64,000 nt of DNA from Candidatus Omnitrophota bacterium. GTDB lineage: Bacteria > Omnitrophota > Gorgyraeia > B26-G9. The stretch spans positions 176-64,175 of the forward strand of contig JAHIOQ010000032.1 in NCBI GenBank assembly GCA_018895275.1, written 5' to 3'. How positions within the stretch are numbered: the stretch's first letter is position 1; each line of letters begins with the position of its first letter. This document shows, one piece after another, positions 1-64,000 of the stretch. The position numbers and the translations under genes are program-made. A model generated the notes under the pieces. The model saw only the letters and a program-made list of their open reading frames with translations, made no database searches and was not told the origin of the DNA.

Positions 1-36
1 TAATGGGGGGCGCCGCGTTAGAGGGAAATCTCTAAC

Positions 37-188
37 GGGGCAAACCATTCGAAAGGATGGGACGGGCAGTAAATGCCCTTCTGAGAACAATCAGAAGCAA
101 AGCCGCAAACCTACGTTAGCTCATAGCTCATAGCTCATAGCTCATAGCAGAAACCAAGATCTAAGTAGGTGGTTGGGTTACCGAATGG
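37..188 (+). promoter_or_regulatory. candidate c-di-GMP-I (GEMM-I)-like riboswitch aptamer in the leader of the 289..2760 gene
   Basis: Collinear GEMM-I signature strings: GGCAAACC (39-46), ATTC-GAAA-GGAT tetraloop hairpin (47-58), GGGACG (59-64), GCAAAGCC (97-104), and GTAGGTGGTTGGGTTACCGAATGG (165-188). These closely match my recollection of the V. cholerae Vc2 aptamer. Atypical insertions lie at 65-96 and 120-160. Not verified by a covariance model. Confidence 0.55.
118..148. repeat. AGCTCAT heptanucleotide microsatellite, 4 perfect copies plus AGC
   Basis: Direct reading gives AGCTCAT x4 at 118-145, then AGC. The array lies between ACCTACGTTAG (109-119) and CTAAGTAGGT (161-170), which can pair with each other. 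Confidence 0.95.
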
Positions 189-194
189 AGAGTT

Positions 195-211
195 AGCTGA
201 TAGCTCATAGC
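195..211. repeat. short heptamer array AGCTGAT AGCTCAT AGC
   Basis: Direct reading. It is a degenerate member of the same heptamer family. Confidence 0.9.
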
Positions 212-240
212 AAGAGCTAAAAGATAACTGAAATAAACCA

Positions 241-277
241 GCCTGTTCTCAGAAAAACGAGAACAGGCCTTTTTATT
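241..277 (+). terminator. rho-independent terminator-like hairpin immediately upstream of the 289 start codon (likely attenuator)
   Basis: Perfect 10-bp stem GCCTGTTCTC (241-250) / GAGAACAGGC (259-268) followed by CTTTTTATT. The 5' arm is also complementary to 79-89. Confidence 0.7.
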
Positions 278-288
278 GGGATAAAAAA

Positions 289-2760
289 ATGATGAAAATA
301 AAAAGTAATAGTAGACAAAAAATAATGAACCTGCTGGTTGGCGCAGGTATAATAATTTTTTCAGCTGCGATTAATGTCTATGCTGCCAACCAAATGTCCG
401 CGGATAGTTATTTGTTTACGGTTATCGATGACAATACTCCGCCGGTTATCGACAGATGTTTGCCGGCCGCTGCAGGCGCTAATGTATCGCGCAGCAGTAA
501 TATCAAATTTTCGATCACGGATGATTTTTCCGGAGTGGATAGCTCTACGATAAATATTTCCGTAGGGACGACGCCTATCGTCGTTGACGGGGTAATCCGG
601 ACATATGTGAATGGCCAAGGCGATACAGTGGAATACGATGTTAAGATCGTAGAAAAATCCGCGAAGGAATATGTGGTTGTTTATGATCGGGTGGAATATT
701 TCAATTATGAAGAAAATGTTACGGTTTCCGTTTCCGCTAGCGATGTCCGGGGTAATGCGATGGGGACAAGTTCTTATTTGTTTAAGGTTCAGAACTTTGT
801 TCACGGTTCGGTTAAGTCCTTATCCGGCAAGAGAAATGCATCATCTGTCCTGGTTGAGCAAGAACAGGATAATTCCTGTGTTGTAGTTTCCGATAACGGT
901 AAGAATGTTTATATCGTATGGGAAGAGGTTGTCTCCGGATACTGGGATATCTATTGCGCGGAATCTGCGGATTTTGGCGAAAGCTTTCTGAACGTAATTA
1001 AGGTAAACGGAAATGAGGATAATGTCGACCACCGTTATCCGGATGCGGCAATCGATGCTTCCGGTAATGTGTATGTGGTATGGCAGCAGCGCAGCGGTGT
1101 TAACGATTGGGATATATATGTCGCGCGGCTTGAGAGTGGTGCGGCGGGCTTCGCAAGCGCTAGGCTTATTTACAATGACTCAGGCGCAAGTAATCAGACC
1201 CGGCCTTCGATTGCCGTCGGCCCCGCGCTTACGGATGACGGAGATAGTGATACTGTGGAGCCGGCGACCGTGTATGTTTGCTGGCTGGACGATAAGGCCG
1301 GTATAGATATGGTTTATTATACCAGAACAACCGCCGATTACGCGGATGAATGGGATGAATTTGTCGGTATGGCATTAAGGATTGATGATGACCGTTGGCC
1401 GCAGTTATGCGCGGATCCGAGGATAAGGTTAGATGACTCCGGCCGTATATTTGCTGCCTGGAGAGGGCAAAATCAGGATTCCACGTCAAGTATTTATTTT
1501 GATACGGCGGCCGCAACAAGTGTTGACGCGGGAGAAAATTTCGGTGTGGATACGATAGTAAGCGATGGGACGGCTAACGGTAAAGGCCCGGACTTAGAGG
1601 TTTCTCAAACCGGCAGTATTGTTTATGTGTTGTGCAAAAAACTAACCGGAACAGAGGCGAATTTGCTTCTTTATTGCTATAACTATAATCAGGGTTTGGG
1701 AGTTTATGAGCTGGACGGTAGTTACCAGGTGAATGATGCGGCATTGTCTGCGGATACGTTGTTGGAATATGCCCTGAAGATAAATAATAACAACGATGTT
1801 TTTGTGGCCTGGAGCGGAAAACAGGGAGATTCCTGCGTAATTAATTTAGCGGGCGCGCTGCATACGGATTATCAGTTTGAAGATTACACGCAGTTTGCAA
1901 CCGGAGGACAGCAATTCAGGCCGGCATTGGCGACGGATATAGAGGGCAATCACTTTTTTGTCACCTGGACGGATGATCGGAATCTGCAGAATGAAGTCTG
2001 CTTTTGCCGGAATACCTTTATTACGACGGATGAGATCATCTCTGAAGGGGTAGATAGCAATACCGGCGGGCAGGTAAACGTAAGCAGTGGGGATATCTCC
2101 GGAGCAGGGATTGATGTCTCTGCGGATGCGATGGAGACGCCTCTGCAGATTACGATTGCTGAAGTTGTTGCTCCTCCGGCGGATGCCGCGGATATGAGCA
2201 GTGTAGGGCCGGTTGTTGATTTCGGGCCGGGCGGTACGATCTTTAACAGTAACGTTACGATTAGTCTGCCGTATTCGGAGCTTTCCGTGACTGATGCCGG
2301 TATTAACGAGGCATCACTAAAGGTGTACTATTATAATCTTAGCGCCTCGGCATGGGAGCTTGTGAGCGGCGCCGTAGTCGATCCGGCGCGCAATGTTGTC
2401 AGCGTGGCGACCAACCATTTTTCCATGTATGTTGTGGCTGGAACAGCAGAATTAGGCGACGACAGTCCTCCGGATGACATTGTGCCCCCGGCGTCTGTAT
2501 CCAGCAGCAGCAGCAGCAGCGGCGGATGTTTTATCGCCACTGCGGCATTTGGAACAAAAATGGCCAAGGAAGTCAGGAGCTTATGTGAGTTCAGGGACAG
2601 GTACCTCTTGAAGAATACTTTCGGCAGTGCCTTTGTGCGGTTCTATTATCGTAATAGCCCACCGATAGCGGACTATATCGCGAAAAAAGAAAGGCTAAAA
2701 CGTGTAATCAGGGCTTGTTTAAGGCCGCTGATAATTTTTAGCCGGGCAATATGCGGGTAG
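289..2760 (+). CDS. secreted or surface repeat protein (beta-propeller-like W-motif repeats) with a C-terminal Cys-Phe-Ile box domain
   Basis: 823-aa ORF with an N-terminal hydrophobic signal/anchor ([18 protein letters not shown]). It has spaced repeats [36 protein letters not shown] and FFVTWTDD. A Ser run is followed by [37 protein letters not shown] at the C-terminus. Confidence 0.85.
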
Positions 2761-2773
2761 CGCCATTGGCGCT

Positions 2774-2843
2774 GGCTGATGGCTCGTGGCTCATAGCTCA
2801 TAGCTCATAGCTCATAGCTCATAGCTCATAGCTCATAGCTCAT
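2774..2843. repeat. heptanucleotide microsatellite, 10 copies (GGCTGAT, GGCTCGT, GGCTCAT, then AGCTCAT x7)
   Basis: Direct reading. The array starts 14 nt after the stop codon of the 289..2760 gene and lies upstream of the 2990 terminator, so it would sit in the 3' UTR. Confidence 0.95.
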
Positions 2844-2989
2844 GGAACGACACAAGCTACCCCGATAGGACAGAAGGCAGAAAAGGTGAGCGGTAACGAA
2901 GCCGGTATCGTCAGAAAAGGCAACGGTAAAAAAAGCCGTAGCTCATAAGTAGGAATTAACCGATATAGACGGTAAGGGGGGAAGTGGAT

Positions 2990-3027
2990 GAGCTCGAGAA
3001 AAAAATCTCGGGCTCTTGTTTTTTATT
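2990..3027 (+). terminator. rho-independent terminator
   Basis: Stem GAGCTCGAGA (2990-2999) / TCTCGGGCTC (3006-3015) with one G-U pair, an A6 loop, then TTGTTTTTTATT. Confidence 0.7.
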
Positions 3028-3282
3028 ATTATTAGTGGTATAGTTTGAAGATATTTATCCCGCCTTCGCACCTGCCCCCGCCAAGGGCGGGGGGATATCC
3101 GCCATAAATAATGGCGAGATCTCGGCGCGACTGGGGCGTGGCGGAAATGCGAAGAAACAGCTTCGGCGGGATGTCACTGGATGGCAAGCCCGATTCACAG
3201 TGTCGGGCGAGATAACTCCGGGCTTGCCGGGGGGGATTTCCATAAACAAGAAATTAGCCGTAAACCCATTGAATGGTGTATC

Positions 3283-4146
3283 GTGAAAGTACAAAATTTA
3301 TTAAAAACTTCAATTATTATTATTTTGCTGGGGATAATCTATTATCCTATGTTTTGCTGGGTGTGGGAACGCTGGAATGCTACCGAGTCGTACTACAGTC
3401 ATGGGCCGCTGATTATTATCACATCGTTATTTATTGTTTGGGTCAAAAAAAAGGAATTGAAAAAACTGGAACTGCAGCCTTCTAATTGGGGGATTGTATT
3501 GGTTGCCTTAGGATTATTACTTCATTTGTCCGGAATCTGGGCCGGAGTATATTTCGTATCCGGGTTTTCATTTATTTTGGCTATCACGGGTTTGATTATG
3601 TATTTTTTTGGGAAAAGAATTTTAAAGGAGATTTGGTTCCCTGTGACTTTTCTTCTTTTTATGGTTCCACTGCCATTGGTAATAATAAGCGATATTACGT
3701 TTAAAATGAAAATGTTTGCTACACATGGGGCGGTTTTAGCGCTTAATAAAATCGGAATAACATCAATACAAGAGGGAAGTACAATAAAAATGCCTTATTC
3801 TTATTTAATCGTGGAAGGACAATGTAGTGGCTTGAAGTATTTAATATCACTTTTAGCGTTTGGCGCGGCCTTTGCGTATTTAATAAGAAAAAATATTGCG
3901 GTTAGGTGGATGTTATTTTTATCATCAATTCCTATCGCGCTGCTGGCAAATATCTTCCGGATTGTATTGATGGGGTGGGTTAGTGATGTATTTGGAATGG
4001 AAGCAGCGCATGGGTGGTTTCATGATTTTTCTGGGTTTTTGTTATTTTTCTTTGCCGCAGTGGGGTTTTTAGTGGTGAACAATTTGCTTACAACCCAGGT
4101 TAAGATAGATACAAACACTAAACTCGAAATACCAAATTCTAAATAA
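3283..4146 (+). CDS. exosortase family protein (EpsH/Xrt-like transpeptidase)
   Basis: Polytopic membrane ORF with exosortase hallmarks: ESYYSHGPL near the N-terminus, Cys in EGQCSGLKY, Arg in ANIFRIV, and His in AAHGWFHDFSG. The start is ambiguous (GTG 3283 preferred; in-frame ATG at 3181). Confidence 0.85.
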   Translation: MKVQNLLKTSIIIILLGIIYYPMFCWVWERWNATESYYSHGPLIIITSLFIVWVKKKELKKLELQPSNWGIVLVALGLLLHLSGIWAGVYFVSGFSFILAITGLIMYFFGKRILKEIWFPVTFLLFMVPLPLVIISDITFKMKMFATHGAVLALNKIGITSIQEGSTIKMPYSYLIVEGQCSGLKYLISLLAFGAAFAYLIRKNIAVRWMLFLSSIPIALLANIFRIVLMGWVSDVFGMEAAHGWFHDFSGFLLFFFAAVGFLVVNNLLTTQVKIDTNTKLEIPNSK

Positions 4147-4180
4147 AATTCGAGTTAAAAAAACAGGCTCCTGTAAGTTT

Positions 4181-4224
4181 CTTGTGTTCACACAGAGACA
4201 CAAAGAACACTAAGTTTTTTTATT
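4181..4224 (+). terminator. possible terminator after the exosortase gene
   Basis: CTTGTGTTC (4181-4189) pairs imperfectly with GAACACTAAG (4205-4214) and is followed by T7ATT. The loop is large (15 nt), so the call is weak. Confidence 0.35.
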
Positions 4225-4400
4225 CGACACTTCCATTTATAATTCTTGATATCCCATGTTTTCAACAATAATATCTGCTCTAAATCCCTCGTCAAACTTT
4301 ATGCCTTAATATTAAATTTACACATGTAACTCATGTAGAGAATGTAGAAGAGAAATATTTTGAGCCGGCTAATAAAATTAAAAAACTCCATTCCATAAAA

Positions 4401-4475
4401 CCTACATGCTCTACAGGGACTACATGTTAAAAATTCTACCACATTACCCGTTATAATTGTACCAATCCCATTTTC
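4401..4475 (-). repeat. left copy of a 75-bp inverted repeat pair flanking the sugar-transferase/PEP-CTERM cassette
   Basis: The reverse complement of 4401-4475 aligns with 7333-7408. About 65 of 69 positions are identical outside a roughly 7-nt variable patch. Shared strings are GAAAATGGRATTGGTACAATTATRACGG and TGGTAGAATTTTTAACATGTAGTCCNTGTAGAGCATRTAGG. Confidence 0.85.
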
Positions 4476-4810
4476 TATCATTCTCCGTGTCTCTGCGTCT
4501 TTGTGTGATTATAATATTAAGTTTTTAAATGGGAATCGATGCTTTTTTCTTCTCTCTTGTCCTTCAATGCCTTATATCTTTTCTTTCAATTCATTTAAGA
4601 ATGGACCGCAAAGACAATAATGTTGGCTAATTAGCACAACAGTTGTTTATAAAAATGGACAGAAATAGAGGGACGGAGCAAATATTATTAGTAGAAGTAA
4701 TAAAAGTTAAAACATTAGGTATGTTTTTAAACAAATTTAATTGCTTTAATTTTATATCGTTATAAATATGAACAGATAAAAAATAAAAAAACGCCTTGCT
4801 GCATTGTTTT

Positions 4811-4826
4811 TGGCACAAAAAATGCT
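4811..4826 (+). promoter_or_regulatory. sigma-54 (-24/-12) type promoter upstream of the sugar transferase gene
   Basis: TGGCAC-AAAAAA-TGCT has exact consensus GG-to-GC spacing (G4812 to G4824 = 12 nt). It lies 66 nt upstream of ATG 4892, and a sigma-54 activator is encoded at 10691. Confidence 0.6.
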
Positions 4827-4891
4827 GATAAATGATACTAATACACTAATACACCTTTATTAGAGTTACAACAATAAAAGGAAGCGTAGGT

Positions 4892-5674
4892 ATGTTGAAC
4901 AAAATAGCAAGAGTACATCTTAAAATTCTGGTTTCTACGATTGCCGTTACTTTGCTGCTGGTGATTCCTAAGGTTATGGCTATGTCATCTTCACAAGAGG
5001 CCCTGGCGTTGCGGCCATATGGGGTTTTTGCGTTTTTATTCTGGCTTAGCGGGGTATCGCTTCGTTTTATACAGGCGCGCTTTTTACAGTTGAAACGCGG
5101 TTTTGATATTATGGTTGCTTCTATCAGTCTGATGATTACTTCCCCGATTATTGTGCTCGCGGCCTTGGGGATAAAGCTGTTTTCTCCCAAAGGTCCGGTG
5201 TTTTATTCCCAGTTAAGAGTCGGGGAGAACGGCCGGATATTTAAAATCTATAAATTGCGTTCTATGAAGCCTGATGCGGAGAACGGCACCGGCGCGATAT
5301 GGAGTTCCGGTGAGGCTGATCCGAGATTAATCCCGTTTATCGGAAGATTGATGAGGAAGGCGCATATAGATGAAATTCCGCAATTTTTCAATGTGCTAAA
5401 AGGCGAGATGAGTGTTGTCGGGCCGCGGCCGGAGCGTCCGGAGATAGTGAATATTTTAAAATATGAGATACCGGAATATGAGAAAAGATTGAGGGTAAAA
5501 CCGGGTATTACCGGGCTGGCGCAGGTAAGGAGCAGATATGACAAAACCCTGTCTGATGTGAAGAAAAAGGTGAAGCTTGACCTTTTATATATACGCAAGA
5601 TGTGTCTTTTTACGGAATTAAATATTATTTTTAAGACAGTGTTGGTTATTTTAACAGGTAAAGCGCTAGGTTAA
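4892..5674 (+). CDS. polyprenyl-phosphate sugar phosphotransferase (bacterial sugar transferase family; exopolysaccharide priming enzyme)
   Basis: Contains KRGFDIMVASISL..SPII TM, IDEIPQFFNVLKGEMSVVGPRPERPE and PGITGLAQV, all typical of the WbaP/EpsB-type C-terminal domain. Confidence 0.85.
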   Translation: MLNKIARVHLKILVSTIAVTLLLVIPKVMAMSSSQEALALRPYGVFAFLFWLSGVSLRFIQARFLQLKRGFDIMVASISLMITSPIIVLAALGIKLFSPKGPVFYSQLRVGENGRIFKIYKLRSMKPDAENGTGAIWSSGEADPRLIPFIGRLMRKAHIDEIPQFFNVLKGEMSVVGPRPERPEIVNILKYEIPEYEKRLRVKPGITGLAQVRSRYDKTLSDVKKKVKLDLLYIRKMCLFTELNIIFKTVLVILTGKALG

Positions 5675-5725
5675 AAAGGCATTGGTGCAAAGCTCTGGCG
5701 GATAGAAAAAAAAGTGGTGAGAAAG

Positions 5726-6424
5726 ATGAAAAAATTATTGGTTTTGATAATAATTATGGTATGGGGATTTATTGTCCCGCAATCAAGTTTTGCCGTTATT
5801 ATTATGGCTGATATCGCCAATTCCACGGCGGGGCTTGGCAATTTTGAAGGCACCCTTACCTACAGCGCGGGTAGTGCGACAAACGCGACGCTTGTGATTA
5901 GTTTAAAAAATACCAGTTCTTCAGGTGGTTATCTAACAGCGTTTGTATTGAATAATCCGTTTAATTCCATCTCTGGCATTCCTACCTGGTCGTTTACGAA
6001 TGAGGATTTTAATAAACTTTTTGTCAATGCTGGAATTAAAGGTGAACCTTATGGATATTTTGATATCGGCGCAAGTTTAGGGACAAATCTACACAGTAAT
6101 TTTGCCGATAATGGTCCTCCGACGAAAGGGATAGCTGCGGGTGTTACCGAGACATTCACTTTTAATTTGGCCGGCAGCGGCCTGGACGGATTAACAGAGC
6201 AGAGTTTTATCGACGCGCTTTCCACAGGGGGGAGTTCATATTACGGGCCGCAATTTTTTGTCGCGCGTTTTCGTGGCATACCTGTTGGCGAAGGCAGTGA
6301 TAAAGTTCCGGCAAAAACAAACGGAGAGCCTGTCCCTGAGCCGGCGACGATGTTGTTGCTTGGGCCGGCATTGATGGGATTAGCGGCTACCCGGAAAAAA
6401 ATAGTAAGCAGAGATGATCGGTGA
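5726..6424 (+). CDS. PEP-CTERM sorting-domain protein
   Basis: Signal peptide (MKKLLVLIIIMVWGFIVPQSSFA). C-terminus VPEPATMLLLGPALMGLAATRKK has the PEP motif, a TM segment and a basic tail. The ORF track starts at GTG 5714. Confidence 0.85.
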   Translation: MKKLLVLIIIMVWGFIVPQSSFAVIIMADIANSTAGLGNFEGTLTYSAGSATNATLVISLKNTSSSGGYLTAFVLNNPFNSISGIPTWSFTNEDFNKLFVNAGIKGEPYGYFDIGASLGTNLHSNFADNGPPTKGIAAGVTETFTFNLAGSGLDGLTEQSFIDALSTGGSSYYGPQFFVARFRGIPVGEGSDKVPAKTNGEPVPEPATMLLLGPALMGLAATRKKIVSRDDR

Positions 6425-6589
6425 GTTAGCACGTGTAAAAAAAATAATACAGGAATGACGCGAAGCACTCACTTTTTTAGATAGAACAATGGCCGTGAAT
6501 AAACACAGCGGCCCGGAATAACGTAAGAAGTAGTTAAATATTAAGCAAATGTAATAAATTTTATTAAGAAAAGGGGGTGAATTAGAAAC

Positions 6590-7210
6590 ATGAAAAGATT
6601 AATGTTAGCAGTTCTACTGGTAACAGGTGTAATTATGATGTCTCAACCGGCAATGGCCTTTACCTTTACGCTTAGTCCGGCTCAAATTCAACAGCTTTAT
6701 AAGACTTATGCTACGGGGGGAGCTGGCACAACAGTGTATGAGGTTGAGTCCCTATTTGACGGCGCAAAGTTTATCGGTAAAATCGCTAAAATCGGCGGTG
6801 GTAGTAGCGAGATACCGGAGATTTGGATTGGATCCACTGCGCTGGGGATTAGTGATTTAAGCGGGTTTGACGCGTACGCGTTAAATATCGGTAATTGGAA
6901 TGAAAATACATGGGAATATTGTCTATACTTAAACGCCGGAGGTTCGCCGGTGCAAAGCGGATGGACAGCAATACCGGTTGGCAGTTCTGCGGGTTTAATG
7001 CTGAATCTTACTACAGTATCAGGGTTAAATAATATCTCTGATATAGGTTTTTGTATTCGTGGTAAGGTTCCGCTTGGAACTCCCCGAAACCCTGATTATA
7101 CCTTTGAAACAGTAGTTGCTCCTGTTCCCGAACCGGCAACTATGTTATTGCTCGGGCCGGCATTGTTGGGATTAGCGGGTTTGAAGAGAAAAAAGAGTTC
7201 GTGCGCTTAA
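6590..7210 (+). CDS. PEP-CTERM sorting-domain protein
   Basis: Signal peptide (MKRLMLAVLLVTGVIMMSQPAMA). C-terminus VPEPATMLLLGPALLGLAGLKRKK. A strong RBS (AAGGGGGTG) precedes the start. Confidence 0.88.
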   Translation: MKRLMLAVLLVTGVIMMSQPAMAFTFTLSPAQIQQLYKTYATGGAGTTVYEVESLFDGAKFIGKIAKIGGGSSEIPEIWIGSTALGISDLSGFDAYALNIGNWNENTWEYCLYLNAGGSPVQSGWTAIPVGSSAGLMLNLTTVSGLNNISDIGFCIRGKVPLGTPRNPDYTFETVVAPVPEPATMLLLGPALLGLAGLKRKKSSCA

Positions 7211-7241
7211 TTGAATCAGGCTGTAGATAGAATAAAGAATT

Positions 7242-7291
7242 CGCTCAAGAGAGAAATGCGGTTTTTTTCTCTTGAGCGTTTTTTATTTTTT
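7242..7291 (+). terminator. rho-independent terminator after the second PEP-CTERM gene
   Basis: Stem CGCTCAAGAGAGAAA (7242-7256) / TTTCTCTTGAGCG (7266-7278) followed by TTTTTTATTTTTT. Confidence 0.75.
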
Positions 7292-7332
7292 AGGCAAGGT
7301 GGATTTTTAACGCTAGGTATGTGAAAATTATG

Positions 7333-7408
7333 GAAAATGGAATTGGTACAATTATGACGGATAGCCCTGGTAGAATTTTTAACATGTAGTCCATGTAGAG
7401 CATATAGG
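7333..7408 (+). repeat. right copy of the 75-bp inverted repeat pair
   Basis: See 4401..4475. This copy carries an in-frame stop where the left copy has the 60-aa ORF 4299..4481, which argues that the repeat is non-coding. Confidence 0.85.
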
Positions 7409-7418
7409 CCTTATCGAA

Positions 7419-7457
7419 TGAAATTAATCAGAAGAGTCCAACTCAATTAAGAAAGAA
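7419..7457 (+). repeat. 39-bp conserved intergenic motif, copy 1
   Basis: TGAAATTAATCAGAAGAGTCCAACTCAATTAAGAAAGAA matches 33956-33994 at 37 of 39 positions. Confidence 0.85.
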
Positions 7458-7628
7458 CCAAAATAATTTCGTCAGCGCCGAATTTGACAAAGAGCAGGAA
7501 TTAAGGTATACTACTTACTTAGTTATACTCACTTAGGCTATAAATAGCGTTTATTTTGCTGGACGCATAAACTTTAAACGTGTATAATTTTCAGTAGACT
7601 TAAAAATTATCAAAGCAAGGAGGCTGTC

Positions 7629-8096
7629 ATGATAAAAATTGAGTTCACTGAAAAAGAAAAAGAAATATTAAATTATGAGCGCTATCATCACCCCCATCCG
7701 CGCGTCCAACGAAAAATGGAGGCCTTATGGTTAAAAAGCCAAGGAGAATCGCGTAAACGAATCGCAAAATTAACAGGAGTGTCAGTTAATATTGTTACCC
7801 AATATATTAAAGAATACAAAGCAGGCGGTATCGAAAAATTAAAAGAAATTCATTTTTATAAACCGCAAAGTCAATTAAATGAATACATAATCACAATTGA
7901 AAATTATTTTCAAGAGCATCCTCCTGCAACCGTTAAAGAAGCGATGGCAAAAATTAAGGAACTTACCGGCATTAAACGCAGTGAGGTGCAAATTTGGAAA
8001 TTTATTAAACGCATTGGATTAAAATGTCGAAAAGTAGGCATGATTCCCTCGAAAGTCGATATTGAAAAACAGGAAAACTTTAAAAAAAAGAGTTAG
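7629..8096 (+). CDS. IS630-family transposase, OrfA (HTH DNA-binding part)
   Basis: 155-aa ORF with helix-turn-helix-like segments (RKRIAKLTGVSVNIVTQYIKEY; EVQIWKFIKRIGLKCRKV). It ends just after the slippery A_AAA_AAG at 8084-8090. Confidence 0.8.
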   Translation: MIKIEFTEKEKEILNYERYHHPHPRVQRKMEALWLKSQGESRKRIAKLTGVSVNIVTQYIKEYKAGGIEKLKEIHFYKPQSQLNEYIITIENYFQEHPPATVKEAMAKIKELTGIKRSEVQIWKFIKRIGLKCRKVGMIPSKVDIEKQENFKKKS

Positions 8097-8671
8097 AACC
8101 TCGTCTTAAAGAAGCAAAAAAAGGAACCCGAACCGTTTTTTTTGTTGATGCTGCACATTTTGTTTTAGCGCCTTTTTTAGGATACCTGTGGAGTAGGACG
8201 CGATTATTTCTAAAGGCTCCATCTGGAAGGCAACGGTTTAATGTTTTAGGAGCCCTTAATGCTGTTACGCATGAGTTGATTGCCATCACCAATGACGCTT
8301 ATATCAACTCTCAAAGTGTTTGTGATTTATTATGGAAAATTGCTCATTTAAACTTAAAGACACCTATTACCCTTGTGTTAGATAATGCTCGCTATCAAAG
8401 GTGTAATCTTGTTAAGCAATTTGCAAAGCAGCTTGATATTGAACTTCTGTTTTTGCCAGCATATTCACCGAATCTCAATCTTATTGAACGGCTTTGGAAA
8501 TTTGTCAAAAAGCAATGTTTGTATTCAAAGTATTATTCAGAGTTTGAAAGTTTTAAAAACGCTATCAGCGATTGTCTGGGTAAGACCCATTTAACTTATA
8601 AACGAGAACTTGATTCCCTATTGACTCTCAATTTTCAGATATTTAAGAAAGCACAATTTGTGACCTTTTAA
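8084..8671 (+). CDS. IS630-family transposase, OrfB (DDE catalytic part, reached by a -1 frameshift)
   Basis: The -1 frame is open from 8066. Translation KKELEPRLKEAKKGTRTVFFVDAAHF...LVLDNARYQ...LPAYSPNLNLIERLW shows the D, D, E triad pattern of IS630. The ORF track only shows it from TTG 8276. Confidence 0.75.
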   Translation, partial: KKELEPRLKEAKKGTRTVFFVDAAHFVLAPFLGYLWSRTRLFLKAPSGRQRFNVLGALNAVTHELIAITNDAYINSQSVCDLLWKIAHLNLKTPITLVLDNARYQRCNLVKQFAKQLDIELLFLPAYSPNLNLIERLWKFVKKQCLYSKYYSEFESFKNAISDCLGKTHLTYKRELDSLLTLNFQIFKKAQFVTF

Positions 8672-8779
8672 GGTATACCTTGATTTTTTTTTGAATGCTG
8701 TGTTTAAAAAAATGCACATTCGGCTGTATCTGTAAAGCTAAATATACACTCTTTTTAATAAACGTACCGGAGAATTGAT

Positions 8780-9652
8780 ATGCGGGAAAAAGGCATCACC
8801 CAGACAGGGGTTATAAAAAAGGCACTTGGAACCGGATTTCAGGCTATGGCTGATTTTCCGCAAATAGTGTATCCTTTCGCGATTATTGCGGTTATTGAGG
8901 TTATCGGCTTATTGCTGATCTTCGCGGCACTTCAGCCGCCTTTTGTTAAATACAGTATGCCGATTATTGAGCGCTTCTGGGGAGCGAAGTTTCTGCATTA
9001 TCCGCTGATACTTTTGTTGTTGTCTCATCTGCACTATTATTTCCAGACGGTTGTTGCTGTTTTTTGCGGGGCTTTTGCCTCGGGAATGACAATTAGCGCG
9101 TTTAAGCAGTATAAACAGGAAAAATTTATTACTTTGCGGTCTGCCGCGCGTGATGCCTTGCACAGCTATTGGCACCTCTTGGCGATTAATCTAATTGTGT
9201 TTGCCCTGGTGCAGTGTGCCTTTGTGTTTAAACGGCAGGCAGTATTTAAGATGATACTCGCGATGCGGAATCATTTTGGGGACGAGGGGAATTGGATGCT
9301 TATCCATGCGACAGCAGCGCTATTTATCGGCGCTGTTGTGCAAAGTTTGTTTGTTTTTGCCCAGCCGGCGGTTGTGATTGAAGGGAAAAATTTTATTTCA
9401 GCTATTTTTAAAAGCCTTATCTTAACTTTAAAGAATTTATGGGTGACGTTTGTATTGGTAATTTTTCCTTTGAGCTTATTTTTACCTATTGCTTTGTTAA
9501 AGAACAAGTTATTGTTTTTGATGCAAAGGTTTGTTCCGGAGGTGATTTTTCTCGTTTTGGCGGCGGGGATTTTACTTTCTTTTTTTCTAAACGCGGGGAT
9601 AACAATTATGGTTAGCGCCGGCTACTTTATTATAAAGGATGAGAGAGCATGA
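8780..9652 (+). CDS. polytopic membrane protein, unknown function
   Basis: 290-aa ORF with 6 or more hydrophobic segments and an RBS GGAGAA. It overlaps the next gene by 4 nt (ATGA). Confidence 0.7.
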   Translation: MREKGITQTGVIKKALGTGFQAMADFPQIVYPFAIIAVIEVIGLLLIFAALQPPFVKYSMPIIERFWGAKFLHYPLILLLLSHLHYYFQTVVAVFCGAFASGMTISAFKQYKQEKFITLRSAARDALHSYWHLLAINLIVFALVQCAFVFKRQAVFKMILAMRNHFGDEGNWMLIHATAALFIGAVVQSLFVFAQPAVVIEGKNFISAIFKSLILTLKNLWVTFVLVIFPLSLFLPIALLKNKLLFLMQRFVPEVIFLVLAAGILLSFFLNAGITIMVSAGYFIIKDERA

Positions 9653-10485
9653 GCAAAAAAACGATTCGTTTTTTAGCGCTTATTACGGTATTAATGCTCT
9701 CAGGATGCGGTCAGCAGTATATGCTGGAACGGATGATCTGGCAGGCGGATAAAATGGCCGAGAATATTTTGGCTAGCAGTGATACGGCTGCGCCTTATGT
9801 CTACAATAAAACAGTTGCTTTATACGAAACGGTAATAGCAAAAACTCAGGATCCGCAACTTTTGCTGAATGCGCAATTTAAGTTGGGTAAACTGCATACG
9901 GCGCAAAAATCATTTGACAAGGCCCGGGATATATATGATAAAATTTTTATATCTCACCAGGGACGGCAGGAAGTGAGTGCGCTTGCCTTATTTTCCAAGG
10001 GCCAGACGTTTGAGTTAGAAGGAAAGTGGCCTGAGGCTCTGGCAATATTCGATGAAATTATAAAGAAGTATCGCAATACGGCGCAAGGTTTGAATGTGCC
10101 CTTATATATCGCGCGCTATTATGGAGGAAAGGACGATCCGGTTGCGGCGCGTGCCGCATACGCGCGTGCGGTATCATATTATGAGGGGATAGCACAGGAG
10201 TATCCAAACACAAAGATCGCTTTGCTGGCCTACAATCTTATTGTGCGTACGTATGTGGAACAGAACGATTGGCAGGGGGCGGTACGGTATATAGAAGGGC
10301 TTGATGCTAAATACTCTATCGGGCCGGAAACGCTTTTTGTCCTGGGCGGGATTTACAGCAAAAGGCTCGATAATCCCGGAGCGGCGCTGGCAACTTATAA
10401 GAAAATTCTTGAACGTTTTCCCGATTTTGCGAATAAGGCTCAAGTTGAAAAAGAGATCGAGCAATTATCTAACGGGGGGGGATAA
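9649..10485 (+). CDS. TPR-repeat lipoprotein
   Basis: Lipobox LMLSGC after a signal peptide. Repeated TPR-like helices (ALYETVIAK.., AIFDEIIKKY.., ARAVSYYEGIAQEYP.., LATYKKILERFP). Confidence 0.75.
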   Translation: MSKKTIRFLALITVLMLSGCGQQYMLERMIWQADKMAENILASSDTAAPYVYNKTVALYETVIAKTQDPQLLLNAQFKLGKLHTAQKSFDKARDIYDKIFISHQGRQEVSALALFSKGQTFELEGKWPEALAIFDEIIKKYRNTAQGLNVPLYIARYYGGKDDPVAARAAYARAVSYYEGIAQEYPNTKIALLAYNLIVRTYVEQNDWQGAVRYIEGLDAKYSIGPETLFVLGGIYSKRLDNPGAALATYKKILERFPDFANKAQVEKEIEQLSNGGG

Positions 10486-10490
10486 CTGGA

Positions 10491-10535
10491 CGAAGTCCGA
10501 GGGACGAAGTAAAACAACCGAAGTCCGAGGGACGA
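10491..10535. repeat. two copies of the 17-mer CGAAGTCCGAGGGACGA (ACGAAG-word repeat family)
   Basis: Copies at 10491-10507 and 10519-10535. A related string CCGAAGTCCGAAGGACGATCG lies at 33632-33652. Confidence 0.9.
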
Positions 10536-10572
10536 TCGTTCGTTGCGCTCACTAAGACGAAGGACGGAAATT

Positions 10573-10600
10573 AGCTCATGGCTGATGGCTCATGGCTCAT
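10573..10600. repeat. heptamer array AGCTCAT GGCTGAT GGCTCAT GGCTCAT
   Basis: Direct reading. Same family as 118-148 and 2774-2843. Confidence 0.9.
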
Positions 10601-10690
10601 AGACAAAGGATGAAGTAAACTAACAAAAAAGCTTCAAGCCGCAGGCTGCTGTTATCAGGGAAAAATAGAGGTGGAAGGTGTTTCTCATGG

Positions 10691-11884
10691 ATGAGCCGAA
10701 TTTACACCCAGGATTCGGATGGGAGGGTAGTCATGAGAACACATATCTTAGTTACTGATGAGGATAAACAGATAAAAATGATTATAGATAAAATAACGGA
10801 TGGTAACGCCAAAAACTTCGGGGATAAAACAAATACATGTTTTGAAGGAAAACGTAAGTTGCCTTTTGATATGCAGCGCCATAAGTTTCATACCGTAATC
10901 GGTAAAGATGAGAAGATGCAGAAGATTTATTCCATGATTGAAGCAATTGCCGATACTCCTTCAACGGTAATGATTTGCGGAGAAAGCGGTACGGGTAAAA
11001 GAATGATCGCGCAGGCCATCCATCAGGCGGATACGTACCGCTGCAATAAGCCGTTTATTGAAATAAGCTGCGGGGCGCTGCCGGAGACGCTTTTGGAAAG
11101 TGAACTGTTCGGCCATGTTAAGGGCGCCTTTACCGGAGCGATTAAAGATCGGGCCGGCAGATTTGAGCTCGCGAACGGAGGAACTTTATTACTGGATGAG
11201 ATCGATACATGCTCGCCGAGTTTGCAGGTTAAATTACTGCGGGTATTGGAAGAAGGCGGGTATGAACGGGTGGGGGATACAAGGACGTTTAAATCCGATG
11301 TGCGGATTATCGCGGCAACGAATCAAAATCTTGAAGAGCTTGTAAAAAGGAAGAGCTTTCGCGGGGATTTGTTCTGGAGGATTAATGTGATAAGTATTAA
11401 TTTGCCTCCGTTACGGGAGCGCCCGGGAGATATCTCGCTGCTCGCGAGTCATTTCCTGAATAAATATAACCTGATGCGTAAGCCGCGCAACGGAATGTTT
11501 ATTGAAAATGTTTCAGAGGAAGCAATGCAGGCGATGATGCTGTATTCATGGCCGGGAAATATCCGGGAACTGGAAAACACGATTGAAAGAGCGTGTATTT
11601 TGGTTAACACCAATACGATCCAATTGAAAGATTTGCCGGATTCAATCCGCAATAACAGCTGCCCGCTCAAAGAGGAAGCTTCGAAGAGCAGTTTTTCTTT
11701 AAAAGACGCTCTGAAGCACCCGGAAAGGGATATCGTGATTAATGCTCTGGAGCATACGAATTGGAATTGTACGAGAACCGCGGCGTATCTGGGCATTAAC
11801 CGTACGACACTCTACAATAAGATGAAGCTTTACAATATAAAGCGAAGCAAGGAAAAAGGATTTGACGGCAACGGTAATTTTTAG
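10691..11884 (+). CDS. sigma-54-dependent transcriptional activator (bEBP) lacking a full receiver domain
   Basis: AAA+ core with Walker A GESGTGKRM, the sigma-54 contact motif GAFTGA, and ELENTIERA. C-terminal Fis-type HTH (TRTAAYLGINRTTLYNKMK). The N-terminal region is only about 80 aa, with a vestigial HILVTDEDK string. Confidence 0.88.
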   Translation: MSRIYTQDSDGRVVMRTHILVTDEDKQIKMIIDKITDGNAKNFGDKTNTCFEGKRKLPFDMQRHKFHTVIGKDEKMQKIYSMIEAIADTPSTVMICGESGTGKRMIAQAIHQADTYRCNKPFIEISCGALPETLLESELFGHVKGAFTGAIKDRAGRFELANGGTLLLDEIDTCSPSLQVKLLRVLEEGGYERVGDTRTFKSDVRIIAATNQNLEELVKRKSFRGDLFWRINVISINLPPLRERPGDISLLASHFLNKYNLMRKPRNGMFIENVSEEAMQAMMLYSWPGNIRELENTIERACILVNTNTIQLKDLPDSIRNNSCPLKEEASKSSFSLKDALKHPERDIVINALEHTNWNCTRTAAYLGINRTTLYNKMKLYNIKRSKEKGFDGNGNF

Positions 11885-11920
11885 GATAATAATCACAAAA
11901 TTTAATTGAGGTGTTGTTGA

Positions 11921-11970
11921 TTGAGGTTACTTTAGGTTGCTTGAGGTTCCTTAATGTTTCTTAAGGTTGC
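11921..11970. repeat. five phased decamers TTRAGGTTNC
   Basis: TTGAGGTTAC TTTAGGTTGC TTGAGGTTCC TTAATGTTTC TTAAGGTTGC with an exact 10-nt period. A further ATTGAGGTGTT lies at 11905-11915. Confidence 0.85.
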
Positions 11971-11994
11971 CCCATCTGTTTCATCCTATGAGCT

Positions 11995-12023
11995 AAGATT
12001 TAGCCCCTACGGGGCTAAATCTT
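11995..12023. other. 13-bp perfect hairpin enclosing the helicase stop codon between convergent genes
   Basis: AAGATTTAGCCCC (11995-12007), loop TAC, GGGGCTAAATCTT (12011-12023). No adjacent U-tract on either strand, so terminator function is uncertain. Confidence 0.5.
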
Positions 12024-14166
12024 GTGCTTCCACTTGTTTTTTTATGTTGGCGGCAATCTCTTTACCGATAGTCGGAATCTTTTGTAATGATTCTAAAGGC
12101 GCGTTTTTAAGCTGCGCGATGTTTTTATAGCCTTTCCCAAATAGATTGCGGGCGCGCATCCTGCCGATTCCCTTTAGATTTACAAGTTCGATAAGCTCCG
12201 GCTTGATTCCGTATTTCATCTGTGTCCTTAATGTCTGCACTAATTTTATCCCGGGAATCTTGAGCAGTTTGGCTAATTCGATTGCCGCGTAGAGCAGCCA
12301 TTCGGCGGTTTCAACAAAACGGTGCACGTCGCCGGGGCCGATATTAAAAATCTCACAGATATTTTCTTCTTTTTCTTCATTCATCCAGAGGGATAACATC
12401 CATACGGTTTTAATCTTTGCCAGATGGGAATTGAAGTCATCGCTTAAGGGCAGAGGCAGTTCAAAATCTTCGTTATGCGCATCGGCAAAGGGAAGTACTT
12501 TTTCCAAGTCGGCTTTGTTTAAAGCGAGTACGCTCATATCCGGAACGGAACAAATAAGATACAAAAGTTTTAATGACGATATGTGTTCGTTCGTTTCCTG
12601 TAAGCAGTCGCGGATGATTACGGCACTGATGGGGTCAAGATAAAGGCGGCTGATTCTTGCCCCGAATGCCGTAGCCAGCAGCGAGTCATTTTTCTTTTGG
12701 ATCATTTTTTCCCGCGCTAAAAATTCGATGATTTCAATGACCATGTCGGAAATGTCGTAACGCTTCTGCTGATAAGAAAAGAACGTCTTTTGAATGAATT
12801 CGAACGCGCTGTTTATACTGGTGATAAAACCGGTGGCAATGGATGCGAGAAGGTGGGTTCTCAAGGCGGTTTCATTGCCAAGCTGCGAGGCTATCGGTTC
12901 GGCGTCGGCAAAAATGAAATCAGTAAACAAGCTGTTTTGCTCTCTCTGGCTTTTGGAAACAAGGATTGCTTCTCCATACGTATCGTATTTAGGCCGGCCG
13001 GCGCGGCCGCTCATTTGCTTATATTCCATGACGCTGATCGGCCGCATGCCCAGGCCTGAGACATAGCGGTAAAGCCCGCGGATGATTGCCCGCCGGGAAG
13101 GGAGGTTGACTCCTACGGCAAGGGTCGGGGTCGCGCAGATAACTTTTATGGTGTTGCCGCGGAAATTGTCTTCGATCAGTTTGCGGTGCGTATGGTGAAG
13201 CCCGGCATGATGAAATACAACGCCGCTTTGCAGGCATTCACTCAGTTGTTTGCTTAATTTTGTCGTTTCTCCGCTATCATTGTCGACTTTTTCCGAGAGG
13301 GATTTTAGGCGTATGCGTTCATCATTTGATAGTACGCGGTGCATTTGTTTGGCGATGCGCCGGGCTTCTGCTTGCGCGGATTTCCTCGTATTGACAAAGA
13401 CCAAGGCTTGTCCCTGTTCCTTGATGCAATCAATGGCAAGCGCGGCGATATCGTCATCTTCTGCGGTGGAGGTGTCTATTTGCTTTGAAGTGCCGTCGGC
13501 AAATTTTACCGTACCTTGGTAATAGACCCCTTCTTTTAAGGCTACCGGCCGCCATGTGCTGGTAACCAGGTTGGCGTTTAACCAGCCGGCGATGGTGTGC
13601 GCATTGGCGATGGTCGCGCTGAGCCCGAGAATTTTTAATTGGGGATTAATCGTAAGCAGCCGGGTAATCACGGTTTCCAGTGTCGGGCCGCGGTGCGGAT
13701 CTCCGATATAATGTATTTCGTCGACAATAACACAGGCAAGCCGCGAGCACAGCCAGGAGGGGTCCTGGCGTAAAAGCGAATCGACCTTCTCCGCGGTAGC
13801 GATAAGAATGTCGTTTTTTGTGAGGCGCCGGTCTACGTAATCATAATCTCCGGTAGCGATGCCGACGCTAACATTGAGCGAAGTGTAGCGTTCTTTAAAA
13901 TCGTCATGTTTTTCCGAGGCAAGCGCGCGCATGGGGACAATATAAAGGCAGTTGCCTTTTCCCGAGAGTATTGTTTGCAGCATTACAAGTTCGGCCAGCA
14001 ATGTCTTTCCGGCAGCGGTCGGCATGGAAAGGACCATGTTTTTTGGGGATAGCAGCCCTTTTGCAACTGCTTCTGCCTGCGGCGGATACAGATTTTTTAT
14101 CCCGTTTTTGCTGAGTACTTCGCGAAGATTTTCCGGAAGCAGGTCAATATTTGTTTTTTTGTTCAT
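12007..14166 (-). CDS. Hel308/Ski2-like superfamily-2 DNA helicase
   Basis: 719 aa with motif I PTAAGKT, motif II DEIH, SAT, and QMSGRAGR. The C-terminal helix-hairpin-helix LKGIGRMRARNLF gives the archaeal/eukaryotic Hel308 domain order. Confidence 0.8.
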   Translation of the reverse strand: MNKKTNIDLLPENLREVLSKNGIKNLYPPQAEAVAKGLLSPKNMVLSMPTAAGKTLLAELVMLQTILSGKGNCLYIVPMRALASEKHDDFKERYTSLNVSVGIATGDYDYVDRRLTKNDILIATAEKVDSLLRQDPSWLCSRLACVIVDEIHYIGDPHRGPTLETVITRLLTINPQLKILGLSATIANAHTIAGWLNANLVTSTWRPVALKEGVYYQGTVKFADGTSKQIDTSTAEDDDIAALAIDCIKEQGQALVFVNTRKSAQAEARRIAKQMHRVLSNDERIRLKSLSEKVDNDSGETTKLSKQLSECLQSGVVFHHAGLHHTHRKLIEDNFRGNTIKVICATPTLAVGVNLPSRRAIIRGLYRYVSGLGMRPISVMEYKQMSGRAGRPKYDTYGEAILVSKSQREQNSLFTDFIFADAEPIASQLGNETALRTHLLASIATGFITSINSAFEFIQKTFFSYQQKRYDISDMVIEIIEFLAREKMIQKKNDSLLATAFGARISRLYLDPISAVIIRDCLQETNEHISSLKLLYLICSVPDMSVLALNKADLEKVLPFADAHNEDFELPLPLSDDFNSHLAKIKTVWMLSLWMNEEKEENICEIFNIGPGDVHRFVETAEWLLYAAIELAKLLKIPGIKLVQTLRTQMKYGIKPELIELVNLKGIGRMRARNLFGKGYKNIAQLKNAPLESLQKIPTIGKEIAANIKKQVEAQDLAP

Positions 14167-14322
14167 TTTTTTATTATAATATATAAATTTATAATGTGGT
14201 TAAATACCTGGCCTTATAGTTATAACACGTTCGGTTTAAATTCTCAAGACTTTTGCTGTTTATTTTCGTATGTTTATTTTCGTGTTGACTACCCGGATAC
14301 TTTGTAGTATCTTATATGTGCT

Positions 14323-15294
14323 ATGAAAAGTAAGCTGATTACATATACAAAGAGGCCGCGATTAAAAAGCCCGTATCTTATTGCCGCCTGGCCGGGAATG
14401 GGGAATGTGGCGGTGCGGGCCGTAGAGTTCCTCTGGGAAAAGCTGCGGCCGGTGGAATTCGCGGAGATAACCGCGGATGGCTTTTTTTCGCCGCATGAGG
14501 CATGGATCGTAAACAGCCAGGTTGAATTTCCGCGCTTGCCGACGGGAAAATTCTATTATTGGAGAAATCCTTCCGGAAAACATGATTTGATTATATTTTT
14601 ATGCGAGGCACAGCCGGCACAGGAAAAAGGGTATGATTACGCGAAACTTGTTTTGGACATAGCCGTACTGTTTAAAGCAAGACGTATATTTACGTTTGCT
14701 TCGATGCCGTCCCCGATAGATCATTTGCAGGTACCTAAGGTATGGACCACCGCCACGGATAAAAAGATATTAAAGGAGTTATCTAAACTGGAGGTTAGCT
14801 TTTTGCGTACGGGGCAGATAAGCGGCCTTAACGGGCTGTTGCTCAGCGTGGCTAAAGAACGCCGCATAGAAGCTGTGTGTTTTTTGGCGGAGATACCGCT
14901 TTATGCCATACAAATTGAAAATCCCCGGGCGTCGAAAGCCGTGCTGTCCGCTTTTTCCCGGCTGCTGAATCTGGCGCTGGATTTTAGCGGCCTTGACGAA
15001 CAGATCAAGATTATTGAGGATGAGATTGAAAAGCTGATTGATTACTTTAAATCAGGAACGGTCCCGGGCCCGATAAGCGAAGAAGAGGTTGAAAAAATTA
15101 AGCAGACATTGGCCGCGGTTACCAGGTTGCCGGAATCGGCCAGAACAAAAATCGAAGAGTTGTTTAAAAACGCGGAAAAAGATATCTCCAGAGCCAATGA
15201 ATTAAAGCAGGAATTGGATCGATGGCATATTTATAAAGATTATGAGGACAGATTCCTGGATTTGTTCCGGACGCGGAGAAAGGATAATAACTAA
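14323..15294 (+). CDS. PAC2 (proteasome assembly chaperone 2-like) family protein with a coiled-coil tail
   Basis: The N-terminal LIAAWPGMGNVAVRAVEFL pattern and overall alpha/beta layout resemble PAC2/DUF75. The C-terminal 80 aa are charged and helical. Confidence 0.55.
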   Translation: MKSKLITYTKRPRLKSPYLIAAWPGMGNVAVRAVEFLWEKLRPVEFAEITADGFFSPHEAWIVNSQVEFPRLPTGKFYYWRNPSGKHDLIIFLCEAQPAQEKGYDYAKLVLDIAVLFKARRIFTFASMPSPIDHLQVPKVWTTATDKKILKELSKLEVSFLRTGQISGLNGLLLSVAKERRIEAVCFLAEIPLYAIQIENPRASKAVLSAFSRLLNLALDFSGLDEQIKIIEDEIEKLIDYFKSGTVPGPISEEEVEKIKQTLAAVTRLPESARTKIEELFKNAEKDISRANELKQELDRWHIYKDYEDRFLDLFRTRRKDNN

Positions 15295-15302
15295 ATCTGT
15301 AA

Positions 15303-16286
15303 ATGCTTACCTACTTTTTAAGACGCCTGTTCATGCTTATTCCCTTGCTTATCGGTATAAGCTTAATTTCTTTTCTGGTTATCCATCTTGCTCCCGGTAA
15401 GCCAACCGATGTCCAACTGCAATTAAACCAAAAAGTAAGTCTGCAGGTGAGAGAGCGCCTGGAGAAGCTATATGGGCTGGATGAGCCGTTGCCGGTACAG
15501 TACGCTAAGTGGCTAAGCCGGCTGGTGAGGCTGGATTTCGGGAATTCTTTTATTGATAACCGTCCGGTTATGACCATGATTAGCGAAAGGATTCCGGTTA
15601 CTTTAACGATTAATCTTTTTTCATTGTTATTGATTTTACTTATCGCTGTGCCTATCGGTGTGTTCAGCGCGGTTCATGAGGATACGTTTTTTGACCGGGC
15701 AATGACCGTGTTCGTTTTTATCGGTTTTGCCATGCCGACATTCTGGCTGGCGCTTTTGCTCATGAAGTTTTTCGGCGTGACACTGCATTGCCTGCCGGTT
15801 TCCGGCATTCGTTCCATCAGTTTTGAATATTACAGCGGTTGGGAGAAGTTCATTGATTATCTGCGGCATCTCTTATTGCCGGTTATTATTTCCGCGTTCA
15901 CCGGCCTCGCCGGGTTATCCCGCTATATGCGCACGAGCATGATTAATGTTTTGCATCAGGATTATATCCGTACGGCCAAAGCCAAGGGCCTGCCGCAAAG
16001 ACGCATCTATTTTCGGCATGCCATGAGTAATGCGTTATTGCCGGTAATTACGCTCCTGGGGCTGTCGGTTCCCGGGCTTATCGGCGGCAGTGTTATCGCC
16101 GAATCTATTTTTGCTATTCCGGGCATGGGAAAATTGTTTTATGACGCGGTGATGTCGCGGGATTATCCGGTAATTATGGGGGTGCTTGTGATTGGAACAT
16201 TGCTCACCTTAGTAGGCAATCTCGCGGCGGATCTGGCTTATTCGTTTGCGGATCCGCGGATTAGAACAGGAGAGCAAAGCGGATGA
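15303..16286 (+). CDS. ABC peptide/nickel-type transporter permease (OppB/DppB-like)
   Basis: Starts [29 protein letters not shown] and ends [15 protein letters not shown], which is typical of the family. Confidence 0.88.
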
Positions 16287-17095
16287 CAAAGGTATTTTTT
16301 AAAAACAAGCCGGCCGTGGCCGGTGCGTTGATTATCCTGGTTATGGCTCTGTTTGCCTTGAGTGCGCCGCTGTCCGGCTACCAGCCGGATGAGGTGGATA
16401 TCGGCAGTTATCTTTTAGCGCCTAACGCGCAGCATATAATGGGAACGGATCTTTTGGGCCGTGATTTGTTTTCGCGTATGGCATATGGAGCAAGGATATC
16501 GTTGCTGGTGGGTATTGTTTCCGTAGGTATCTCCGTGGCCATCGGTATTTTTTTCGGCGCGATTGCCGGTTATTACGGCGGGAAGATAGATATGCTGATT
16601 ATGCGTTTTGTCGATATTATGCTCTGTTTCCCGAGTATTTTTCTGATCCTTGCTTTAGTCGCCTTGTTCGAGCCCGGCATTATGATTATTATGGCGGTAA
16701 TCGGTGTTACGGGATGGATGGGAATATCACGCCTTGTACGCGCGGAGATTTTGAGTTTAAAAGAGAGGGAATTCGTCCTGGCCGCACGCGCCTGCGGGGT
16801 TTCCAACGCGAGGATTATTACCCGCCATCTTATTCCTAATGCCGCCGGCCCTGTACTTGTCAGCGCGACACTGGGAGTTGCCGCGGCTATTTTAGTGGAA
16901 TCAAGCCTGAGTTTTCTCGGAATCGGGGTGCAGCCGCCGACGCCGAGTTGGGGCAATATATTGATGGATGCAAAGGCCAGCCTGGGGGCGGCCTGGTGGC
17001 TGACATTGTTCCCCGGGGTGGCGATTTTCATAACTGTTTTGGGGTATAATCTGCTGGGAGAAGGGCTGCGGGATATTCTTTTGCCCCGCAAGTAA
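16283..17095 (+). CDS. ABC peptide/nickel-type transporter permease (OppC/DppC-like)
   Basis: Contains [21 protein letters not shown] and the EAA-loop region [17 protein letters not shown]. Overlaps the upstream gene by 4 nt. Confidence 0.88.
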
Positions 17096-17103
17096 AGGCG
17101 AAC

Positions 17104-18078
17104 ATGCTTGAGGTTAAAAACTTAAAAACCTATTTTTTTTATGACGATAAAATTATTCCCGCCGTAGATGAAGTTTCTTTTTCTCTGGAAGAAGGTTCAA
17201 TATTGGGCATGGTCGGAGAATCCGGCTGCGGCAAGACAATGACGGCGTTATCGATTACGCGCCTTTTGCCTTCGCGGAATTGTAAAATAGCCGAGGGAAG
17301 TATTGTTTTTAACGGGATTGACCTGGCCTCTTTGCCGGAAGATGAATTGAGAAAAAAACGGGGCAGTGAAATATCCTATGTTTTTCAGGAACCGGCAACA
17401 TCGTTAAATCCGGTGCTGAGGATAGAGGAACAGATGAAAGAAGTCATCTTCCTGCACCGCAAGGATATTGCTGCCGCAAAACGCGATGCTTTTATTGTTG
17501 AGCAGTTAACGGAAGTCGGTATCCGCAACGCGCAGAAAAAGGTGAAGTGTTTCCCGCACCAGTTATCCGGAGGAGAAAAACAGCGGGTGATGATTGCCAT
17601 GGCGATGGTGACGCGGCCGAAGTTATTGATTGCCGATGAACCGACAACCGCGCTGGACGTGACTATTCAGGCGCAGATTATTGTCCTATTGCAGGAATTA
17701 AGGCAAAAGTTCGGAGTTTCCATCCTGTTTATCAGCCATGATATAAATGTAATCGGTGAATTGGCGGATTGTGTCGCGGTAATGTATGCCGGGCAGATCG
17801 TGGAATATGCGAAAGCAGAACGCTTAATGCGGCAGCCGCAGCATCCCTATACGCAAGGGCTGTTTGAATGTCTGCCCGGGGCTTGGGCGGTAAAACGGAG
17901 TAGGCTTAATGTACTCTGCGGAGAAGTTCCGAAGGCGGGCTGTTTTCCTCAAGGCTGCCGTTTCCATCCGCGCTGCCCGAAAGTTTTTGACCGCTGCCGT
18001 AAAGAAATGCCGGCGTTGGCCCGGCAAAAAGAAAATCAGGAGGTCCGCTGTTGGCTATACTCCGGCTCAGAAATATAA
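17104..18078 (+). CDS. ABC transporter ATP-binding protein (OppD/DppD-like)
   Basis: Walker A GESGCGKT, signature LSGGEKQR, Walker B LLIADEPTTALD, and a C-terminal Cys-rich oligopeptide-ATPase tail. Confidence 0.9.
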   Translation: MLEVKNLKTYFFYDDKIIPAVDEVSFSLEEGSILGMVGESGCGKTMTALSITRLLPSRNCKIAEGSIVFNGIDLASLPEDELRKKRGSEISYVFQEPATSLNPVLRIEEQMKEVIFLHRKDIAAAKRDAFIVEQLTEVGIRNAQKKVKCFPHQLSGGEKQRVMIAMAMVTRPKLLIADEPTTALDVTIQAQIIVLLQELRQKFGVSILFISHDINVIGELADCVAVMYAGQIVEYAKAERLMRQPQHPYTQGLFECLPGAWAVKRSRLNVLCGEVPKAGCFPQGCRFHPRCPKVFDRCRKEMPALARQKENQEVRCWLYSGSEI

Positions 18079-19025
18079 CTAAATTTTATGAAATAAACCG
18101 GAATTCTTTTTCGCTGCGTCCGCAGCGGATTAAGGCCGTTGATAATGTTTGCCTTACCTTGACCGAGGGGATGACGCTTGGTTTGGTCGGAGAGTCGGGG
18201 TGCGGAAAATCTACCTTGGCAAAGATTATTCTTAAGCTTATTCCGCCGACTTCCGGAGAAATAATTTTTAAGGAAAAAAATATTACGCGTTTGTCCGAGT
18301 CTGCTTTCCGGCCTTTGCGCCGGCAGATGCAGATTGTTTTTCAGGACCCCTACGGAAGCCTTTCTCCCCGGCTTACGGTGAAAGATATAATTGCCGAGCC
18401 TTTGCGGTCTTTCGGAATGCCGAAAATTTTTATGCGGCCGAGGATAGAGGAACTGCTTATCCAGGTCGGGTTGAACTCAGGGCATGCGGACCGCCTGCCG
18501 CAGCAATTAAGCGGCGGAGAAAGGCAGCGGGTGGGAATAGCTCGCGCGCTGGCGACGTCGCCTAGATTGGTGGTGCTGGATGAAGCGGTTTCCTCCCTTG
18601 ACCTCTCCACGCAGGCGCAGGTTTTGAATCTTTTAGTTAAGCTGCAGCAAAAGTACGCGTTGACCTATGTGTTTATCGCGCATAATCTGGGAGTGGTGCG
18701 TTACGTAAGCGACAGGGTTGCCGTGATGTTACGCGGGACAGTAGTGGAAAAAGGCAGCACGGGTGAAGTCTACAATAATCCCTTGCATCCGTATACACAG
18801 CTTTTACTCGGCAGTATGCCGTCTTTGCATAAACGGCTGCTTCGTACCCGAAAAAAGGAAGCTGAGTTGCCGCGTAAAGATGAGCGGGGTACGGCTGCGG
18901 ACACCTCTTCCGCTTGCGTGTTTTTTTCGTTTTGCCCCAAATCCCGTAAGGAGTGCGCGGAAAAGAATCCGGTTTTAAAAGAGGTGGCGCCGCACCATTG
19001 GGTGAGTTGCGCCTGTATCGAATAA
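18051..19025 (+). CDS. ABC transporter ATP-binding protein (OppF/DppF-like)
   Basis: Walker A GESGCGKST, LSGGERQR and VVLDEAVSSLD. The TTG start is uncertain. Confidence 0.88.
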   Translation: MAILRLRNITKFYEINRNSFSLRPQRIKAVDNVCLTLTEGMTLGLVGESGCGKSTLAKIILKLIPPTSGEIIFKEKNITRLSESAFRPLRRQMQIVFQDPYGSLSPRLTVKDIIAEPLRSFGMPKIFMRPRIEELLIQVGLNSGHADRLPQQLSGGERQRVGIARALATSPRLVVLDEAVSSLDLSTQAQVLNLLVKLQQKYALTYVFIAHNLGVVRYVSDRVAVMLRGTVVEKGSTGEVYNNPLHPYTQLLLGSMPSLHKRLLRTRKKEAELPRKDERGTAADTSSACVFFSFCPKSRKECAEKNPVLKEVAPHHWVSCACIE

Positions 19026-19039
19026 AAAATGAGGAACTA

Positions 19040-19843
19040 ATGTTGAATAAATTACCGGTTAGTGTGGTTATTATTACCTGGAATGTGGAATCGAATATCA
19101 AAGAATGCCTGGAGTCGGTTGCCTGGGCGCAGGAGATTGTAATCGTAGATAACGGTTCCACGGATAAGACCCTGGAGATTGCCCGGTTATATACGAAATC
19201 CATTTATCCCGATACCTGGGACAAGGAAGGTTCTATCCGCAACCGTGCTTATCAGCGCGCTAAGAATGAATGGGTTTTATCGCTTGACCCGGATGAACGT
19301 GTAAGCGAAACGCTCAGGAACCAAATCGAAGAGGTATTAAAAAACGGCACGGAATATGACGCCTTTTCCGTGGCGATGAAAAGTATTTTCGGCCGGAATT
19401 ATTGGATGCGTTATGGAGGATGGTATCCGGCCGGCAGGGTAAAATTTTTCAAAAAAAGTAAATTTCGTTATGAGGATGCGGAAATACATCCGCGGGCTTA
19501 CCTTGACGGTAAAGAGGGAAGGCTTAGCGGTGATATCGCGCATTATTGTTATGACGATTTCTCCCAGGTCGTTTCAAAAATGAACCTGCAGAGCACGCTA
19601 GAGGCGCAAAAGTGGGTAAGAGACAAACGCAAAATGAATGCGGGGGTTGCCGCCGTGAGGACTTTTTCGCGTTTTTTCAAGATGTATGTGCAGAAGAAAG
19701 GTTATAAAGACGGCGTTATCGGTTTTATGATGGCCTGGCAGTGGGCTACGTATCAGTTGTTGAGTTATGTTAAATATTGGTGTTTGAAAAAGATGGAAAT
19801 TAATACAGAGAAGCAGTCAAAACAGGAGAAGTCAGCGGTTTAA
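19040..19843 (+). CDS. family-2 glycosyltransferase
   Basis: PVSVVIITWNVESNIKECLESV...EIVIVDNGSTDKT..SLDPDE (DxD). ATG 19040 is preceded by a GAGGA RBS. The ORF-track start 18953 overlaps the upstream gene. Confidence 0.85.
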   Translation: MLNKLPVSVVIITWNVESNIKECLESVAWAQEIVIVDNGSTDKTLEIARLYTKSIYPDTWDKEGSIRNRAYQRAKNEWVLSLDPDERVSETLRNQIEEVLKNGTEYDAFSVAMKSIFGRNYWMRYGGWYPAGRVKFFKKSKFRYEDAEIHPRAYLDGKEGRLSGDIAHYCYDDFSQVVSKMNLQSTLEAQKWVRDKRKMNAGVAAVRTFSRFFKMYVQKKGYKDGVIGFMMAWQWATYQLLSYVKYWCLKKMEINTEKQSKQEKSAV

Positions 19844-19858
19844 AAGCAGGGGAATCGT

Positions 19859-21058
19859 ATGGGAAAGACCATAAAACAAATCAATGCTAAAATCAAAAAT
19901 GGTAAAGCAGTCGTTGTAACCAAAGAGGAAATGCTCGATATCGTAGCCAAAAAAGGGCTAAAAAAAGCGGCGCAGCATGTGGACGTGGTTACAACCGGGA
20001 CTTTTGGCCCAATGTGTTCTTCCATGGCCGTTTTTAATATCGGCCATTCCAAACCGAAAATTAAAATACAAAAGGCATGGCTTAATGATGTCGAATGTTA
20101 TTGCGGATTGGCGGCGGTGGATATGCTTATCGGAGCAACTCAGATTTCCGATAAAGACCCGGCCAATTCTTACGGCTGCGGCGAATTTAGATACGGCGGT
20201 GCGCATGTCATTGAAGATTTGGTCTCGGGGAAAAGCCTTCGTTTAAGGGCGGAATCTTACGGTACGGATTGTTATCCGCTGCGGAAACTTACAACGTTGA
20301 TTAAATTAAAAGACCTAAATGAAGCCTGGATGATCAATCCGCGCAATTGTTATCAGAACTATAATGTCGCGGTGAATATGTCCGAGCGTACGATTAGCAC
20401 TTATATGGGAGTGTTGCGGCCGTATGCGGCTAATGCTTATTATTGCAGCGCCGGGCAATTGTCTCCGTTATTAAATGATCCCTATTTTCGCACGATTGGT
20501 GTGGGAACGAGGATTTTTTTGGCCGGGGCCGTTGGCTATGTTATTTCTCAAGGGACGCAGCACACTACGGACGTTAAAAGGACCAAAACCGGGGTGCCGG
20601 AGAGCCCGGCGGGTACGCTTGCCGTAAAAGGAGACTTGAAAGAGATGTCTACCCGTTGGCTTCGGGCGGCTTCTTTTCGCGGTTATGGAGTAAGTTTGTC
20701 GGTGGGCATAGGCGTGCCGATTCCGATTCTCGACGAGGAAATGGCGAAATTTGTCAGTGTTAAGGATGAGGAAATCTTTGCGAACATTGCAGATTACGGT
20801 AAAGACTATCCGGAAGGCAAATCCAACTCTTTAGGAAGGGTGAACTATAAAGAACTGCGCTCCGGAAAGATTATGTTTAACGGGAATGCGGTGCCTACTG
20901 CCGGATTATCCAGTTATTACAAGGCAAGTGAAATTTGCGCTGTTTTGAAAGAACGCATTAAAAAAGGCGGGTTTTTTCTGACGGAACCTGTACAGTCAAT
21001 TCCTACCAAGGGCTCGGGAGTGAATTTTAAAACGCTTCATATGCGCCCGATAGAATAA
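19859..21058 (+). CDS. COG1900/DUF39-family homocysteine biosynthesis protein (sulfur incorporation)
   Basis: 399 aa with VDVVTTGTFGPMCSSMAVFNIGH, YGGAHVIEDLV and NPRNCYQNY strings, which I recognise from the methanogen MA1821-type family. Confidence 0.7.
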   Translation: MGKTIKQINAKIKNGKAVVVTKEEMLDIVAKKGLKKAAQHVDVVTTGTFGPMCSSMAVFNIGHSKPKIKIQKAWLNDVECYCGLAAVDMLIGATQISDKDPANSYGCGEFRYGGAHVIEDLVSGKSLRLRAESYGTDCYPLRKLTTLIKLKDLNEAWMINPRNCYQNYNVAVNMSERTISTYMGVLRPYAANAYYCSAGQLSPLLNDPYFRTIGVGTRIFLAGAVGYVISQGTQHTTDVKRTKTGVPESPAGTLAVKGDLKEMSTRWLRAASFRGYGVSLSVGIGVPIPILDEEMAKFVSVKDEEIFANIADYGKDYPEGKSNSLGRVNYKELRSGKIMFNGNAVPTAGLSSYYKASEICAVLKERIKKGGFFLTEPVQSIPTKGSGVNFKTLHMRPIE

Positions 21059-21071
21059 GACAAGAACGAAG

Positions 21072-21233
21072 TTATTCTGATTTGGATTTTTTCTCTGCGG
21101 GTTTTTTAAAGCAAGCAGGAAAATAATCGCATAGTTCACAGCAAACATCTTCTTCGTGCCGTTCTCCGCGGTACCATTTTAATTCGCATGTCCAGTATAT
21201 TTGACATCGTGTGCAGCAGTAATGTATCGGCAT
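21072..21233 (-). CDS. small Cys-rich protein (53 aa), not in the ORF track
   Basis: My own translation is MPIHYCCTRCQIYWTCELKWYRGERHEEDVCCELCDYFPACFKKPAEKKSKSE. It has 8 Cys, an AGGA RBS about 8 nt upstream, and starts 30 nt after the CheC-like gene on the same strand. Confidence 0.4.
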   Translation of the reverse strand: MPIHYCCTRCQIYWTCELKWYRGERHEEDVCCELCDYFPACFKKPAEKKSKSE

Positions 21234-21263
21234 TGTTTTTTCCTGTAAGTGTTTAGAATCGGT

Positions 21264-21905
21264 TTAATTTGTCTTTTTGTCGGACTCCCAGTATTTCCGC
21301 GTATCTTCCAGCAGCCTTTTTATTGTTTTTGGATCGAACAGAAGGAAAAAACTGCCTTTGATGCTGTTTTCCTTTATATCGAAAAATGTTTCGATAAGGA
21401 TAATTTCATGCGCCACGTTTTTAAAGCCGTGGAAAGCGACATTGAATATTGTTTCCAGTGTTCCGCAGATAAGACTGGGGGTTGAGTGCAGAATTACCTG
21501 CTTTGTAAACGTGGACAATGTTGCCAGGTAGGCAGAGATAACGATATTGCCGACTTCCTTCAAAGACGATACTCCGTATTCCGTGGCATTGCCGAGTTCG
21601 CTGCGGTATTGAGAAACCGCGTCGACCAGGCTGTAAGCGCTTTTTTCCGGGAACATTAATACGATGTTCCCGGAGAGGTTACCGAGGAGCTGAATGTTTA
21701 CGCCGACTAAAATTTCTTGTGAATGGTTAAGTTTGCTAAATACGGAGTTTGCTTTGATGAGTTTAAGGTCGGGTATTTTTAGCTCTATTCTTTGATTAAG
21801 TACTTGAGAAAGCGCGACGGTGGCATTTCCGGAACAAATATTCCCGACTTCTTTAAGCATGTCGATGCACATAGGATCTAGCGTCGTATTTTTATTTTCT
21901 CCCAT
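21264..21905 (-). CDS. CheC-like protein (CheC/CheX/FliY phosphatase family)
   Basis: Duplicated motif MLKEVGNICSGNATVALS and LKEVGNIVISAYLATLS. Length 213 aa. Confidence 0.75.
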   Translation of the reverse strand: MGENKNTTLDPMCIDMLKEVGNICSGNATVALSQVLNQRIELKIPDLKLIKANSVFSKLNHSQEILVGVNIQLLGNLSGNIVLMFPEKSAYSLVDAVSQYRSELGNATEYGVSSLKEVGNIVISAYLATLSTFTKQVILHSTPSLICGTLETIFNVAFHGFKNVAHEIILIETFFDIKENSIKGSFFLLFDPKTIKRLLEDTRKYWESDKKTN

Positions 21906-22158
21906 GGGATTTTGAACCCTCCTTACTATTTAACTTGTTAGATTTGACCGTTATATGCTTGTCCCTGACCATCTTCACAAAGGCTTCCTTTTTGATTGTA
22001 AACTATAACATAATAAGAAATTAGTGTCAATAAAATTTGTTTTCAAATTAATGTTTTTATGCTAATATAAAATAATATTTTTTTTTTAAGAAAAGCCGTT
22101 CAAAGAGATTTGAGGCAAAATAAGAGCGGCAAATTTATATTGGAAAAGGGCTATAATT

Positions 22159-23475
22159 ATGAACGGATTGAATGCGGCAATGAAAACATTTCCGGGCGGA
22201 AAACATATAGAAGGGCATAAGCAGCTTACCAGGAATGAGCCTATTTGCGCGATGCCGTTACCGGCACAGGTCATTATTCCTTTAAGCCAGCATACGGGGA
22301 GTATCTGTGAACCGCTTGTAAAAAAAGGCGACAAGGTTAAAGCCGGGACAAAAATCGGGCAGGGTAACGGCGTGGTTTCCAGCACGGTTCATGCCAGTGT
22401 TTCCGGTACGGTAAATAATATTAGTGACTATAACCACCCGGTATTGGGCTCTTGTCCTGCCGTAATTATAGATTCCGACGGCAAGGATGAAAACGATGCA
22501 CAGGTGAAGGAGCGCAGCGGGATTGCGGAGCTCTCTAAGGAGGAGTTGCTGGCTATAATTAAAGATAGCGGGATCGTGGGGCTTGGCGGAGCGGCTTTTC
22601 CTACCCAGGTTAAATTAAATCCGCCGCGGCCGGTAGATACCTTAATTATAAACGGGGTTGAATGCGAGCCGTATCTTACGTGCGATTTTCGTCTGATGCT
22701 GGAGAGGACCAACGAACTGCTGCAGGGAATTCAGCTGATTCAGAAGATTGTAAATGTACAAAAAGTATTTATCGGGATAGAAGAAGACAAGCAGGAAGCG
22801 GTTTTGCAGCTTAGAAATAGAATTATGGAAAAGAAGCGCCGGTTTGAAGTTGTTGCTTTAAAAGCAAAATATCCGCAGGGCGCGGAAAAGCAATTGATTA
22901 AGGCGGTTGTCGGACGGGAAGTGCCTCCGGGAAAACTGCCTTTTGATGTCGGCGTTATTGTTGTAAATGTAGGAACGGCGGTAGCTGTTTACGAAGCCGT
23001 ATGTTTAGGAAAGCCTTTATACGAGAGAATCGTTACGGTAACGGGAAGAATTGTAAAGAAGCCGGCTAATTTAAAAGTAAGATTAGGTACGAGGTTTTCG
23101 GATATAATTGCGTTTTGTGAAGGGACAAAAGAGCCCTTGGGAAAAATCATCATGGGCGGGCCGATGATGGGGCTGGCGCAGTTTACGGATGATGTACCGG
23201 TCATAAAGGGAACATCCGGTATATTGATGCTTGCGAAAGATGAAATCAAGGATTTTACGGAAACCCCTTGTATCCGCTGCGGCAGATGCGTGAATGTTTG
23301 TCCGGTTAGGATGCTTCCGTACGCATTAAGCCTCTGCGTGGAATCTAAGAGTTTTGAGCAGGCGCTGCAGTATAATCCGCGGGATTGTATGGAATGCGGG
23401 GCCTGCGCGTATGTTTGTCCGGCAAAACGACGGATCGTCGAAAGTATAAGATTAATTAAGGCGGTTGTGAAATGA
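22159..23475 (+). CDS. rnfC: RnfC-like electron transport complex subunit
   Basis: FPGGKHIEGHK N-terminus, GIVGLGGAAFPT (NADH/FMN site), SGILM, and two ferredoxin motifs CIRCGRCVNVCP and CMECGACAYVCP. Confidence 0.88.
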   Translation: MNGLNAAMKTFPGGKHIEGHKQLTRNEPICAMPLPAQVIIPLSQHTGSICEPLVKKGDKVKAGTKIGQGNGVVSSTVHASVSGTVNNISDYNHPVLGSCPAVIIDSDGKDENDAQVKERSGIAELSKEELLAIIKDSGIVGLGGAAFPTQVKLNPPRPVDTLIINGVECEPYLTCDFRLMLERTNELLQGIQLIQKIVNVQKVFIGIEEDKQEAVLQLRNRIMEKKRRFEVVALKAKYPQGAEKQLIKAVVGREVPPGKLPFDVGVIVVNVGTAVAVYEAVCLGKPLYERIVTVTGRIVKKPANLKVRLGTRFSDIIAFCEGTKEPLGKIIMGGPMMGLAQFTDDVPVIKGTSGILMLAKDEIKDFTETPCIRCGRCVNVCPVRMLPYALSLCVESKSFEQALQYNPRDCMECGACAYVCPAKRRIVESIRLIKAVVK

Positions 23476-24458
23476 GTGAAGAGAGGGCTATGACGTTATC
23501 AATGACGAGTTCTCCGCATATTCGTTTCCCGGAGACGACATCAAGAATAATGTGGACGGTGTTTTTTTGCTTAATTCCGTCCGGGATCGTGAGTGTTTAT
23601 GTTTTTGGGCTTTCCACGCTTTGGATTATTATAACCGCGGTATTGGGCGCAGTGGCTACTGAATACGGATGTGGCTTAATGGCGGGAGGCAAAAATACGA
23701 TTAGTGACGGAAGCGCGGCATTGACGGGGTTATTGCTTGCATATAATTTACCACCGCAGGCGCCTTTATGGATGGTTTTTATCGGTGCGTTCATCGCGAT
23801 TGTTTTTTCCAAGGTTCTTTTCGGCGGTCTGGGATTTAATATCTTTAATCCGGCTTTAATCGGCCGGGTTTTTCTTATGGCAAGCTTTCCTGTATTGATG
23901 ACACGCTGGCCCGCGCCTTTTCGTGTGGATGCGGTTACGGCGGCAACTCCGCTGGCCGTCTTTAAGGACAGCTTCCAGGGGACGAATGTTTTATCTCAAG
24001 CGGATATCATTAATTATTCTTACCGTGATCTGTTTCTTGGGTTTCGCGGCGGTTGTATTGGCGAAGGGTGCGTGGCCGCGCTGCTGCTGGGTGCGGTTTA
24101 TTTACTTATCCGCGGATATATATCATGGCAAATACCGGTCAGTTTTATCGGGACCGTAGCTGTTTTCAGCTGGCTTTTTTCCGGAAAGGATGGTATAGCC
24201 GGCGGAGATTTTATATTGCATATTCTTTCCGGAGGGCTGGTGCTGGGGGCGTTTTATATGGCGACTGATTACGTTACCAGTCCGATAACCAAGACCGGAC
24301 AGCTGATTTTTGGTTTCGGTTGCGGTTTGATCACCGGTGTTATTCGCTTATGGGGAGGATATCCGGAGGGGGTTTCTTATTCTATCTTACTTATGAACAT
24401 CTTAGTCCCGCTGCTGGATAAATTTATTGTGCCAAGGAGGTTTGGTGAATTAAAATGA
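23472..24458 (+). CDS. rnfD: RnfD-like membrane subunit
   Basis: SSPHIR start, polytopic, SGGLVLGAFYMATDYVTSP (covalent-FMN region), and LLMNILVPLLD. Confidence 0.88.
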   Translation: MSEERAMTLSMTSSPHIRFPETTSRIMWTVFFCLIPSGIVSVYVFGLSTLWIIITAVLGAVATEYGCGLMAGGKNTISDGSAALTGLLLAYNLPPQAPLWMVFIGAFIAIVFSKVLFGGLGFNIFNPALIGRVFLMASFPVLMTRWPAPFRVDAVTAATPLAVFKDSFQGTNVLSQADIINYSYRDLFLGFRGGCIGEGCVAALLLGAVYLLIRGYISWQIPVSFIGTVAVFSWLFSGKDGIAGGDFILHILSGGLVLGAFYMATDYVTSPITKTGQLIFGFGCGLITGVIRLWGGYPEGVSYSILLMNILVPLLDKFIVPRRFGELK

Positions 24459-25255
24459 ATAGTATTGCTTCGGCGGTTATCGCCTTATCAGGATTGGGGC
24501 TTATTTTCGGCGCAGTACTGGCGTGGGTTTCAAAAAAATTTCATGTTTTCGTGGATCCCCGGATTACTAAAGTAACGGAATTATTGCCGGGAATCAATTG
24601 CGGCGCGTGCGGATTGGCCGGTTGTGCCGGCCTGGCGGAAGCGGTGGTGAATAAAGAAACCGAGCTGGCGGTCTGTGTTGCCTGTTCGCCTGAAAACAAG
24701 AAAGAAATTGCCGCGGTTCTGGGCGTTTCGGCGGGAGATATGGCCCGGTCAAATACTCTCGCCGCGATAATCGGCTGCGGCGGCGGTACGCGCTGTAAAA
24801 ATAAGTTTGAATACCAGGGGCTTAAAGACTGCCGGGTTGCCGCCCTGACAATCGGTGCTCATAAGGAGTGCCGGTACTCGTGCCTGGAGCAAGGCACATG
24901 TATAGAGGCTTGTCCTTTTGGGGCGATTACGATGCAGCCGGAAGGAGTCCCGAAGGTCATTCTTGAACGTTGTGTCGGCTGCAAAAAATGCGTTTCCGTG
25001 TGTCCGCGGCGGATTATTTATATGGTTGAGCGTAAGAAAAAAGATGTATATATCAATTGTCAGTCCCGCGATAAGGGAGCGCAAGTAATGAAAAAATGCA
25101 AGGTTGGATGTATTGCCTGCGGTAAATGCGTTAAGGCTTGTCCGGTAAATGCGATTGCGATAGAAAACAACCTTGCGCAGATAGATTACAAGAAGTGTAT
25201 TAATTGTAAAAAATGTGTGGCAGTTTGTCCGACAAAGGCAATTGCGCTTCGATGA
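24455..25255 (+). CDS. rnfB: RnfB-like iron-sulfur subunit (N-terminal TM, CxxC FeS domain, multiple 4Fe-4S ferredoxin motifs)
   Basis: TM anchor, LPGINCGACGLAGCAGLAEAV, then CVGCKKCVSVCP, CIACGKCVKACP and CINCKKCVAVCP. Confidence 0.85.
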   Translation: MNSIASAVIALSGLGLIFGAVLAWVSKKFHVFVDPRITKVTELLPGINCGACGLAGCAGLAEAVVNKETELAVCVACSPENKKEIAAVLGVSAGDMARSNTLAAIIGCGGGTRCKNKFEYQGLKDCRVAALTIGAHKECRYSCLEQGTCIEACPFGAITMQPEGVPKVILERCVGCKKCVSVCPRRIIYMVERKKKDVYINCQSRDKGAQVMKKCKVGCIACGKCVKACPVNAIAIENNLAQIDYKKCINCKKCVAVCPTKAIALR

Positions 25256-26565
25256 TGAGTAAAAAAAAGAAAAAAAGCGATTCGCTTGTTAAAAGGATTA
25301 ATTTCCCGTCCGGATGGTCTCTTATCCTCGATAACAATGAGCTGTTAAAAGTAGAAGAAACGAATCAAAAACATGTTTTTGGCCTTGCCGTTGACTTTGG
25401 GACAACATCCGTTTGTGTCAGTTTATGTAATCTGGAGAGCCGGGAAGAACTCGCGGCATCTACGGTGACCAACGCGCAGGCGGAATACGGTCATGACCTT
25501 TGCAGCCGGATTAATTTTGCTTTGCGCGGAAAGGATAACCTGCGTTTATTAAGCGAAAAAGCGGTTTCTTCTTTAAATTGCGGCATCGATGAATGCGCGC
25601 AAAAATCCGGAGTGGACCGGCAAAGGATTTTTACGGTTGTTTTAGTGGGCAATCCTATCCTGCATCAAATTTTGTTTCAACTGCCTCCGGATAGCGGGCC
25701 GGTGTTTAATCACACAGGTGTTTATCAGACGAAAGCAAAGATTTTAGGCCTCAAGGTTAATCCTGATGCAAATGTGCGTTTTCTTCCTGGCGCGGATTCC
25801 GCTGTCGGTTCGGATATCCTGGCCGCGATATTAAGCCTGCGCTTATCCAAATCGAAAAAGATAAATCTTTGTGTGGATATGGGCACGAGCCTGAAGATCG
25901 TGCTGGGGTCCGCATCGAAGTTTGTGATTGCTTCTACGGCCGTGTGTTCGACTTTTGAAGGTTCGCTTATTACCTCCGGCATGACCGCCAAGCCGGGCGC
26001 GATCGAATGGGTGAAGATGGATAAGGGAAAGATAAAGCTGTTGACCATAGGCCATATCCGGCCGCTGGGAATTTGTACAAGCGGAATTATAGATATTATA
26101 AGTGAATTGTTAAGGGAAGGCATTATCGATTCCTCTGGATGCTTGAAGCAAGGTCCATTTTTGATTTATAAAGACAAAAAAATTACTATTGAAATAAATA
26201 AGGATGATGTCAAACGCGTGCAAGCGGGAAAATCGGTAATCTGTAGCGCGATTAAGCTTCTTATGAAAAAAATGGATATAGGGGCGGATTCCGTAAAAAA
26301 GGTATTTATCAGCGGCGCGCTAGGCGGGTATCTTAATCCGGAAAATGCCCGGCGGATCGGTTTAGTTCCGCAGGATTTGCAACAAAAAATCGTTTTTGCC
26401 GGGAATACCGCTTTTGCCGGTGCAAAATTGGCATTGCTTTCCTCTAAGGCGTTTAATGAGATATTAGCGCTTTCAAAGTCTGTGGTTCATGTATCATTGG
26501 CAAAAGACAAGAATTTTGAAAAGGCATGTGCCGAGTTTCTGCCTTTTCCCTCAGAGCCTAAATAA
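25252..26565 (+). CDS. ASKHA-fold DUF4445 protein (C-terminal module of RACo-type reductive activases), no ferredoxin domain
   Basis: FGLAVDFGTTSVCVSL phosphate-1 motif, LVGNPILHQI, and GALGGYLNPENARRIGLVP. The ATG overlaps the rnfB stop (ATGA). Confidence 0.65.
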   Translation: MMSKKKKKSDSLVKRINFPSGWSLILDNNELLKVEETNQKHVFGLAVDFGTTSVCVSLCNLESREELAASTVTNAQAEYGHDLCSRINFALRGKDNLRLLSEKAVSSLNCGIDECAQKSGVDRQRIFTVVLVGNPILHQILFQLPPDSGPVFNHTGVYQTKAKILGLKVNPDANVRFLPGADSAVGSDILAAILSLRLSKSKKINLCVDMGTSLKIVLGSASKFVIASTAVCSTFEGSLITSGMTAKPGAIEWVKMDKGKIKLLTIGHIRPLGICTSGIIDIISELLREGIIDSSGCLKQGPFLIYKDKKITIEINKDDVKRVQAGKSVICSAIKLLMKKMDIGADSVKKVFISGALGGYLNPENARRIGLVPQDLQQKIVFAGNTAFAGAKLALLSSKAFNEILALSKSVVHVSLAKDKNFEKACAEFLPFPSEPK

Positions 26566-26594
26566 ACCTTAAGTATGCCTATGCGGGTACGGCG

Positions 26595-26825
26595 TTATTT
26601 TTTTTCCGTATTTTGAAGGCGGATTGTATTTTTAGGAAGAGGTTTGACTTTACTTTTCGGCTGCCAGTAAAACTGCTCGATCTTTCGTTTTTTTTCGTCC
26701 CAGCGAATCTTATAATATCCGCCGTTGGGTAAGCAGCATTCATATTCATGTCCGGTGTAAAGCAATACGAATACGGCAATGGCAATAAGTAAAATCGCGA
26801 TAAAAAATGTAAAAAATCCACTCAT
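26595..26825 (-). CDS. small membrane protein, hypothetical
   Basis: 76 aa with one N-terminal TM (FFTFFIAILLIAIAVFVLLY) and a basic tail. The RBS is weak. Confidence 0.3.
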   Translation of the reverse strand: MSGFFTFFIAILLIAIAVFVLLYTGHEYECCLPNGGYYKIRWDEKKRKIEQFYWQPKSKVKPLPKNTIRLQNTEKK

Positions 26826-26881
26826 AGGTTTTTAATCAATGTTTCCTAATTGTTTCATATTCATTAAAGTGACGAGTCGAA

Positions 26882-26967
26882 TGGTGCCGAAGGTGGGAGT
26901 CGAACCCACACGAGCTTACGCTCATCGGTTTTTGAGACCGACGTGTATGCCATTCCACCACTTCGGC
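26882..26967 (-). tRNA. tRNA-Leu (anticodon CAA), CCA encoded
   Basis: The reverse complement GCCGAAGTGGTGGAATGG...TCGGT-CTCAAAA-ACCGA...long variable arm...GGGTTCGACTCCCACCTTCGGCACCA folds as a class II cloverleaf. Confidence 0.92.
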
Positions 26968-26982
26968 ATCCGCAGAAATATT

Positions 26983-27366
26983 CTATCTTCTTATCGGAGA
27001 ATTTTTCCAATTAAAACGCAGTTTAGAGCGCGGAAGCCCTAAAATAATAGACCATATTATGCCTTCTTCAATCTTACATTTCAAGTATAACGTTTCTTTT
27101 TCGGAGGTAATCAGGAAATATTCCTTTAGTTCATCATCACTGATTGCGCTGGAGTCCTGCTTTACCCGTGCCTGTGATTCGTCCGCAAAGTCGCCTTCCC
27201 TCAAAGGTTCTTGTTTTTCAGGTTTTTGTTCAGGTGCCGGGGAGGGAGGGATATGGTCCGGAACCCGTGGAATTTCCGCCTCCCACTTGCCTTGTTTTTT
27301 AATATTTCTGATGACCCAAGCAGCGATGATTATTACATAAATGATAAGGTTGATTAATCCGTCCAT
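26983..27366 (-). CDS. hypothetical membrane-anchored protein (last gene of the flotillin operon)
   Basis: 127 aa with an N-terminal TM (LINLIIYVIIIAAWVI) and a Pro/Glu-rich linker. Confidence 0.5.
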   Translation of the reverse strand: MDGLINLIIYVIIIAAWVIRNIKKQGKWEAEIPRVPDHIPPSPAPEQKPEKQEPLREGDFADESQARVKQDSSAISDDELKEYFLITSEKETLYLKCKIEEGIIWSIILGLPRSKLRFNWKNSPIRR

Positions 27367-27380
27367 TATTTATCTCAGGC

Positions 27381-28370
27381 TTATTCGTTGGTTTTTTTAT
27401 CATTTTTAGTTTTGTCAATCCCGCCGATTTGTTCACGCATGGTTGTATCCGCTTGTATGTTTTTTATATTATAATAATCCATAACGCCGAGTTTGCCTTC
27501 ACGAAATGCCTGGGCAATAGCCTTAGGGATCTCGGATTCTGCTTCCACAACGCGCGCGCGCATTTCCTGGGTGCGTGCTTTCATCTCCTGTTCCTGGGCA
27601 ACAGCCATGGCGCGCCGGGTTTCCGCCCGTGCCTGGGCAACTTTTAAATCAGCATCCGCCTGGTCTGTTTGTAACTTTGCGCCGACGTTTCTTCCGACGT
27701 CTACATCGGCGATATCTATAGATAATATTTCAAAAGCCGTTCCGGCATCAAGGCCGCGATCGAGAACGTTTTTAGATATTTTATCCGGATTTTCCAGCAC
27801 TTCCTTATAGGTATTTGCCGAACCGATTGTGGTAACAATCCCTTCTCCCACACGGGCAATTATTGTATCCTCGGTAGCGCCGCCGACAAGACGTTCAATA
27901 TTAGCGCGCACGGTTACCAGTGCCCGGGCGCGGACTTCAATACCATCCTTGGCTACTGCGGACAGCAGCCCTGATTTTGGGGCGTCAATTACTTTTGGGT
28001 TTACCGATGTTTTAACCGCTTCAAGGACATTGCGTCCGGCAAGGTCTATCGCGCAGGCTTTTTCAAATTTAAGATCAAGGTTCGCTTTATCCGCGGAAAT
28101 TAAGGCTTTAACAACACGTATAACGTCACCTCCGGCAAGATAATGGGCTTCTAAAGAGTCACTGTTTACAGTTAAACCGGCCTTATGCAGCATTATAATC
28201 GAAGGGACAATGACAAAAGGGTCTACTTTTCGCAGGCGCATTCCGAACAGGTTAAAAAGAGAGGTTTTTACCCCGGCAGCAATTGCCGAAATCCAGAGCC
28301 TAACGGGGATAAAATAGACGAAGAGAGAAAATCCCGCGGCAAAAAAAATAATAATAACAAGCATTGCCAT
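27381..28370 (-). CDS. floA: flotillin-like protein FloA (SPFH domain, UPF0365/YqfA family)
   Basis: N-terminal hairpin [32 protein letters not shown], and a C-terminal EA-rich coiled coil. Confidence 0.85.
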
Positions 28371-28421
28371 ATTAACCTCCTTTGTTTGTAATGGTTATTG
28401 TTTGCTGTATCCGCATAATGT

Positions 28422-28901
28422 TCAAGTTGTTTTTTTCACCATGATTTTATTGCCTTCTACGCTGCTGACAACAATAGATTCATTTTTTTCGATGAATTCT
28501 CCGTCGGTGAGAACATCATAACGTTTATTATCTATTAAGGCCGTACCGCTGGGCCGAAGCATGGTCAATGCTTTTCCCGTTTTATTAATCAACGCGGTTA
28601 ACTCGATACGCGCAACTTGATATCCCATATTCTTGTTTTCTACGGATGTTAGTCTGATTTTTTGCCATAATGAAGTTTTTGGAAGGATTTTAACCAGGGT
28701 GATAGTAATTATAATTGCGCTTATTGTCGCAACTGTTCCCGCCAGCGGGCTTAAACTGTTAAATGCCGTATAGCAAGCGCCGGCAAGTGAAACAATGCCT
28801 AATATGCCGGCGAATCCAAAGCCGGGAATGATTATTGCTTCAATTAGTAAAAGTATGAATCCGATGATGAAAAGAGCGATAACCATGACGGAAATCGGCA
28901 T
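28422..28901 (-). CDS. NfeD-family membrane protein (short form, C-terminal OB domain)
   Basis: 159 aa with 3 TM segments, then GKALTMLRPSGTALIDNKRYDVLTDGEFIEKN. Confidence 0.8.
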   Translation of the reverse strand: MPISVMVIALFIIGFILLLIEAIIIPGFGFAGILGIVSLAGACYTAFNSLSPLAGTVATISAIIITITLVKILPKTSLWQKIRLTSVENKNMGYQVARIELTALINKTGKALTMLRPSGTALIDNKRYDVLTDGEFIEKNESIVVSSVEGNKIMVKKTT

Positions 28902-30383
28902 TTATGCCTCCTTTATTTCTTCGACAAATATTTTATTGCCTTCAAGCTTGGTTATCTGAATCTTTTTATCTTTCGCGATAAATTCTCCGTAGGTTATTAC
29001 ATCAAAAACCCGAGTGTCGAATAGAGCTCGTCCTGAAGGACGAAGCATTGTCTTTGCCAGTCCTATTTTACCAACATTAATATCTTCGGGCAAGGATTTT
29101 ATTTGAAAGCCAAGCGCCTTATCTTCTTTTGTTTGCAACGTTATTCGTTTCCAAAGGGATGTCCGGGGGATATACTTCAACGAAAAAAACATTGCCGCAA
29201 AAACGATGGCACTCGCGTAAGCGATGGTGGTTACGGCGTTAGTTAATTGCAGTTGGGGAAAAGTTACGGGATATTTTATCATTGTTAATATCAACCCGGT
29301 AATGATCAAAATTATGCCGGAAACACCGGCTATTCCGAATCCGGGTGTTACAAATATCTCAATGAATAGAAAGACAATGCCGGTGATCACAATGAGAATA
29401 TCAACCCAATTGGCCAGGCCGGCAAGATAGTGTCCCCAGAAGAATAATACAATGAAAATAGCGCCTAAAGTTCCGCTGACCCCCCAGCCGGGTATTTTTA
29501 ATTCAAAGAATAGTCCGAGGAATCCCAAACTTAGCAGAAGAGAGCTGATAATGGGATGCGTAAGAAAGCGAACGAGGTTTTCCGACCATGTGGGACTGGG
29601 GCGCAGGATATTAAGTTGTTCTGTTGTAAGGGAAAAATGTTCTGCGACATGGCTGAGGAATTCTTTGTCCGAGGTTACGACCGATGCCGCCAATTTTAAG
29701 TCAAGCGCTTCATCAGCCGTCAGGTTAAGAAGCTTGTCCTTAGGACAAATGATTGTTTCATCTTTAAGATTTATTTCTCCGTACTGATTTTTTTTCTTAT
29801 CTAATTCTTCTTGAGTGAGGATAAGCGTTTCTTTTTTGAATTCGACTTTAATCAGCGTAATATCTTTATCAACCATCGCTTGCGCCAGATTACCGGAATG
29901 ATTATTTGCTTCCGCGGTTGCTTTGAATTTAGCGCGCAATGCAGATATCATTTTTTCATCCGTAGTTTGTTGTTCAGTAGAAAAACCGATTGCGCGCGGT
30001 TCGGCGGAGCCGATGGAGGAGCTTTTATTCATGATAATGGTTTTACACGCAAGTGCGATAAGGGCGCCGGCTGACCATGCGGAATTGGTGACATAGGCAT
30101 ATGTGGGAATGGGGGATAGGCCATTGAGTATGTTCGCTATTTCATCGGCAGCGTCAACGCGTCCGCCAAAGGTATCAATTTCAAAAATAACCGCTTGGGC
30201 GTTGTTTTGTTTTGCTTCGTTAACTGCGCGTTTGATGAACGCGGACAGCCCTAAATCAATAACGCCTTTTATAGGGATTATATAAATAGTTGCCTGTGGC
30301 GGGGCGCAGGAAATCCTGCACGGCAGGTATAAAAGGCTGATACTTAAACAAAGAAAAAATAGTAACCGGAGATTGTTTTTCAT
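28902..30383 (-). CDS. NfeD-like membrane-bound serine protease (ClpP-class domain, TM bundle and OB domain)
   Basis: IYIIPIKGVIDLG..FEIDTFGGRVDAA..SAWSAGALIA, TM region, then LAKTMLRPSGRALFDTRVFDVITYGEFI. The start is taken at MKNNLRLLFF. Confidence 0.82.
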   Translation of the reverse strand: MKNNLRLLFFLCLSISLLYLPCRISCAPPQATIYIIPIKGVIDLGLSAFIKRAVNEAKQNNAQAVIFEIDTFGGRVDAADEIANILNGLSPIPTYAYVTNSAWSAGALIALACKTIIMNKSSSIGSAEPRAIGFSTEQQTTDEKMISALRAKFKATAEANNHSGNLAQAMVDKDITLIKVEFKKETLILTQEELDKKKNQYGEINLKDETIICPKDKLLNLTADEALDLKLAASVVTSDKEFLSHVAEHFSLTTEQLNILRPSPTWSENLVRFLTHPIISSLLLSLGFLGLFFELKIPGWGVSGTLGAIFIVLFFWGHYLAGLANWVDILIVITGIVFLFIEIFVTPGFGIAGVSGIILIITGLILTMIKYPVTFPQLQLTNAVTTIAYASAIVFAAMFFSLKYIPRTSLWKRITLQTKEDKALGFQIKSLPEDINVGKIGLAKTMLRPSGRALFDTRVFDVITYGEFIAKDKKIQITKLEGNKIFVEEIKEA

Positions 30384-30675
30384 AGAACTTTTTTGTATTC
30401 TTGGCCCCCTCGACGCACTGCATTTGCTCGGGGGCATTCGACGCGTTAATCAACACTACAAACCTATTTATGTACTTCTCCAAGTTTTCTTATTATACAC
30501 TTTCTCGTTTTAATTTGCAAACAAAAAACCAGTACTTGTGGTTCTTTAGCGTTTCTGTCAATTTGTGTTGTGTCGGGATTGTTCTTTGCGCAAACGATTT
30601 TTGGGGAGAAGGATGTTTAGTAATAAGAAAAGACTGCAAAAAAAAACAAAAATAGTGTACACTTACATAAATTTC

Positions 30676-30703
30676 TTGACATCTCGCGTTATTTCCGTAT
30701 AGT
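30676..30703 (+). promoter_or_regulatory. near-consensus sigma-70 promoter with no obvious downstream gene
   Basis: TTGACA (30676-30681), 16-nt spacer, TATAGT (30698-30703). Confidence 0.3.
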
Positions 30704-30901
30704 AAAATGCAATTAAAAAGGGGTATCAAGGTGTGTAAAAATAATATTGATAGAGCTAAACCCCTTGACAAAGTTTGTGGTAATATAAAGGTTAAACACC
30801 CAACTTCCTCGAGAGTACTTTTAGGATGCCGCTAGATCGGGATCTTAACGTCTTGCTTGCGCGATAAGTTTTATGTTCTTCTTTTTTATCGGAGCGAAGG
30901 A

Positions 30902-30977
30902 TGGTGGAGCTGGGGGGATTCGAACCCCCGACCAACAGACTGCCAGCCTGCTGCGCTCCCAGCTGCGCTACAGCCCC
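30902..30977 (-). tRNA. tRNA-Ala (anticodon GGC), CCA encoded
   Basis: The reverse complement is GGGGCTGTAGCGCAGCTGGGAGCGC...CTGGCAG...GGGGGTTCGAATCCCCCCAGCTCCACCA. The G3:U70 identity pair is present. Confidence 0.92.
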
Positions 30978-31002
30978 ACACCAGAATTTTACAATTGATG
31001 AT

Positions 31003-31031
31003 ACTTTATCACGAGCTGTTGATTCTGTCAA
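31003..31031 (-). promoter_or_regulatory. putative sigma-70 promoter for tRNA-Ala
   Basis: On the minus strand: TTGACA, 17 nt, TAAAGT, ending about 25 nt before the tRNA 5' end. Confidence 0.4.
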
Positions 31032-31152
31032 TCCTTAGCTAAAATTCAACTTGCTCTAAAACTAATGGCTATGCTAAAATAATAAAATGTTCTATAGGTA
31101 AAAACAAGCGGACGGAATCCGAATATAATTATAAGAAGAAAGGGTGTTTTTG

Positions 31153-33630
31153 ATGAGTGATTATGATTTTTTGCGTATAGAAAAGGAGTGGCAGGAGTAT
31201 TGGCGCAGCCATAATCTTTTTAATGTTAAGATGGATGAAAGCAAGGAAAAGTACTATGTCCTGGAGATGTTTCCCTATCCTTCCGGGAGAATCCATATGG
31301 GGCATGTGCGCAATTATACCATCGGCGATGTGATTGCGCGGTATCGAATGCAGGCGGGATTTAATGTGCTGCATCCGATAGGGTTTGATGCCTTCGGCCA
31401 GCCGGCGGAAAACGCGGCGATTAAGCATAAGACAGGCCCGAAAGAATGGACGGAAAATTGTATCAGCTGGATGGTGAAAGAGCTCAAACAGATGGGTTTT
31501 TCCTATGACTGGGACCGCGAGCTTTCCACGCATAGACCGCAATATTATAAATGGAATCAGTGGATCTTTTTGAAGATGTTCGAAAAGGGTTTGGCCTATA
31601 AGAAAAGTTCCGGCGTGAACTGGTGCGCCTCATGTGAAACAACGCTGGCGAATGAAGAGGTGGTCAACGGCGGGTGCTGGCGCTGTCATACGGAGGTTGA
31701 ACAGAAGGAATTGGATCAATGGTACCTGAAAATTACCGAATATCAGGATGCATTGCTGGAAGATCTGGAGCTTTTGAATGACTGGCCGGAACGCGTTATC
31801 ACCATGCAGAAAAATTGGATCGGGAAGAGTTATGGTCTGGAGATATATTTTCCCGAAGTTGATACCGGCACGTTAATTCCCGTGTTTACCACGCGTGCGG
31901 ATACCATTTTTGGCGCTACGTATGTTGTGCTTGCTCCGGAACATCCGCTGCTTGATGAAATGATTAAGGGCCGGTCTCGGGAAAAAGATGTGCGTGAATT
32001 TATCGAACGTGTTTCCAGGGAGAGCAAAATCTCCCGGATGTCTGCGGATGTGAAAAAGGAAGGGATATTCACCGGATGTTTTGCCGTAAATCCGGTTAAT
32101 TATGAAAAAATTCCGATATGGACCGCGGATTACGTGCTTATGGATTACGGCACAGGCGCGATTATGGCCGTGCCGACGCATGACCAGCGGGATTTTCTTT
32201 TTGCCGGGGAGCATCGTTTGCCGATGCGCGTTGTAATCCAATCACCCAATACCCCCAACCAGCTGCCGGAAAAAATGACGCAGGCATATGAAGCAGGCGG
32301 GATATTGGTTAATTCCGCCCAGTTTGACGGTATGGACAATGAGGCGGCTAAGGAAAAGATCGCCTTATGGATGGAGGAAGAAAAGATCGGGCAGAGAAAG
32401 GTGTTTTTCCGGCTGCGGGATTGGCTGATCTCCCGGCAGCGTTACTGGGGAACACCGATCCCGGTGATTTATTGCCGCCAATGCGGGATTGTTCCCGTAC
32501 CGGAAAAGGATTTACCGGTAACCTTGCCGGATAAGATTGAAATCAGCGGTACCGGCGGCAGCCCGTTATCAAAAGTAAAAGAGTTTGTGGATGCGGCGTG
32601 TCCGAAATGCGGGGGGCCGGGGCAAAGAGAAACGGATACGATGGCGACATTTTTTGATTCCTCCTGGTATTTTCTGCGTTATTGCAGCCCGCAGCAGAAT
32701 GAAGCGGTATTTGATAAGCAGGAAGCGAAGTATTGGATGACGGTTGACCAGTATATCGGCGGCATAGAACACGCGGTATTGCATCTATTGTATTCAAGGT
32801 TTTTTGCGAAATTTTTCCGGACACTGGGATTAGTCGACTTTAAAGAACCTTTTCGCAAGCTGCTGACTCAAGGGATGGTGCTTAAGGACGGCGAAGTAAT
32901 GTCCAAATCAAAAGGTAATATTGTTGATCCCGACGAGATGATTAAAAAGTACGGGGCGGATTCCCTGCGTTTGTTTATCCTTTTTGCCGCGCCGCCGGAA
33001 GCGGAGTTTGATTGGAACGAACGCGGCATGGACGGCGCCTGGCGGTTCTTAACCCGTGTCTGGACATTGGTTCAGAACTTCCGCGAATTAAAGCAGGCGG
33101 CCTTGACGCAGCCGCTGCCGATACAGGAAAAAGAGCTTGAATTTAAACTGCATGCGGTAATAAAGAAGGTTACAGAGGAGATGAAGGGAGGGTTTAAGTT
33201 TAATACGGCGATCAGTTCGCTTATGGAGCTGACCAATGAGATTATGCCGGTATTACGGCGGGCGGAAGAAACAAAGCGTATCGGCCCGGTATTGGAACAA
33301 GCCGTCCGTACTCTGGTTATCCTGCTTTCTCCGATAACGCCGCATATGTGCGAAGAATTATGGAAATTGTTCGGCAGCCGCGAGAGTATTATAAAAACAG
33401 CCTGGCCGCGATATGACCCGGCAAAACTGCAAAAAGATGAAATTACGCTGGTTCTTCAAGTAAACGGTAAGGTGCGTTCAAAGATTACCGTGCCCGCGGA
33501 CATCGCGGAAGAAGAATTAAAAACAAGGGCGCTTGACGATACAAAGATTAAGGAATGGGTAAAGGGAAAATCCGTTAAGAAGATTTTTGTCGTTAAAAAT
33601 AAGCTGGTTAATATTCTTCTTGAGGGCTAA
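31153..33630 (+). CDS. leuS: leucyl-tRNA synthetase
   Basis: HIGH-type motif [15 protein letters not shown]-type VMSKSKGN, a CP1 editing region and Zn-type Cys pairs. ATG 31153 is preferred over GTG 31144. Confidence 0.95.
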
Positions 33631-33631
33631 C

Positions 33632-33689
33632 CCGAAGTCCGAAGGACGATCGCTCTCTGCGTTCGCTATGACGAGGGACGAAAGACGAG
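33632..33689. repeat. ACGAAG-word repeat block directly after the leuS stop
   Basis: CCGAAGTCCGAAGGACGATCGCTCTCTGCGTTCGCTATGACGAGGGACGAAAGACGAG parallels 10519-10570. Confidence 0.85.
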
Positions 33690-33793
33690 ATAAAAGGTAA
33701 ACGGTTGCGATGCCCGCCTGTCCTCCTTGGAGGGTATCGTCAGAAAAGGGTAACGTTGAGCGGGTAGAAGCGAGTAGCAGGAAAAAGTATATT

Positions 33794-33810
33794 GGCTGAT
33801 GGCTGATAGC
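33794..33810. repeat. heptamer array GGCTGAT GGCTGAT AGC
   Basis: Direct reading. Confidence 0.85.
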
Positions 33811-33955
33811 AGAAGATAAAAGCCGAAAAAACTTAATTAACCGCCCGCTTCGCTCGATAAACGCTGATTAACGCTGTTTTTAAAATAGTGTGAGAATAAA
33901 AAATATATAAAATAATTTTGGACCCAGATTTTCGCTGATACTCGCAGATTATATA

Positions 33956-33994
33956 TGAAATTAATCGGAAGAGTCCAACTCTATTAAGAAAGAA
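33956..33994 (+). repeat. 39-bp conserved intergenic motif, copy 2 (22 nt upstream of comEA)
   Basis: TGAAATTAATCGGAAGAGTCCAACTCTATTAAGAAAGAA matches 7419-7457 at 37 of 39 positions. Confidence 0.85.
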
Positions 33995-34015
33995 TAGCAA
34001 AAAACAGGCAGAAAA

Positions 34016-34402
34016 ATGTACGAAGCAAAGCTTGAACAAAGAAGAGTTATTGTTTTTATCCTGAGCCTTGCGGCAATATCTCTGGCGCTTTCCTGGGGAA
34101 AAAAGAACCTGGCTGAAAGGGCGGATTCTTTTATCTACCTTTCTAATCCTCAAGAGAATTCTTCCGCTCAGGTTTCCAAAGAAACGCCTGCTTGCACCCG
34201 TGCTCCTGAGATTGTGAATATTAATACCGCTGAGGAATCGCAGCTTCAAACAATACCGGGAATCGGCAGGGTGATTGCTTCGCGTATTGTGGAATATCGC
34301 CTGCAGCACGGCCCGTTTACAAGTAAAGAGGACTTGGTAAAGATAAAAGGGATCGGCAGTAAAAAGCTTGCGCTAATCGAAAAATATATACGTGTAGAAT
34401 GA
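34016..34402 (+). CDS. comEA: ComEA-type helix-hairpin-helix DNA receptor
   Basis: N-terminal TM, then INTAEESQLQTIPGIGRVIASRIVEYRLQHGPFTSKEDLVKIKGIGSKKL. Confidence 0.88.
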   Translation: MYEAKLEQRRVIVFILSLAAISLALSWGKKNLAERADSFIYLSNPQENSSAQVSKETPACTRAPEIVNINTAEESQLQTIPGIGRVIASRIVEYRLQHGPFTSKEDLVKIKGIGSKKLALIEKYIRVE

Positions 34403-34417
34403 AAAGACCGTTGTGTT
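34395..34417 (+). repeat. 23-bp direct repeat, left copy (contains the comEA stop and a vestigial comEC start)
   Basis: TAGAATGAAAAGACCGTTGTGTT versus 38003-38025 TAGAATGAAAAGACCGCTGTGTT (22 of 23 identical). Confidence 0.9.
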
Positions 34418-34510
34418 CAAAAAATAAAGGGGTGGAATTAAAAAAGAAATTAAATTTGAATGTTTGGGGAATGTGGTATAATTAACCACCACCTAAGATA
34501 GGAGGCAGAT

Positions 34511-34783
34511 ATGGCTAAAAAGAAAAAAACGCTGCCGGAGTATGATTCAGAAAGAGAGACCAGAGTATTATTAGAGCAGATGAATAAAAGTATTGGTATT
34601 ATTGCTGAACAGCACGGAGAAACGAACAAGAATATTAATGAGATAAAATCCGAACTTGAAACAGTGAAAATGGCGGTAATGGAAAATAGCGCGAATATAA
34701 AAGCGATCAAATTTAAGCTTGATACCAACATAACAAATCATGATAAAAGAATAACACACCTCGAGGAAAAAGTAGTCGTATAA
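34511..34783 (+). CDS. hypothetical coiled-coil protein (90 aa)
   Basis: Extended -10 TGGTATAAT at about 34466-34474 and an AGGAGG RBS. The sequence is heptad-like and charged. Confidence 0.6.
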   Translation: MAKKKKTLPEYDSERETRVLLEQMNKSIGIIAEQHGETNKNINEIKSELETVKMAVMENSANIKAIKFKLDTNITNHDKRITHLEEKVVV

Positions 34784-34870
34784 AGAATTTGGAGAAAGAT
34801 TTGCTTATATTACTAAGAAGTGGGATAATGGAAAGGCGGAAATAAATGGTCGCTTCCTTGTTTCCTCTTA

Positions 34871-35004
34871 TTGAAAAAAAAGGGATTATGCAGATAATAT
34901 CGATTAATCAAACAACGTCCCCTTCGTCCCCCCTTCGTCCCATCTTGAAAAAAAAGGGATTATGCAGATAATATCGATTAATCAAACAACGTCCCCTTCG
35001 TCCC
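34871..35004 (+). repeat. tandem duplication: perfect 60-nt unit repeated with a 74-nt period
   Basis: TTGAAAAAAAAGGGATTATGCAGATAATATCGATTAATCAAACAACGTCCCCTTCGTCCC occurs at 34871-34930 and 34945-35004. It is followed by more CCCTTCGTCCC words up to about 35050. Confidence 0.95.
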
Positions 35005-35191
35005 ACGTCCCATCCCCTTCGTCCCAAACAACGTCCCCTTCGTCCCCCTTGGCATTGCTTTAATCGCAAGCCCATTGGTCTTGAAGTATGATTTTGAGAA
35101 TAAAGCGTTGAATGTTTTGCTGTATTTGCCGTTTTTGGTTAATCTTTTAATTTTATTTATGATTGCCAGGTCATTGGAATAAAAAAAACGT

Positions 35192-35220
35192 TTGACAAAG
35201 TGTCTATATTTGTGTATACT
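35192..35220 (+). promoter_or_regulatory. sigma-70 promoter of the toxin-antitoxin operon
   Basis: TTGACA (35192-35197), 17-nt spacer, TATACT (35215-35220). The GGAGGG RBS and ATG 35244 follow. Confidence 0.6.
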
Positions 35221-35243
35221 TATGATAGAAGGAGGGATTTGTT

Positions 35244-35543
35244 ATGAGTCTAATTGTAAGAAAATTATTTAGACATGGCGGCAGTTACGCGATAGATTTA
35301 CCAATGGAATTTATTAAGAATGCAGGTACACTTGAGGTTATTTTAGAGAGTACGCCGAATAGATTAAGCATTCGTCCTAAAACAGAATTAGATAGTATTG
35401 AATCAGACCCTCTGTTTGCTGAATTTATTAATGCGTTGACAGTTGATGCAATGAAACATCCGGAAAAACTTCATGAAGCAAAGAAGGTTTGGGATAAAGA
35501 ATGGGATGAGCTTCTTAAGGGGGTTACTGTTGATGAAGAGTAA
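35244..35543 (+). CDS. prlF: PrlF/SohA-like AbrB-fold antitoxin
   Basis: 99 aa. The N-terminal KLFRHGGSYAIDLPMEF looks like a swapped-hairpin motif. It sits upstream of, and overlaps, a YhaV-like ORF. Confidence 0.6.
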   Translation: MSLIVRKLFRHGGSYAIDLPMEFIKNAGTLEVILESTPNRLSIRPKTELDSIESDPLFAEFINALTVDAMKHPEKLHEAKKVWDKEWDELLKGVTVDEE

Positions 35544-35979
35544 CTACCTCTTGAAATACCACGATTTTTACTTCCTGCGTATAGCCAAACTAAAAGAGCA
35601 AGTAAAAGAGCTGCGTAATAAACTTAGTAATGAAGCATTCAGGCAACACGAAATTGTAAAGCTTGCTTATCGCATTCGTGAAGCTGATCAAGAAATTATT
35701 CCCCAGGATCCAAACCGGCCGGAATATCGCCTGACTGGCAATCTTAAAAAATATCGCCGTTATAAACAAGGCCTACAACGCTATAGGCTGTTTTTTTGTT
35801 TTGCAAATCAGCCTAAGATTATTCTATATCTATACCTGAATGATGAAAGGCATTTGCGCAAGGCCGGGGACAGGAATGATCCCTATGAAGAATTTAGTCG
35901 CCTTGTAGATAAGGAATGCTTTTCACACAAGCCTGATGACCCCAAAATCCAGAAGTGGATAAAAAGTTATCGTCCATAA
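35533..35979 (+). CDS. yhaV: YhaV-family type II toxin (ribonuclease)
   Basis: EYRLTGNLKKYRRYKQGLQRYRLFFCFANQPKIILYLYLNDERHLRKAGDRNDPYEEFSRL matches the YhaV pattern as I recall it. The start is taken at the ATG overlapping the antitoxin end. Confidence 0.65.
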   Translation: MKSNYLLKYHDFYFLRIAKLKEQVKELRNKLSNEAFRQHEIVKLAYRIREADQEIIPQDPNRPEYRLTGNLKKYRRYKQGLQRYRLFFCFANQPKIILYLYLNDERHLRKAGDRNDPYEEFSRLVDKECFSHKPDDPKIQKWIKSYRP

Positions 35980-36007
35980 GCGAAAGATTGCATAAATTTA
36001 GGTAGTT

Positions 36008-37477
36008 ATGAAACCACTGATATTTTTAGTATGTTTAATTTTAATCATAGAGAATATCTCCATAGCTCAACCGCTTGCTCAAAACCACTTAAGAGTAAAG
36101 ATAACCGTTCCTTATCCGTATTCCCTGATCAGAGGTGATGTCCCCATCTATGGAGTTGCCTGCGGCGAAGGTTTTAAAGAATATAAATTGGAATACGGCG
36201 AGGGAGAGAACCCTCAAGCATGGAAGCTTATCGTTAAGTCTGAGAAGCCTCAATTAGAAGAGAACAGCTGGCCTAAAGTGGATTTTTCCCTGGACAAAAC
36301 AATCCCGGGTAATTTGGGGGTTTGGGATACGGGTTTAAGTGAATATGAATATGGAAAACATTTGGTTGACCTGCCAATGGGGACTTATACCTTAAAATTG
36401 ACCGTTAGCAGTCGTTCCGGAGATATAAAAGAGGACCGGGTGGTGGTAGAGGTAGGCCGGGTGGTGTTAAATGCTTTTAGCAGTAAACTGGAAAGTATTG
36501 ATGCTAAAGCAGATTTATTGATCCAGGAACATTCGTTACAAAGCGCTGCGGGGGTTTTTTCCTTAAAGCCTTTGAACATAAAAGCCGAAGGCATTCCCCA
36601 GGGATATAGATTGATTGGGGATGTTTATGAAGTCAATCCTCCGGGAGAGAAATTTACCCGGAAGGCACAATTGGCGATTGTGTATGATAAGTCAAAAGTT
36701 TCTAATGCGGAGAATCTGGGTATTTTTGTTTTTAATCCTGAGATAAATGATTGGCAGTATTTGGAGACTTTTTGTGATGAAAAAACAGACCGATTGGAGG
36801 CGGAGATAGATTCTTTGCCGGAGAAATTTGCGGTTTATGCGGTATTTGAGGCTAAAACGATAAACAATAGGATTAGTCAAAAGGAACAACTAAAGGTTGC
36901 TGAGCCGATCAGTCCTGTTTTAGCTAATGATACCTTTGAAAACGGGTTAGACCAGTGGAAAAATAAACATGGCGCGGCAGGCGCGGTTTTAGAGTTGGAT
37001 AGCAAACAGAATAAAGATAAGGGTTATTGTTTAAAAATAATAGATAGAAATGGAGGAGGGAATTTTGCTTCTCTTATAAGAAGCGAACCTTTTGATGCGC
37101 GGATATACATAATAGTAAAATTTGACTACAGAATCGACAAGGATGTTAAAACCAATTTTTTAGTAAAGGTAAATAATAAATGGTATGACATTGTTTTTAC
37201 CGATGATGAAAAAGTCTACTGGGATATTAATATGGAAAAGATCGGAGAAATTGCCGGGGTAATTGCCGATAATCGATGGCATTGCGCGGAACTTAATCTT
37301 TATGAAATGCTGAGGTCATATACGGATGAGTTTATCGTCCAGGAAATGGTTATGGCCGACTGGGATTCTACCGGGTTTAAGAAACTCGAATTTGGGCATA
37401 ACCCTAAAGGAGCAACGTATTATATCGATAATTTTGAGATAAAATCCGGAGCTAAATCTTATATATGGTGTTTCTGA
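36008..37477 (+). CDS. secreted protein of unknown function (signal peptide; Ig-like and CBM-like regions), probably truncated by a frameshift
   Basis: 489-aa ORF with signal MKPLIFLVCLILIIENISIA. A segment FAVYAVFEA resembles the HFSMYVVAG segment of the 823-aa protein. Confidence 0.7.
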   Translation: MKPLIFLVCLILIIENISIAQPLAQNHLRVKITVPYPYSLIRGDVPIYGVACGEGFKEYKLEYGEGENPQAWKLIVKSEKPQLEENSWPKVDFSLDKTIPGNLGVWDTGLSEYEYGKHLVDLPMGTYTLKLTVSSRSGDIKEDRVVVEVGRVVLNAFSSKLESIDAKADLLIQEHSLQSAAGVFSLKPLNIKAEGIPQGYRLIGDVYEVNPPGEKFTRKAQLAIVYDKSKVSNAENLGIFVFNPEINDWQYLETFCDEKTDRLEAEIDSLPEKFAVYAVFEAKTINNRISQKEQLKVAEPISPVLANDTFENGLDQWKNKHGAAGAVLELDSKQNKDKGYCLKIIDRNGGGNFASLIRSEPFDARIYIIVKFDYRIDKDVKTNFLVKVNNKWYDIVFTDDEKVYWDINMEKIGEIAGVIADNRWHCAELNLYEMLRSYTDEFIVQEMVMADWDSTGFKKLEFGHNPKGATYYIDNFEIKSGAKSYIWCF

Positions 37478-37727
37478 ACTAAAACCTTCTTATGTTTTAA
37501 AAATAAATACAGGGACACAGAAATCTTCAACCGTTGGGCTTAATTTAAGAAAATTTGAGATTATATTAAACGGTAATAAATTGAAAGAGTTTTATTATTC
37601 CGGAAGCGCAGAACAAATTTCCATATCAGTCCCTAACGAATATGTGAAACAAGGGGCAAATGTTATAAGAATAAACTGCCCTAATAACAAGGATGATATA
37701 CCATTTTTAAAAATGAAGATGGAATAA
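37443..37727 (+). pseudogene. start-less 94-codon open frame continuing the 36008 gene in the +1 frame
   Basis: My translation is NPELNLIYGVSELKPSYVLKINTGTQKSSTVGLNLRKFEIILNGNKLKEFYYSGSAEQISISVPNEYVKQGANVIRINCPNNKDDIPFLKMKME. There is no ATG, GTG or TTG near its 5' end, and it overlaps the end of the 36008 ORF at an A4 run (37441-37444). Confidence 0.45.
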
Positions 37728-38002
37728 AAAATGAAAGATTGAATCATAAGATTAGTTAATAAATTAAAAAAGACATAATTAATCTTAGCGTACTTTGCGG
37801 CTTGGCGCGAGAAAAAAATAAGAAGTTATAACAAAACCAATAAAGAAGGGCTCAAGCGATATGTTTTATAGTTTCTTCGTGCTCTTCGTGTCCTTCGTGG
37901 TAAAATAAAATTAAAGGGTATTATAAGCTTTCTTGAGCCGGATGATAGTAAGTGGTAACATATTCTTAGGAAATTAAAAAGGATATCAAAAAAATTTTGC
38001 AA

Positions 38003-38025
38003 TAGAATGAAAAGACCGCTGTGTT
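38003..38025 (+). repeat. 23-bp direct repeat, right copy (contains the comEC start)
   Basis: See 34395..34417. Confidence 0.9.
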
Positions 38026-39536
38026 TTATATGTATAAGTGTGATTGCCGGGATCCTTAGCGCGGACCTCTTTTGGGTTTCGTTTCGAGCGCTTATCCCGG
38101 CTTTGGCGGTGCTGATTGCCGGCTTATGGTTTTACCTGCGAAATAGCCGTTTATTCTTTGTTTTCCTTTTTTTTGCTTCTTTTACCGTGGGTATGTGCCT
38201 GGTGGTTAATTCCCGCACTTTAGCGCCGGACCATATCGCCAAATTTACCCCGGCTAAGGGCAAAGAGGTGACGTTAAAGGGCCGCGTAGTTTCAGAGCCG
38301 GAGCAGAGAAAGAATAGAGATATATTTCTGCTCGAAGCGGAAACAGTCGAGATGAACTCTAAGGTATCTAAAACGCAGGGCAAGGTATTGGTTGTATTAT
38401 TCAAAGAGGTAAAAGGCATTGATTACGGAAAGGAATTGATTTTGCGCGGAAAGCTGTACCGTCCGTATGCCTTTAGGATTTCCCGGCGCTTGAATTACCG
38501 GGATTATCTGATGCGGCGCGGCATATATTCCATGCTGTCCGTAAGCAAAGCGGCCGGCGAAGTGATTTTTACGCGGGAAGATATTGCCAACCCTCTGCTG
38601 CAGGCTGCGTTCGTGCTGCGTAAAAAGATTACGGCAATCAACCGCGCGTATCTCTCCGCGAACGCGGCGGGAGTAATCAGTGCGATGGTTGTCGGATTGC
38701 GCCATGAGGTGCCTTCCTTCTTTAATAATTTATTGCAGCATACAGGGACAATTCATATCCTGGCCGTGTCGGGATTGCATGTCGGAATCATGGTGTTTTT
38801 GGTTATCATGGCATTGCGTCTTTTTGCCATGCCTTACCGGCTGCAGTATTCTCTGGCAATACTTATGCTTGTTTTCTTTTGCCTGCTTAGCGGAGCACGG
38901 ACTTCCGTGGTCAGGGCAACAGTTATGGCCGGTATCTTTCTTGTCGCGTTTCTGGTTAACCGTGATTATGACCCGCTTTCGGCATTGAGCCTGGCGGCAT
39001 TGGTAATTCTTTCCGGCTATCCGCTGCAGATTTTTGATGCCGGATTTCAGTTGTCTTTTTCAAGCGTATTATCTATTTTTCTTTTTCATGAAAAGATTAG
39101 CGCCTGTTTCCCGAAAAAACTGCTTAATCATAAATCGTGCGCTTATCTATTGAAAATGTTTGCCGTTTCTCTGGCAGCATGGCTGGGTACCCTGGGGATA
39201 ACCGCCTATCATTTTAGTATAATTACGCCGGTAGCGGTCATTGCCAATATGGCAGTTATCCCGCTGCTTTTTGTCGTCGTTGTAAGTGCGGTTTTGTTTC
39301 TTGCCGGGACAATGATTTCCCCTTTACTCGCTGCGGCCCTGGCGCTGAATTGTGAATTTTTCGTAAATCTCGTTTATAAAATAAACGCCGTTTTCTTTCG
39401 TTTGCCGGGAGCGTATTATTACGTTCCCGGATTTAAATTTGCCTATGCGGCGGCATACTATTGTGCGGTTATCATTGTTATAGCAGGCGGAAATTTTTTA
39501 GTACGCTATAGGCGGAACCTGGGGCGGCATGTTTAG
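38007..39536 (+). CDS. comEC: ComEC/Rec2 DNA uptake channel (OB/DUF4131 and competence domains; no metallo-beta-lactamase domain)
   Basis: 509 aa and polytopic, with TGTIHILAVSGLHVGIM and GFQLSFSSV. The length is about 250 aa shorter than three-domain ComEC. Confidence 0.82.
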   Translation: MKRPLCFICISVIAGILSADLFWVSFRALIPALAVLIAGLWFYLRNSRLFFVFLFFASFTVGMCLVVNSRTLAPDHIAKFTPAKGKEVTLKGRVVSEPEQRKNRDIFLLEAETVEMNSKVSKTQGKVLVVLFKEVKGIDYGKELILRGKLYRPYAFRISRRLNYRDYLMRRGIYSMLSVSKAAGEVIFTREDIANPLLQAAFVLRKKITAINRAYLSANAAGVISAMVVGLRHEVPSFFNNLLQHTGTIHILAVSGLHVGIMVFLVIMALRLFAMPYRLQYSLAILMLVFFCLLSGARTSVVRATVMAGIFLVAFLVNRDYDPLSALSLAALVILSGYPLQIFDAGFQLSFSSVLSIFLFHEKISACFPKKLLNHKSCAYLLKMFAVSLAAWLGTLGITAYHFSIITPVAVIANMAVIPLLFVVVVSAVLFLAGTMISPLLAAALALNCEFFVNLVYKINAVFFRLPGAYYYVPGFKFAYAAAYYCAVIIVIAGGNFLVRYRRNLGRHV

Positions 39537-39595
39537 TTCGCTGATGTAATAAGGCACAAAAGAGCCGGCGTTAATGCGAATATCCGGGTCATTAT

Positions 39596-39631
39596 ATATG
39601 GCAAAATATATGGCGAAATATATGGCAAAAT
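39596..39631 (+). repeat. three tandem 12-mers ATATGGCRAAAT upstream of gmhB
   Basis: Copies at 39596-39607, 39608-39619 and 39620-39631, followed by the inverted partial copy TTGCCAATAT (39635-39644). Confidence 0.9.
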
Positions 39632-39674
39632 GTGTTGCCAATATAATCGAATTGATATATACTAAAATATTCTA

Positions 39675-40268
39675 ATGGATAAAATAATCTTTTTAGACAG
39701 AGACGGCGTTATAAACAAAGACCTGAACGGGTATGTTACCGCATGGCCGGAGTTTGAGTTTCTCCCGAATGTTTTGGAAGCAATAAAAAGGCTTAGCGAG
39801 CTGGGGTTTAAGGTTGTGGTTGTTTCGAACCAGGCCGGCGTGGCAAAGGGGTATTATACGGCCGAGACGCTGGCGCGGATTACGGCGCAGATGCTTGAAA
39901 CTGTTAGGGCGGCGGGCGGCCGGATTTTTTCCGTGCATTACTGCACGCATCGGGATGAAGATGATTGTATCTGCCGCAAACCAAAGACAGGCCTATTCAA
40001 ACAGGCCCTGGCCGGGATTTCGGTGAATCTTAAGGAAACCTTTTTTGTCGGCGACAATGAGAGAGATATCGAAGCCGGAAAAAAAATGGGATGTAGGACG
40101 ATACTGGTGCTCTCCGGGATTACAAAGACCAAGGCGGATGTGTATAATTTTAAACACAGGCCGGATTTTATCGCGGATGACCTGTGGGACGCGGTGGAAA
40201 GAATAATCGCTAAAGGTAAAGGTTCTAATGATGGAAAAGAAAAAACTGGTTTTAACATTTCCGCATGA
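39675..40268 (+). CDS. gmhB: D-glycero-D-manno-heptose 1,7-bisphosphate phosphatase (HAD-IIIA)
   Basis: FLDRDGVIN, VVSNQAGVAKG, the Zn-site string CTHRDEDDCICRKPKTG, and VGDNERD. Confidence 0.85.
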   Translation: MDKIIFLDRDGVINKDLNGYVTAWPEFEFLPNVLEAIKRLSELGFKVVVVSNQAGVAKGYYTAETLARITAQMLETVRAAGGRIFSVHYCTHRDEDDCICRKPKTGLFKQALAGISVNLKETFFVGDNERDIEAGKKMGCRTILVLSGITKTKADVYNFKHRPDFIADDLWDAVERIIAKGKGSNDGKEKTGFNISA

Positions 40269-40638
40269 TCTTTTGGATAAGCCGATAACCTATCACCTTA
40301 TCAAAGATTATGATTTGATTGTGAATATATTGAAAGCGAAGATTACGCCGAAAGAGGAGGGCGTATTGGTACTGGAAGTTTCCGGGAAAAAAACCAGTGT
40401 TGCTCAGGGTATCGCTTATTTAAAAAATATCGGAATTGCCGTTGAACCGCTGATTAAGGATATCAAATGGGACAAGGACAAGTGTACGCATTGCACGGCC
40501 TGTGTGAGCGTATGTCCGACGGATGCGTTTACCGTTATCCGCGAAACGATGCAGGTTGTTTTTGATCGGGACAAATGTATTGCCTGCGGCTTGTGCGTGA
40601 GCCTTTGCCCGTATCATGCTATGGAGATTATTCTTTGA
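40228..40638 (+). CDS. NIL-domain plus 2x[4Fe-4S] ferredoxin protein
   Basis: N-terminal LVLTFPHDLLDKPITYHLIKDYDLIVNILKAKI (NIL), then CTHCTACVSVCP and CIACGLCVSLCP. Confidence 0.75.
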   Translation: MMEKKKLVLTFPHDLLDKPITYHLIKDYDLIVNILKAKITPKEEGVLVLEVSGKKTSVAQGIAYLKNIGIAVEPLIKDIKWDKDKCTHCTACVSVCPTDAFTVIRETMQVVFDRDKCIACGLCVSLCPYHAMEIIL

Positions 40639-41108
40639 GTAACAAAAACATAATACACAAAATAAGAAAAAGTGTTGTCTCAGATGCGGTTTACATACAG
40701 GAATTGATAAACGGTATCGCTAAAACCGGACAGGTCTTACCGCGTTCGCTTAACAATATCTATGAAAATTTGCGTGATTTCTTTGTCTATGAAAAAGAAG
40801 GCAGGATTTACGGCTGCAGCGCGTTGCATATAACCTGGGAAAACCTGGCGGAAATACGTTCCCTGGTCGTGCATGATTCCTGCCGGGGCAGGGGAATCGG
40901 CAGGGAACTGGTGGATGTTTGCTGTAAAGAAGCGAAAGAGTTTGGTATTAATAAAGTGTTTTTGCTTACGGAAAAAACGGTTTTTTTCGGTAAGTTTGGA
41001 TTCGAACCGGTAGATAAATCCCTGCTTCCGCATAAAATATGGAGTGATTGCGTGCAATGTATTCACTTCCCGAACTGTCAGGAAACGGCAATGATGAAAA
41101 ATATATAA
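40635..41108 (+). CDS. GNAT-family N-acetyltransferase (ArgA C-terminal-like)
   Basis: [20 protein letters not shown] acetyl-CoA motif. A TTG start overlaps the upstream stop, so the start is uncertain. Confidence 0.7.
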
Positions 41109-41119
41109 GCGGAGGAGAT

Positions 41120-42433
41120 ATGTCTTACACGATTACGGAAAAGATTTTTAATAAACACGTTAAAGGCGAAAAAGTTAAAGCCGGAGATTTTGTATATGCC
41201 AAAGTGGACCTGGCGCTGGGTAATGATGTAACTGCGCCGATTGCCATAGACCAGTTCAAAAAGCTTGGGGCGAAAAAAGTCTTTGACCGGAAAAAGATCG
41301 TCCTGGTGCCCGACCACTTTACTCCGGCAAAAGATATTAAAAGCGCGGCTCAGGCAAAACTCATGCGGGAATTCAGCCAGGAACAGCATATCCGGCATTA
41401 CTATGAAGTAGGAAGGATGGGTATCGAGCATGCGCTTTTACCGGAATTGGGGCTGATTGAACCGGGCAAGCTGATTATCGGAGCGGATTCGCATACGTGT
41501 ACTTATGGTGCTTTAGCTGCGTTTGCCACAGGTGTCGGCTCGACCGACCTTGCGGCTTGCTGGGCGACCGGGTATTGCTGGTTCCGCGTTCCGGCAACGA
41601 TTAAATTTGTTTATACCGGAAAAATGAAAAAATGGGTGTGCGGGAAGGATTTAATCCTATATACGATAGGGAAGATCGGCGTGGACGGAGCGTTGTATAA
41701 GGCAATGGAATTTACGGGGCCGGTGATCAAGAAACTGCCTGTTGAGGAACGGCTTACAATGGCGAATATGGCAATTGAAGCCGGCGGAAAGTCGGGAATT
41801 ATCGAGCCGGATGAAATAACCTATGAATATGTTCGGGAAGTTATCCTCAGGCAGGATGTTCCGCTGCGGAAAAAGACGGAGATGTCGTTGCGCGCGTGCC
41901 GGGAACGCTGGGATGAATTAAAGAGTGATAAGGATGCCGTGTATGAGGCCAGGATGGAAATCAATGCCTCTGATATCGAGCCCCAGGTGGCATTGCCGCA
42001 TTTGCCGAGCAATACCGTCAGCGTAAGTAAATTAAAGAATATGCCGGTTGATCAGGTGGTTATCGGTTCCTGCACGAACGGAAGGATTTCCGACCTGCGG
42101 GTCGCGGCAAAGATATTAAAAGGCAAAAAAGTCCATCCCCGTGTGCGTTGTCTTATTTTTCCCGCAACGCAGGCCATCTATTTGCAGGCGATAAAAGAAG
42201 GGCTTGTGGAAATTTTTGTTAATGCCAATGCCGTGGTTTCCACTCCTACCTGCGGCCCATGCCTGGGCGGTCATATGGGTATCCTGGCCAAAGGGGAACG
42301 GGCAATTGCCACGACCAATAGAAATTTTGTCGGCCGGATGGGGCATCCTGAAAGCGAGGTTTATTTGAGCAGCCCGGCAGTGGCTGCGGCAAGCGCGGTT
42401 ACCGGTAAAATCACGCATCCGGACGCGGTGTAA
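41120..42433 (+). CDS. leuC: 3-isopropylmalate/homoaconitate dehydratase large subunit (archaeal-type LeuC/HacA)
   Basis: [45 protein letters not shown] and TCGPCLG cluster ligands. A GGAGGAG RBS precedes ATG 41120. Confidence 0.9.
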
Positions 42434-42456
42434 AAAAAAAGTGAGGGAAAGAGGGA

Positions 42457-42951
42457 ATGAAAATACAAGGCAAAACATGGAGATTCGGGGATAATATCAA
42501 TACGGATGAAATTATTGCCGCCCGCTATTTAAACACCTTTGACGCGCAGGAATTGGGCAGCCATTGCATGGAAGATATCGATAAGAATTTTTCCCAAAAA
42601 ATTGCGCCGGGGGACATCATCGTTGCCGGTAAAAATTTCGGATGCGGTTCATCGCGGGAACACGCGCCGATTGCCATAAAAGGCTGCGGCATCTCCGGTG
42701 TCGTTGCGGAAAGTTTCGCGCGTATCTTTTACCGTAATGCGGTTAATATCGGGCTGCCGATTTTTGTCAGCGCGGAGGCGGCAGAGTCGATAAAAGAGGG
42801 TGATTTAATTGAAATCGACGCGCAATCCGGGGTTATCTGCAACCGGACGCAGTCTAAAAACTATCAGACCGATAAGTTTGCCGGTTTTATGCAGGATATC
42901 GTGAATGAGGGCGGTTTGCTGAATTGGATAAAAAAGAAAGGGATAAAATGA
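42457..42951 (+). CDS. leuD: 3-isopropylmalate dehydratase small subunit
   Basis: [15 protein letters not shown] and [18 protein letters not shown]. Confidence 0.9.
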
Positions 42952-43214
42952 AAGTGGAACAATCCGTTATTGAGGTGGTTATTTCTGTGCAGAACAGCCG
43001 TATCGAAGGCAATATGCACCTGCCCTCCGGAGGGAGACTAACGGATTATCTTGCCCTGCCCGAGCGGAAATTTATTCCGTTGACGGAAGCGAAGATATTC
43101 AGTATCCCCGGAAACGAGTTATTGTATGTGGTGCCGTTTTTAAGTTTGAACAAGGCTTTTATAATTTATATATTCCCGAAAGATAAAGAAGAAAAAGACA
43201 ATAAACAGTTATAA
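42948..43214 (+). CDS. hypothetical 88-aa protein embedded in the leu operon
   Basis: The ATG overlaps the leuD stop (ATGA). I recognise no motif. Confidence 0.45.
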   Translation: MKVEQSVIEVVISVQNSRIEGNMHLPSGGRLTDYLALPERKFIPLTEAKIFSIPGNELLYVVPFLSLNKAFIIYIFPKDKEEKDNKQL

Positions 43215-43232
43215 GAGAGAGGAAATGCTGCG

Positions 43233-44306
43233 ATGTATAAGATTGCCGTTATGCCTGGAGACGGAACCGGTCCGGAAGTTGTGTCTGAAGGGTTGAAGGT
43301 GTTGGAAAAGGTGAGCAAAATCTACGGCTTCAAATATGAAACTGTGTCGTTTGATTGCGGAGGAGAGCGATATCTTAAGACCGGTAAAACGATTACGGAT
43401 GAAGAAATCGAACGGCTCAAGACCTTTGACGCGATTTATCTGGGCGCGATCGGGCATCCGGATGTAAAGCCGGGAATCCTGGAACAGGGTATTCTGCTTA
43501 AGACCAGATTTGCCCTGGACCAATATATTAATTTAAGGCCCGTACGTTTATATAACGATTCGTTTTGCCCGCTTAAAGACAAAAAAGAGTCCGATATCGA
43601 TTTCGTCGTCGTACGCGAGAACTCGGAGGGGTTGTATAAAGGGATGGGTGAATTTCAGGCCAAAAACACGAAAGACGAGGTTGCGCTCCAGATTTCCTAT
43701 AATACGCGCAAGGGAGTTGAGCGCTGTATCCGCTATGCCTTTGAATATGCGCGCAAGCGTAACAAGAAAAAAACCCTGACATTATGCGGGAAGACCAATG
43801 TCCTCACCTATGCGTGGGACTTATGGCAGAGGACCTTCAATGAGGTTGCCAGGGAGTATTCTGATATTAAGACCGATTACGCGCATGTTGATGCGACGAC
43901 GATGTGGTTCGTGAAGAATCCGGAATGGTTTGACGTCATTGTTACCGATAATATGTTCGGAGATATTATTACGGACCTCGGCGCGATGATTCAGGGAGGG
44001 ATGGGCATTGCCGCCGGCGGCAATATTAATCCGCAGGGGGTCTCGATGTTCGAACCGATAGGCGGTTCCGCTCCCAAATATACGGGAAAGAATGTGATTA
44101 ACCCGCTTGCGGCGATTTGCGCGTTATCGATGCTGCTGGATGTGCTCGGAGAAGAAAAGGCCGCGGCAAGCGTGGAAAATGCCGTGATTAAAATTGTAAA
44201 GACGAAATTAAAAAGCCTTGCCGCCGGCAAAATGGGCTATTCAACGACGGAAGTGGGCGATTTGGTGGCAGCTAATCTTGTTGAAAAGGAGCATGTTTTT
44301 GAATGA
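43233..44306 (+). CDS. leuB: 3-isopropylmalate dehydrogenase family protein
   Basis: [34 protein letters not shown] and [10 protein letters not shown]. Confidence 0.9.
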
Positions 44307-45379
44307 AGAAAAAGTCAGGATATAATGTTGCGGTTGTCGGCGTAGGCGCGGTAGGGGTAGAGATGCTGCGGGTACTTAAACAGCATAAATTTCCGCTAAA
44401 GGAATTGCGCGTTTTTGCGCGCAGTGCCCGTGATATTTGTGTTGACGGGAAAACCTATCGCGTGGATAAGATAAACGCGGACGGTTTTAACGGGATGGAT
44501 TTTGCTTTATTCGCCGGCACGGAAGGGGATAAAGGCGCGGCGGTTACTTATGCTCCGGAAGCGGTAAAACGCGGTGCGGTGGTTATCGATAACGGCGCTG
44601 ACTTTCGTTTGCGAAAGGACGTGCCGCTGGTAGTGCCGGAGGTAAACGGCGAAGACGCGCGAAAGCACAAAGGGATAATCGCCAACCCCAATTGTTCGAC
44701 GATTCAAATGGTCGCGGCGATTGCGCCGATTCATCGCAAGGTGAAGATAAAGCGGATTATTGCCGTAACCTATCAGGCGGCGAGCGGCGCCGGAAGAGGC
44801 GCGATAAAACAGTTGTGGGATGAGACCGGCTTCATACATGCGAAAAAAAGCCTGGAGGAGGCCTGGCAGTCTCCGCTGCAGTGTAAATATAAGGCGCAGG
44901 AAGCGGCTTTCCCGCATCAGATAGCCTTTAATCTTCTCGCGCAAATCGGCGGTTTCAGGGATGACGGATATACCTCGGAAGAATGGAAGATGGTTGCGGA
45001 GACGCATAAGATTTTTCACGACAAAAAAATCAGGATTTCCGCGACGTGTGTGCGGGTTCCGGTACTGAACGCTCACTCTGAGGCGCTTTATCTGGAAACG
45101 CAGAAACCGGTTTCCGCGGCCGCGGTGCGCGCAATCCTGGGAAAGGCAAAAGGGGTTGTCGTCATTGATGAGCCGGCTGCCGGCAGATATCCGATGCCGG
45201 TTTCGGCATGCGGAAAAGATGAGGTTTTTGTCGGGCGTATCCGAAACGATCCTTTTGTGAAGAACGGATTATGGCTGTGGGTCGTAAGCGATAACCTGCG
45301 TAAAGGCGCTGCTTCCAATGCCGTACAGATCGCGGAATATTTAATCAATGAGCACATGACTTATAGAGCGAAGCGCTGA
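44303..45379 (+). CDS. asd: aspartate-semialdehyde dehydrogenase
   Basis: VAVVGVGAVG, the active-site string IANPNCSTIQMV, and SGAGRGA. Confidence 0.9.
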   Translation: MKKKSGYNVAVVGVGAVGVEMLRVLKQHKFPLKELRVFARSARDICVDGKTYRVDKINADGFNGMDFALFAGTEGDKGAAVTYAPEAVKRGAVVIDNGADFRLRKDVPLVVPEVNGEDARKHKGIIANPNCSTIQMVAAIAPIHRKVKIKRIIAVTYQAASGAGRGAIKQLWDETGFIHAKKSLEEAWQSPLQCKYKAQEAAFPHQIAFNLLAQIGGFRDDGYTSEEWKMVAETHKIFHDKKIRISATCVRVPVLNAHSEALYLETQKPVSAAAVRAILGKAKGVVVIDEPAAGRYPMPVSACGKDEVFVGRIRNDPFVKNGLWLWVVSDNLRKGAASNAVQIAEYLINEHMTYRAKR

Positions 45380-45425
45380 TAAGTCATAGTGCGAATTGAC
45401 CCTGAGCGACTCGAAAGATTAAACC

Positions 45426-46208
45426 TTGTTGAAACACAGGAATATCCTTATTACGATAGAGTATGACGGGACAGATTATCAGGGCTGGCAGGCGCAGCGC
45501 CGGCTGCCTTGCGCCGCTACCGTGCAGGAAACTATTGAGAATGTTCTGCAGCGCGTCCTTCAGAATAAAATACCGCTTATCGGTTCCGGCCGTACGGATG
45601 CCGGAGTCCATGCCAAAGGCCAACGCGCGCATTTCAAGGCCGTGCTTAAGCTCGGCCTGCCGCAGCTGAAAAAAGCGCTCAACGCGCTTCTGCCCGGTGA
45701 TATCCGCATCGTGCGCATCCGCTTTGTGCCGGATGAATTCCATGCCCGCTATGATGCGAAATGGAAACTATACCGCTATACGGTTCATAACGCAATCTGC
45801 CATTCGGTTTTCTCGCGCCGCTATGCGATGCATTTTTCCCAGCCGTTGGATGTAGATTCCATGCGGAAAGCCGCAGGCCTGCTTATCGGCAGGCACGACT
45901 TCAGGTCATTTCAGGCTTCGGACAGGGTTGCCCGGGATGCGGTGCGCACGATAAAGCGCATTGCGGTTAAAAAGCAGGGGGCATTAATTTATATAGATAT
46001 CGAAGCGGACGGCTTCCTCTATAATATGGTAAGAAACATCGCCGGAACCCTGATTGAAATCGGCAGGGGAAAGATACCTGCCGCAAGCATGAAAAAGATA
46101 TTAGCGGCAAAAGACAGAAGGCTGGCAGGGCCGACGGCTCCGGCCCAAGGCCTATGCCTCATAAAGGTGGTTTATGAGAAGGGGACATTAACTTCTTCAG
46201 CACGTTAA
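45426..46208 (+). CDS. truA: tRNA pseudouridine(38-40) synthase
   Basis: ILITIEYDGTDYQGWQ, GSGRTDAGVHA, GFLYNMVRNIAG. TTG start. Confidence 0.9.
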   Translation: MLKHRNILITIEYDGTDYQGWQAQRRLPCAATVQETIENVLQRVLQNKIPLIGSGRTDAGVHAKGQRAHFKAVLKLGLPQLKKALNALLPGDIRIVRIRFVPDEFHARYDAKWKLYRYTVHNAICHSVFSRRYAMHFSQPLDVDSMRKAAGLLIGRHDFRSFQASDRVARDAVRTIKRIAVKKQGALIYIDIEADGFLYNMVRNIAGTLIEIGRGKIPAASMKKILAAKDRRLAGPTAPAQGLCLIKVVYEKGTLTSSAR

Positions 46209-46451
46209 CGTTATCCTGCTGGCTTTGCGCTGCCTGCACCGTAACTTCGTGCTCAAAAACTTGCTGCTTGGAACCTGTTTGCTTTTGACGCGATGTCTGT
46301 CTGCTTCCGAGCAATGGCTTGACAATTGCAATTGTTATAAAAATTGCTATAAAATTGTTGACATTTTTAAGTAATTTTGTTAATCTGGGTTAAAATCAAA
46401 GTGGTATAATAAGTTTCCTTAAAATGGGGCAAACAATGAGGGGGGGGAACG

Positions 46452-47429
46452 ATGGGTACTAAAATAGAAGGACATGGAATTCCGTTTGATCCGATTGAAC
46501 CTGCAGATTTGGATACGCCGCCGCTGAAAGCAGTGAGTGAAAAAAACATAATCGAGGATAATGCGCAGCCTGCCAATCTACCTCAAACTAAAAAAACGAA
46601 CTCCCGCATTGTTTTAATCTTGTTGACGATAATTACCCTGCTTTTCTTTTCGGCGGCGATAGCTTTGTATGTTGCCAAAGAAAATGAGATTAATCAGCGC
46701 TTAAAAGTTCAGGCAGAGCTGGAACAGCTTCAGTCTGATAAAGCCGTAGTGGACAGGGAATTGAAATCGACCTTGCTTGTCAAAGAGCAATTGGAGATTG
46801 ACCTGGCGCAAAGAAAAGAAAACTACAATGTGCTTTTGGGCCAATGCCAGCAGCAGCAGTCGGATAATGAAGCGTTGATGGAAAAGTTTAATGAAAAAAT
46901 GAAACTAGTTAATTCTTTGAAAGGCCGCCTGGAAAAAGAAGAGCAGGATAAGAAATTGCTCGGCAGCAAGTTTGAAGCGATCAATCTTGAATATGATGAT
47001 GTCAAAAAACAGTTGAGCCAGATTCGTATGGCTAAGGATGCGCTTGAAAACAGGATCCTGCAGCTGAGCCGCAAAAGAAGGGCGAATACGGTTGAACTGG
47101 AAACAATAGTCGTAGATTCGGATAACCCGGTCAATCCGATGTCCGCAGCCGGTGATTCCGCGAGTAAACCGCTATTCATAAAATTAGGGCCGCCGGCTCG
47201 TTTGGAAGGCCAGGTTTTGGTGGTGAATAAAGAATTTGCTTTCGTGGTTATTAATATCGGGGAAAAAGACGGTATCCAGGAGTCACAGGTTTTGGACGTG
47301 TACCGGGGGCAGGATTTGCTCGGTAAGGTGAAGGTAGAACGGATTTACGATACGATGTCTTCCGCGGTAATCCTTCCGGAGGCGACGAAACAGGAGCTCA
47401 AGGAGGGCGATATCGTAAAGCTGATATAG
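46452..47429 (+). CDS. membrane-anchored coiled-coil protein with a C-terminal beta-rich domain, unknown function
   Basis: One TM (IVLILLTIITLLFFSAAIALYV), about 150 aa of heptad coiled coil, and C-terminal GQVLVVNKEFAFVVINIGEKDGI..VYRG..LGKVKVERIY. Confidence 0.7.
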   Translation: MGTKIEGHGIPFDPIEPADLDTPPLKAVSEKNIIEDNAQPANLPQTKKTNSRIVLILLTIITLLFFSAAIALYVAKENEINQRLKVQAELEQLQSDKAVVDRELKSTLLVKEQLEIDLAQRKENYNVLLGQCQQQQSDNEALMEKFNEKMKLVNSLKGRLEKEEQDKKLLGSKFEAINLEYDDVKKQLSQIRMAKDALENRILQLSRKRRANTVELETIVVDSDNPVNPMSAAGDSASKPLFIKLGPPARLEGQVLVVNKEFAFVVINIGEKDGIQESQVLDVYRGQDLLGKVKVERIYDTMSSAVILPEATKQELKEGDIVKLI

Positions 47430-47501
47430 TTTTTGCGCGGAAAACGTTTGAGCCAACAAGGGGGAGTCTATACTTCCCCTTTTAACTTCTTAGACATAAA
47501 T

Positions 47502-48815
47502 ATGCCTAATATTAAAACAGCTAAAATTCGAGGGATAAACGGTGAATTTTTTGCGCCTGCGGATAAATCTATCTCGCAGCGGGCGGTGATTATCGCTGCA
47601 TTAGCCAAAGGCAGGACGCGTTTCGACAATTTCCTGGATTGTGCGGATTGCCGAAGGGCGATGGCTGCTTTCCGGCAGATGGGAGTGGATATCAGGTTAG
47701 AAAAGAAAAACCGGCAGGCGGAACTTTATGTGCAAGGCAAGGGGCTCTTTGGCCTGAGCGCGCCGAAAAAAGAGATGGATATCGGCAATTCCGGAACAAC
47801 AATGCGGCTTGTTTGCGGAATTCTTGCCGGGCAGCCGTTTGAGAGTAAGCTTAGCGGGGATGCCTCTCTGTCGAAAAGACCGATGAAACGGGTTATTGAG
47901 CCGTTACGGTCTATGGGCGCCGTCATAAAGGGAAGGCTTAAAGACGGACAGGAATATCCTCCTTTGACGATTAAGGGAATGCCGTTACAGGGGATTTCAT
48001 ATAATATGCCGATAAAAAGCGCACAGGTTAAATCCTGTGTTTTGCTTGCCGGCTTATTGGCCGAGGGCAGGACCGAAGTGCTGGAAATGGTGAAAACACG
48101 TGATCATACGGAACGGATGTTAAAGGCATTTCAGGCGGATATTCGTATTAAAGGAAGACGTGTCTGTGTAAGGGGAAAAAAAGAGCTTTGTGCTCCGCGC
48201 CGGTTATTTATTCCCGGAGATATGTCTTCGTGCGCTTTTTTTATTATTGCCGCTGCCCTGGCCCCGAAGTCACGGCTGCGGATAAAAAATGCCGGGCTTA
48301 ATCCTACGCGTATAGCTTTGCTTTCGATATTAAAGCGGATGGGTGTTGAGGTTAACGTTATAAAAAACAAAAATAGCCTTGAATCCTTCGAGCCGTATGC
48401 CGATATTTCGGTGAAATCAAGCCGTTTAAAAGCGGTTACCTTAACCGAAAACGATGTTGCCTATTGCATTGATGAATTGCCGATTTTGTGCGTAGCGGCG
48501 TGTTTTGCCGAGGGGACGACCCGTATTCTCGGCGCTGCGGAATTAAGAGTGAAGGAAACGGATAGAATTCATGCTATGGTGACGAATTTAAAGAAAGCAG
48601 GTGCGGATATCCGTAATGTCCGCAATGATTTGATTATCAAAGGTACCGGTGCGTTGCATGGTACGACAGTGGATAGTTTTGGCGATCACCGCACGGCAAT
48701 GAGCATGGCTGTAGCCGGGTTGATGGCTGAGGGCGAAATGGTCATTCGGAATACCGAATGTGTAAATAAATCTTTTCCGGAATTTATGAATATTATGCGC
48801 TCGATTATAAATTGA
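47502..48815 (+). CDS. aroA: 3-phosphoshikimate 1-carboxyvinyltransferase (EPSP synthase)
   Basis: PADKSISQRA, IGNSGTTMRL, LRVKETDRI and FGDHRTAMS. ATG 47502 is preferred. Confidence 0.92.
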   Translation: MPNIKTAKIRGINGEFFAPADKSISQRAVIIAALAKGRTRFDNFLDCADCRRAMAAFRQMGVDIRLEKKNRQAELYVQGKGLFGLSAPKKEMDIGNSGTTMRLVCGILAGQPFESKLSGDASLSKRPMKRVIEPLRSMGAVIKGRLKDGQEYPPLTIKGMPLQGISYNMPIKSAQVKSCVLLAGLLAEGRTEVLEMVKTRDHTERMLKAFQADIRIKGRRVCVRGKKELCAPRRLFIPGDMSSCAFFIIAAALAPKSRLRIKNAGLNPTRIALLSILKRMGVEVNVIKNKNSLESFEPYADISVKSSRLKAVTLTENDVAYCIDELPILCVAACFAEGTTRILGAAELRVKETDRIHAMVTNLKKAGADIRNVRNDLIIKGTGALHGTTVDSFGDHRTAMSMAVAGLMAEGEMVIRNTECVNKSFPEFMNIMRSIIN

Positions 48816-48881
48816 CATGGATTTGCGATTGTGTTATAACAATAATATCTTATCACATGAAGAAAGGCGGAAAGGGGTACG

Positions 48882-49946
48882 ATGGATAAAATTTTTAAGC
48901 GGTTAGTAGCCTTTTTTGATTCGATTAAATCGTTTTTCTCCTTTGATATAGGAATCGACCTCGGTACGGCAAATACCCTGGTTTATGTTAAAGGCGAAGG
49001 GATTGTATTGTGTGAGCCTTCCGTGGTGGCGATTAAAAAGGGGACTTCACAGGTTCTTGCCGTGGGAGAAGAAGCAAAACGGATGTTGGGGCGTACTCCG
49101 GGCAATATTGTCGCTATCCGTCCGATGAAAGACGGCGTTATTGCCGATTTCGACATAAGTGAACGTATGCTGCGTTATTTTATCAGCCGGGTTCACAAAC
49201 GGAAACGTTTTATTAAACCGCTTATCGTCATTGCCGTTCCGTCGGGGATTACGGAAGTCGAGAAAAGAGCGGTGATTGATTCTGCGGAGCGGGCAGGGGC
49301 AAGAGAGGTGTATCTTATCGAAGAACCGAAAGCCGCGGCAATCGGAGTCGGGCTTCCTGTACAGGAACCTATCGGCAATATGATTGTCGATATCGGCGGC
49401 GGGACGACGGAAATTGCGATTATATCCTTAGGCGGTATTGTTTGCGCGAAAAGTCTGCGTATCGGAGGCGATGAGATGGATGATGCGGTTGTGCAGCATC
49501 TTAAACGTTCCTACAATTTGATGGTCGGAGAGCGTACGGCGGAAGAAGTTAAGATAAAAATCGGTTCTGCTTATCCTCTTGAGGAAGAACTTAGCCTGGA
49601 TATCAAGGGCCGGGATTTGATTGCCGGACTGCCGAAGACGGTGAAGGTTACATCCCAGGAAATAAGAGAAGCGTTATCCGAATCGATCAGCGCTATTGTC
49701 GAATCCATAAGGGTAGTTCTGGAAAAAGCGCCTCCGGAATTGTCCGCTGATTTGGTGGAACAGGGTATTGTCCTTGTCGGGGGAGGCAGTCTGCTGCGCG
49801 GTATAGATAAGCTGCTTCATGAAGAGACCGGGCTGCCGGTACGCGTTGCGGAGGATGCCTTAACTGCCGTAGCGTTGGGAACCGGCAAATTTTTGAGCGA
49901 AGTACACAATTTCCGGAAGCTTGGTTTGCAAAGGAATAAATATTGA
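48882..49946 (+). CDS. mreB: rod shape-determining protein MreB
   Basis: [29 protein letters not shown] and [11 protein letters not shown]. Confidence 0.95.
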
Positions 49947-49962
49947 AAAATAACTCTATATT

Positions 49963-50754
49963 GTGTTTAAACGAAAAAAAATACTTTTACTCACCCCTTT
50001 AGTAATTATTTTACTTGTCGTTTTAATTATACCGCCGCATAAATTAGTGCATTTAAAAAGTAATTCTTTCTTTGCCTTCAGGACTCCGCTTTCTTTCGGA
50101 TACCACGCGTATGTTCTGGTTACCTATGCGAAAAAAGTATTTACCTGCCTAAGGGAATATCCGCTTATGAAAAAAGAACTGGAAGAATTACGGTTTGCCG
50201 CAAATCAATTTCAGGAGGAACAGCTGGAAAATAAACGGCTGCGGAAAATTCTCGAGTTAAAAGAAAAAGAGGAAAACAGATTTATCGTGGCGCGGGTTAT
50301 CGCCAGGGAACCGACAAATTGGTTGAGCAGTTTGATTATTGATAAAGGTGAAAGAGACGGAATAGTCATAAACCAGGCGGTGATGAGCTTTTCCGGGCTT
50401 ATAGGAAAAGTCATCGAAGTTTATTCCGCGTCGGCAAAGGTATTGCTTATAAATGATGTTAATTCCCGCGTGGTAGTATTAGTGCAAAGAACAAGAGAGG
50501 AAGGTATGCTTGAGGGGATAGGACGCGGTTTGTGCCGGCTGAAATATTTGCCGGTTGATGCGGATGTGCGTTTGGGCGATGCGGTTGTGAGTGCCGGAGT
50601 AGGCGGTGTTTATTCCAAGGGCCTGCTCATCGGTAAGGTGGAAAGTATTCGCCTTGAGCGGGGAGGGATTTATAAAAGCTGTATTATTAAACCCGCGGCG
50701 CCGTTAACCGGGCTGGAAGAGGTTTTATGTTTAAGATCAAATTCAAAACCTTAA
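49963..50754 (+). CDS. mreC: rod shape-determining protein MreC
   Basis: TM, coiled coil (ELEELRFAANQFQEEQLENKRLRKILELK), then beta domains. Position after mreB. GTG start. Confidence 0.88.
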   Translation: MFKRKKILLLTPLVIILLVVLIIPPHKLVHLKSNSFFAFRTPLSFGYHAYVLVTYAKKVFTCLREYPLMKKELEELRFAANQFQEEQLENKRLRKILELKEKEENRFIVARVIAREPTNWLSSLIIDKGERDGIVINQAVMSFSGLIGKVIEVYSASAKVLLINDVNSRVVVLVQRTREEGMLEGIGRGLCRLKYLPVDADVRLGDAVVSAGVGGVYSKGLLIGKVESIRLERGGIYKSCIIKPAAPLTGLEEVLCLRSNSKP

Positions 50755-51233
50755 GATTTTTTCTTATTGCCTATCTGACGCTTATCTGCCAGGCTACTTT
50801 TGTACACGTGTTTTCTTTGGGCGGGGTTGTCCCCGATTTTGTTCTATTGCTGGTAATTTTTTTTAGTTTGTATAACGGCCGGAAGAACGGCATGATTTTC
50901 GGACTGGTGAGCGGCCTGGGCGTTGATATATTAAGCGGCGGGATTGTCGGTATCAACTGTTTTGTTTTAGGGTGCGTGGGCCTTCTTACCGGGCTGCTTA
51001 AGGAACGTGTTTACACGAATCATCTCTTGACAAGGATATTAGTCCCGCTGGCTGCGGGCATTTTCTCTATAGCGGTTTATTATCTTTTGGCCGTGCGTTT
51101 TTACCAGGTGCCCTCTTTTTCGGAAAACATACCGGTGATAGCCGGAACGCTTCTTTATACGACTTTGTGCAATGTTTTTTTTGCCGATATTCTTGAAAGA
51201 ACGGTAGTGTTAAAACAAATGACGCTTTCATGA
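50727..51233 (+). CDS. mreD: rod shape-determining protein MreD
   Basis: 168-aa polytopic protein after mreC. Confidence 0.8.
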   Translation: MFKIKFKTLRFFLIAYLTLICQATFVHVFSLGGVVPDFVLLLVIFFSLYNGRKNGMIFGLVSGLGVDILSGGIVGINCFVLGCVGLLTGLLKERVYTNHLLTRILVPLAAGIFSIAVYYLLAVRFYQVPSFSENIPVIAGTLLYTTLCNVFFADILERTVVLKQMTLS

Positions 51234-52927
51234 GACTGAAAATCCTGCGCAATATATTATTTCTGCTTTTTTTGGTCTTATACGCGGGTATCTTCCGGAT
51301 GCAGATAATCAAGGGGCCCGAATATTTCCGGCAGAGTGAGAATAACCGTATCCGTCTGGTTCCGGAAGAAGCCTCACGCGGGATTATTTATGACCGCAAC
51401 CGTATCCCTTTAGTCGAGAACCGGCTGGCATTTGATGTCGCGGCCGTTCCGCAGGAGATAGAGCCGGAAAACAAGGATGTATTGTTCTTAAAATTAAGTA
51501 AACTTATCAATGTTACCCCGGAGGCGCTTGCGGATACTTTTGCGCGGAATGCCGATGCTTTTTTCTCTCCGGTTCTGATTGCCGGCAATGTTCCGCGGGA
51601 AACGGCGTTTTTGGTTGAACAGGAGATGGCGCAGTTGTCGGGTGTATTTATAAAACCGCGGGCAATTCGTTATTATCCCTTTGCTAAGGCGGCCGCACAT
51701 CTTGTCGGTTATGTGGGGAAAATGCGCGAAAACGAATATCCGCAATTAAAGAAATACGGCTACCGGATTAAGGATGTTATCGGCAGAAACGGCCTGGAGC
51801 GTGCTTTTGATGATACCTTGCGCGGAAAGCCGGGCGGCATGCAATTGGAAGTCGATAATACAGGGCATGTCGTTAAAGTGCTTAGTTACCGCTATCCGGA
51901 GCGCGGCAAGGACGTTTACACGGTGATCGATATAAAGCTGCAGGAGCTGTTGTGCGGCCTCATTGGCAATACGAAAGGTGCGGCAGGGGTGATGGATGCG
52001 GATAGCGGAGAGATCCTCGCTTTATACAGCGGGCCTTCGTATGATCCTAATTTTTTTGTCGACACCGGCAAGGCCGATGAGGTAAAAAAGATTTTACGGG
52101 ATAGCGATGCTCCGCTCATCAACCGGAATCTGAAGACATATCCTCCGGGGTCTATTTTTAAAATAGTTACGGCATATACGGGGCTTTTTGAAAACATAAT
52201 AACTGCGCAGTCAACGTGCGATTGTACCGGAGAATTTATAATCGGCAATTCAACGCGTAACTGCTGGCTTAAAAGCGGACACGGAGAGGTTAATGTCAAA
52301 AAGGCGCTTGCCGTATCCTGTAATGTTTTCTTCTGGGACGTGGGGCTAAAAATCGGAGAACGAATATTATCTGCTTCGGCAAAAGAATTCGGGTTTGGAA
52401 AAGCTACGGGCATAGAGCTGCCGGGAGAAGATGCGGGTACCGTACCGAATGCGCGCTGGAAAAATTCCGTATTGCGTCAGCGCTGGTACGGGGGGGATAC
52501 GGTGAATTTCTCTATAGGCCAGGGCTATTTGCTGGTGAGCCCGGTGCAGGCCCTGAAGATGGCCGCTCTTGTTGCTAACGGCGGGCATGAGGTGATGCCG
52601 CATATCGTAAAAGACGAGAAAAGACTTAAACCGGGCAGGAATATACTTTCAGCGGAAATCTTACGAGTGGTAAAGAAGGGAATGTTTGCCGTGGTAAACA
52701 GCGCGGAAGGTACGGGGCGGCGTGCTTATCTGGAAGGGGTGGATATCTATGCCAAAACAGGCACGGCACAGGTAGGGGGAAGGCCGCCTCACGCGTGGTT
52801 TGTCGGTTTTGCGGAAATCTCGAATAAAAAGATTTGTTTTGCCGTATTTCTTGAACACGGCGGGCACGGCGGCGACCAGGCCGCGGATATTGCCAGGCAG
52901 GTAATTGTTTATTTTAAAGAACATTAG
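51230..52927 (+). CDS. mrdA: penicillin-binding protein 2 (elongasome transpeptidase)
   Basis: SxxK (PPGSIFKIV), SxN (AVSCNVFF) and KTGTAQ motifs. Located between mreD and rodA. Confidence 0.92.
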   Translation: MRLKILRNILFLLFLVLYAGIFRMQIIKGPEYFRQSENNRIRLVPEEASRGIIYDRNRIPLVENRLAFDVAAVPQEIEPENKDVLFLKLSKLINVTPEALADTFARNADAFFSPVLIAGNVPRETAFLVEQEMAQLSGVFIKPRAIRYYPFAKAAAHLVGYVGKMRENEYPQLKKYGYRIKDVIGRNGLERAFDDTLRGKPGGMQLEVDNTGHVVKVLSYRYPERGKDVYTVIDIKLQELLCGLIGNTKGAAGVMDADSGEILALYSGPSYDPNFFVDTGKADEVKKILRDSDAPLINRNLKTYPPGSIFKIVTAYTGLFENIITAQSTCDCTGEFIIGNSTRNCWLKSGHGEVNVKKALAVSCNVFFWDVGLKIGERILSASAKEFGFGKATGIELPGEDAGTVPNARWKNSVLRQRWYGGDTVNFSIGQGYLLVSPVQALKMAALVANGGHEVMPHIVKDEKRLKPGRNILSAEILRVVKKGMFAVVNSAEGTGRRAYLEGVDIYAKTGTAQVGGRPPHAWFVGFAEISNKKICFAVFLEHGGHGGDQAADIARQVIVYFKEH

Positions 52928-52990
52928 CCCGAATATTTCATGGTATGGTCTACTGCGCTCGCTACAACGATACCATGAAATATCCGGGCT
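52926..52990. repeat. 65-bp hairpin element with CCCGRATATTTCA termini, starting inside the mrdA stop codon
   Basis: AGCCCGAATATTTCATGGTAT (52926-52946) pairs with ATACCATGAAATATCCGGGCT (52970-52990) at 20 of 21 positions, with a 23-nt loop. Confidence 0.9.
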
Positions 52991-53011
52991 AGAAAAAACG
53001 GATGCTCATAA

Positions 53012-54094
53012 ATGCTGAAAAACATTGACTATGTTCTGGGACTTATTCTTATCGTATTATTGATTTTCGGACTGGTGGCCTTATTCAGCGCCTCATATCA
53101 AAAACAGCTCGATACGGGTAAGAGTTTTGTCCTGACGCAAATGGTCTGGATTTTTATCGGATTAATCATTGTTTTTTTTGTGACGCTTCCCGGGTATCAT
53201 TCTTTCTTAAGTGCTTCTTATATTTTATACGGCCTGGATATTTTTCTGCTTTTGCTTGTGCTGGTCATGGGCAAAACCGCGCTGGGCGCGCAGCGCTGGA
53301 TAAGTATCGCCGGCATAGGGGTCCAACCGTCTGAAATTTCCAAGATAGTGACAATATTGGCCCTGGCGAGAATGATCGGAGATAATCCGCAGCGTTTAAA
53401 AACGGTAAGAGGGCTGATCGGCCCGGCCCTTATGGTTTTAATCCCGATGCTGTTGATTTTTAAACAGCCGGATTTGGGCACAGCACTTGTTTTCGCGCCG
53501 ATTTTTTTATCCATGTTATGGGTCGGGGGGATTAGGCTGAAATATCTTATTATTGCGCTGGCCGCGGGAATTACATGTTTGCCGTTGGGCTGGTATCTGC
53601 TTAAGGACTATCAGCGGGACCGCCTGCTTGTATTTATTAATCCCGACCTCGATCCTTTGGGGGCCGGGTATACGATTAATCAGTCTAAAATAGCGATCGG
53701 TTCCGGGATGTGTATGGGCAAGGGATGGCTTACCGGTACGCAAAACCAGCTTAATTTTCTTCCCGAACGCCATACGGATTTTATCTTTTCCGTTGTCGGA
53801 GAGGAATGGGGATTTATCGGTACGGCGATTGTATTGTTTGTTTTTTTGCTTTTAGTTATGCGCGGGCTTAAGATTGCCGAGACGACAAATGATATCTCCG
53901 GTAAACTTATTGCTGTCGGAGTAACGACAATGCTTGCATTGCATGTTATAATAAATATCGGTATGACTTTGGGGCTGATGCCTGTAGTGGGAATGCCTTT
54001 GCCTTTTATCAGTTATGGAGGCTCGGCCCTGATTTCAAACCTTATCGCCGTTGGTTTTCTGTTTAACGTACGCATGCATAAGACAATGTTTTGA
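53012..54094 (+). CDS. rodA: SEDS glycosyltransferase RodA
   Basis: FtsW/RodA/SpoVE family strings QPSEISKI, TDFIFSVVGEEWGF and PFISYGGS. Confidence 0.92.
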   Translation: MLKNIDYVLGLILIVLLIFGLVALFSASYQKQLDTGKSFVLTQMVWIFIGLIIVFFVTLPGYHSFLSASYILYGLDIFLLLLVLVMGKTALGAQRWISIAGIGVQPSEISKIVTILALARMIGDNPQRLKTVRGLIGPALMVLIPMLLIFKQPDLGTALVFAPIFLSMLWVGGIRLKYLIIALAAGITCLPLGWYLLKDYQRDRLLVFINPDLDPLGAGYTINQSKIAIGSGMCMGKGWLTGTQNQLNFLPERHTDFIFSVVGEEWGFIGTAIVLFVFLLLVMRGLKIAETTNDISGKLIAVGVTTMLALHVIINIGMTLGLMPVVGMPLPFISYGGSALISNLIAVGFLFNVRMHKTMF

Positions 54095-54122
54095 GCGTAC
54101 ATAATTAGGAGGGGAGGAAAAT

Positions 54123-56162
54123 ATGAACATGGAATTTAAAAAGTGGGAAAAACCGCCGAAGGGCTCAAAAGAAGAAAAAGACATAGTGGATTTAATTAAA
54201 GCATTTATTTCTGCTCTGAAAAAAATTCCTCTTTACCCGGCTACACATCCGATGGTTACAGAATCGGTCTTGAAGCTTTTTCTCGGCCTGGGCGCTTTTT
54301 TTAAATCTTATGGTGATTTTAGCCTGGATGTTTTTGAAGATAAGATTTTAATTTGCGAAGAGTCATTGGATGAATTGCAAAACCTGGCAAAAGATCTTGT
54401 TCAGGAATTCAAAAAGATATCGGTTGTCGGAGTGACCTTTGTGAACGGCCTGAATGAAGCCGAACTTGAAAGCTTTCTCAAACTGCTTATGCTTAAACCG
54501 GAAGTGATTGTTCAGAGAGGCGGGATGAAGCAGATCCTTGAACAGGAACATATCGAACACATAGTCCTAAATGAAGTCCGTTTTGCCCGCATAAAAGAAG
54601 AAGAGGAGATCGTTAAGAAGGATGAAAAAGGGGGGTCAGGTTTAGGCACTGAAGCAGGCGGCACAGCCGCAGCTGCGGATCAAGAGCAAAAAGATAACGA
54701 TATTGTTGCCAGGGTAAGCGATTTCTTTACGGGCAAGTCGGATGCAGTGCCGGACAAAGAAGTTATTTCGTATCAGTTTAAGAAAAATACCCGCCGCCTG
54801 GTTAAGCAGATATTAAAATTGATCGGGCCGGAAAAGGCGGTGGAAGAGGTGCTGAAAATTATTGAAGAGCGGTTTCAAAAGGCCGGGTTTACGGAAGAAG
54901 AGCAGGATGTCCTGGTGGAAAAATTAAATATGGAAACCATACGCCTGAAACAGCCCAAGGTGACTAAAAAAGATTTAGAAAAAGAGCTGAAGCTCTTAAG
55001 GGAAGAAAATTCCGTGTTTAAAGTAAAGTTGAATCAGACGGAGGGACTGATAGAGGCGGCGGTTAAAAAATCTACGGAAGAGATGGTTCAGGAAAATCGG
55101 AAGATTAAGCGCGAAAAACAGCGTATTAATTCTGTTTTGCGCCATGTCGCGGAAGGCCTGGTGATTATTGATAATGACGGCAAAGTGCTGCTGCTCAATC
55201 CGGCGGCGGAAGAGTTGTTCGGCGTAAGTAAAGAAAATAAAATCGGACAGCATATTTTGGAAGGGCTGCAGGAAGGACAGATGGTGAGCCTTTCCAAGGA
55301 TAAACATCAGGAGTTTGAGATAGAATTGGCCGGCTCGGATGAAAAGACGAAAAAGACTTTGCGCGCCAGTAATGCGGTTATCGAAAGCCCGGAAGGTGAA
55401 ACGATTGGTGTGGTTTCGGTTTTGAGCGATATTACCAAGCAAAAAGAACTGGAACGCATGAAAGATACGTTTGTATCTAATGTTACGCATGATTTGCGCG
55501 CGCCGCTTATTTCTATTCAAAAGAGTATATCGCTTATTTTAGAATCGGCAAAAGAGCCCCTGCCTCAAGAGCAAAAACAGTTCCTGGAGATTGCCAATAA
55601 TAGCGCCACCCGCTTAATGGGTCTTGTCAATGACCTGCTTGATGTGGCAAAGCTGGAGGCCGGGCGCGTGCCTTTGGAGTATACGCACGTGTCTTTGCCT
55701 AACGTGGTCGAAAGCGTTTTTAGCACGCTTTCGGTCTGGGCCGGCAGCCGGGGTGTGGAGTTAAAAAAAGAAGGATTGGAATCGCTAGAATTCGACGCGG
55801 ATGAAAAGCTGCTTAATCAGGTATTTACCAATCTTGTCGGTAATGCGATAAAATTTACGCCGGCCGGCGGCAGTGTTGCGATAAAAGCGGAGAAGGCGGA
55901 TAAGGAAGTGAAGATTTCCGTTATCGATACCGGATGCGGTATTCCTGCCGATAGCCTGGGGCGTATTTTCGAAAAGTTCGAACAAACCAGGGCAATACCG
56001 GTCGGTAATGCCCCGAAAGGCTCAGGCCTGGGGCTGGCGATCGTTAAGGATATTGTGCAATTGCACGGGGGAAAGGTTTGGGCTGAAAGTGAAGTGGGCA
56101 AAGGAAGCGCGTTTATCTTTATGATTCCGCAGCAAAAAGAGGTGCTTGATATTCGTGACTGA
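54123..56162 (+). CDS. cytoplasmic sensor histidine kinase (N-terminal unknown domain, coiled coil, PAS, HisKA, HATPase_c)
   Basis: PAS LRHVAEGLVIIDNDGKVLLLNPAAEELFG, H-box FVSNVTHDLRAPL, N-box NLVGNAIKFT, and G-boxes DTGCGI and GSGLGLAIV. Confidence 0.88.
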   Translation: MNMEFKKWEKPPKGSKEEKDIVDLIKAFISALKKIPLYPATHPMVTESVLKLFLGLGAFFKSYGDFSLDVFEDKILICEESLDELQNLAKDLVQEFKKISVVGVTFVNGLNEAELESFLKLLMLKPEVIVQRGGMKQILEQEHIEHIVLNEVRFARIKEEEEIVKKDEKGGSGLGTEAGGTAAAADQEQKDNDIVARVSDFFTGKSDAVPDKEVISYQFKKNTRRLVKQILKLIGPEKAVEEVLKIIEERFQKAGFTEEEQDVLVEKLNMETIRLKQPKVTKKDLEKELKLLREENSVFKVKLNQTEGLIEAAVKKSTEEMVQENRKIKREKQRINSVLRHVAEGLVIIDNDGKVLLLNPAAEELFGVSKENKIGQHILEGLQEGQMVSLSKDKHQEFEIELAGSDEKTKKTLRASNAVIESPEGETIGVVSVLSDITKQKELERMKDTFVSNVTHDLRAPLISIQKSISLILESAKEPLPQEQKQFLEIANNSATRLMGLVNDLLDVAKLEAGRVPLEYTHVSLPNVVESVFSTLSVWAGSRGVELKKEGLESLEFDADEKLLNQVFTNLVGNAIKFTPAGGSVAIKAEKADKEVKISVIDTGCGIPADSLGRIFEKFEQTRAIPVGNAPKGSGLGLAIVKDIVQLHGGKVWAESEVGKGSAFIFMIPQQKEVLDIRD

Positions 56163-57939
56163 TTTTGCCGTAATAAACGATTTTCTTTTAGAAGTGCAGA
56201 AACCGGCGCGCTATATTGGCAGTGAATTCAATAGCGTTCATAAGCATCTGACGCCGGATATGATTCATTTTGCCGTGTGTTTTCCCGATGCCTATGAAAT
56301 CGGGATGAGCCATCTGGGTTTAAAGATAATTTATGATATCCTGAACCGGCAGGATGATGTTTTTTGCGAGCGTTGTTTTACTCCCTGGACGGATATGGAG
56401 CAGCAGCTTCGCCGGCGCGGTATCCCTTTGTTTGGACTGGAAAGCAAGACGCCCTTGTCGGAATTCGATATTATCGGTTTTTCCCTGCAGTATGAACTTG
56501 GCTATACAAATGTCCTGAACATGCTCAATCTGGCAAACATTCCTTTGTCTTCGCGTGAACGGCTGCGCCATCCGCTGGTTATTGCCGGAGGGCCTTGCTG
56601 TTATAACCCGGAACCGTTATCCGAATTTATTGATGTTTTTTTTCTCGGCGAAGCGGAGGATATGCTGCTTGAGTTTACGGCGCTTTACCGCACTTTTAAA
56701 AATAACACGGCTGCCTTAGAGAAAAATGATGATGCGGCTTACGCAAAGGAGAAAGAAAATTTTTTAAGGCAAGCGGCAGGGATCGAAGGTTTATACCTGC
56801 CGCGTTTTTACGAATACCGGCAAGCCGGCGGCAAGGGGTTTTGCCGTATCCCGCTTTTTCCGGAAGCCGCGGCAAAGATTAAACGCCGTTTTCTGGATTC
56901 GTTGGAAAATAACGATTACGCTACTTCGCCGCCGGTACCGTTTATTGAAGTGGTGCATGACCGCATAAACCTGGAGATAATGCGGGGCTGCCCTAACCGC
57001 TGCTTGTTCTGTCAGGCGGGATTTACGATGAATCCGGTGCGTGTCCGCAGCGTGGAAAAGGTGCGCCGGATGGCGGAGAAGACGTGGCGTGCTACCGGCT
57101 ATGATACCCTTTCGTTCTGCGCGCTTTCCAGCGCGAGCTATCCGTATCTTAAAGAGCTGATAATGAGCCTGCACGCATTTTGCGCGGAAAGAGGCCTGGG
57201 TATATCTTTGCCGTCATTAAGAATCGATAAAGAGTTTTTGGGAATAATCTCCATGTTGGGAGAGCTGAAAAAAACCGGACTGACTTTTGCCCCGGAAGCG
57301 GGCAGTCTGCGTTTGCGTAAAGTGATTAATAAAAATATTGACGTGGGGGAATTGAAAGAAGCGGTGCTTGAGGCATATCGTGCCGGATGGCGGCGGCTGA
57401 AACTTTACTTTATGATTGGGCTTCCCACGGAAACGGAAGAGGATTTGCTCTGCATGATAAATTTGATCGAAGAGTTTTCCTCTCTGCGTAAAGCGATAGA
57501 CGGCCGGCGCGGAAAGGTCAGTATCGGTATCTCCAATTATATACCGAAACCGCATACTCCGTTTCAATGGCTGGGGATGGATGATATGAGCAGCTTGTCC
57601 GCAAAACAGGAATTCCTGCGCCGTCGTTTAAGCGGCAAATATCTTGATGTAGACTTTCATAATGTTCGGATGAGTTACGTGGAAGCATACCTTTCCCGTG
57701 CGGACCGTTCTGCCGCGGCCGTGATAAAAAAAGCCTTTGAAAACGGCGCGCGGTTCGATGCCTGGACAGATAAATTTAATTTTAATATTTGGATGGATGC
57801 ATTCCGGCAGGCGGAAATTGCTCCGGACTACTTTGTGCATAAGCATCACGATTTTCAAGCTTGCCTGCCGTGGGAGCACATCGACTGCGGGGTCCGGCGT
57901 CAGGCCCTGCAGGAGAGTTGTGTCAAATCCGGTGTTTGA
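56146..57939 (+). CDS. B12-binding-domain radical SAM protein (TIGR03960-like)
   Basis: VQKPARYIGSEFN start pattern and the CxxxCxxC motif in LEIMRGCPNRCLFCQAG. The start is TTG 56146 or GTG 56155. Confidence 0.8.
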   Translation: MIFVTDFAVINDFLLEVQKPARYIGSEFNSVHKHLTPDMIHFAVCFPDAYEIGMSHLGLKIIYDILNRQDDVFCERCFTPWTDMEQQLRRRGIPLFGLESKTPLSEFDIIGFSLQYELGYTNVLNMLNLANIPLSSRERLRHPLVIAGGPCCYNPEPLSEFIDVFFLGEAEDMLLEFTALYRTFKNNTAALEKNDDAAYAKEKENFLRQAAGIEGLYLPRFYEYRQAGGKGFCRIPLFPEAAAKIKRRFLDSLENNDYATSPPVPFIEVVHDRINLEIMRGCPNRCLFCQAGFTMNPVRVRSVEKVRRMAEKTWRATGYDTLSFCALSSASYPYLKELIMSLHAFCAERGLGISLPSLRIDKEFLGIISMLGELKKTGLTFAPEAGSLRLRKVINKNIDVGELKEAVLEAYRAGWRRLKLYFMIGLPTETEEDLLCMINLIEEFSSLRKAIDGRRGKVSIGISNYIPKPHTPFQWLGMDDMSSLSAKQEFLRRRLSGKYLDVDFHNVRMSYVEAYLSRADRSAAAVIKKAFENGARFDAWTDKFNFNIWMDAFRQAEIAPDYFVHKHHDFQACLPWEHIDCGVRRQALQESCVKSGV

Positions 57940-58002
57940 CTTAGTTTAAGATATATGTTATATTCATTCAAGTAATAACTTATCAGGAAAAACAGGTGAT
58001 AT

Positions 58003-59073
58003 ATGGCATCTAATATAGAAAAATTACTTAATATTATGCTGGAAAAAGGGGGCTCGGATTTACATATCCACGCGGAAACTTTTCCTATAGTAAGAATTAA
58101 TGGTAAATTGACGGCAGTTGAAAAGGATGTCTTGTCTGCGGAAGACTCGAAAAAACTGGTTTATGCTTTGCTGAATGAAACGGAAATAAAAATTCTGGAA
58201 AAAAGAAAAGAGCTGGATAAAGGCTTTTCTCTTGAGGATAAAGGGCGGTTTCGTTTAAATGCGTTTTACCATAGAGGGGCGGTATGTGCGGCAATCCGCT
58301 CCGTACCGTTGACGGTACCTGATTTTAAGACATTGGGGCTGCCGGAAGAACAGATGGCAAGTATCTGCAGAAGCAAAAGCGGGCTGGTGTTGGTTACAGG
58401 AGCAACCGGGGTAGGGAAAACCACCACGCTGGCGTCAATTGTTGACCGGATTAATGCCGAACGTTACTGTCATATTATAACAATCGAGGATCCCGTCGAG
58501 GTTGTGCATAAAAACAAAAAGAGTATTATTACCCAGAGAGAAGTGGGAAATGATACGCTTGGTTTTGGCCCTGCCCTAAAGTATATATTGCGTCAGGATC
58601 CGGATGTCATTCTTATTGGTGAAATGCGTGATTTTGAGACAATACAGGCGGCGCTTAATATCGCTGAAACCGGGCATTTGGTATTTGCCACATTACATAC
58701 TACGGATTGTGTGCAGACAATTAACCGAATTATCGACGTTTTTCCGGGGTCTCAACAGTCACAGGTACGCACGCAGCTTTCCTACGTTTTGTTGGCGACC
58801 ATTTCTCAACAGCTGCTGCCAAAGACGGACTCTAGCGGCCTGTGTTTAGCGGTGGAGATAATGGTTTCCAACTTTGGAGTCAGGACGATGATTCGGGAAG
58901 ATAAAATTCATCAGATATTTTCTATGATTCAAACCGGGCAGAAAGAAGGCATGAAGACAATGAACCAATCCTTGTTCGAACTTTACCGTGAGGGGAAAAT
59001 CAGCTATCAGGAGGCTTCATTGCATGTGAGTGATCTTGAAGATTTCAAGCGTTTTTTTAAAGATGGAAGGTAG
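58003..59073 (+). CDS. pilT: type IV pilus retraction ATPase PilT (copy 1)
   Basis: GGSDLHI, Walker A GATGVGKTTT, Asp box ITIEDPVE, Walker B ILIGEMRD, and His box GHLVFATLHT. Confidence 0.9.
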   Translation: MASNIEKLLNIMLEKGGSDLHIHAETFPIVRINGKLTAVEKDVLSAEDSKKLVYALLNETEIKILEKRKELDKGFSLEDKGRFRLNAFYHRGAVCAAIRSVPLTVPDFKTLGLPEEQMASICRSKSGLVLVTGATGVGKTTTLASIVDRINAERYCHIITIEDPVEVVHKNKKSIITQREVGNDTLGFGPALKYILRQDPDVILIGEMRDFETIQAALNIAETGHLVFATLHTTDCVQTINRIIDVFPGSQQSQVRTQLSYVLLATISQQLLPKTDSSGLCLAVEIMVSNFGVRTMIREDKIHQIFSMIQTGQKEGMKTMNQSLFELYREGKISYQEASLHVSDLEDFKRFFKDGR

Positions 59074-59121
59074 ATACTAATAATTTTTGACAGAACGTGC
59101 TAATAGACAAGAGGTGGAATT

Positions 59122-59520
59122 ATGAGCGAAGAAACGAAGGTTCTGCTTGTTGATGATGACGTTGATTTTATCAATATGATGCAGTATTGGCTGAAGAGCC
59201 GGAAATTTAACGTGGATGTTTTATATAGCGGCGAGCACGTTATCGAGTGGGTTAAGACCAATAATTATCATATTATCTTTCTTGATTTAAAGCTTCCGGG
59301 GGCAGACGGTATTGAAATCCTGCGGCAAATCCGCAGTTTCAGCAAGATGCCGGTTATCATTTTCAGCGCATACGGCACCAAAGAGAGCCTGCATCAAGCC
59401 ACCCAGCTCGGTATTTCGGGCTTTTTTGCGAAAGAAAAGGGGTTTGAGGAGGCCGCACGGCTTATCTATACGGCATTAAGAATTCATAAAGGGTTGTCAA
59501 CAGAGGAAAAAAGAGGTTAA
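59122..59520 (+). CDS. single-domain response regulator (CheY-like receiver)
   Basis: VLLVDDDVDF, IIFLDLKLPGADG and the conserved K region VIIFSAYG. Confidence 0.88.
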   Translation: MSEETKVLLVDDDVDFINMMQYWLKSRKFNVDVLYSGEHVIEWVKTNNYHIIFLDLKLPGADGIEILRQIRSFSKMPVIIFSAYGTKESLHQATQLGISGFFAKEKGFEEAARLIYTALRIHKGLSTEEKRG

Positions 59521-59521
59521 G

Positions 59522-60586
59522 ATGGCAATAGAGATGGCGAAATTATTACAGTTGCTTATTGAAAGAAAAGGCTCTGACTTGCATCTGGGCGCGAATTCTC
59601 CGCCGTATTTGCGAATTGATGAAAACCTTGTGCCCGCGGACCCGGCGGTTCTTTCGACAACAGAAGTGCGGGAACTGATTTATAGCCTTTTGTCTCCGGA
59701 AGAAGTGGAGATATTCGAAAGAGAGAAGGAATTGGACCGGTCTTTTGAAGTGGAAGGCCTGAGTCGGTTTCGTATGAACATATTTTTTCAGCGCGGATAT
59801 GTAGGGGCGGCGCTGCGCGTGATTCCGTTTAAGATTTCGACATTTTCCGAGTGCGGCCTGCCGGTAAAGGTTATTACGGAGCTTTCCCGTAGGCCGAAAG
59901 GGCTGGTACTTGTAACCGGGGCTACCGGTTGCGGTAAGTCAACGACCCTGGCTTCGATTGTTGATAAAGTTAACGACGAACGCCAGTGCCATATTATCAC
60001 CGTGGAAGATCCGATAGAATTTGTTCACCGCAATAAGAGAGCGGTTATCGACCAGCGCGAGGTCGGACAGGATACCAAGACTTTTGCCAGGGCCTTGAAG
60101 TATGTATTGAGGCAGGATCCCGATGTGATTCTCATCGGCGAAATGAGAGATATGGAGACCATAGAGGCGGCGCTTACGATTGCGGAAACCGGCCATCTGG
60201 TTTTTGCCACGCTGCATACTTCCGATGCGGTACAGACGATAAACCGGATTATCGATGTATTTCCTTCGCATCAACAGCAGCAGGTGAGGACACAGCTTTC
60301 CTTTGTGTTATTGGGAATCCTTTCTCAACAGTTGATTCCGAAAGTCGGAGGCGCAGGCCGCGTGCTGGCTTTGGAGGTTATGGTGGCAACGGCTGCGTTA
60401 AAAAGTATGATTCGGGAACAGAAAGGCCACCAGATTTATTCGATTATTCAAACCGGACAGAAAGAGGGCATGGTCACGATGAATCAGTCTCTGTGCGATC
60501 TTTACGTGCGTAAACTGATTTCTTATGAACATGCCATAGGCCGGTCAATGGACCCGGATGATCTTATTCGGCTTTTAAAGAAGTAA
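59522..60586 (+). CDS. pilT: type IV pilus retraction ATPase PilT (copy 2)
   Basis: GSDLHL, GATGCGKSTT, ITVEDPIE, ILIGEMRD and GHLVFATLHT. Confidence 0.9.
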   Translation: MAIEMAKLLQLLIERKGSDLHLGANSPPYLRIDENLVPADPAVLSTTEVRELIYSLLSPEEVEIFEREKELDRSFEVEGLSRFRMNIFFQRGYVGAALRVIPFKISTFSECGLPVKVITELSRRPKGLVLVTGATGCGKSTTLASIVDKVNDERQCHIITVEDPIEFVHRNKRAVIDQREVGQDTKTFARALKYVLRQDPDVILIGEMRDMETIEAALTIAETGHLVFATLHTSDAVQTINRIIDVFPSHQQQQVRTQLSFVLLGILSQQLIPKVGGAGRVLALEVMVATAALKSMIREQKGHQIYSIIQTGQKEGMVTMNQSLCDLYVRKLISYEHAIGRSMDPDDLIRLLKK

Positions 60587-60616
60587 TTAAAAATCTGCGC
60601 CGTGGGGAATCCATTT

Positions 60617-61231
60617 ATGGCTGTAAAAAAATCAAAAACCAAGCAATTAGGCAATATGTTAATTGAAAAGAACCTGCTTACCCAGGAGCAGCTTGATGCC
60701 GCTCTGGAGGTTCAGCTTAAAGAAGGGGGGCTGCTGGGGCAGATTCTTGTTAAGCTTGGTTTTGTTACGAAAGAACAGATAGAAAACAGCATTTCGGAAC
60801 AAACGGATAGCGCGCAGAAACTGGAGAATGTCTTGATGGAGATGGGCATTATTTCCTCTGAGCAACTGGTCCAGGCGAAGGAAATTCAAAATAAACAAAG
60901 TGGGCTCCTGTCGAAGATTTTAATCAACCTGGGATTTCTTAGTGAGGAGGATTTGGTAAGCAACATGGTAACTCAATTCGGGTTTCCTTATTTGCAATTG
61001 ACGAATTACGAGATTGATGCTGAAATCGTAAAATTGGTGCCCAAAGAAACTGCCTTGAAATATTATCTTATTCCTATCGATCAAATCGGAAATATTCTCA
61101 CGCTGTCCATGGCGGATCCTCTCAATGCTGCCGCGCAGGACGAAATCAGGAAGATAACTGCGCTAAATGTTGAAACATTTATTTCTACCTTTTCTGATAT
61201 TAATAATGCGATTGAAAAGTATTACGTATAA
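60617..61231 (+). CDS. standalone GspE/MshE N-terminal domain protein with four MshEN-like 24-residue motifs and no ATPase domain
   Basis: Four motifs: QLGNMLIEKNLLTQEQLDAALEVQ, LLGQILVKLGFVTKEQIENSISEQ, KLENVLMEMGIISSEQLVQAKEIQ and LLSKILINLGFLSEEDLVSNMVTQ. Then T2SSE_N-like FGFPYLQL..LIPIDQIGNILTLSMADPLN. Confidence 0.75.
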   Translation: MAVKKSKTKQLGNMLIEKNLLTQEQLDAALEVQLKEGGLLGQILVKLGFVTKEQIENSISEQTDSAQKLENVLMEMGIISSEQLVQAKEIQNKQSGLLSKILINLGFLSEEDLVSNMVTQFGFPYLQLTNYEIDAEIVKLVPKETALKYYLIPIDQIGNILTLSMADPLNAAAQDEIRKITALNVETFISTFSDINNAIEKYYV

Positions 61232-61256
61232 CGCCGGCATTGTTGAGGTCTAGGTC

Positions 61257-62972
61257 ATGGTTCAAAGTGTAATAGAGAAAATGCTCGAAGTCTTAACCCG
61301 GTCCAACTTTCTTACCAAGGAGCAGTTGGATGAGGCGATTGAAACGCAGCATAAAACCGGCCGGCGTTTGAGCGAAGTATTGACGACGATGGGGTACATC
61401 AGCCAAAAGGACCTCGTTATCGTTTTCAGCCAGAGCCTGCGTATCCCGCCGATAAATCTCGCGAAAATTAAGATAGACCCGGAGGTCGCTAAAATCGTTT
61501 CGCGGCTTACGGCGGAGAAATATCAGGTGATACCGGTTTCGCGCATCGGTAAAGTCTTGACGATAGCCATGGTTGATCCGCTCAATATCCTGGCCATAGA
61601 TGAATTAAAAGTACTTACTAATTATGAATTGAAAGTAGTTGTTGCCGGCGAAGCGGAAATGAAGGCGGCCATCGATAATTACTATAGCGTATCGACGAAT
61701 GAACAGCTCCGCGGATTTATAGATAATGTAAAAGATATGGGACTGGAGATTATAGAGGAAAAAGAAGCGCCGGAGGTGTCCGTAAATACGCAGCAGCTGC
61801 TTCGGGACATTGAAGGCGCGCCGGTTGTAAAAGTTACGAATATGATACTTACCGACGCGATAAAAAAACAGGCGAGTGATATTTTGATTGAACCGCAGGA
61901 AAAGAAACTGCGCTTGAGGTATCGTCTCGACGGAATTCTGCAGGAATTTCCGCCGCCGCCGAAATCGATGCAGGAAGCAATTGTTTCGCGTATTAAGGTT
62001 ATGTCGGTTTTGAATATTGCCGAGCATCGGTTGCCGCAGGACGGCAGGTTTAAAATAAAGATACATGACCGTGAAGTTGATTTTCGCGTTTCGATTATGC
62101 CCACAAGCCACGGAGAAAAAGTCGCGCTGCGTGTTTTGGATAAGGCCGTAGTAGTGCTGGACATAGATAAAATGGGATTTGAGGCCGAACCGCTTAAAAA
62201 TATCAAAGAAATTTCGCTTGAGCCGCATGGTATGATATTGGTTTGCGGCCCGACCGGCAGCGGAAAATCAACCACGCTTTACAGTATTCTTAAGTATGTG
62301 GACGATCCGGAAAAGAATATATGTACTGCGGAAGATCCGGTCGAATACCAGCTGGCGGGAGTGAACCAGGTCAACGTGCATCCTGAGGTGGGGTTCACGT
62401 TTGCTTTGGCCCTGCGCTCATTTCTGCGCCAGGACCCCGATGTGATCATGGTCGGTGAAATCCGCGACGTGGAGACGCTGGATATCGGGATTAAAGCGGC
62501 GCTTACCGGGCACCTGGTCTTAAGTACACTGCATACAACCGAGGCGGCGGGCGCGGTGACCAGAATGGTAAATATGGGGATTGAGCCGTTTCTGATTACT
62601 TCTTCCTGCCTTTTAATCTGCGCGCAGCGTTTGATACGAAAACTTTGCCCCTTTTGCAAAAATGCCTATGCCATAACTGCGGAGATAAGGGAAAAATTCA
62701 GGATTACCGGTGAGTTTAAAGAATTGTACCGGGCGAAAGGCTGCCCGAAATGCGAAAATACCGGGTATCGCGGCAGAATCGGCCTATGCGAGGTTTTAGT
62801 CCTGACCCCGGCGGTTAGAGATTTGATTATGCAGCGGGCGCAGGAAAACGAGCTTAAGGCACTGGCGCGCAAAGAAGGCATGAGCACCTTGCGGGAAAAC
62901 GGAGTTACCAAGGCATTGAAAGGTATTACAACGTTAGAAGAAATTACCCGGCTGACGGTTGCGGACAGCTAA
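61257..62972 (+). CDS. pilB: type IV pilus assembly ATPase PilB/GspE family (copy 1)
   Basis: N-terminal MshEN-like motifs, Walker A GPTGSGKSTT, EDPVEYQL, IMVGEIRD, GHLVLSTLHT, and a tetracysteine CPFC..CPKC. Confidence 0.9.
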   Translation: MVQSVIEKMLEVLTRSNFLTKEQLDEAIETQHKTGRRLSEVLTTMGYISQKDLVIVFSQSLRIPPINLAKIKIDPEVAKIVSRLTAEKYQVIPVSRIGKVLTIAMVDPLNILAIDELKVLTNYELKVVVAGEAEMKAAIDNYYSVSTNEQLRGFIDNVKDMGLEIIEEKEAPEVSVNTQQLLRDIEGAPVVKVTNMILTDAIKKQASDILIEPQEKKLRLRYRLDGILQEFPPPPKSMQEAIVSRIKVMSVLNIAEHRLPQDGRFKIKIHDREVDFRVSIMPTSHGEKVALRVLDKAVVVLDIDKMGFEAEPLKNIKEISLEPHGMILVCGPTGSGKSTTLYSILKYVDDPEKNICTAEDPVEYQLAGVNQVNVHPEVGFTFALALRSFLRQDPDVIMVGEIRDVETLDIGIKAALTGHLVLSTLHTTEAAGAVTRMVNMGIEPFLITSSCLLICAQRLIRKLCPFCKNAYAITAEIREKFRITGEFKELYRAKGCPKCENTGYRGRIGLCEVLVLTPAVRDLIMQRAQENELKALARKEGMSTLRENGVTKALKGITTLEEITRLTVADS

Positions 62973-63151
62973 CCCGGATATTTCATACTAACTTCGCAGC
63001 GAAGCGGCGTAGATACTTGTGTATACGAAGGTTGCGACTGAAGAGCCCGCAGGCGTATCCGCTGTGATACGTCGAGGACTCTGATGAAGCAAACTGAAGT
63101 AGACGCAAGTAGATACGTTGCTGCAGTAGAAGGTAGTGTGAAATATTCGGG
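62972..63151. repeat. 180-bp element with CCCGRATATTTCA-type inverted termini between the two pilB genes
   Basis: CCCGGATATTTCATACTA (62972-62989) pairs with TAGTGTGAAATATTCGGG (63134-63151) over 18 bp, including two G-U-compatible positions. Internal words TAGATAC x3 and CTGAAG x2. Confidence 0.85.
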
Positions 63152-63169
63152 CTAAGGAAGGGAGAATTA

Positions 63170-64000
63170 ATGCATAAAGGGAGAAAACGTCTAAACGAAC
63201 TTTTGCTGGATTATAACCTGATTGATGCAAAAGATGTCAGCCGGGCATTGGCGTTACATCATAAAAAGGGCGGACAGCTGGCGACAATACTGGTTGAAGA
63301 GGGGTTTGTTAAGGAGGAGGATATTGTTAATTGCTTCTGCCGTTACTTAAATATTCCTCCGATCAATCTCTCAAAATTTAAAGGCAGAGAAGAAATAATT
63401 AAGATCATCCCTGAGCATGTAGCGCGCCACTATCGCTTGATATGTGTTTCGCAGACAGGAAACATGCTCACCGTGGCTATGAGCGACCCTTTAAATGTGC
63501 TGGCCATAGATGATATTAAGGCCCTCACCGGCTACGACATCACCCCGGTTGTTGCGCCTCTCAATGATATCAGTACCGCTATAGACCGCTTTTATCATCA
63601 TAAGGAAGAAGCAAAAGCAAGCGGGTCTTTGGGTGATCTTGTTAAGGAGATTTCCGATGAGGATATTCAAATCGTAAAAGAGCAGGAGCAAATAGACATC
63701 GGCGAAGTAATCCGTTCCAGTTCGGAAGCGCCGATTGTCAAAATGATTGATGCCTTGATAGCCGAAGCCTTGATAAAACGCGCTTCCGATATACATATAG
63801 AGCCGTATGAGACGGATATTCGCATACGGTATCGGATTGACGGGTCATTGAGCGAAGCGGTGCGCCTGCCGAAAAAGGTACAAAATGCGATAACCGCGCG
63901 CCTGAAAATAATGTCGAATATGGATATTACACAGCGGCTTATCCCTCAGGACGGAAGATTTAAGGTCAAGCTGGAAGAAAAAGAGGTTGATTTTCGCGTT
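63170..64000 (+). CDS. pilB: type IV pilus assembly ATPase PilB/GspE family (copy 2, 3' end outside the window)
   Basis: Not in the ORF track because it is open to the window edge. My translation is MHKGRKRLNELLLDYNLIDAKDV...LTVAMSDPLNVLAIDDIK...ASDIHIEPYETDIRIRYRIDG...IPQDGRFKV. A GGAAGGGAG RBS is present. Confidence 0.85.
   Translation, partial: MHKGRKRLNELLLDYNLIDAKDVSRALALHHKKGGQLATILVEEGFVKEEDIVNCFCRYLNIPPINLSKFKGREEIIKIIPEHVARHYRLICVSQTGNMLTVAMSDPLNVLAIDDIKALTGYDITPVVAPLNDISTAIDRFYHHKEEAKASGSLGDLVKEISDEDIQIVKEQEQIDIGEVIRSSSEAPIVKMIDALIAEALIKRASDIHIEPYETDIRIRYRIDGSLSEAVRLPKKVQNAITARLKIMSNMDITQRLIPQDGRFKVKLEEKEVDFRV

Follow-up and report, generated by a model that had tools for sequence, protein, structure and literature searches.

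Class I c-di-GMP riboswitches (the GEMM-I family, RF01051) are exemplified by Vc2 of V. cholerae. In the GEMM family the first hairpin has two stems, of 2 bp and 6 bp, separated by an internal loop of 3 nt and capped by a GNRA tetraloop, the tetraloop receptor is present in only ~50% of instances, and the terminators described share sequence with the 3' side of P2 and work as ON switches (Weinberg 2007). Among the ligand-contact residues, which like the Vc2 numbering are taken from the literature, G20 recognises one guanine of the ligand, A47 is the ligand-intercalating adenine and A18 is also listed. The Bc1 c-di-GMP riboswitch of Bacillus thuringiensis is described as joining a class I aptamer to a long expression platform that contains two terminators (PMC11218506).

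Here we analysed a 64,000-nt (64 kb) stretch of DNA from a Candidatus Omnitrophota bacterium, referred to as the window. Judged by sequence homology, its bases 29-277 truly belong to the known c-di-GMP-I (GEMM-I) riboswitch family, although in a heavily decorated form, and represent a new structural variant of that class. We consider it reasonably probable that bases ~29-277 form the 5' leader of a CFI-box-CTERM/exosortase operon, being a c-di-GMP-I riboswitch of a decorated Omnitrophota type that works as an OFF switch.

Standard annotation does not recognise this leader. No match in the window reached the RF01051 gathering threshold (35 bits) and every Rfam gathering score was missed, the best raw match being c-di-GMP-I-GGC (RF03167) at 30-111, which scored 25.8 bits where its gathering score is 59; the RF03167 assignment was rejected as a clan-competition artefact, covering the 5' half only and mis-assigning the insert as the second hairpin. 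The low score is due to insertions of 33 and 56 nt, since orthologues with a lighter insert load pass, and for this reason it was not taken to refute membership: seven orthologous leaders exceed the gathering score (L006, 62.4 bits; L003, 62.1; L001, 43.1; L008, 39.3; L004, 38.7; L002, 38.5; L018, 37.7) and other insert-bearing aptamers reach 35.8-54.8 bits on RF01051. Among 26 aptamers examined, nine, including that of the window, miss the gathering score for no other reason than their structured insertions. The original prediction of a c-di-GMP-I-like aptamer was to be given up if the model score fell below threshold and the motifs were not conserved in orthologous leaders; the score is indeed below threshold, but the motifs are conserved in those leaders.

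A metagenome pattern scan returned 97 matches, mostly coding or chance (for example, a human-gut histidine-kinase gene), about a dozen loci being real aptamers. R1, a covariance model built from 22 relatives with the window left out and including the two-hairpin module described below, matched the window at 32-187 with 60.5 bits (E ~1e-16), its sole match in 64 kb, which bears out the proposed resemblance. The proposed control search with c-di-GMP-II (RF01786) gave no match in bases 1-2000 even at E<=10. Of the cells in a normalised 23-aptamer alignment, 96.8% are paired, a percentage inflated by the selection of the hairpin A and B columns with a pairing-maximising parse, and double changes occur in 18 pairs. 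The covariation score is 0.566, compared with 0.178 in shuffles (0/500 reach it) and at most 0.169 with slid partners; the relatives share descent, so that per-leader p-values are not independent. RNAfold and the covariance-model alignment together show two adjacent hairpins closed by P1, that is, a three-helix junction with covariation, in which the P1 register of the window is shifted; RNAfold of 29-192 alone gives a five-branch fold. All the coordinates originally proposed agree with the sequence, except for the insert length. The features of the leader and its operon are the following:

12-41, + strand: P0, a window-specific 5' hairpin (GCCGCGUUAGAG / CUCUAACGGGGC) that would sequester the P1 5' strand, G38, G39 and P1a
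29-37, + strand: P1 5' strand, pairing with 182-191 in a register 4 nt off that of the relatives (RNAfold minimum free energy structure of 29-192)
38-39, + strand: P1/P1a junction, G39 being the equivalent of G20 and G37 that of A18 (alignment to relatives)
40-63, + strand: P1a 5' side (G40 C41) and tetraloop hairpin, with the AAA loop, hairpin 45-60, GAAA at 51-54 and G61 A62 C63
64-78, + strand: hairpin A, GGGCA-GUAAA-UGCCC, from the parse, with 4/4 scored pairs covarying (23 aptamers); modelled in R1 and matched in the window
79-96, + strand: hairpin B, UUCUGA-GAACAA-UCAGAA, from the parse and covariation; its bases 79-89 double as antiterminator strand
97-100, + strand: P1a 3' side (G97 C98) and AA linker, A99 being the equivalent of A47; columns invariant in the alignment
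101-179, + strand: receptor hairpin (P2 of Weinberg, P3 of the crystal structure), stems 101-104/176-179 and 106-111/168-170+173-175
117-148, + strand: heptamer microsatellite, UAGCUCA x4.6, at the receptor-hairpin apex (Tandem Repeats Finder)
180-191, + strand: A180, C181 (equivalent of C92) and the P1 3' strand (182-191)
193-229, + strand: linker hairpin, holding a partial copy (194-227) of the repeat region 131-164
238-254, + strand: switching strand, pairing as 244-254 with 79-89 (antiterminator) or as 241-250 with 259-268 (terminator) (minimum free energy structure of 29-258)
241-277, + strand: intrinsic terminator GCCUGUUCUC-N8-GAGAACAGGC with U-tract, ending 11-12 nt before the ATG at 289 (consensus scan)
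289-2760, + strand: regulated gene, an 823-aa secreted CFI-box-CTERM protein (NF041770 at 2.1e-28)
3181-4146, downstream of the CFI-box gene: exosortase; a sugar transferase and PEP-CTERM proteins are downstream of that gene as well

The aptamer (29-191) keeps the core seen in Vc2: both have the same three-helix junction, a tetraloop hairpin of the GCAAAC...GNRA...GGGAC type in which AAA and GAC form the internal loop, an AAA linker, a bulged G (G83) in the receptor hairpin and a tail reading NCCG at the 3' end. The motifs expected in this order, including a 4-bp GNRA hairpin, were all found, namely GGCAAACC-ATTC-GAAA-GGAT-GGGACG at 39-64, GCAAAGCC at 97-104 and GTAGGTGGTTGGGTTACCGAATGG at 165-188. 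Region 40-63 fits the Rfam consensus almost perfectly, and the first hairpin has the composition typical of GEMM, with a 2-bp stem (G40 C41 / G97 C98), a 6-bp stem within CCAUUC-GAAA-GGAUGG (45-60), AAA at 42-44 and GAC at 61-63, the 3' side of the internal loop being interrupted by the inserted module; four of the six P1b pairs are changed on both sides among the aligned aptamers. The AAA linker is kept as GC-AAA-GCC at 97-104, in columns that are invariant in 23/23 aligned aptamers. The ligand-recognition nucleotides G20 and C92 are retained as G39 and C181, and C63, the equivalent of C44, is present together with G172, the two being partners in the putative C44-G83 tertiary pair, whose column pair is C/G in 23/23 aptamers. 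The equivalents of G20, C44, A47, G83 and C92 are all intact.

One difference from Vc2 is a module of 33 nt between C44 and G45, made of two abutting hairpins (A and B) and found in 23 aptamers. The insert had been proposed to consist of two small hairpins in 32 nt; the two hairpins stand, whereas the length is 33 nt (64-96), because G64 belongs to hairpin A. Within the alignment 8/8 scored pairs of hairpins A and B covary, and 22 of the 23 inserts can be parsed into two directly adjoining hairpins (no linker nucleotide), each of 4 bp or more, compared with 1% of shuffled inserts. It had also been viewed as an unusual regulatory hairpin of the window, a view that does not hold, as the insert is a conserved structural module that is also found in terminator-less leaders. 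The literature searched for such an insert, for Omnitrophica riboswitches or for CFI-box-CTERM yielded nothing relevant, and no insert module has been reported for Bc1. A broader proposal, which we regard as unlikely, is that the A/B module defines an unrecognised GEMM-I subclass in which the AAA/GAC loop has become a four-way junction by the ligand pocket, and that the lineage also employs its peripheral elements for tuning: hairpin A or B would provide the switching strand, and the slippage-prone heptamer array would act as a contingency locus varying the switch between cells or strains.

In the receptor hairpin, 10/10 pairs form in the window, two of them through a double change to A-U where most relatives have G-C, a feature common to L007, and the bulges are G105 and G171 G172, with G172 as the G83 equivalent. 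The predicted P3-like helix was recovered, with 109-119 pairing with 161-170 over 10 bp and G115 bulged. Tandem Repeats Finder detected one array, at 117-148 (period 7, 4.6 copies, 100% identical, score 64). The repeat-bearing helix had been considered an unusual architecture; the array does lie in the receptor apex, but it is not unique, since homologous heptamer arrays occupy the same place in relatives and constitute a lineage trait. Compared with Vc2, the apex is longer (56 nt, with the microsatellite) and the 11-nt receptor motif is missing. The apex of the window is weakly structured (-0.11 kcal/nt), and its receptor site is CCUAC/GUAGG, fully Watson-Crick except for the bulged G115, whereas the relatives have internal loops of the CCUAA...UAUGG or CCUACAU...AGUAAGG type.

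Downstream of the aptamer, the consensus scan called 241-268 with the tail CTTTTTATTG terminator-like, with a stability of -17.9 kcal/mol. A generic genomic terminator was rejected as an interpretation, given that the 64 kb window contains the stem sequence a single time and that it was matched in only 6/120 fetched loci, each time at a riboswitch leader. Unlike the GEMM terminators of Weinberg 2007, this one is located ~50 nt downstream, with complementarity to the interior of the aptamer. The complementarity behind the proposed 11-bp pairing of 79-89 with 244-254 was confirmed as a perfect inverted repeat (11 nt, 100% complementary), and 0/300 dinucleotide shuffles of the aptamer reach an 11-nt Watson-Crick match to the 5' half of the terminator. 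The three mutually exclusive helices that had been postulated do exist: according to the partition function of the nascent RNA (29-258), the antiterminator has a mean p=0.94 and hairpin B p=0.03, while in the full-length transcript, which includes its 3' arm, the terminator reaches p ~1. Since equilibrium strongly favours the terminator state, the switch must be kinetic.

We infer that this leader most likely would stop transcription when the ligand is bound, that is, as an OFF switch. Without ligand, the antiterminator (79-89 with 244-254) would form during passage of the polymerase from 254 to 268, with read-through of the operon; the helix would be extended by pairing of 171-176 with 238-243, as in the minimum free energy structure of 29-258, which would open the receptor hairpin at its base. 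Once c-di-GMP is bound, P1 would be locked together with the receptor hairpin and the insert, the terminator would form and transcription would stop. Bc1 also combines a class I aptamer with a distant terminator-based platform, although its architecture, with two terminators, is different (PMC11218506).

In the relatives, the terminator appears to engage other parts of the aptamer, the pairing with hairpin B being found in the window only. For the aptamers of L007, both of L018 and all three of L098, the main predicted partner of the terminator 5' arm is the GGGAC core, the signal being weaker in L003 and L006; in insert-bearing relatives with this terminator, the arm is also predicted to pair with the 5' strand of hairpin A, and not with hairpin B. 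The pairing of the arm with the aptamer core supports the same OFF logic, and the terminator-less relatives, in which the ATG directly follows the P1 3' strand, are consistent with it. Two other pairings were discarded: ACAGGC of the P2 5' strand as antiterminator, whose 6-nt matches are not above chance (p ~0.5), the GGGAC-core pairing being preferred, and the conserved GGGAC::CUGUUC pairing in the window itself (59-67 with 241-249), which is possible at -14.7 kcal/mol but has p=0 in the ensemble.

The leader of the window departs from its relatives around P1. The junction reads AACGGG, against an AUAAAG-type consensus, and the covariance-model alignment places a 4-nt deletion in the junction and pairs A34-U186, C36-G183 and G37-C182; P1 is thus re-registered by 4 nt, leaving a 2-nt junction, and the A18 equivalent is G37, both also differences from Vc2, the A18 position being A in 25/25 relatives. 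There is also a G14 to U change. RNAfold predicts that G38 could pair with C181, the C92 equivalent, filling the ligand site. Upstream, an inverted repeat overlooked in the original prediction (arms 12-23 / 30-41, 12 nt, 92% complementary) forms P0, of which no strong equivalent was seen in the relatives. When bases 1-28 are included in the RNA, P0 has p=0.92, P1 p=0 and the antiterminator falls to p=0.42. Promoter geometry in the relatives suggests that bases 1-28 may be transcribed; neither a sigma-54 nor a sigma-70 promoter was found within 1-288 on the + strand by scanning and manual inspection. As for DNA 5' of base 1, no exact-protein match was found for the CFI-box gene, the exosortase match was a 1.4-kb contig only, and the window sequence was in neither collection scanned.

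These departures raise the question of whether the window copy is a descendant of c-di-GMP-I riboswitches that no longer binds its ligand, the leader being a constitutive attenuator or control being exerted only by the promoter or other factors. The unique change at A18, the change at G14, the shortened junction, the predicted G38-C181 pair and the dominance of P0 over P1 all point in this direction, as do the sub-threshold Rfam scores, the tetraloop-receptor internal loop closed to Watson-Crick pairs and the loss of the 3' arm of the apex repeat hairpin. We nevertheless hold loss of binding to be somewhat improbable, because P1 was rebuilt and not lost, gaining a new 6-bp extension (29-34/186-191) besides the C36-G183 and G37-C182 pairs, the receptor hairpin kept all its pairs through two double changes, the five key residues are intact, and without selection for switching a perfect antiterminator complement of 11 nt would be difficult to account for. 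In the broader, unlikely proposal given above, the window copy with its self-complementary junction (G38-C181) may be a natural case of an aptamer evolving towards a new input or a ligand-independent state.

A change of input within the same fold, by which the junction and/or the A/B module would make the element respond to a different ligand (such as 3'3'-cGAMP or some other dinucleotide) or recruit a protein, so that c-di-GMP would not be sensed, seems very unlikely. The G at the A18 position does sit in the pocket, the module adjoins the C44-G83 tertiary pair, and the lineage explores pocket variants, given that position 20 is A in 12 aptamers from eight relatives' loci, the signature of GEMM-Ib. 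G20A is the specificity rule for the cGAMP riboswitches of Geobacter (GEMM-Ib), which have the same fold; the window, however, has G39 at position 20 and for this reason was not filed as GEMM-Ib. It keeps both c-di-GMP specificity determinants, G20 and C92, and the module is found with G20 and A20 aptamers alike, not tracking specificity. Finally, a chance resemblance, or hairpins and repeats acting in the DNA as a protein operator or inserted repeat element, is exceedingly improbable and for the aptamer effectively refuted, for even though the perfect microsatellite could be a recent slippage product without an RNA role and the terminator palindrome could also be an operator, the covariance-model match (E ~1e-16), the covariation including G-U pairs, which is strand-specific, and the occurrence of all elements, in about ten related leaders, in the sense orientation of the gene that follows all stand against it.

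The leader lies in the 5' UTR of an envelope/extracellular gene, as described for GEMM (Weinberg 2007). The suggested link to a large surface protein beside an exosortase system is reinforced by the recurrence of a CFI-box-CTERM gene followed by an exosortase in nine loci (L002, L003, L005, L006, L007, L008, L017, L018 and L020), with an upstream aptamer read in eight of them and L017 being cut ~270 nt before the match; the annotation of the regulated operon includes a PF09721 match at 2.1e-64. Orthologous Omnitrophota leaders (e.g. L007, L018, L098, L108, L003 and L006) resemble that of the window in this gene order, in the A/B module (except L003, L006 and L020), in their heptamer-repeat apexes and in the CCUGUUC...GAACAGG terminator. 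They differ from it in that their terminator loop CUUUCGA pairs with the tetraloop region, a complementarity that the window lost while gaining the 11-nt match to hairpin B, and in that P0 and the remodelled junction are found in the window alone.

It follows from the scores above that, in uncultured phyla, a considerable fraction of genuine c-di-GMP-I riboswitches escapes standard Rfam annotation. The recurrent covarying two-hairpin module, located two nucleotides from the ligand-intercalating adenine, is a target for structural work, and a sequence-conserved terminator that pairs with the aptamer interior makes an unusual expression platform. The leader also offers a first regulatory handle on the uncharacterised CFI-box-CTERM/exosortase surface system of Omnitrophota, in which repression by c-di-GMP is probably layered on a sigma-54 promoter.

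Another repeat, overlooked in the original prediction, lies between the aptamer and the terminator, where 194-227 in the linker hairpin is a 76%-identical copy of 131-164.

Every string and coordinate of the original prediction, which had taken this leader for a GEMM-I-like c-di-GMP riboswitch, proved correct on reading bases 1-600. Only tiny ORFs overlap the leader, and an 823-codon ORF begins at 289. A repeat search returned three inverted repeats in bases 1-300, including one that the prediction had not listed, and Tandem Repeats Finder reported a single array:

39-64, + strand: motif GGCAAACC-ATTC-GAAA-GGAT-GGGACG (sequence reading)
64-78, + strand: hairpin A, GGGCA/TGCCC (sequence reading)
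79-96, + strand: hairpin B, TTCTGA/TCAGAA (sequence reading)
97-104, + strand: GCAAAGCC (sequence reading)
109-119 with 161-170, + strand: helix (sequence reading)
165-188, + strand: GTAGGTGGTTGGGTTACCGAATGG (sequence reading)
117-148: tandem array, period 7, 4.6 copies, 100% identity (Tandem Repeats Finder)
12-23 / 30-41: 12-nt inverted repeat, 92%, newly found (repeat search)
79-89 / 244-254: 11-nt perfect inverted repeat (repeat search)
232-250 / 259-277: terminator inverted repeat (repeat search)
241-268 plus tail CTTTTTATTG: terminator call (consensus scan)

The Rfam check proposed for RF01051 failed on the window itself: gathering-level matches across the 64 kb comprised only one tRNA and one tmRNA-like hit and no riboswitch, and the sole related match was c-di-GMP-I-GGC at 30-111 (25.8 bits against a gathering score of 59). 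The control, c-di-GMP-II, gave no match at E≤10. The alignment accounts for the low score, since the 5' half fits almost perfectly and the insert is then forced into the role of the second hairpin. A genome scan with alignment of 19 orthologues yielded 20 Omnitrophota loci (numbered L001 onwards with other fetched loci), and seven leaders directly upstream of the orthologue exceed the RF01051 gathering score of 35 (L006, 62.4 bits; L003, 62.1; L001, 43.1; L008, 39.3; L004, 38.7; L002, 38.5; L018, 37.7). A second, upstream aptamer in L018 scores 38.2 bits, and on reading, the leaders of L005, L007 and L020 also hold an aptamer which, as in the window, stays below the gathering score. A covariance model built from 22 relatives, with hairpins A and B included and the window left out, matched the 64 kb only once on both strands, at 32-187 (60.5 bits, E about 1e-16 by rough calibration), with all modelled pairs standard. 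RNAfold gives the same five-branch fold for 29-192 alone. The window and L007 have in common two double changes, from G-C to A-U, within the second hairpin. The leader differs from c-di-GMP-I in Rfam score and at A18 (Vc2 numbering) and agrees with it in structure. On the orthologue scores and the covariance match the predicted class was essentially right: the element descends from class I c-di-GMP riboswitches and is predicted to work like them, and we regard it with high confidence as a GEMM-I-derived structured leader. Real aptamers below the RF01051 gathering score, owing to structured insertions, are those of the window, L005, L007, L020, L028, L070, L075, L087 and L095; they form a systematic false-negative class for standard annotation.

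The window has 33 nt between GGGAC and GCAAAGCC. When metagenome contigs were searched by pattern for aptamers having 14-44 nt at this position, most matches were chance or coding sequence, and about a dozen were real aptamers from diverse samples. Among 26 aptamers parsed via anchor motifs, all form 10/10 pairs in the basal stems of the second hairpin and 23 carry an insert at this site. Twenty-two of these 23 inserts are made up entirely of two hairpins, each 4 bp or longer, which abut one another and the flanking aptamer without any linker nucleotide; the same holds for only 1% of shuffled inserts. In the normalised alignment 96.8% of cells are paired, 18 of 30 pairs have changed on both sides, and the covariation score is 0.566; shuffled alignments give 0.178, with none of 500 attaining the observed value, and sliding the partners gives no more than 0.169. 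In hairpins A and B each of the eight scored pairs covaries and shows 4-6 pair types; as the columns of these hairpins were picked by a pairing-maximising parse, pair-type diversity and zero-linker geometry are the stronger evidence. These comparisons indicate that the insert is a conserved module; the two hairpins that had been predicted are real, but the insert is a lineage feature found in 23 aptamers and not peculiar to this locus. The insertion falls between C44 and G45 in Vc2 numbering, which fits the published Vc2 residues (A33 in the tetraloop, the C44-G83 tertiary pair, G20 and C92), and therefore the module emerges beside the C44-G83 pair, two nucleotides before A47. The hairpin as described by Weinberg (2007) consists of two stems, of 2 bp and 6 bp, with an internal loop of 3 nt, and that account mentions no insert; no description of a two-hairpin insert was found in the searched literature. 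Insertions of ~75-130 nt also occur in the apical loop of the tetraloop hairpin (L008, about 4721-4909 and from 1742 onward; L020, about 4710-4800), a third decoration site in the lineage.

In RF01051 alignments, the apex of the second hairpin is extended in orthologous leaders by insertions of 53-74 nt, flanked by CUACAUUAG...CUAGUAAGG, with the same position and nearly the same flanks as window bases 112-119 / 161-167. The apex of relatives is a long hairpin with periodic mismatches (-0.19 to -0.44 kcal/mol per nt), both arms of which are built from tandem 7-8-nt units; the 5'-arm unit, UAGCUSA, is identical to that of the window in L001, L002, L006, L008, L018, L020 and L108. Unit number varies among leaders, so that within the lineage the array does vary in length. 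The window keeps only the 5'-arm array (-0.11 kcal/nt), as does the aptamer at position 5183 of L098. The heptamer array, whose predicted place in P3 was confirmed at 117-148, thus belongs to the lineage and is no invention of this locus; its position faces the solvent. A 76%-identical direct repeat links 131-164 with 194-227, the latter duplicating part of the repeat-bearing apex in the linker between aptamer and terminator.

The ligand pocket of the window copy is remodelled. Ahead of P1a the junction reads AACGGG, against AUAAAG, AUAAUA and similar in relatives; the equivalent of A18, which is among the listed ligand-contacting residues, is G37 (A in 25/25 relatives), and that of G14 is U33. 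Where the tetraloop receptor would have an internal loop, the window has Watson-Crick pairs instead. The covariance model aligns P1 with a 4-nt deletion (A34-U186, C36-G183, G37-C182); RNAfold adds 29-34 / 186-191 to this helix and also joins G38 to C181, the equivalent of C92. Such rebuilding of P1 in a new register speaks for continued selection. Relatives lack both the G/C-rich segment 1-28 and the hairpin that it forms, P0 (12-23 / 30-41), which can sequester the 5' strand of P1 together with P1a and the equivalent of G20. When 1-28 are included in the RNA, the partition function gives p=0.92 for P0 and p=0 for P1, so that P0, if transcribed, should displace P1 altogether. In 13 relatives GCAAA is preceded, at a distance of 66-75 nt, by a sigma-54-type promoter (TGGCAT-N5-TTGCT), which stands ahead of aptamers of L001-L008, L018, L020 and L098; by this spacing the window promoter would sit left of base 1, and P0 inside the transcript. 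Since the window also encodes a sigma-54 activator (10691-11884), these operons seem to combine enhancer-dependent transcription with riboswitch control. Given these pocket and 5'-end changes, we lean only slightly towards this copy still responding to c-di-GMP. Aptamers of the cGAMP-sensing GEMM-Ib type are marked by an A at Vc2 position 20; such an A occurs in L003, L006, L008 (two aptamers), L018 (two), L020, L028, L098 (three) and L099, and G stands there in the window and about half of the relatives.

The terminator stem CCUGUUC...GAACAGG occurs once in the window and was matched in 6 of 120 fetched loci, every time at a riboswitch leader. As conservation is absent from the linker around it and the proteins share only about 50% identity, the stem sequence is under constraint. 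RNAduplex offers a reason: in relatives the 5' arm and loop pair with UCGAAAG..UGGGAC(A/G)GG(U/C), a stretch that runs from the tetraloop region through the first hairpin's 3' strand and GAC into the beginning of hairpin A (-17 to -24 kcal/mol; for 8 of 12 leaders p≤0.03 relative to shuffles). In nascent-transcript partition functions the arm lies mainly on the aptamer core in L007, L018 (2/2 aptamers) and L098 (3/3), with a weaker signal in L003 and L006, and the compensatory UUGAAAG::CUUUCAA of L018, against UCGAAAG::CUUUCGA elsewhere, supports contact between terminator loop and tetraloop region. In the window the loop complementarity is gone, and in its place stands an 11-nt perfect match to hairpin B, 79-89::244-254 (reached in 0 of 300 shuffles). 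The partition function of nascent 29-258 assigns p=0.94 to this helix and p=0.03 to hairpin B, and the minimum-free-energy structure adds 171-176::238-243, opening the base of the second hairpin. Bases 249-254 (UCAGAA) repeat the hairpin B 3' strand (91-96), and 244-248 correspond to the loop of that hairpin, an arrangement that toehold strand displacement requires. Once 259-268 are added the terminator reaches p about 1, and therefore the decision must be kinetic. The three mutually exclusive helices originally proposed, namely hairpin B, 79-89::244-254 and the terminator, all exist, with the predicted populations given above.

With the family fold, module, terminator, competing helices and their predicted populations in place, we infer a ligand-dependent OFF logic. 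The ligand-bound aptamer would lock P1, the second hairpin and the insert, so that the terminator forms and the gene is OFF; in ligand-free RNA the terminator 5' arm would invade the aptamer and allow read-through. In terminator-less relatives the ATG directly follows the P1 3' strand (CCGAAGAUG), which fits the same polarity. For the window copy, we hold the OFF direction via 79-89::244-254 to be evenly balanced. The c-di-GMP-I class, terminator-based control and association with envelope genes are already well known, which limits surprise; the finding is real, and what is new is a decorated GEMM-I type that unites a conserved module of two hairpins, apexes built of repeats and a predicted antiterminator within the aptamer.

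The product of the 823-codon ORF matches, at 100% identity, a hypothetical protein from a Candidatus Omnitrophica metagenome-assembled genome, and it combines a signal peptide with a CFI-box-CTERM domain (NF041770, 2.1e-28). Downstream lie genes for an exosortase (PF09721, 2.1e-64), a sugar transferase, two PEP-CTERM proteins and the sigma-54 activator. Synteny of CFI-box gene, exosortase and sugar transferase extends to L002, L003, L005, L006, L007, L008, L017, L018 and L020; the L017 sequence ends ~270 nt upstream of the match, placing its leader outside the readable stretch. No aptamer was present in the leaders of CFI-box paralogues without an exosortase neighbour (L009-L016 and L019). These paralogues follow a histidine-kinase-like gene, none with an adjoining exosortase, and in the region about 150-250 nt upstream several (e.g. 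L012, L013, L014, L016, L019) carry CATTAAGAAAAATTAATCTTATCTTCATCTTCTCTTAAT or a near variant. L098 (SDBU01000061.1) holds three insert-bearing aptamers within 10 kb (reverse-strand positions 1847, 5183 and 6447), each with a CCUGUUC-type terminator and ahead of a signal-peptide protein gene, one of which is a CFI-box orthologue. Elsewhere in the window, the Rfam tmRNA match at 30902-30977 (- strand; 48.1 against a gathering score of 47) spans only 76 nt yet covers model positions 1-374, and may be a fragment or a tRNA-like domain. Bases 12007-14166 (- strand) encode a 719-aa Hel308-like helicase in this bacterial metagenome-assembled genome (NF002654, 866 bits, slightly below cut-off).

Follow-up and report, generated by a model that had tools for sequence, protein, structure and literature searches.

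AGCTCAT arrays beside an Omnitrophota surface-protein gene are a case of the known intergenic heptanucleotide repeats

In the window, by which we mean the whole 64,000-nt stretch of Candidatus Omnitrophota DNA analyzed here, tandem copies of the heptanucleotide AGCTCAT bracket a surface-protein gene, as the first-pass annotation had pointed out: they are found at 118–208, upstream of the ATG at 289, and again at 2774–2843, past the stop codon. This raises the question of whether the arrays are a dedicated switch of the gene they flank or repeats of a more general kind. Nothing marks them as such a switch, and this role is not supported. The AGCTCAT arrays are a case in Omnitrophota of the known class of intergenic heptanucleotide repeats, the cause of which is still unexplained. 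They are non-coding and co-oriented with genes, and their units are shared across genomes; in relatives, heptamers of unrelated sequence take their place at the same sites.

The window contains five (RGCTSRT)n arrays, all on the plus strand and all intergenic, and each of the five RGCTSAT-type arrays previously listed for it was recovered. Four AGCTCAT units occupy 118–145 (117–148, 4.6 copies and 100% matches by TRF), and a two-unit array, AGCTGAT AGCTCAT, follows at 195–208 between a riboswitch aptamer and its terminator, within a small predicted hairpin (TTAGCT...AGCTAA). The array at 2774–2843, in the 3′ UTR of the surface-protein gene, comprises 10 units, namely GGCTGAT, GGCTCGT and GGCTCAT and then seven perfect AGCTCAT copies. 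The other two arrays are AGCTCAT GGCTGAT GGCTCAT GGCTCAT at 10573–10600 and two copies of GGCTGAT at 33794–33807. At the two largest arrays TRF counts 4.6 and 7.9 perfect tandem copies. A two-unit probe with up to two mismatches matches 13 times, compared to 0.28 matches expected from shuffles, and the single AGCTCAT heptamer occurs 20 times where 6.2 occurrences are expected. The arrays are non-coding, and UAG recurs in all three plus-strand frames. Stop codons in all frames were rejected as a selected property of the units, with counts of 64 of 111 units on the plus strand and 60 of 111 on the minus strand.

Two of the arrays are parts of longer heptad patchworks on the plus strand. The first, at 10488–10600 in the spacer between a TPR gene and a sigma-54 activator gene, consists of GGACGAA/GTCCGAG units followed by the RGCTSAT array; the second, at 33632–33807 after leuS, holds a module of family D12 and the two GGCTGAT copies. 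Lag-7 identity reaches 42% at 10486–10690 and 44% at 33631–33832, in both cases from GGACGAA/GTCCGAG-type units around the short RGCTSAT array. The module at 33632–33683 is 83% identical to 10518–10569 (family D12) and lies next to arrays both times. A further patch, at 34909–35066 (families D5 and D10), carries GGGACGA/AGGGGAC heptad arrays whose purine-rich strand is the minus strand. A tandem duplication of 74 nt contains these arrays, and the patch runs opposite to the other window arrays; its Pfam-matched neighbors (comEA and a YhaV-type toxin gene) are on the plus strand. Besides the surface-protein gene, window arrays thus adjoin the TPR gene and leuS. The distances from array end to start codon are 80 nt (208 to 289) and 90 nt (10600 to 10691), and no window array covers a ribosome-binding site a few nucleotides from a start codon. 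Among the loci studied, L026 is the only one with an array that ends about 10 nt before an ATG. No array is located in a promoter spacer or a reading frame. A sigma-54 promoter within the 10573–10600 array was likewise rejected, since by eye the GG-N10-GC spacing is not present.

The flanked gene (289–2760, plus strand) encodes a CFI-box-CTERM surface protein of 823 aa. A protein from a Candidatus Omnitrophica MAG matches it at 100% identity, and the orthologs, at about 50% identity, bear the annotation CFI-box-CTERM. Downstream lie genes for the exosortase EpsH, a sugar transferase, two PEP-CTERM proteins, a TPR protein, the sigma-54 activator and a helicase. Most of this gene order, including the exosortase EpsH synteny, is kept in L121, L122, L123 and L153–L155, which are other Omnitrophota loci with syntenic genes. 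The 10-unit array begins 14 nt past the stop codon (2758–2760, plus strand), directly 3′ of a GC-rich plus-strand hairpin, AGCGCC-ATT-GGCGCT (2759–2773), that overlaps the stop codon and abuts the array. Further downstream on the same strand, an intrinsic-terminator-like hairpin of 10 bp (2990–3015) with a T run, together spanning 2990–3024, would end the surface-protein transcript. The array is thus located between the stop codon and this hairpin, in agreement with the 3′ UTR position that the first-pass annotation had assigned to it.

In this position the 10-unit array is predicted to fold on itself through AGCU:AGCU pairs, with a predicted closing stem of 2755–2761 with 2856–2862. The fold of (AGCUCAU)10 has a calculated energy of −18.1 kcal/mol compared to −8.1 ± 2.7 kcal/mol for shuffles and is built from 4-bp AGCU:AGCU helices in heptad phase, and it also appears when the arrays are folded in their sequence context. 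For the regions 10488–10600 and 33632–33807, predicted RNA structure is no better than that of shuffles (z −0.42 and −0.48, respectively). Stable RNA structure was therefore rejected as a general property of the arrays, as only the AGCUCAU arrays of the surface-protein gene self-pair. Pairing between the 5′ and 3′ arrays of one mRNA was also discarded, being too weak (−22.9 vs −15.3 ± 3.7 kcal/mol for shuffles).

The 5′ array lies within a putative c-di-GMP-I-type riboswitch aptamer with a heptamer insertion (30–188, plus strand), identified by a weak Rfam match and conserved blocks. The aptamer comprises a 5′ block, GGCAAACCATTCGAAAGGATGGGAC (39–63, plus strand), kept in all four loci examined, and a 3′ block, which in the window, upstream of the surface-protein gene, reads GGTTGGGTTACCGAAT (171–186, plus strand); across four Omnitrophota genomes, the blocks GGCAAACCATTCGAAAGGATGGGAC (5′) and GGTTGGGTTRCCGA (3′) are conserved upstream of four orthologs. 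A terminator-like hairpin (241–268) with a T run (together 241–277, plus strand), which ends 12 nt before the ATG at 289, would serve as the expression platform. As the 5′ array lies between the blocks at 39–63 and 171–186, it would form the apical part of the second hairpin of the aptamer, with a predicted closing stem of ACCTAC (109–114) with GTAGGT (165–170). In line with this, homology with three orthologous aptamers places the four AGCTCAT units in the apical loop of this hairpin, which upholds the earlier view of an array inside a riboswitch hairpin. With 25.8 bits, the Rfam match at 30–111 falls short of the gathering score (59), and the L123 ortholog leader passes the RF01051 gathering score (38.7 vs 35). 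The heptamer insertion probably explains the sub-threshold score of the window riboswitch, a point of relevance for annotation.

The orthologous leaders show what else can occupy this apical position. L121 shares the window design of aptamer, terminator and ATG, and carries CAGGTCG/CAAGTAG units opposite TAACTTG units at the apical position. In L122, one arm consists of TAGCGRA units and the other of AAACGCT-type units. In the hairpins of both L121 and L122, the two arms are heptad arrays that pair in heptad phase. In L123 the position is occupied by a short hairpin only, without heptads. The finding of different heptads at one apical site indicates a permissive loop that has been filled with unrelated heptads in three of the four genomes. 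An 18-nt stretch at the two-unit array of the window (195–208), GCTGATAGCTCATAGCAA, is identical in L123 at 8458–8475.

A similar replacement is seen at the 3′ end of the gene. Heptads follow the stop codon of the CFI-box ortholog in six of the seven syntenic loci (window counted). These are TAGCTCA-type in the window and L122, AGTTACG-type in L121 and L154, GTATTGC and then AGTTACG-type in L123, and CACAGAT-like in L155, with none in L153. In L122, the array, of AGCTTAT/GGCTCAT units, begins a few bases past the stop codon. The combination of a hairpin with an array, AGCRCC-NNN-GGYGCT followed by RGCTSAT units, is present in three genomes, i.e., in the window, in L122 at 9429 and in L123 at 8520 and 9331.

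Heptads are not restricted to this gene in the relatives. In L121–L123, 28 of 66 tandem arrays have a period of 7 and these hold most of the repeat bases, compared to one array of period 6 and five of period 8. Pooled intergenic DNA of L121–L123 and L154–L155 shows lag-7, lag-14 and lag-21 identities of about 38, 34 and 32%, respectively, against a baseline of 29%, whereas coding DNA shows only a 3-base period. L153 and L156 lack the 7-base intergenic signal, and across the window as a whole it is weak. Six genomes have 16 identical same-strand units in common, compared to 5.1 ± 1.3 in a composition-preserving permutation (2000 trials, maximum 12). The most widely shared unit is AGCTCAT, found in five of the six Omnitrophota genomes. 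The syntenic proteins of these genomes are 35–62% identical to those of the window, except for the conserved sigma-54 activator (69–79%). Identical stretches of 18–27 nt are also found between genomes at non-orthologous places. The longest, the 27-nt stretch TAGCTCATGGCTGATGGCTCATGGCTC, is shared by the 10488–10600 patchwork and L049, and in L123 a 22-nt stretch of this patchwork and a 19-nt stretch of the 33632–33807 patchwork are identical. The units in this library fall into more than ten unrelated families.

Across six loci oriented by the CFI-box gene, AGCTCAT-family arrays are co-oriented with genes in a ratio of 22:1; the ratio is 2:0 in L026, and L049 shows mixed orientation. In L123, arrays follow genes for Fic, ParE, an AAA ATPase and other proteins. 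Thus, the same units as at the surface-protein gene lie beside the TPR gene, leuS, Fic, ParE and AAA ATPase genes, and the arrays are not specific to the surface-protein gene. Composite segments of 95–145 nt recur within L123 at 83–94% identity with a module order that differs among the copies, and heptad-rich spacers of the relatives contain inserted toxin-antitoxin and defence genes. Integron attC sites after the cassette-like L123 genes were rejected, as a GTTRRRY core was not seen by eye. In the literature searched, we found neither the repeat sequence in a bacterial context nor a link between Omnitrophota and heptamer repeats.

Since 2007, and for cyanobacteria since 1990, it has been clear that the intergenic DNA of bacteria holds an excess of 7-base tandem repeats, for which there is no accepted cause or function. 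The STRR units of heterocystous cyanobacteria are CCCCAGT, TTGGTCA and CAACAGT, none of which was seen here, where AGCTCAT/GGCTGAT and GGACGAA are found instead. Units and phylum differ from those of STRR. The likeness lies in several lineage-wide heptamers that are dispersed intergenically and within operons, for STRR with unknown function. The arrays described here show the features of an STRR-like class: 7-nt tandems above chance, in non-coding DNA, with dispersed and lineage-shared units. STRR heptamers of Calothrix PCC 7601, Anabaena and Nostoc are cited in PMC4692102. Intergenic arrays of 2–26 units are also formed by GGGAATC in Xanthomonas and GGGGAYT in Nostoc (PMC4692102), which likewise vary in length and sequence at the same site between related species, with some inverted pairs capable of forming stem-loops (PMC4692102). 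However, those units are G-rich and quadruplex-capable, whereas AGCTCAT lacks a G run and self-pairs via AGCT.

According to the summaries in PMC4679880 and PMC4692102, the long simple-sequence repeats of many bacteria are most often built of heptamers, for which polymerase slippage is the suggested cause. The prokaryotic heptanucleotide repeats of Mrazek et al. 2007, as summarized there, show the same pattern of tandem, largely intergenic, above-chance repeats in multiple phyla. These summaries name neither Omnitrophota nor AGCTCAT, and the Omnitrophota units differ from the class they describe in being also shared across genomes and oriented with genes. What is new here is Omnitrophota as a phylum with heptanucleotide repeats; the kind of repeat itself was known already.

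As the array features fit this intergenic heptanucleotide class, we read the arrays as slippage-generated and drawn from a phylum-wide library. On balance, it is probable that the AGCTCAT arrays belong to a lineage-wide library of satellite-like heptamer repeats, born by slippage and kept where they are harmless. In the library model of eukaryotic satellite DNA, related genomes share short tandem-repeat variants that are amplified differently in each lineage; as that model describes eukaryotic heterochromatin and not bacterial untranslated regions, we use it as an analogy only. A lineage-specific structural or selfish repeat had been offered as the alternative in the first-pass annotation, and the recurrence of units across divergent Omnitrophota genomes makes it the better-supported of the two readings given there.

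Under the slippage-library reading, strand slippage, whether in replication or in transcription, would create the arrays and alter their length. For AGCTCAT this would be eased by the AGCT palindrome within the unit, through which one array can form a heptad-phased rod hairpin by itself. Arrays may move from one intergenic region to another through ectopic recombination or gene conversion, and they would persist only at harmless sites, namely gene spacers, the terminal loops of RNA hairpins and the DNA that separates a stop codon from the terminator. Any effect on the surface-protein gene would be a quantitative by-product of how long the loop or UTR is and of the weak hairpin rod; a dedicated on/off switch of this gene is not part of the proposal. 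Several observations call for more than local slippage. The units shared beyond chance and the 18–27-nt identities at non-orthologous places run counter to slippage of a purely local kind, the 22:1 and 2:0 co-orientation suggests selection or a mechanism that acts on transcripts, and the paired heptad arms in L121 and L122 require a further process such as template switching. The hmw system of Haemophilus influenzae is the nearest mechanism that has been studied, and by analogy to it, a process linked to transcription might explain where the arrays lie and how they are oriented.

The co-orientation, together with the shared vocabulary and the paired arms, keeps alive a second reading despite weak or negative tests, namely that transcribed, oriented arrays at many genes are a platform for an RNA-binding protein that reads them in a 7-nt register. 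Such a protein would control mRNA stability, termination or translation. Its models are HutP, which acts on XAG-N4, and proteins of the OB-fold, cold-shock or S1 type as proposed for the TAACTGA repeats of marine Beggiatoaceae. We consider this reading unlikely. It agrees with the sense-orientation bias of 22:1 plus 2:0, with the position of arrays in untranslated stretches between or beside co-oriented genes and with the units common to divergent genomes. The HutP site consists of three XAG-N4 elements (PMC2425495), and (UAGCUCA)n has an equal 7-nt register with one UAG per unit, so that UAGCUCA matches the form read by HutP (PMC2425495). TAG is also enriched among 111 units (29 vs 17 ± 3.7 expected). 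However, most other units of the library do not fit XAG-N4, and AG itself is barely enriched in the 111 units (64 vs 56 expected, z 1.8), which gives a HutP-like XAG-N4 code weak support. More than ten unrelated unit families would moreover need many binders or one of low specificity, unrelated units substitute for each other at one site among relatives, the 34909–35066 patch and L049 show the opposite orientation, and no candidate protein was identified.

The TAACTGA repeats resemble the window arrays in that one heptamer occupies many intergenic sites, is oriented with genes and is found also in distant phyla (PMC4679880), and an RNA-binding protein has been suggested as their reader (PMC4679880). 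These repeats are located a few bases before start codons, over the ribosome-binding site (PMC4679880), whereas the window arrays lie 80–90 nt or more before starts or past stop codons. A stronger form of the binding-platform idea, in which a conserved, strand-oriented heptad vocabulary with AGCTCAT as its most frequent word is maintained because dedicated machinery reads or writes it, through a protein of 7-nt register that governs the fate of many mRNAs or a templated process that deposits heptads, is one that we regard as improbable. If it were true, it would define a new class of cis-acting elements and could explain the bacterial heptamer excess.

The shared vocabulary, the co-orientation and the paired arms also leave room for a third reading, in which the arrays are modules of small non-autonomous elements of the BIME/REP, BOX or MITE-like kind, which would be copied between intergenic sites and perhaps between genomes. 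This would fit the 95–145-nt composites recurring at 83–94% within L123, the 52-nt module that recurs at 83% in the window with arrays adjoining both copies, the AGCRCC-NNN-GGYGCT hairpin with RGCTSAT units in three genomes, the 18–27-nt identities at non-orthologous sites and the toxin-antitoxin and defence genes inserted into heptad-rich spacers of relatives. In the aligned copies, however, neither defined ends nor terminal inverted repeats nor target-site duplications were seen, and their module order differs; gene conversion between arrays would look alike. A REP-associated transposase was not seen either, the sole window transposase being a split IS630-type gene away from the arrays. We therefore judge mobile elements of this kind distinctly unlikely.

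The first-pass annotation had proposed copy-number variation as a means to modulate expression and asked for a comparison of related genomes. Five assemblies of one relative (L123, L124, L125, L158 and L159) can be compared over about 11–12 kb; the locus differs by few substitutions and no indel, and none of about 45 heptad arrays changes in copy number, although minority alleles would not show in these consensus assemblies, which possibly stem from one population. Exact-protein look-ups returned no record of a second assembly of the window organism, and metagenomes scanned with a 32-nt sequence flanking the 10-unit array gave no match. That a length change was directly observed in no array also counts against the slippage-library view.

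The unchanged arrays of this relative also count against the reading as an hmw-type contingency locus, in which slippage of AGCTCAT in the leader or 3′ UTR would tune the CFI-box protein and give populations with mixed surfaces. In hmw1A/hmw2A of H. influenzae, an (ATCTTTC)n array in the transcribed leader of a surface-protein gene is likewise part of a long RNA hairpin (PMC12721329, PMC8262952), which in the 5′ UTR is cut by RNase III and sets expression (PMC12721329, PMC8262952), and change in repeat number requires transcription and the RNA hairpin (PMC12721329). Similarly, (AGCUCAU)n forms a predicted rod hairpin, the 5′ array is inside a predicted transcribed leader, an exosortase locus adjoins the gene for this surface protein, and seven perfect units suggest recent or ongoing slippage. 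The hmw loci are characterized by proven copy-number switching, RNase III processing, at least 11 repeats and restriction to one gene class (PMC12721329, PMC8262952), whereas the Omnitrophota arrays are widespread, short and partly in a 3′ UTR. The 4 to 10 units found here are fewer than the eleven reported as the minimum for natural hmw loci. As the same units follow the TPR gene and leuS in the window and unrelated genes such as Fic, ParE and AAA ATPase in L123, as the largest array is located in the 3′ UTR, and as the hairpin loop of the 5′ array holds unrelated heptamers or none in orthologs, a contingency locus is improbable. With arrays that are not tied to one gene and with no variation seen, their membership among contingency repeats is not supported.

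Omnitrophota offer a useful test bed for why heptamers are favored. Heptad-rich and heptad-poor genomes occur side by side, so that gene content can be compared between them, and the shared units that run with the genes are a further reason to choose this phylum. A conserved riboswitch with varied heptad insertions in one hairpin also offers a natural series for studying effects on RNA function.

The AGCTCAT unit is also found outside the phylum. A scan for (AGCTCAT)3 with one genome per species yielded at least 120 stretches in many phyla. Among the matches listed, Gemmatimonadota, Bacteroidota, Planctomycetota, Desulfobacterota and Chloroflexota are best represented, and Pseudomonas, Vibrio, Shewanella and Halomonas are among the cultured genera. 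None of the 123 arrays of at least three units in the 120 loci among these matches lies inside a long ORF, and the upstream gene shares the strand of the array 68 times and lies on the other strand 44 times, a modest bias. A special role of AGCTCAT as a cross-phylum motif was rejected: two control heptamers of matched composition are no rarer in viral contigs (6 and 16 stretches vs 5 for AGCTCAT), and the loci are rich in other heptamers. The presence of AGCTCAT across phyla therefore reflects the general heptamer excess. At the cross-phylum loci among the matches listed, 300 arrays have a period of 7, compared to 9 of period 6 and 37 of period 8, and most neighboring arrays are one-step variants or unrelated heptamers.

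Within the exosortase locus, the CFI-box-CTERM gene is preceded by a probable c-di-GMP-I riboswitch, which is kept in four Omnitrophota, namely in the window (30-288) and in the syntenic loci L121 (3389-3747), L122 (9802-9995) and L123 (9973-10084) of its relatives. In the window and in L121, the aptamer is followed by a terminator hairpin and then by the ATG; in L122 and L123, the ATG immediately adjoins the 3′ strand of the aptamer. The start of gene P0007 of L123 is probably misannotated, since the annotated position, 10001, is located within the aptamer.

In the relatives, toxin-antitoxin and defence-type genes are inserted into the heptad-rich spacers that surround the CFI-box gene, as seen in L121 (958-2347), in L123 (5312-9260, 13662-14897 and 16086-16448) and in L154, a further syntenic Omnitrophota locus (523-3012 and 6983-8038). 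These insertions comprise AbiEii/AbiEi, Fic, ParE, AAA_14/DUF4143, HEPN plus nucleotidyltransferase, and 23S_rRNA_IVP genes. In L123, a similar heptad composite and then a hairpin with a T run lie 3′ of at least two of the inserted genes. Far longer AGCTCAT arrays of 10-15 perfect units were found by the (AGCTCAT)3 scan in some genomes outside Omnitrophota (L031, L075 from a Gemmatimonadales MAG, L018 from Portibacter lacus, and L091). In these genomes, a stretch of 8 kb contains several arrays, which in some cases run in both directions, and Gemmatimonadales records represent the biggest single group among the matches listed.

In the relatives examined, EpsI is encoded within a few genes 3′ of the exosortase EpsH. 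A tblastn search for EpsI across the whole window gave no match, and the 745 nt which stand in its place (4147-4891) harbor no plus-strand ORF of at least 80 aa. The window also carries an inverted repeat with arms of ∼100 nt (4384-4485 and 7323-7425; 85-88% complementary), which encloses a 2.8-kb segment with a sugar transferase and two PEP-CTERM genes. It is adjoined by a split IS630-type transposase (HTH, 7629-8096; DDE_3, 8276-8671), and a third, partial copy, 95% identical, is found at 33955-33994 upstream of comEA. The repeats may represent insertion-sequence ends or the borders of an invertible segment.

The sigma-54 activator encoded at 10691-11884 lacks a receiver domain. When it is aligned to the ortholog from L122, its residues 15-23 match residues 1-9 of that protein; the alignment then restarts at residue 106, with 79% identity across the remainder. 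Judged from this alignment, the gene looks like the product of an in-frame deletion that would leave an activator without phospho-acceptor domain. The spacer between this gene and a convergent helicase gene contains ∼5.5 copies of the 10-nt tandem repeat GTTGCTTAAG (11916-11970), shortly followed by a hairpin, the arms of which pair at 11995-12023.

Genes encoding ComEA (HHH_3; 34016-34402), a YhaV-type toxin with a small ORF upstream (35244-35979) and ComEC (38007-39536) are located 3′ of leuS. A minus-strand ORF that overlaps comEA (33833-34309) is probably spurious. A perfect direct duplication of 60 nt with a spacing of 74 nt (34871-35004) lies inside the GGGACGA/AGGGGAC heptad patch of the minus strand. 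Moreover, a minus-strand region at 30902-30977 matches the Rfam tmRNA model over only 76 nt and with 48.1 bits, compared to a threshold of 47. The match comprises the acceptor and T-arm portions of the model, with 16 nt in place of the 304 central model positions. This region may encode a tRNA-like element or one of the two parts of a two-piece tmRNA.

Follow-up and report, generated by a model that had tools for sequence, protein, structure and literature searches.

The window, i.e. the whole 64-kb stretch of contig JAHIOQ010000032.1 of Candidatus Omnitrophota bacterium that was analysed, contains according to the ORF map four intact plus strand open reading frames in the order rnfC (22159-23475, 438 aa), rnfD (23472-24458, 328 aa), rnfB (24455-25255, 266 aa) and a gene for an ASKHA ATPase of the RACE/RACo family (25252-26565, 437 aa, without an Fe-S domain). 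rnfC codes for the NADH/FMN-binding subunit with two 4Fe-4S motifs, rnfD for an integral membrane flavoprotein subunit and rnfB for a protein with a membrane helix, an FdI domain and four Fer4 domains. The start of each of the last three genes overlaps the stop of the preceding one, and the 4-nt ATGA overlaps reported in the first-pass annotation were found at all three junctions. GGAAAAGGG lies a few bases 5' of the rnfC ATG, and rnfB has a strong ribosome-binding site, AAGGAGG. An alternative start of the ASKHA gene, an in-frame ATG upstream at 25213, would give a protein of 450 aa. The intergenic region 5' of rnfC (21906..22158, plus strand) is the presumed promoter region, common to rnfC and to a divergent CheC/CheX-like gene on the minus strand (21264-21905; ORF map and Pfam); a consensus scan of this region found no strong plus strand sigma-70 site.

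The Rnf complex (RnfCDGEAB) is an ion-translocating ferredoxin:NAD+ oxidoreductase, and the initial assignment of RnfC, RnfD and RnfB to it was borne out by Pfam and by NCBIfam scores above the cut-offs. RnfC has RnfC_N, Complex1_51K, SLBB and Fer4 domains, scores 544 with TIGR01945 (cut-off 246) and 478 with the RsxC equivalog (cut-off 345), is 38% identical to E. coli RsxC and possesses the cysteines of both 4Fe-4S clusters (Cys371/374/377/381 and Cys410/413/416/420). RnfD is a stand-alone protein matching PF03116 (E 1e-116), TIGR01946 (score 338, cut-off 207) and chain D of 7ZC6 (287 bits). In RnfB the PF04060 FeS domain, with the FdI-type 4Fe-4S cysteines Cys49/52/57/74, is accompanied by four Fer4 domains, and the TIGR01944 score is 112 (cut-off 68.7). 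The segment SGG..YMATDYVTSP, earlier taken for the flavin region of RnfD, is no more than a signature conserved in RnfD. Covalent attachment of FMN is predicted instead at Thr159 of the motif DAVTAATPL (codon at 23946-23948, plus strand), a residue that corresponds in the alignment to Thr153 of the C. tetanomorphum protein (7ZC6 chain D), where FMN is bound covalently (PMC9588780). This threonine, singled out for checking in the first-pass annotation, was present in all nine clade members aligned. Of the universally conserved columns the clade retains 88 of 94 in RnfC, 83 of 84 in RnfD and 43 of 46 in RnfB (93-99%), a proportion equal to that between two canonical Omnitrophota groups. Judged from their sequences, RnfC, RnfD and RnfB are ordinary Rnf subunits and fully constrained.

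Neither the cluster nor the window contains genes for RnfG, RnfE or RnfA, as had been stated from the first reading and is now supported by Pfam and tblastn. Among the window ORFs (all those obtained from a greedy call of non-overlapping ORFs with a minimum of 80 aa) there was no match to PF02508 (RnfA/E) or PF04205 FMN_bind (RnfG), and tblastn with E. coli RsxA/E/G found no match in the 64-kb window. The same search with Omnitrophota RnfA/E/G gave no match at E <= 0.1 in a total of 280 kb made up of the window and 15 related loci. Neither the window nor the flanks of the related loci contained FMN_bind, ApbE or any other periplasmic redox partner, and the five reference assemblies with rnfCDB contributed no second rnfD among the 80 best matches listed.

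The rnfCDB arrangement is shared by at least 13 Omnitrophota loci from independent assemblies and metagenomes, with overlaps of 1-4 nt between rnfC, rnfD and rnfB (L001, L002, L003/L004, L010-L013, L015, L092, L094-L098). These loci have neighbors in common, share a precisely conserved D/B junction, within a clade whose Rnf proteins were also measured at 63-72% identity, and hold the closest relatives of the window RnfD (66-71% identity), while the next tier (52-58%) consists of complete Omnitrophota operons. The survey for a recurrent neighborhood therefore speaks against an assembly artefact. All data come from metagenome-assembled or single-cell genomes, which is what could suggest an assembly or binning artefact or the remnant of a decaying rnf operon, but identical junctions are present in many independent assemblies and metagenomes, all ORFs are intact, and the Rnf proteins of the clade share 58-72% identity and have kept their conserved sites. 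We regard artefact or decay as effectively refuted, with hardly any probability left to it.

The missing subunits could be attributed either to genes situated elsewhere in the genome or to a true three-subunit Rnf. We have a slight preference, at roughly even chances, for RnfG, RnfE and RnfA being encoded elsewhere. Split rnf clusters do occur in Omnitrophota: in one locus (L043) rnfA lies 3.5 kb off, in three others (L053, L071, L077) the cluster is interrupted, and in Kaelpia rnfB sits on a separate contig. According to the alternative, which we consider possible but clearly under an even chance, these genomes would have no RnfG/E/A, and RnfC, RnfD and RnfB would form a smaller membrane complex without ion pumping by RnfA/E. 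Such a complex may be a one-way transmembrane conduit between NADH or ferredoxin and the RnfD FMN on the outer face, or it may be a cytoplasmic electron shuttle between RnfC and RnfB. It would account for the lack of G/E/A in all 16 loci, for the exact conservation of the D/B junction and for the lack of a second rnfD among the matches listed for the same assemblies. Contact between RnfB and RnfC is known (PMC9588780), and partial Rnf/Nqr systems have already been proposed as one-way electron paths (Meheust et al. 2021, PMC8238504). The changes fixed in the clade RnfD (W139F, A158P, E166D and a 9-aa insertion), which are grouped at the periplasmic FMN loop and would fit an altered periplasmic partner, also point in this direction. 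The only one at a universally conserved site is the change from Ala to Pro beside the flavinylation threonine, the preceding residue being Pro in seven of nine clade members and Ala in canonical RnfD. On the other hand, the absence of G/E/A has been seen in 280 kb of loci within these genomes, and no periplasmic redox partner is encoded nearby. In addition, RnfD shows no relaxation, nor do the N-terminal membrane helix of RnfB and its FdI domain, which docks into RnfA/E; both parts of RnfB are conserved across the clade. The “minimal Rnf” reading of the rnfCDB operon is not proven.

RACo-like ASKHA proteins re-activate vitamin B12 enzymes: at the expense of ATP, they force an electron on metal cofactors of low potential, whether cobalt or another metal. 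The fourth gene of the operon does, as first described, encode a 437-aa protein of this kind without a ferredoxin domain: Pfam identified Raco_middle (E 2.7e-34) and RACo_C_ter (E 4.4e-53) and no Fer2 domain, and FGLAVDFGTTSV is present. The protein matches RACo (3ZYY/4C1N) with 188 bits, and its AlphaFold2 model (pLDDT 93.8) aligns with 3ZYY at a TM-score of 0.89, an rmsd of 2.2 A and 29% identity (Foldseek). About 42 residues, none of them Cys, precede the core, and the 2Fe-2S domain is missing from 15 of 15 members of the ATPase clade. Scores for AcsV (NF040756, 230 vs cut-off 800) and RamA (TIGR04270, 113 vs cut-off 500) are below the thresholds, and 64 of 142 family-conserved columns (45%) are retained. 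The phosphate-1 motif D-x-G-T-T is kept as VDFGTTS (residues 47-53; 25390-25410, plus strand) and so is the D-x-G of phosphate-2, but the latter motif is altered in the window (VDMGTSLK; 25873-25896, plus strand), with GTSLK in place of GTNGE; all 15 members have G-x-x-x-K (E215K). GPAFEG has been replaced by an SSVFEG-like sequence and GAFGNY by GALGGY, and one clade ATPase (P0015) has lost the phosphate-1 Asp. Because of these alterations, namely E215K throughout the clade and the Asp lost in P0015, hydrolysis of ATP by the ATPase is uncertain. The strongly altered motifs, phosphate-2 among them, weaken the ATP-dependent activase role suggested earlier. Identity across the clade is 40-57% for the ATPase versus 58-72% for the Rnf proteins. 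On sequence grounds we conclude that the ATPase belongs to the RACo-like family, evolves fast and has lost the 2Fe-2S donor domain of that family.

In the 11 loci with flanking sequence the window ATPase subfamily is always found directly 3' of rnfB, while three syntenic rnfCDB loci (L010, L011, L015) do not have the gene. The ATPase is therefore probably accessory and the rnfCDB module is not dependent on it, and the distinct rnfCDB-activase module put forward in the first-pass annotation is only partly supported. A RACo-family gene also follows the complete rnfCDGEAB and a thioredoxin gene in five of five other Omnitrophota contexts, four with a ferredoxin-less RACo-like gene (L035, L104, L105, L106) and one (L107) with the same layout in which the Fer2 (2Fe-2S) domain is retained. 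In the complete operons the stop of the thioredoxin gene overlaps the ATPase start. The RACo-like family of approximately 395 aa comprises about 90 clusters at 90% identity, and in a distance tree the ATPase clades of rnfCDB loci and of complete operons were grouped in only 1 of 200 bootstraps. Since RACo genes also follow complete operons, the pairing is not a mark of a module lacking G/E/A and is uninformative on the loss of these subunits. For the same reason the undescribed part is the link between Rnf and the ATPase itself; a literature search found no paper describing either the rnfCDB-ATPase or the rnfCDGEAB–thioredoxin–RACo-like arrangement.

These patterns bear on two further explanations of the fourth gene. 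One is a dedicated reductive-activation machine in which electrons would pass from NADH through RnfC and the RnfB clusters to an ATP-dependent activase, with RnfD as a membrane anchor only. That rnfB is translationally coupled to the ATPase gene, that genes of this ATPase subfamily always adjoin rnfB and that the Fe-S domain is lost all accord with such a machine, but it is quite improbable in view of the three syntenic loci without the ATPase, the RACo-family genes behind complete operons and the much faster evolution of the ATPase than of the Rnf genes. RnfD is also not a mere anchor, because an anchor needs neither the flavin site nor the other universally conserved positions that RnfD has kept. 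The other explanation, unlikely though less so, would make the ATPase a corrinoid activase of the ordinary kind that serves an enzyme encoded elsewhere, e.g. a B12 enzyme such as a split methionine synthase. Its place after rnfB would be inherited gene order, and neither physical contact nor electron transfer would link it to Rnf. Other ferredoxin-less RACo-family members adjoin B12 proteins, so loss of Fer2 does not require RnfB. Moreover, the whole neighborhood is syntenic within each lineage and the ATPase gene can be lost without loss of rnfCDB. What inherited order explains less well is adjacency to rnf in two RACo clades that stand apart in the distance tree, across operons with and without G/E/A, thioredoxin and Fer2, and with the ATPase start overlapping the stop of either rnfB or the thioredoxin gene. 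Pfam found no B12-binding, URO-D or Pterin_bind genes in the window or the related loci, and no corrinoid protein was found near any Rnf-linked RACo-like gene examined, in contrast to ordinary RACo-family members, which adjoin B12-binding proteins and MtaA-like methyltransferases.

From these results we tentatively prefer, at a little under even probability, to derive the window operon from the rnf–(thioredoxin)–activase type of operon in Omnitrophota by changes peculiar to its lineage. RnfB is then the probable electron donor of the ATPase, and RnfG/E/A would be encoded elsewhere. The operon type from which it derives, recurrent in Omnitrophota, consists of rnfC-D-G-E-A-B, a thioredoxin gene and a RACE-type ASKHA ATPase gene; in the window lineage rnfG, rnfE and rnfA would have disappeared from it as a block, as would the thioredoxin gene, leaving rnfC-rnfD-rnfB-ATPase. 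As gene order suggests, the RnfB polyferredoxin would deliver an electron to the ATPase, and a functional link between RnfB and the ferredoxin-less ATPase is plausible. The ATPase would pass the electron on to a partner, probably a corrinoid enzyme whose gene lies at another place in the genome, and would be an accessory rather than a core Rnf subunit. RnfC, RnfD and RnfB, together with RnfG/E/A from elsewhere, would function as a normal ion-coupled ferredoxin:NAD+ oxidoreductase. Less in keeping with this derivation are the 280 kb without rnfA/E/G, the lack of a second rnfD among the 80 best matches listed for the reference assemblies, the lack of a corrinoid protein nearby, the altered ATPase motifs and the RnfD changes at the periplasmic FMN loop.

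The canonical Rnf complex, with structures from C. tetanomorphum (7ZC6) and A. woodii (9ERI), is matched by the window RnfC, RnfD and RnfB in full domain sets, cluster cysteines, FMN threonine, helix and FdI domain. The operon differs from it in the lack of rnfG, rnfE and rnfA, in the window as in the 15 related loci, and in the extra ASKHA gene. In the known mechanism the 2Fe-2S cluster in the membrane, the path for Na+ and the FMN relay on the periplasmic side all belong to RnfG/E/A, and the membrane helix of A. woodii RnfB binds the RnfG helix (PMC11889175). With the RACo (3ZYY, 4C1N)/AcsV/RamA family (RACE, DUF4445, COG3894) the ATPase shares the middle and ASKHA fold and the phosphate-1 D-x-G-T-T; unlike these proteins, it has neither a 2Fe-2S nor a RamA-type 4Fe-4S donor domain, its phosphate-2 and adenosine motifs show fixed changes, and its gene follows rnfB instead of adjoining one for a corrinoid protein or a methyltransferase. 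RACE ATPases normally have a flexibly linked N-terminal plant-type 2Fe-2S donor domain (PMC7317905). The Omnitrophota rnfCDGEAB–thioredoxin–RACo-like operons resemble the window in the RACE-family gene at the 3' end after rnfB, mostly without Fer2, but they retain rnfG/E/A and the thioredoxin gene; the ATPase of one of them (L035) keeps canonical GTNGE and GPAFE and does not have the N-terminal beta-hairpin present in the window ATPase. With partial NQR/RNF-like systems (PMC8238504; Huang et al. 2024 preprint, PMC10979944) a three-subunit Rnf would share the principle that a single one of two electron routes across the membrane is retained, the one that leads from an NAD(P)H-side module through an RnfD-like subunit. 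In those systems the RnfD-like domain is fused to an NqrF-type NAD-binding domain (PF00175) and has no flavinylated Thr, with an RnfG-like partner and ApbE nearby, whereas the window RnfD, with no FMN_bind or ApbE nearby, is unfused, keeps the threonine and is paired with RnfC and RnfB.

The operon is made of four overlapping genes on the + strand: rnfC at 22159-23475 (Pfam RnfC_N, Complex1_51K, SLBB and Fer4), rnfD at 23472-24458 (PF03116, E 1e-116), rnfB at 24455-25255 (the PF04060 FeS domain and four Fer4 motifs) and the gene of the putative RACo-like ATPase at 25252-26565 (Raco_middle and RACo_C_ter, no Fer2 domain), with an ATGA start/stop overlap at every junction. RnfC, RnfD and RnfB of the window exceed the curated cut-offs of the NCBIfam rnfC, rnfD and rnfB models and share 38%, 37% and 31% identity with E. 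coli RsxC, RsxD and RsxB, respectively, and the ATPase lies far under the cut-offs of AcsV and RamA, two named subfamilies of the RACE family. No PF02508 or PF04205 protein was found by Pfam among the picked ORFs of the window, nor did tblastn with E. coli and Omnitrophota RnfA, RnfE and RnfG give any match in it. The first-pass annotation had described an overlapping four-gene cluster with no rnfG, rnfE or rnfA in the window and an ATPase devoid of a ferredoxin domain, and the ORF coordinates, junctions and both searches bear this out. The operon is flanked by unrelated housekeeping genes, upstream HcyBio and a CheC/X-like gene and downstream FloA/NfeD, LeuRS and ComEC.

This rnfC-rnfD-rnfB-ATPase arrangement is real and conserved. 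The window ATPase has an exact counterpart (100% identity) in a Candidatus Omnitrophota MAG and about 15 orthologues (431-447 aa, 40-57% identity) which form a separate group and all lack Fer2; below them the scores fall steeply to ordinary Fer2-containing DUF4445 proteins of about 505 aa. Contigs carrying these orthologues (L001-L004) have the same four genes with overlaps of 1-4 nt in syntenic surroundings. An RnfD scan with one genome per species, in which gene order was mapped by tblastn, returned at least 80 loci; among the matches listed, the closest five (L010-L013 and L015, RnfD identity 66-71%) are all rnfC-D-B, and the next tier (52-58%) consists of complete Omnitrophota operons, with the unusual order C-G-D-E-A-B in most and C-D-G-E-A-B in some. 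Six more loci (L092, L094-L098), all of the type (C-)D-B-ATPase, came from a metagenome search with the ATPase clade. Assemblies that carry rnfCDB are GCA_043814605.1 (JBDRJV01), GCA_043805415.1 (JAZDHZ01), JAAEQR01 (isolate Gpa_23), QNCH01, JAQULA01, JAKLQT01 and JAHITE01, and to this set come two MAGs with the proteins MBU4305554.1 and MBU4477924.1. It had earlier been allowed that the cluster might be an assembly artefact or be restricted to a single genome; its recurrence across loci indicates instead that one Omnitrophota lineage stably keeps this gene order. As for the complete operons, rnfG precedes rnfD, in the order rnfC-G-D-E-A-B, in most of those from Omnitrophota (L019, L022-L025, L028, L030, L032, L037, L039-L042, L052, L054, L057, L064 and L070).

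Several neighboring genes of the window deserve mention in their own right. HcyBio (PF01837, sulfide-dependent homocysteine synthesis), at 19859-21058 just upstream of rnfC, occupies the same place in every rnfCDB locus with a readable flank (L001-L004, L010, L012, L013, L015, L094-L096, and L011:3110-5138), including L011 where the other flanks differ. A Thi4-family gene mostly lies beside it, not in L003 and L004, and none was identified upstream in the window. The NIL-ferredoxin that is the usual partner of HcyBio is found at 40228-40638 and an aspartate-semialdehyde dehydrogenase at 44303-45379; a link in electron supply between the HcyBio system and RnfB is possible. Further away, two adjoining ORFs at 7629-8671 carry an HTH_23 domain and a C-terminal DDE_3 transposase portion and resemble an IS630-type element that has been split or frameshifted. 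In the stretch 12007-15294 a Hel308-like helicase with an archaeal-type domain 4 is encoded on the - strand and adjoins a gene of the PAC2 (proteasome assembly chaperone) family; this PAC2 gene lies immediately 5' of oligopeptide ABC transporter genes, and the PAC2-opp arrangement is also kept in L010. The window moreover holds a PEP-CTERM/exosortase sorting system at 3181-7210 (exosortase EpsH, a sugar transferase and two PEP-CTERM proteins) and a YhaV-type endonuclease toxin gene at 35473-35979, beside which a 489-aa ORF at 36008-37477 matches no Pfam family.

The ATPase gene is not present in every relative. Two loci, L010 (a 497-kb contig) and L015, show full synteny without it, and in L011 a GGDEF gene directly follows rnfB; no remnant was found in these three with a RACo HMM. 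The ATPase also diverges faster than the Rnf genes, 40-57% vs 58-72% identity. We infer that it is an accessory gene, dispensable for the Rnf proteins.

The predicted fold of the ATPase is that of its family: an AlphaFold2 model of the window protein (pLDDT 93.8) superimposes on RACo (3ZYY) with a TM-score of 0.89 and rmsd of 2.2 A, and the sequence match to RACo scores 188 bits. As a reference we used the 142 columns whose conservation among 44 ordinary family members is at least 90%; the window clade retains 64 of them and the L035 protein, from a complete Omnitrophota rnf locus, 92. In the clade the phosphate-2 motif GTNGE has become G-x-x-x-K, with Glu replaced by Lys in 15/15 members, GPAFEG is SSVFEG-like, GAFGNY reads G-x-L-G-D/G-Y, again with Phe to Leu in 15/15, and Leu115 is Cys in all 15 of 15. 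One member, P0015, has lost the phosphate-1 Asp. Judged from the alignment, such fixed changes look like a functional shift and not like decay. The Co-ligating serine of RACo, Ser398, was dropped as a family test: Ala stands at the aligned position both in the window protein and in the family consensus, so this serine does not define the family.

A second association of Rnf with this family is found in complete operons. In the single-cell genome locus L035 the complete rnf operon is followed by a thioredoxin gene and then by a 396-aa ferredoxin-less RACo-like gene, and a search with this RACo-like protein revealed a large Omnitrophota family of about 391-407 aa in about 90 clusters. Every context looked up (L104, L105 and L106) has the order rnfC-D-G-E-A-B, thioredoxin, RACo-like, PurN-like. 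The proteins without Fer2 in L035 and L104-L106 are of about 397 aa, and in L107 (Ca. Omnitrophica CG1_02_49_10) the RACo-family gene in that position encodes 519 aa with the Fer2 domain retained. In L035, L104 and L107 there is an 8-nt overlap between the thioredoxin stop and the ATPase start; the loci span L107:1625-9006, L035:8712-15411, L104:4804-11194, L105:4886-11197 and L106:1960-8869. Family members from other phyla, Fer2-containing as well as other Fer2-less ones, adjoin corrinoid-related genes, namely those of B12-binding proteins, MtaA-like URO-D proteins, pterin-binding methyltransferases and one B12-radical-SAM gene. In a neighbor-joining, distance-based tree with 200 bootstraps the window-type and the thioredoxin-linked ATPases each form a clade in 200/200 replicates and are joined in 1/200, which allows both a common and a convergent origin. 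The firmest new point is that a gene of the RACE family repeatedly comes right after rnfB in Omnitrophota, and a RACE-type ATPase stands at the ends of rnf operons across this phylum, in some cases with a 2Fe-2S domain of its own and in others without. No description of the rnf–thioredoxin–RACo operons was found in the literature on DUF4445/COG3894 and Rnf.

We scored in the rnfCDB clade the columns with at least 90% conservation among canonical sequences: 88/94 are retained in RnfC, 83/84 in RnfD and 43/46 in RnfB, and for RnfD this argues against the earlier suggestion of a passive membrane anchor. In RnfD, the residue predicted to carry FMN is Thr159 in DAVTAATPL, aligned to C. tetanomorphum Thr153 (PMC9588780); the first-pass annotation had quoted a different conserved stretch as the flavin region. 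The sole change at a universal RnfD column is Ala to Pro just before this Thr, in 7/9 clade members: residue 158 (window 23943-23945) is Ala in the window and L013 and Pro in L001-L003, L010-L012 and L015, while among 42 canonical RnfD it is Ala in at least 90%, Ser in one and Pro in none. At the RnfD columns conserved within Omnitrophota the clade keeps 108/124, vs 111/124 for one canonical group against another, and so is not more divergent than canonical groups are from each other, although fixed-different sites number 9 vs 1. Three of these nine sites (W139F, A158P and E166D) and a 9-aa insertion fall in the periplasmic FMN loop of the clade RnfD. In A. woodii the helix of RnfG is bound by the membrane helix of RnfB, whose FdI domain reaches in between RnfA and RnfE (PMC11889175); conservation of both parts inside the clade equals that of canonical groups. 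Relaxed selection in RnfD and RnfB, a sign of lost partners, was not found beyond the few fixed changes of the FMN loop. These sequence comparisons argue that RnfC, RnfD and RnfB continue to function in electron transfer of the Rnf kind and lean towards their partners being present.

That rnfG, rnfE and rnfA are encoded elsewhere in these genomes has, in our estimate, about an even chance. The full constraint on RnfC, RnfD and RnfB counts for it, and split rnf clusters are known in the phylum (interrupted in L043, L053, L071 and L077, and with rnfB on a separate contig in Kaelpia). Somewhat less probable, but still a serious alternative, is that the three genes are truly absent and that a genuine three-subunit RnfC-D-B exists: none of them occurs in 280 kb from 16 loci, no second rnfD of rnfCDB assemblies is among the best 80 matches listed, and the RnfD changes specific to the clade lie at the FMN loop. 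In Table S5 of Williams et al. 2021 essentially all Ace Lake MAGs have six rnf genes and none is rnfCDB-only, and the portion of the KEGG tables of Seymour et al. 2023 available to us includes at least one genome with K03612-K03617. The best match of a 15-sequence Omnitrophota RnfA profile in a set of 5.8 billion proteins was P0122, a PF02508 protein of 338 aa. The profile was too permissive to single out RnfA of the rnfCDB genomes: at least 8000 proteins passed, and the best 120 all scored about 360 bits. RnfA has about 200 aa, far fewer than P0122, for which a fusion of RnfE with RnfA or a wrongly called gene is a possible explanation.

Rnf is a central energy-conserving enzyme in many anaerobes. 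RnfB is its ferredoxin-side polyferredoxin, RnfA/E contain the 2Fe-2S cluster of the membrane together with the route for Na+, and RnfD serves electron transfer only (PMC11889175); the ion carrier, RnfA/E or RnfD, is disputed among recent structures (PMC11889175 vs earlier proposals). ATPases of the RACE family have a flexibly linked 2Fe-2S domain as donor and spend ATP on the reduction of Co(II) to Co(I) (PMC7317905), and the FdI fold of RnfB is similar to the 4Fe-4S domain of CoFeSP, the natural partner of RACo (PMC9588780). Three canonical Rnf subunits and a RACE-fold protein that has no Fe-S domain are encoded here in one direction, in an operon coupled by overlaps, and genes of the RACE family recur after rnfB in Omnitrophota; this recurrence points to an undescribed partnership between the ferredoxin-side subunit of Rnf and an ATP-driven electron activator. 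The ATPase would take its electron from RnfB, or from a ferredoxin kept reduced by Rnf, and would pass it onto the low-potential cofactor of a further partner; RnfB is a concrete candidate electron source for those family ATPases which lack an Fe-S donor domain. If the genomes are truly without rnfG, rnfE and rnfA, the C-D-B operon would be a natural experiment on the capacity of three subunits alone. The stronger proposal, that with no RnfA/E/G at all a three-subunit Rnf transfers electrons independently of the ion path of RnfA/E and that ATP hydrolysis by the RnfB-coupled ATPase, not an ion gradient, provides the energy for reaching low-potential acceptors, we consider unlikely; if true, there would be an ATP-coupled form of an enzyme for which only ion coupling has been known.

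No publication on rnfCDB-only operons or rnf-linked DUF4445 genes was found in the literature on DUF4445/COG3894 with Rnf and on incomplete Rnf clusters. The nearest published concept of a partial Rnf is that of the NQR/RNF-like systems (Meheust et al.), whose defining features are not seen here. Compared with the Rnf complex, the Rnf part of the window is a variant in gene content, and within the RACE fold family the ATPase is a divergent member, without the donor domain that defines the family and under the cut-offs of its named subfamilies.
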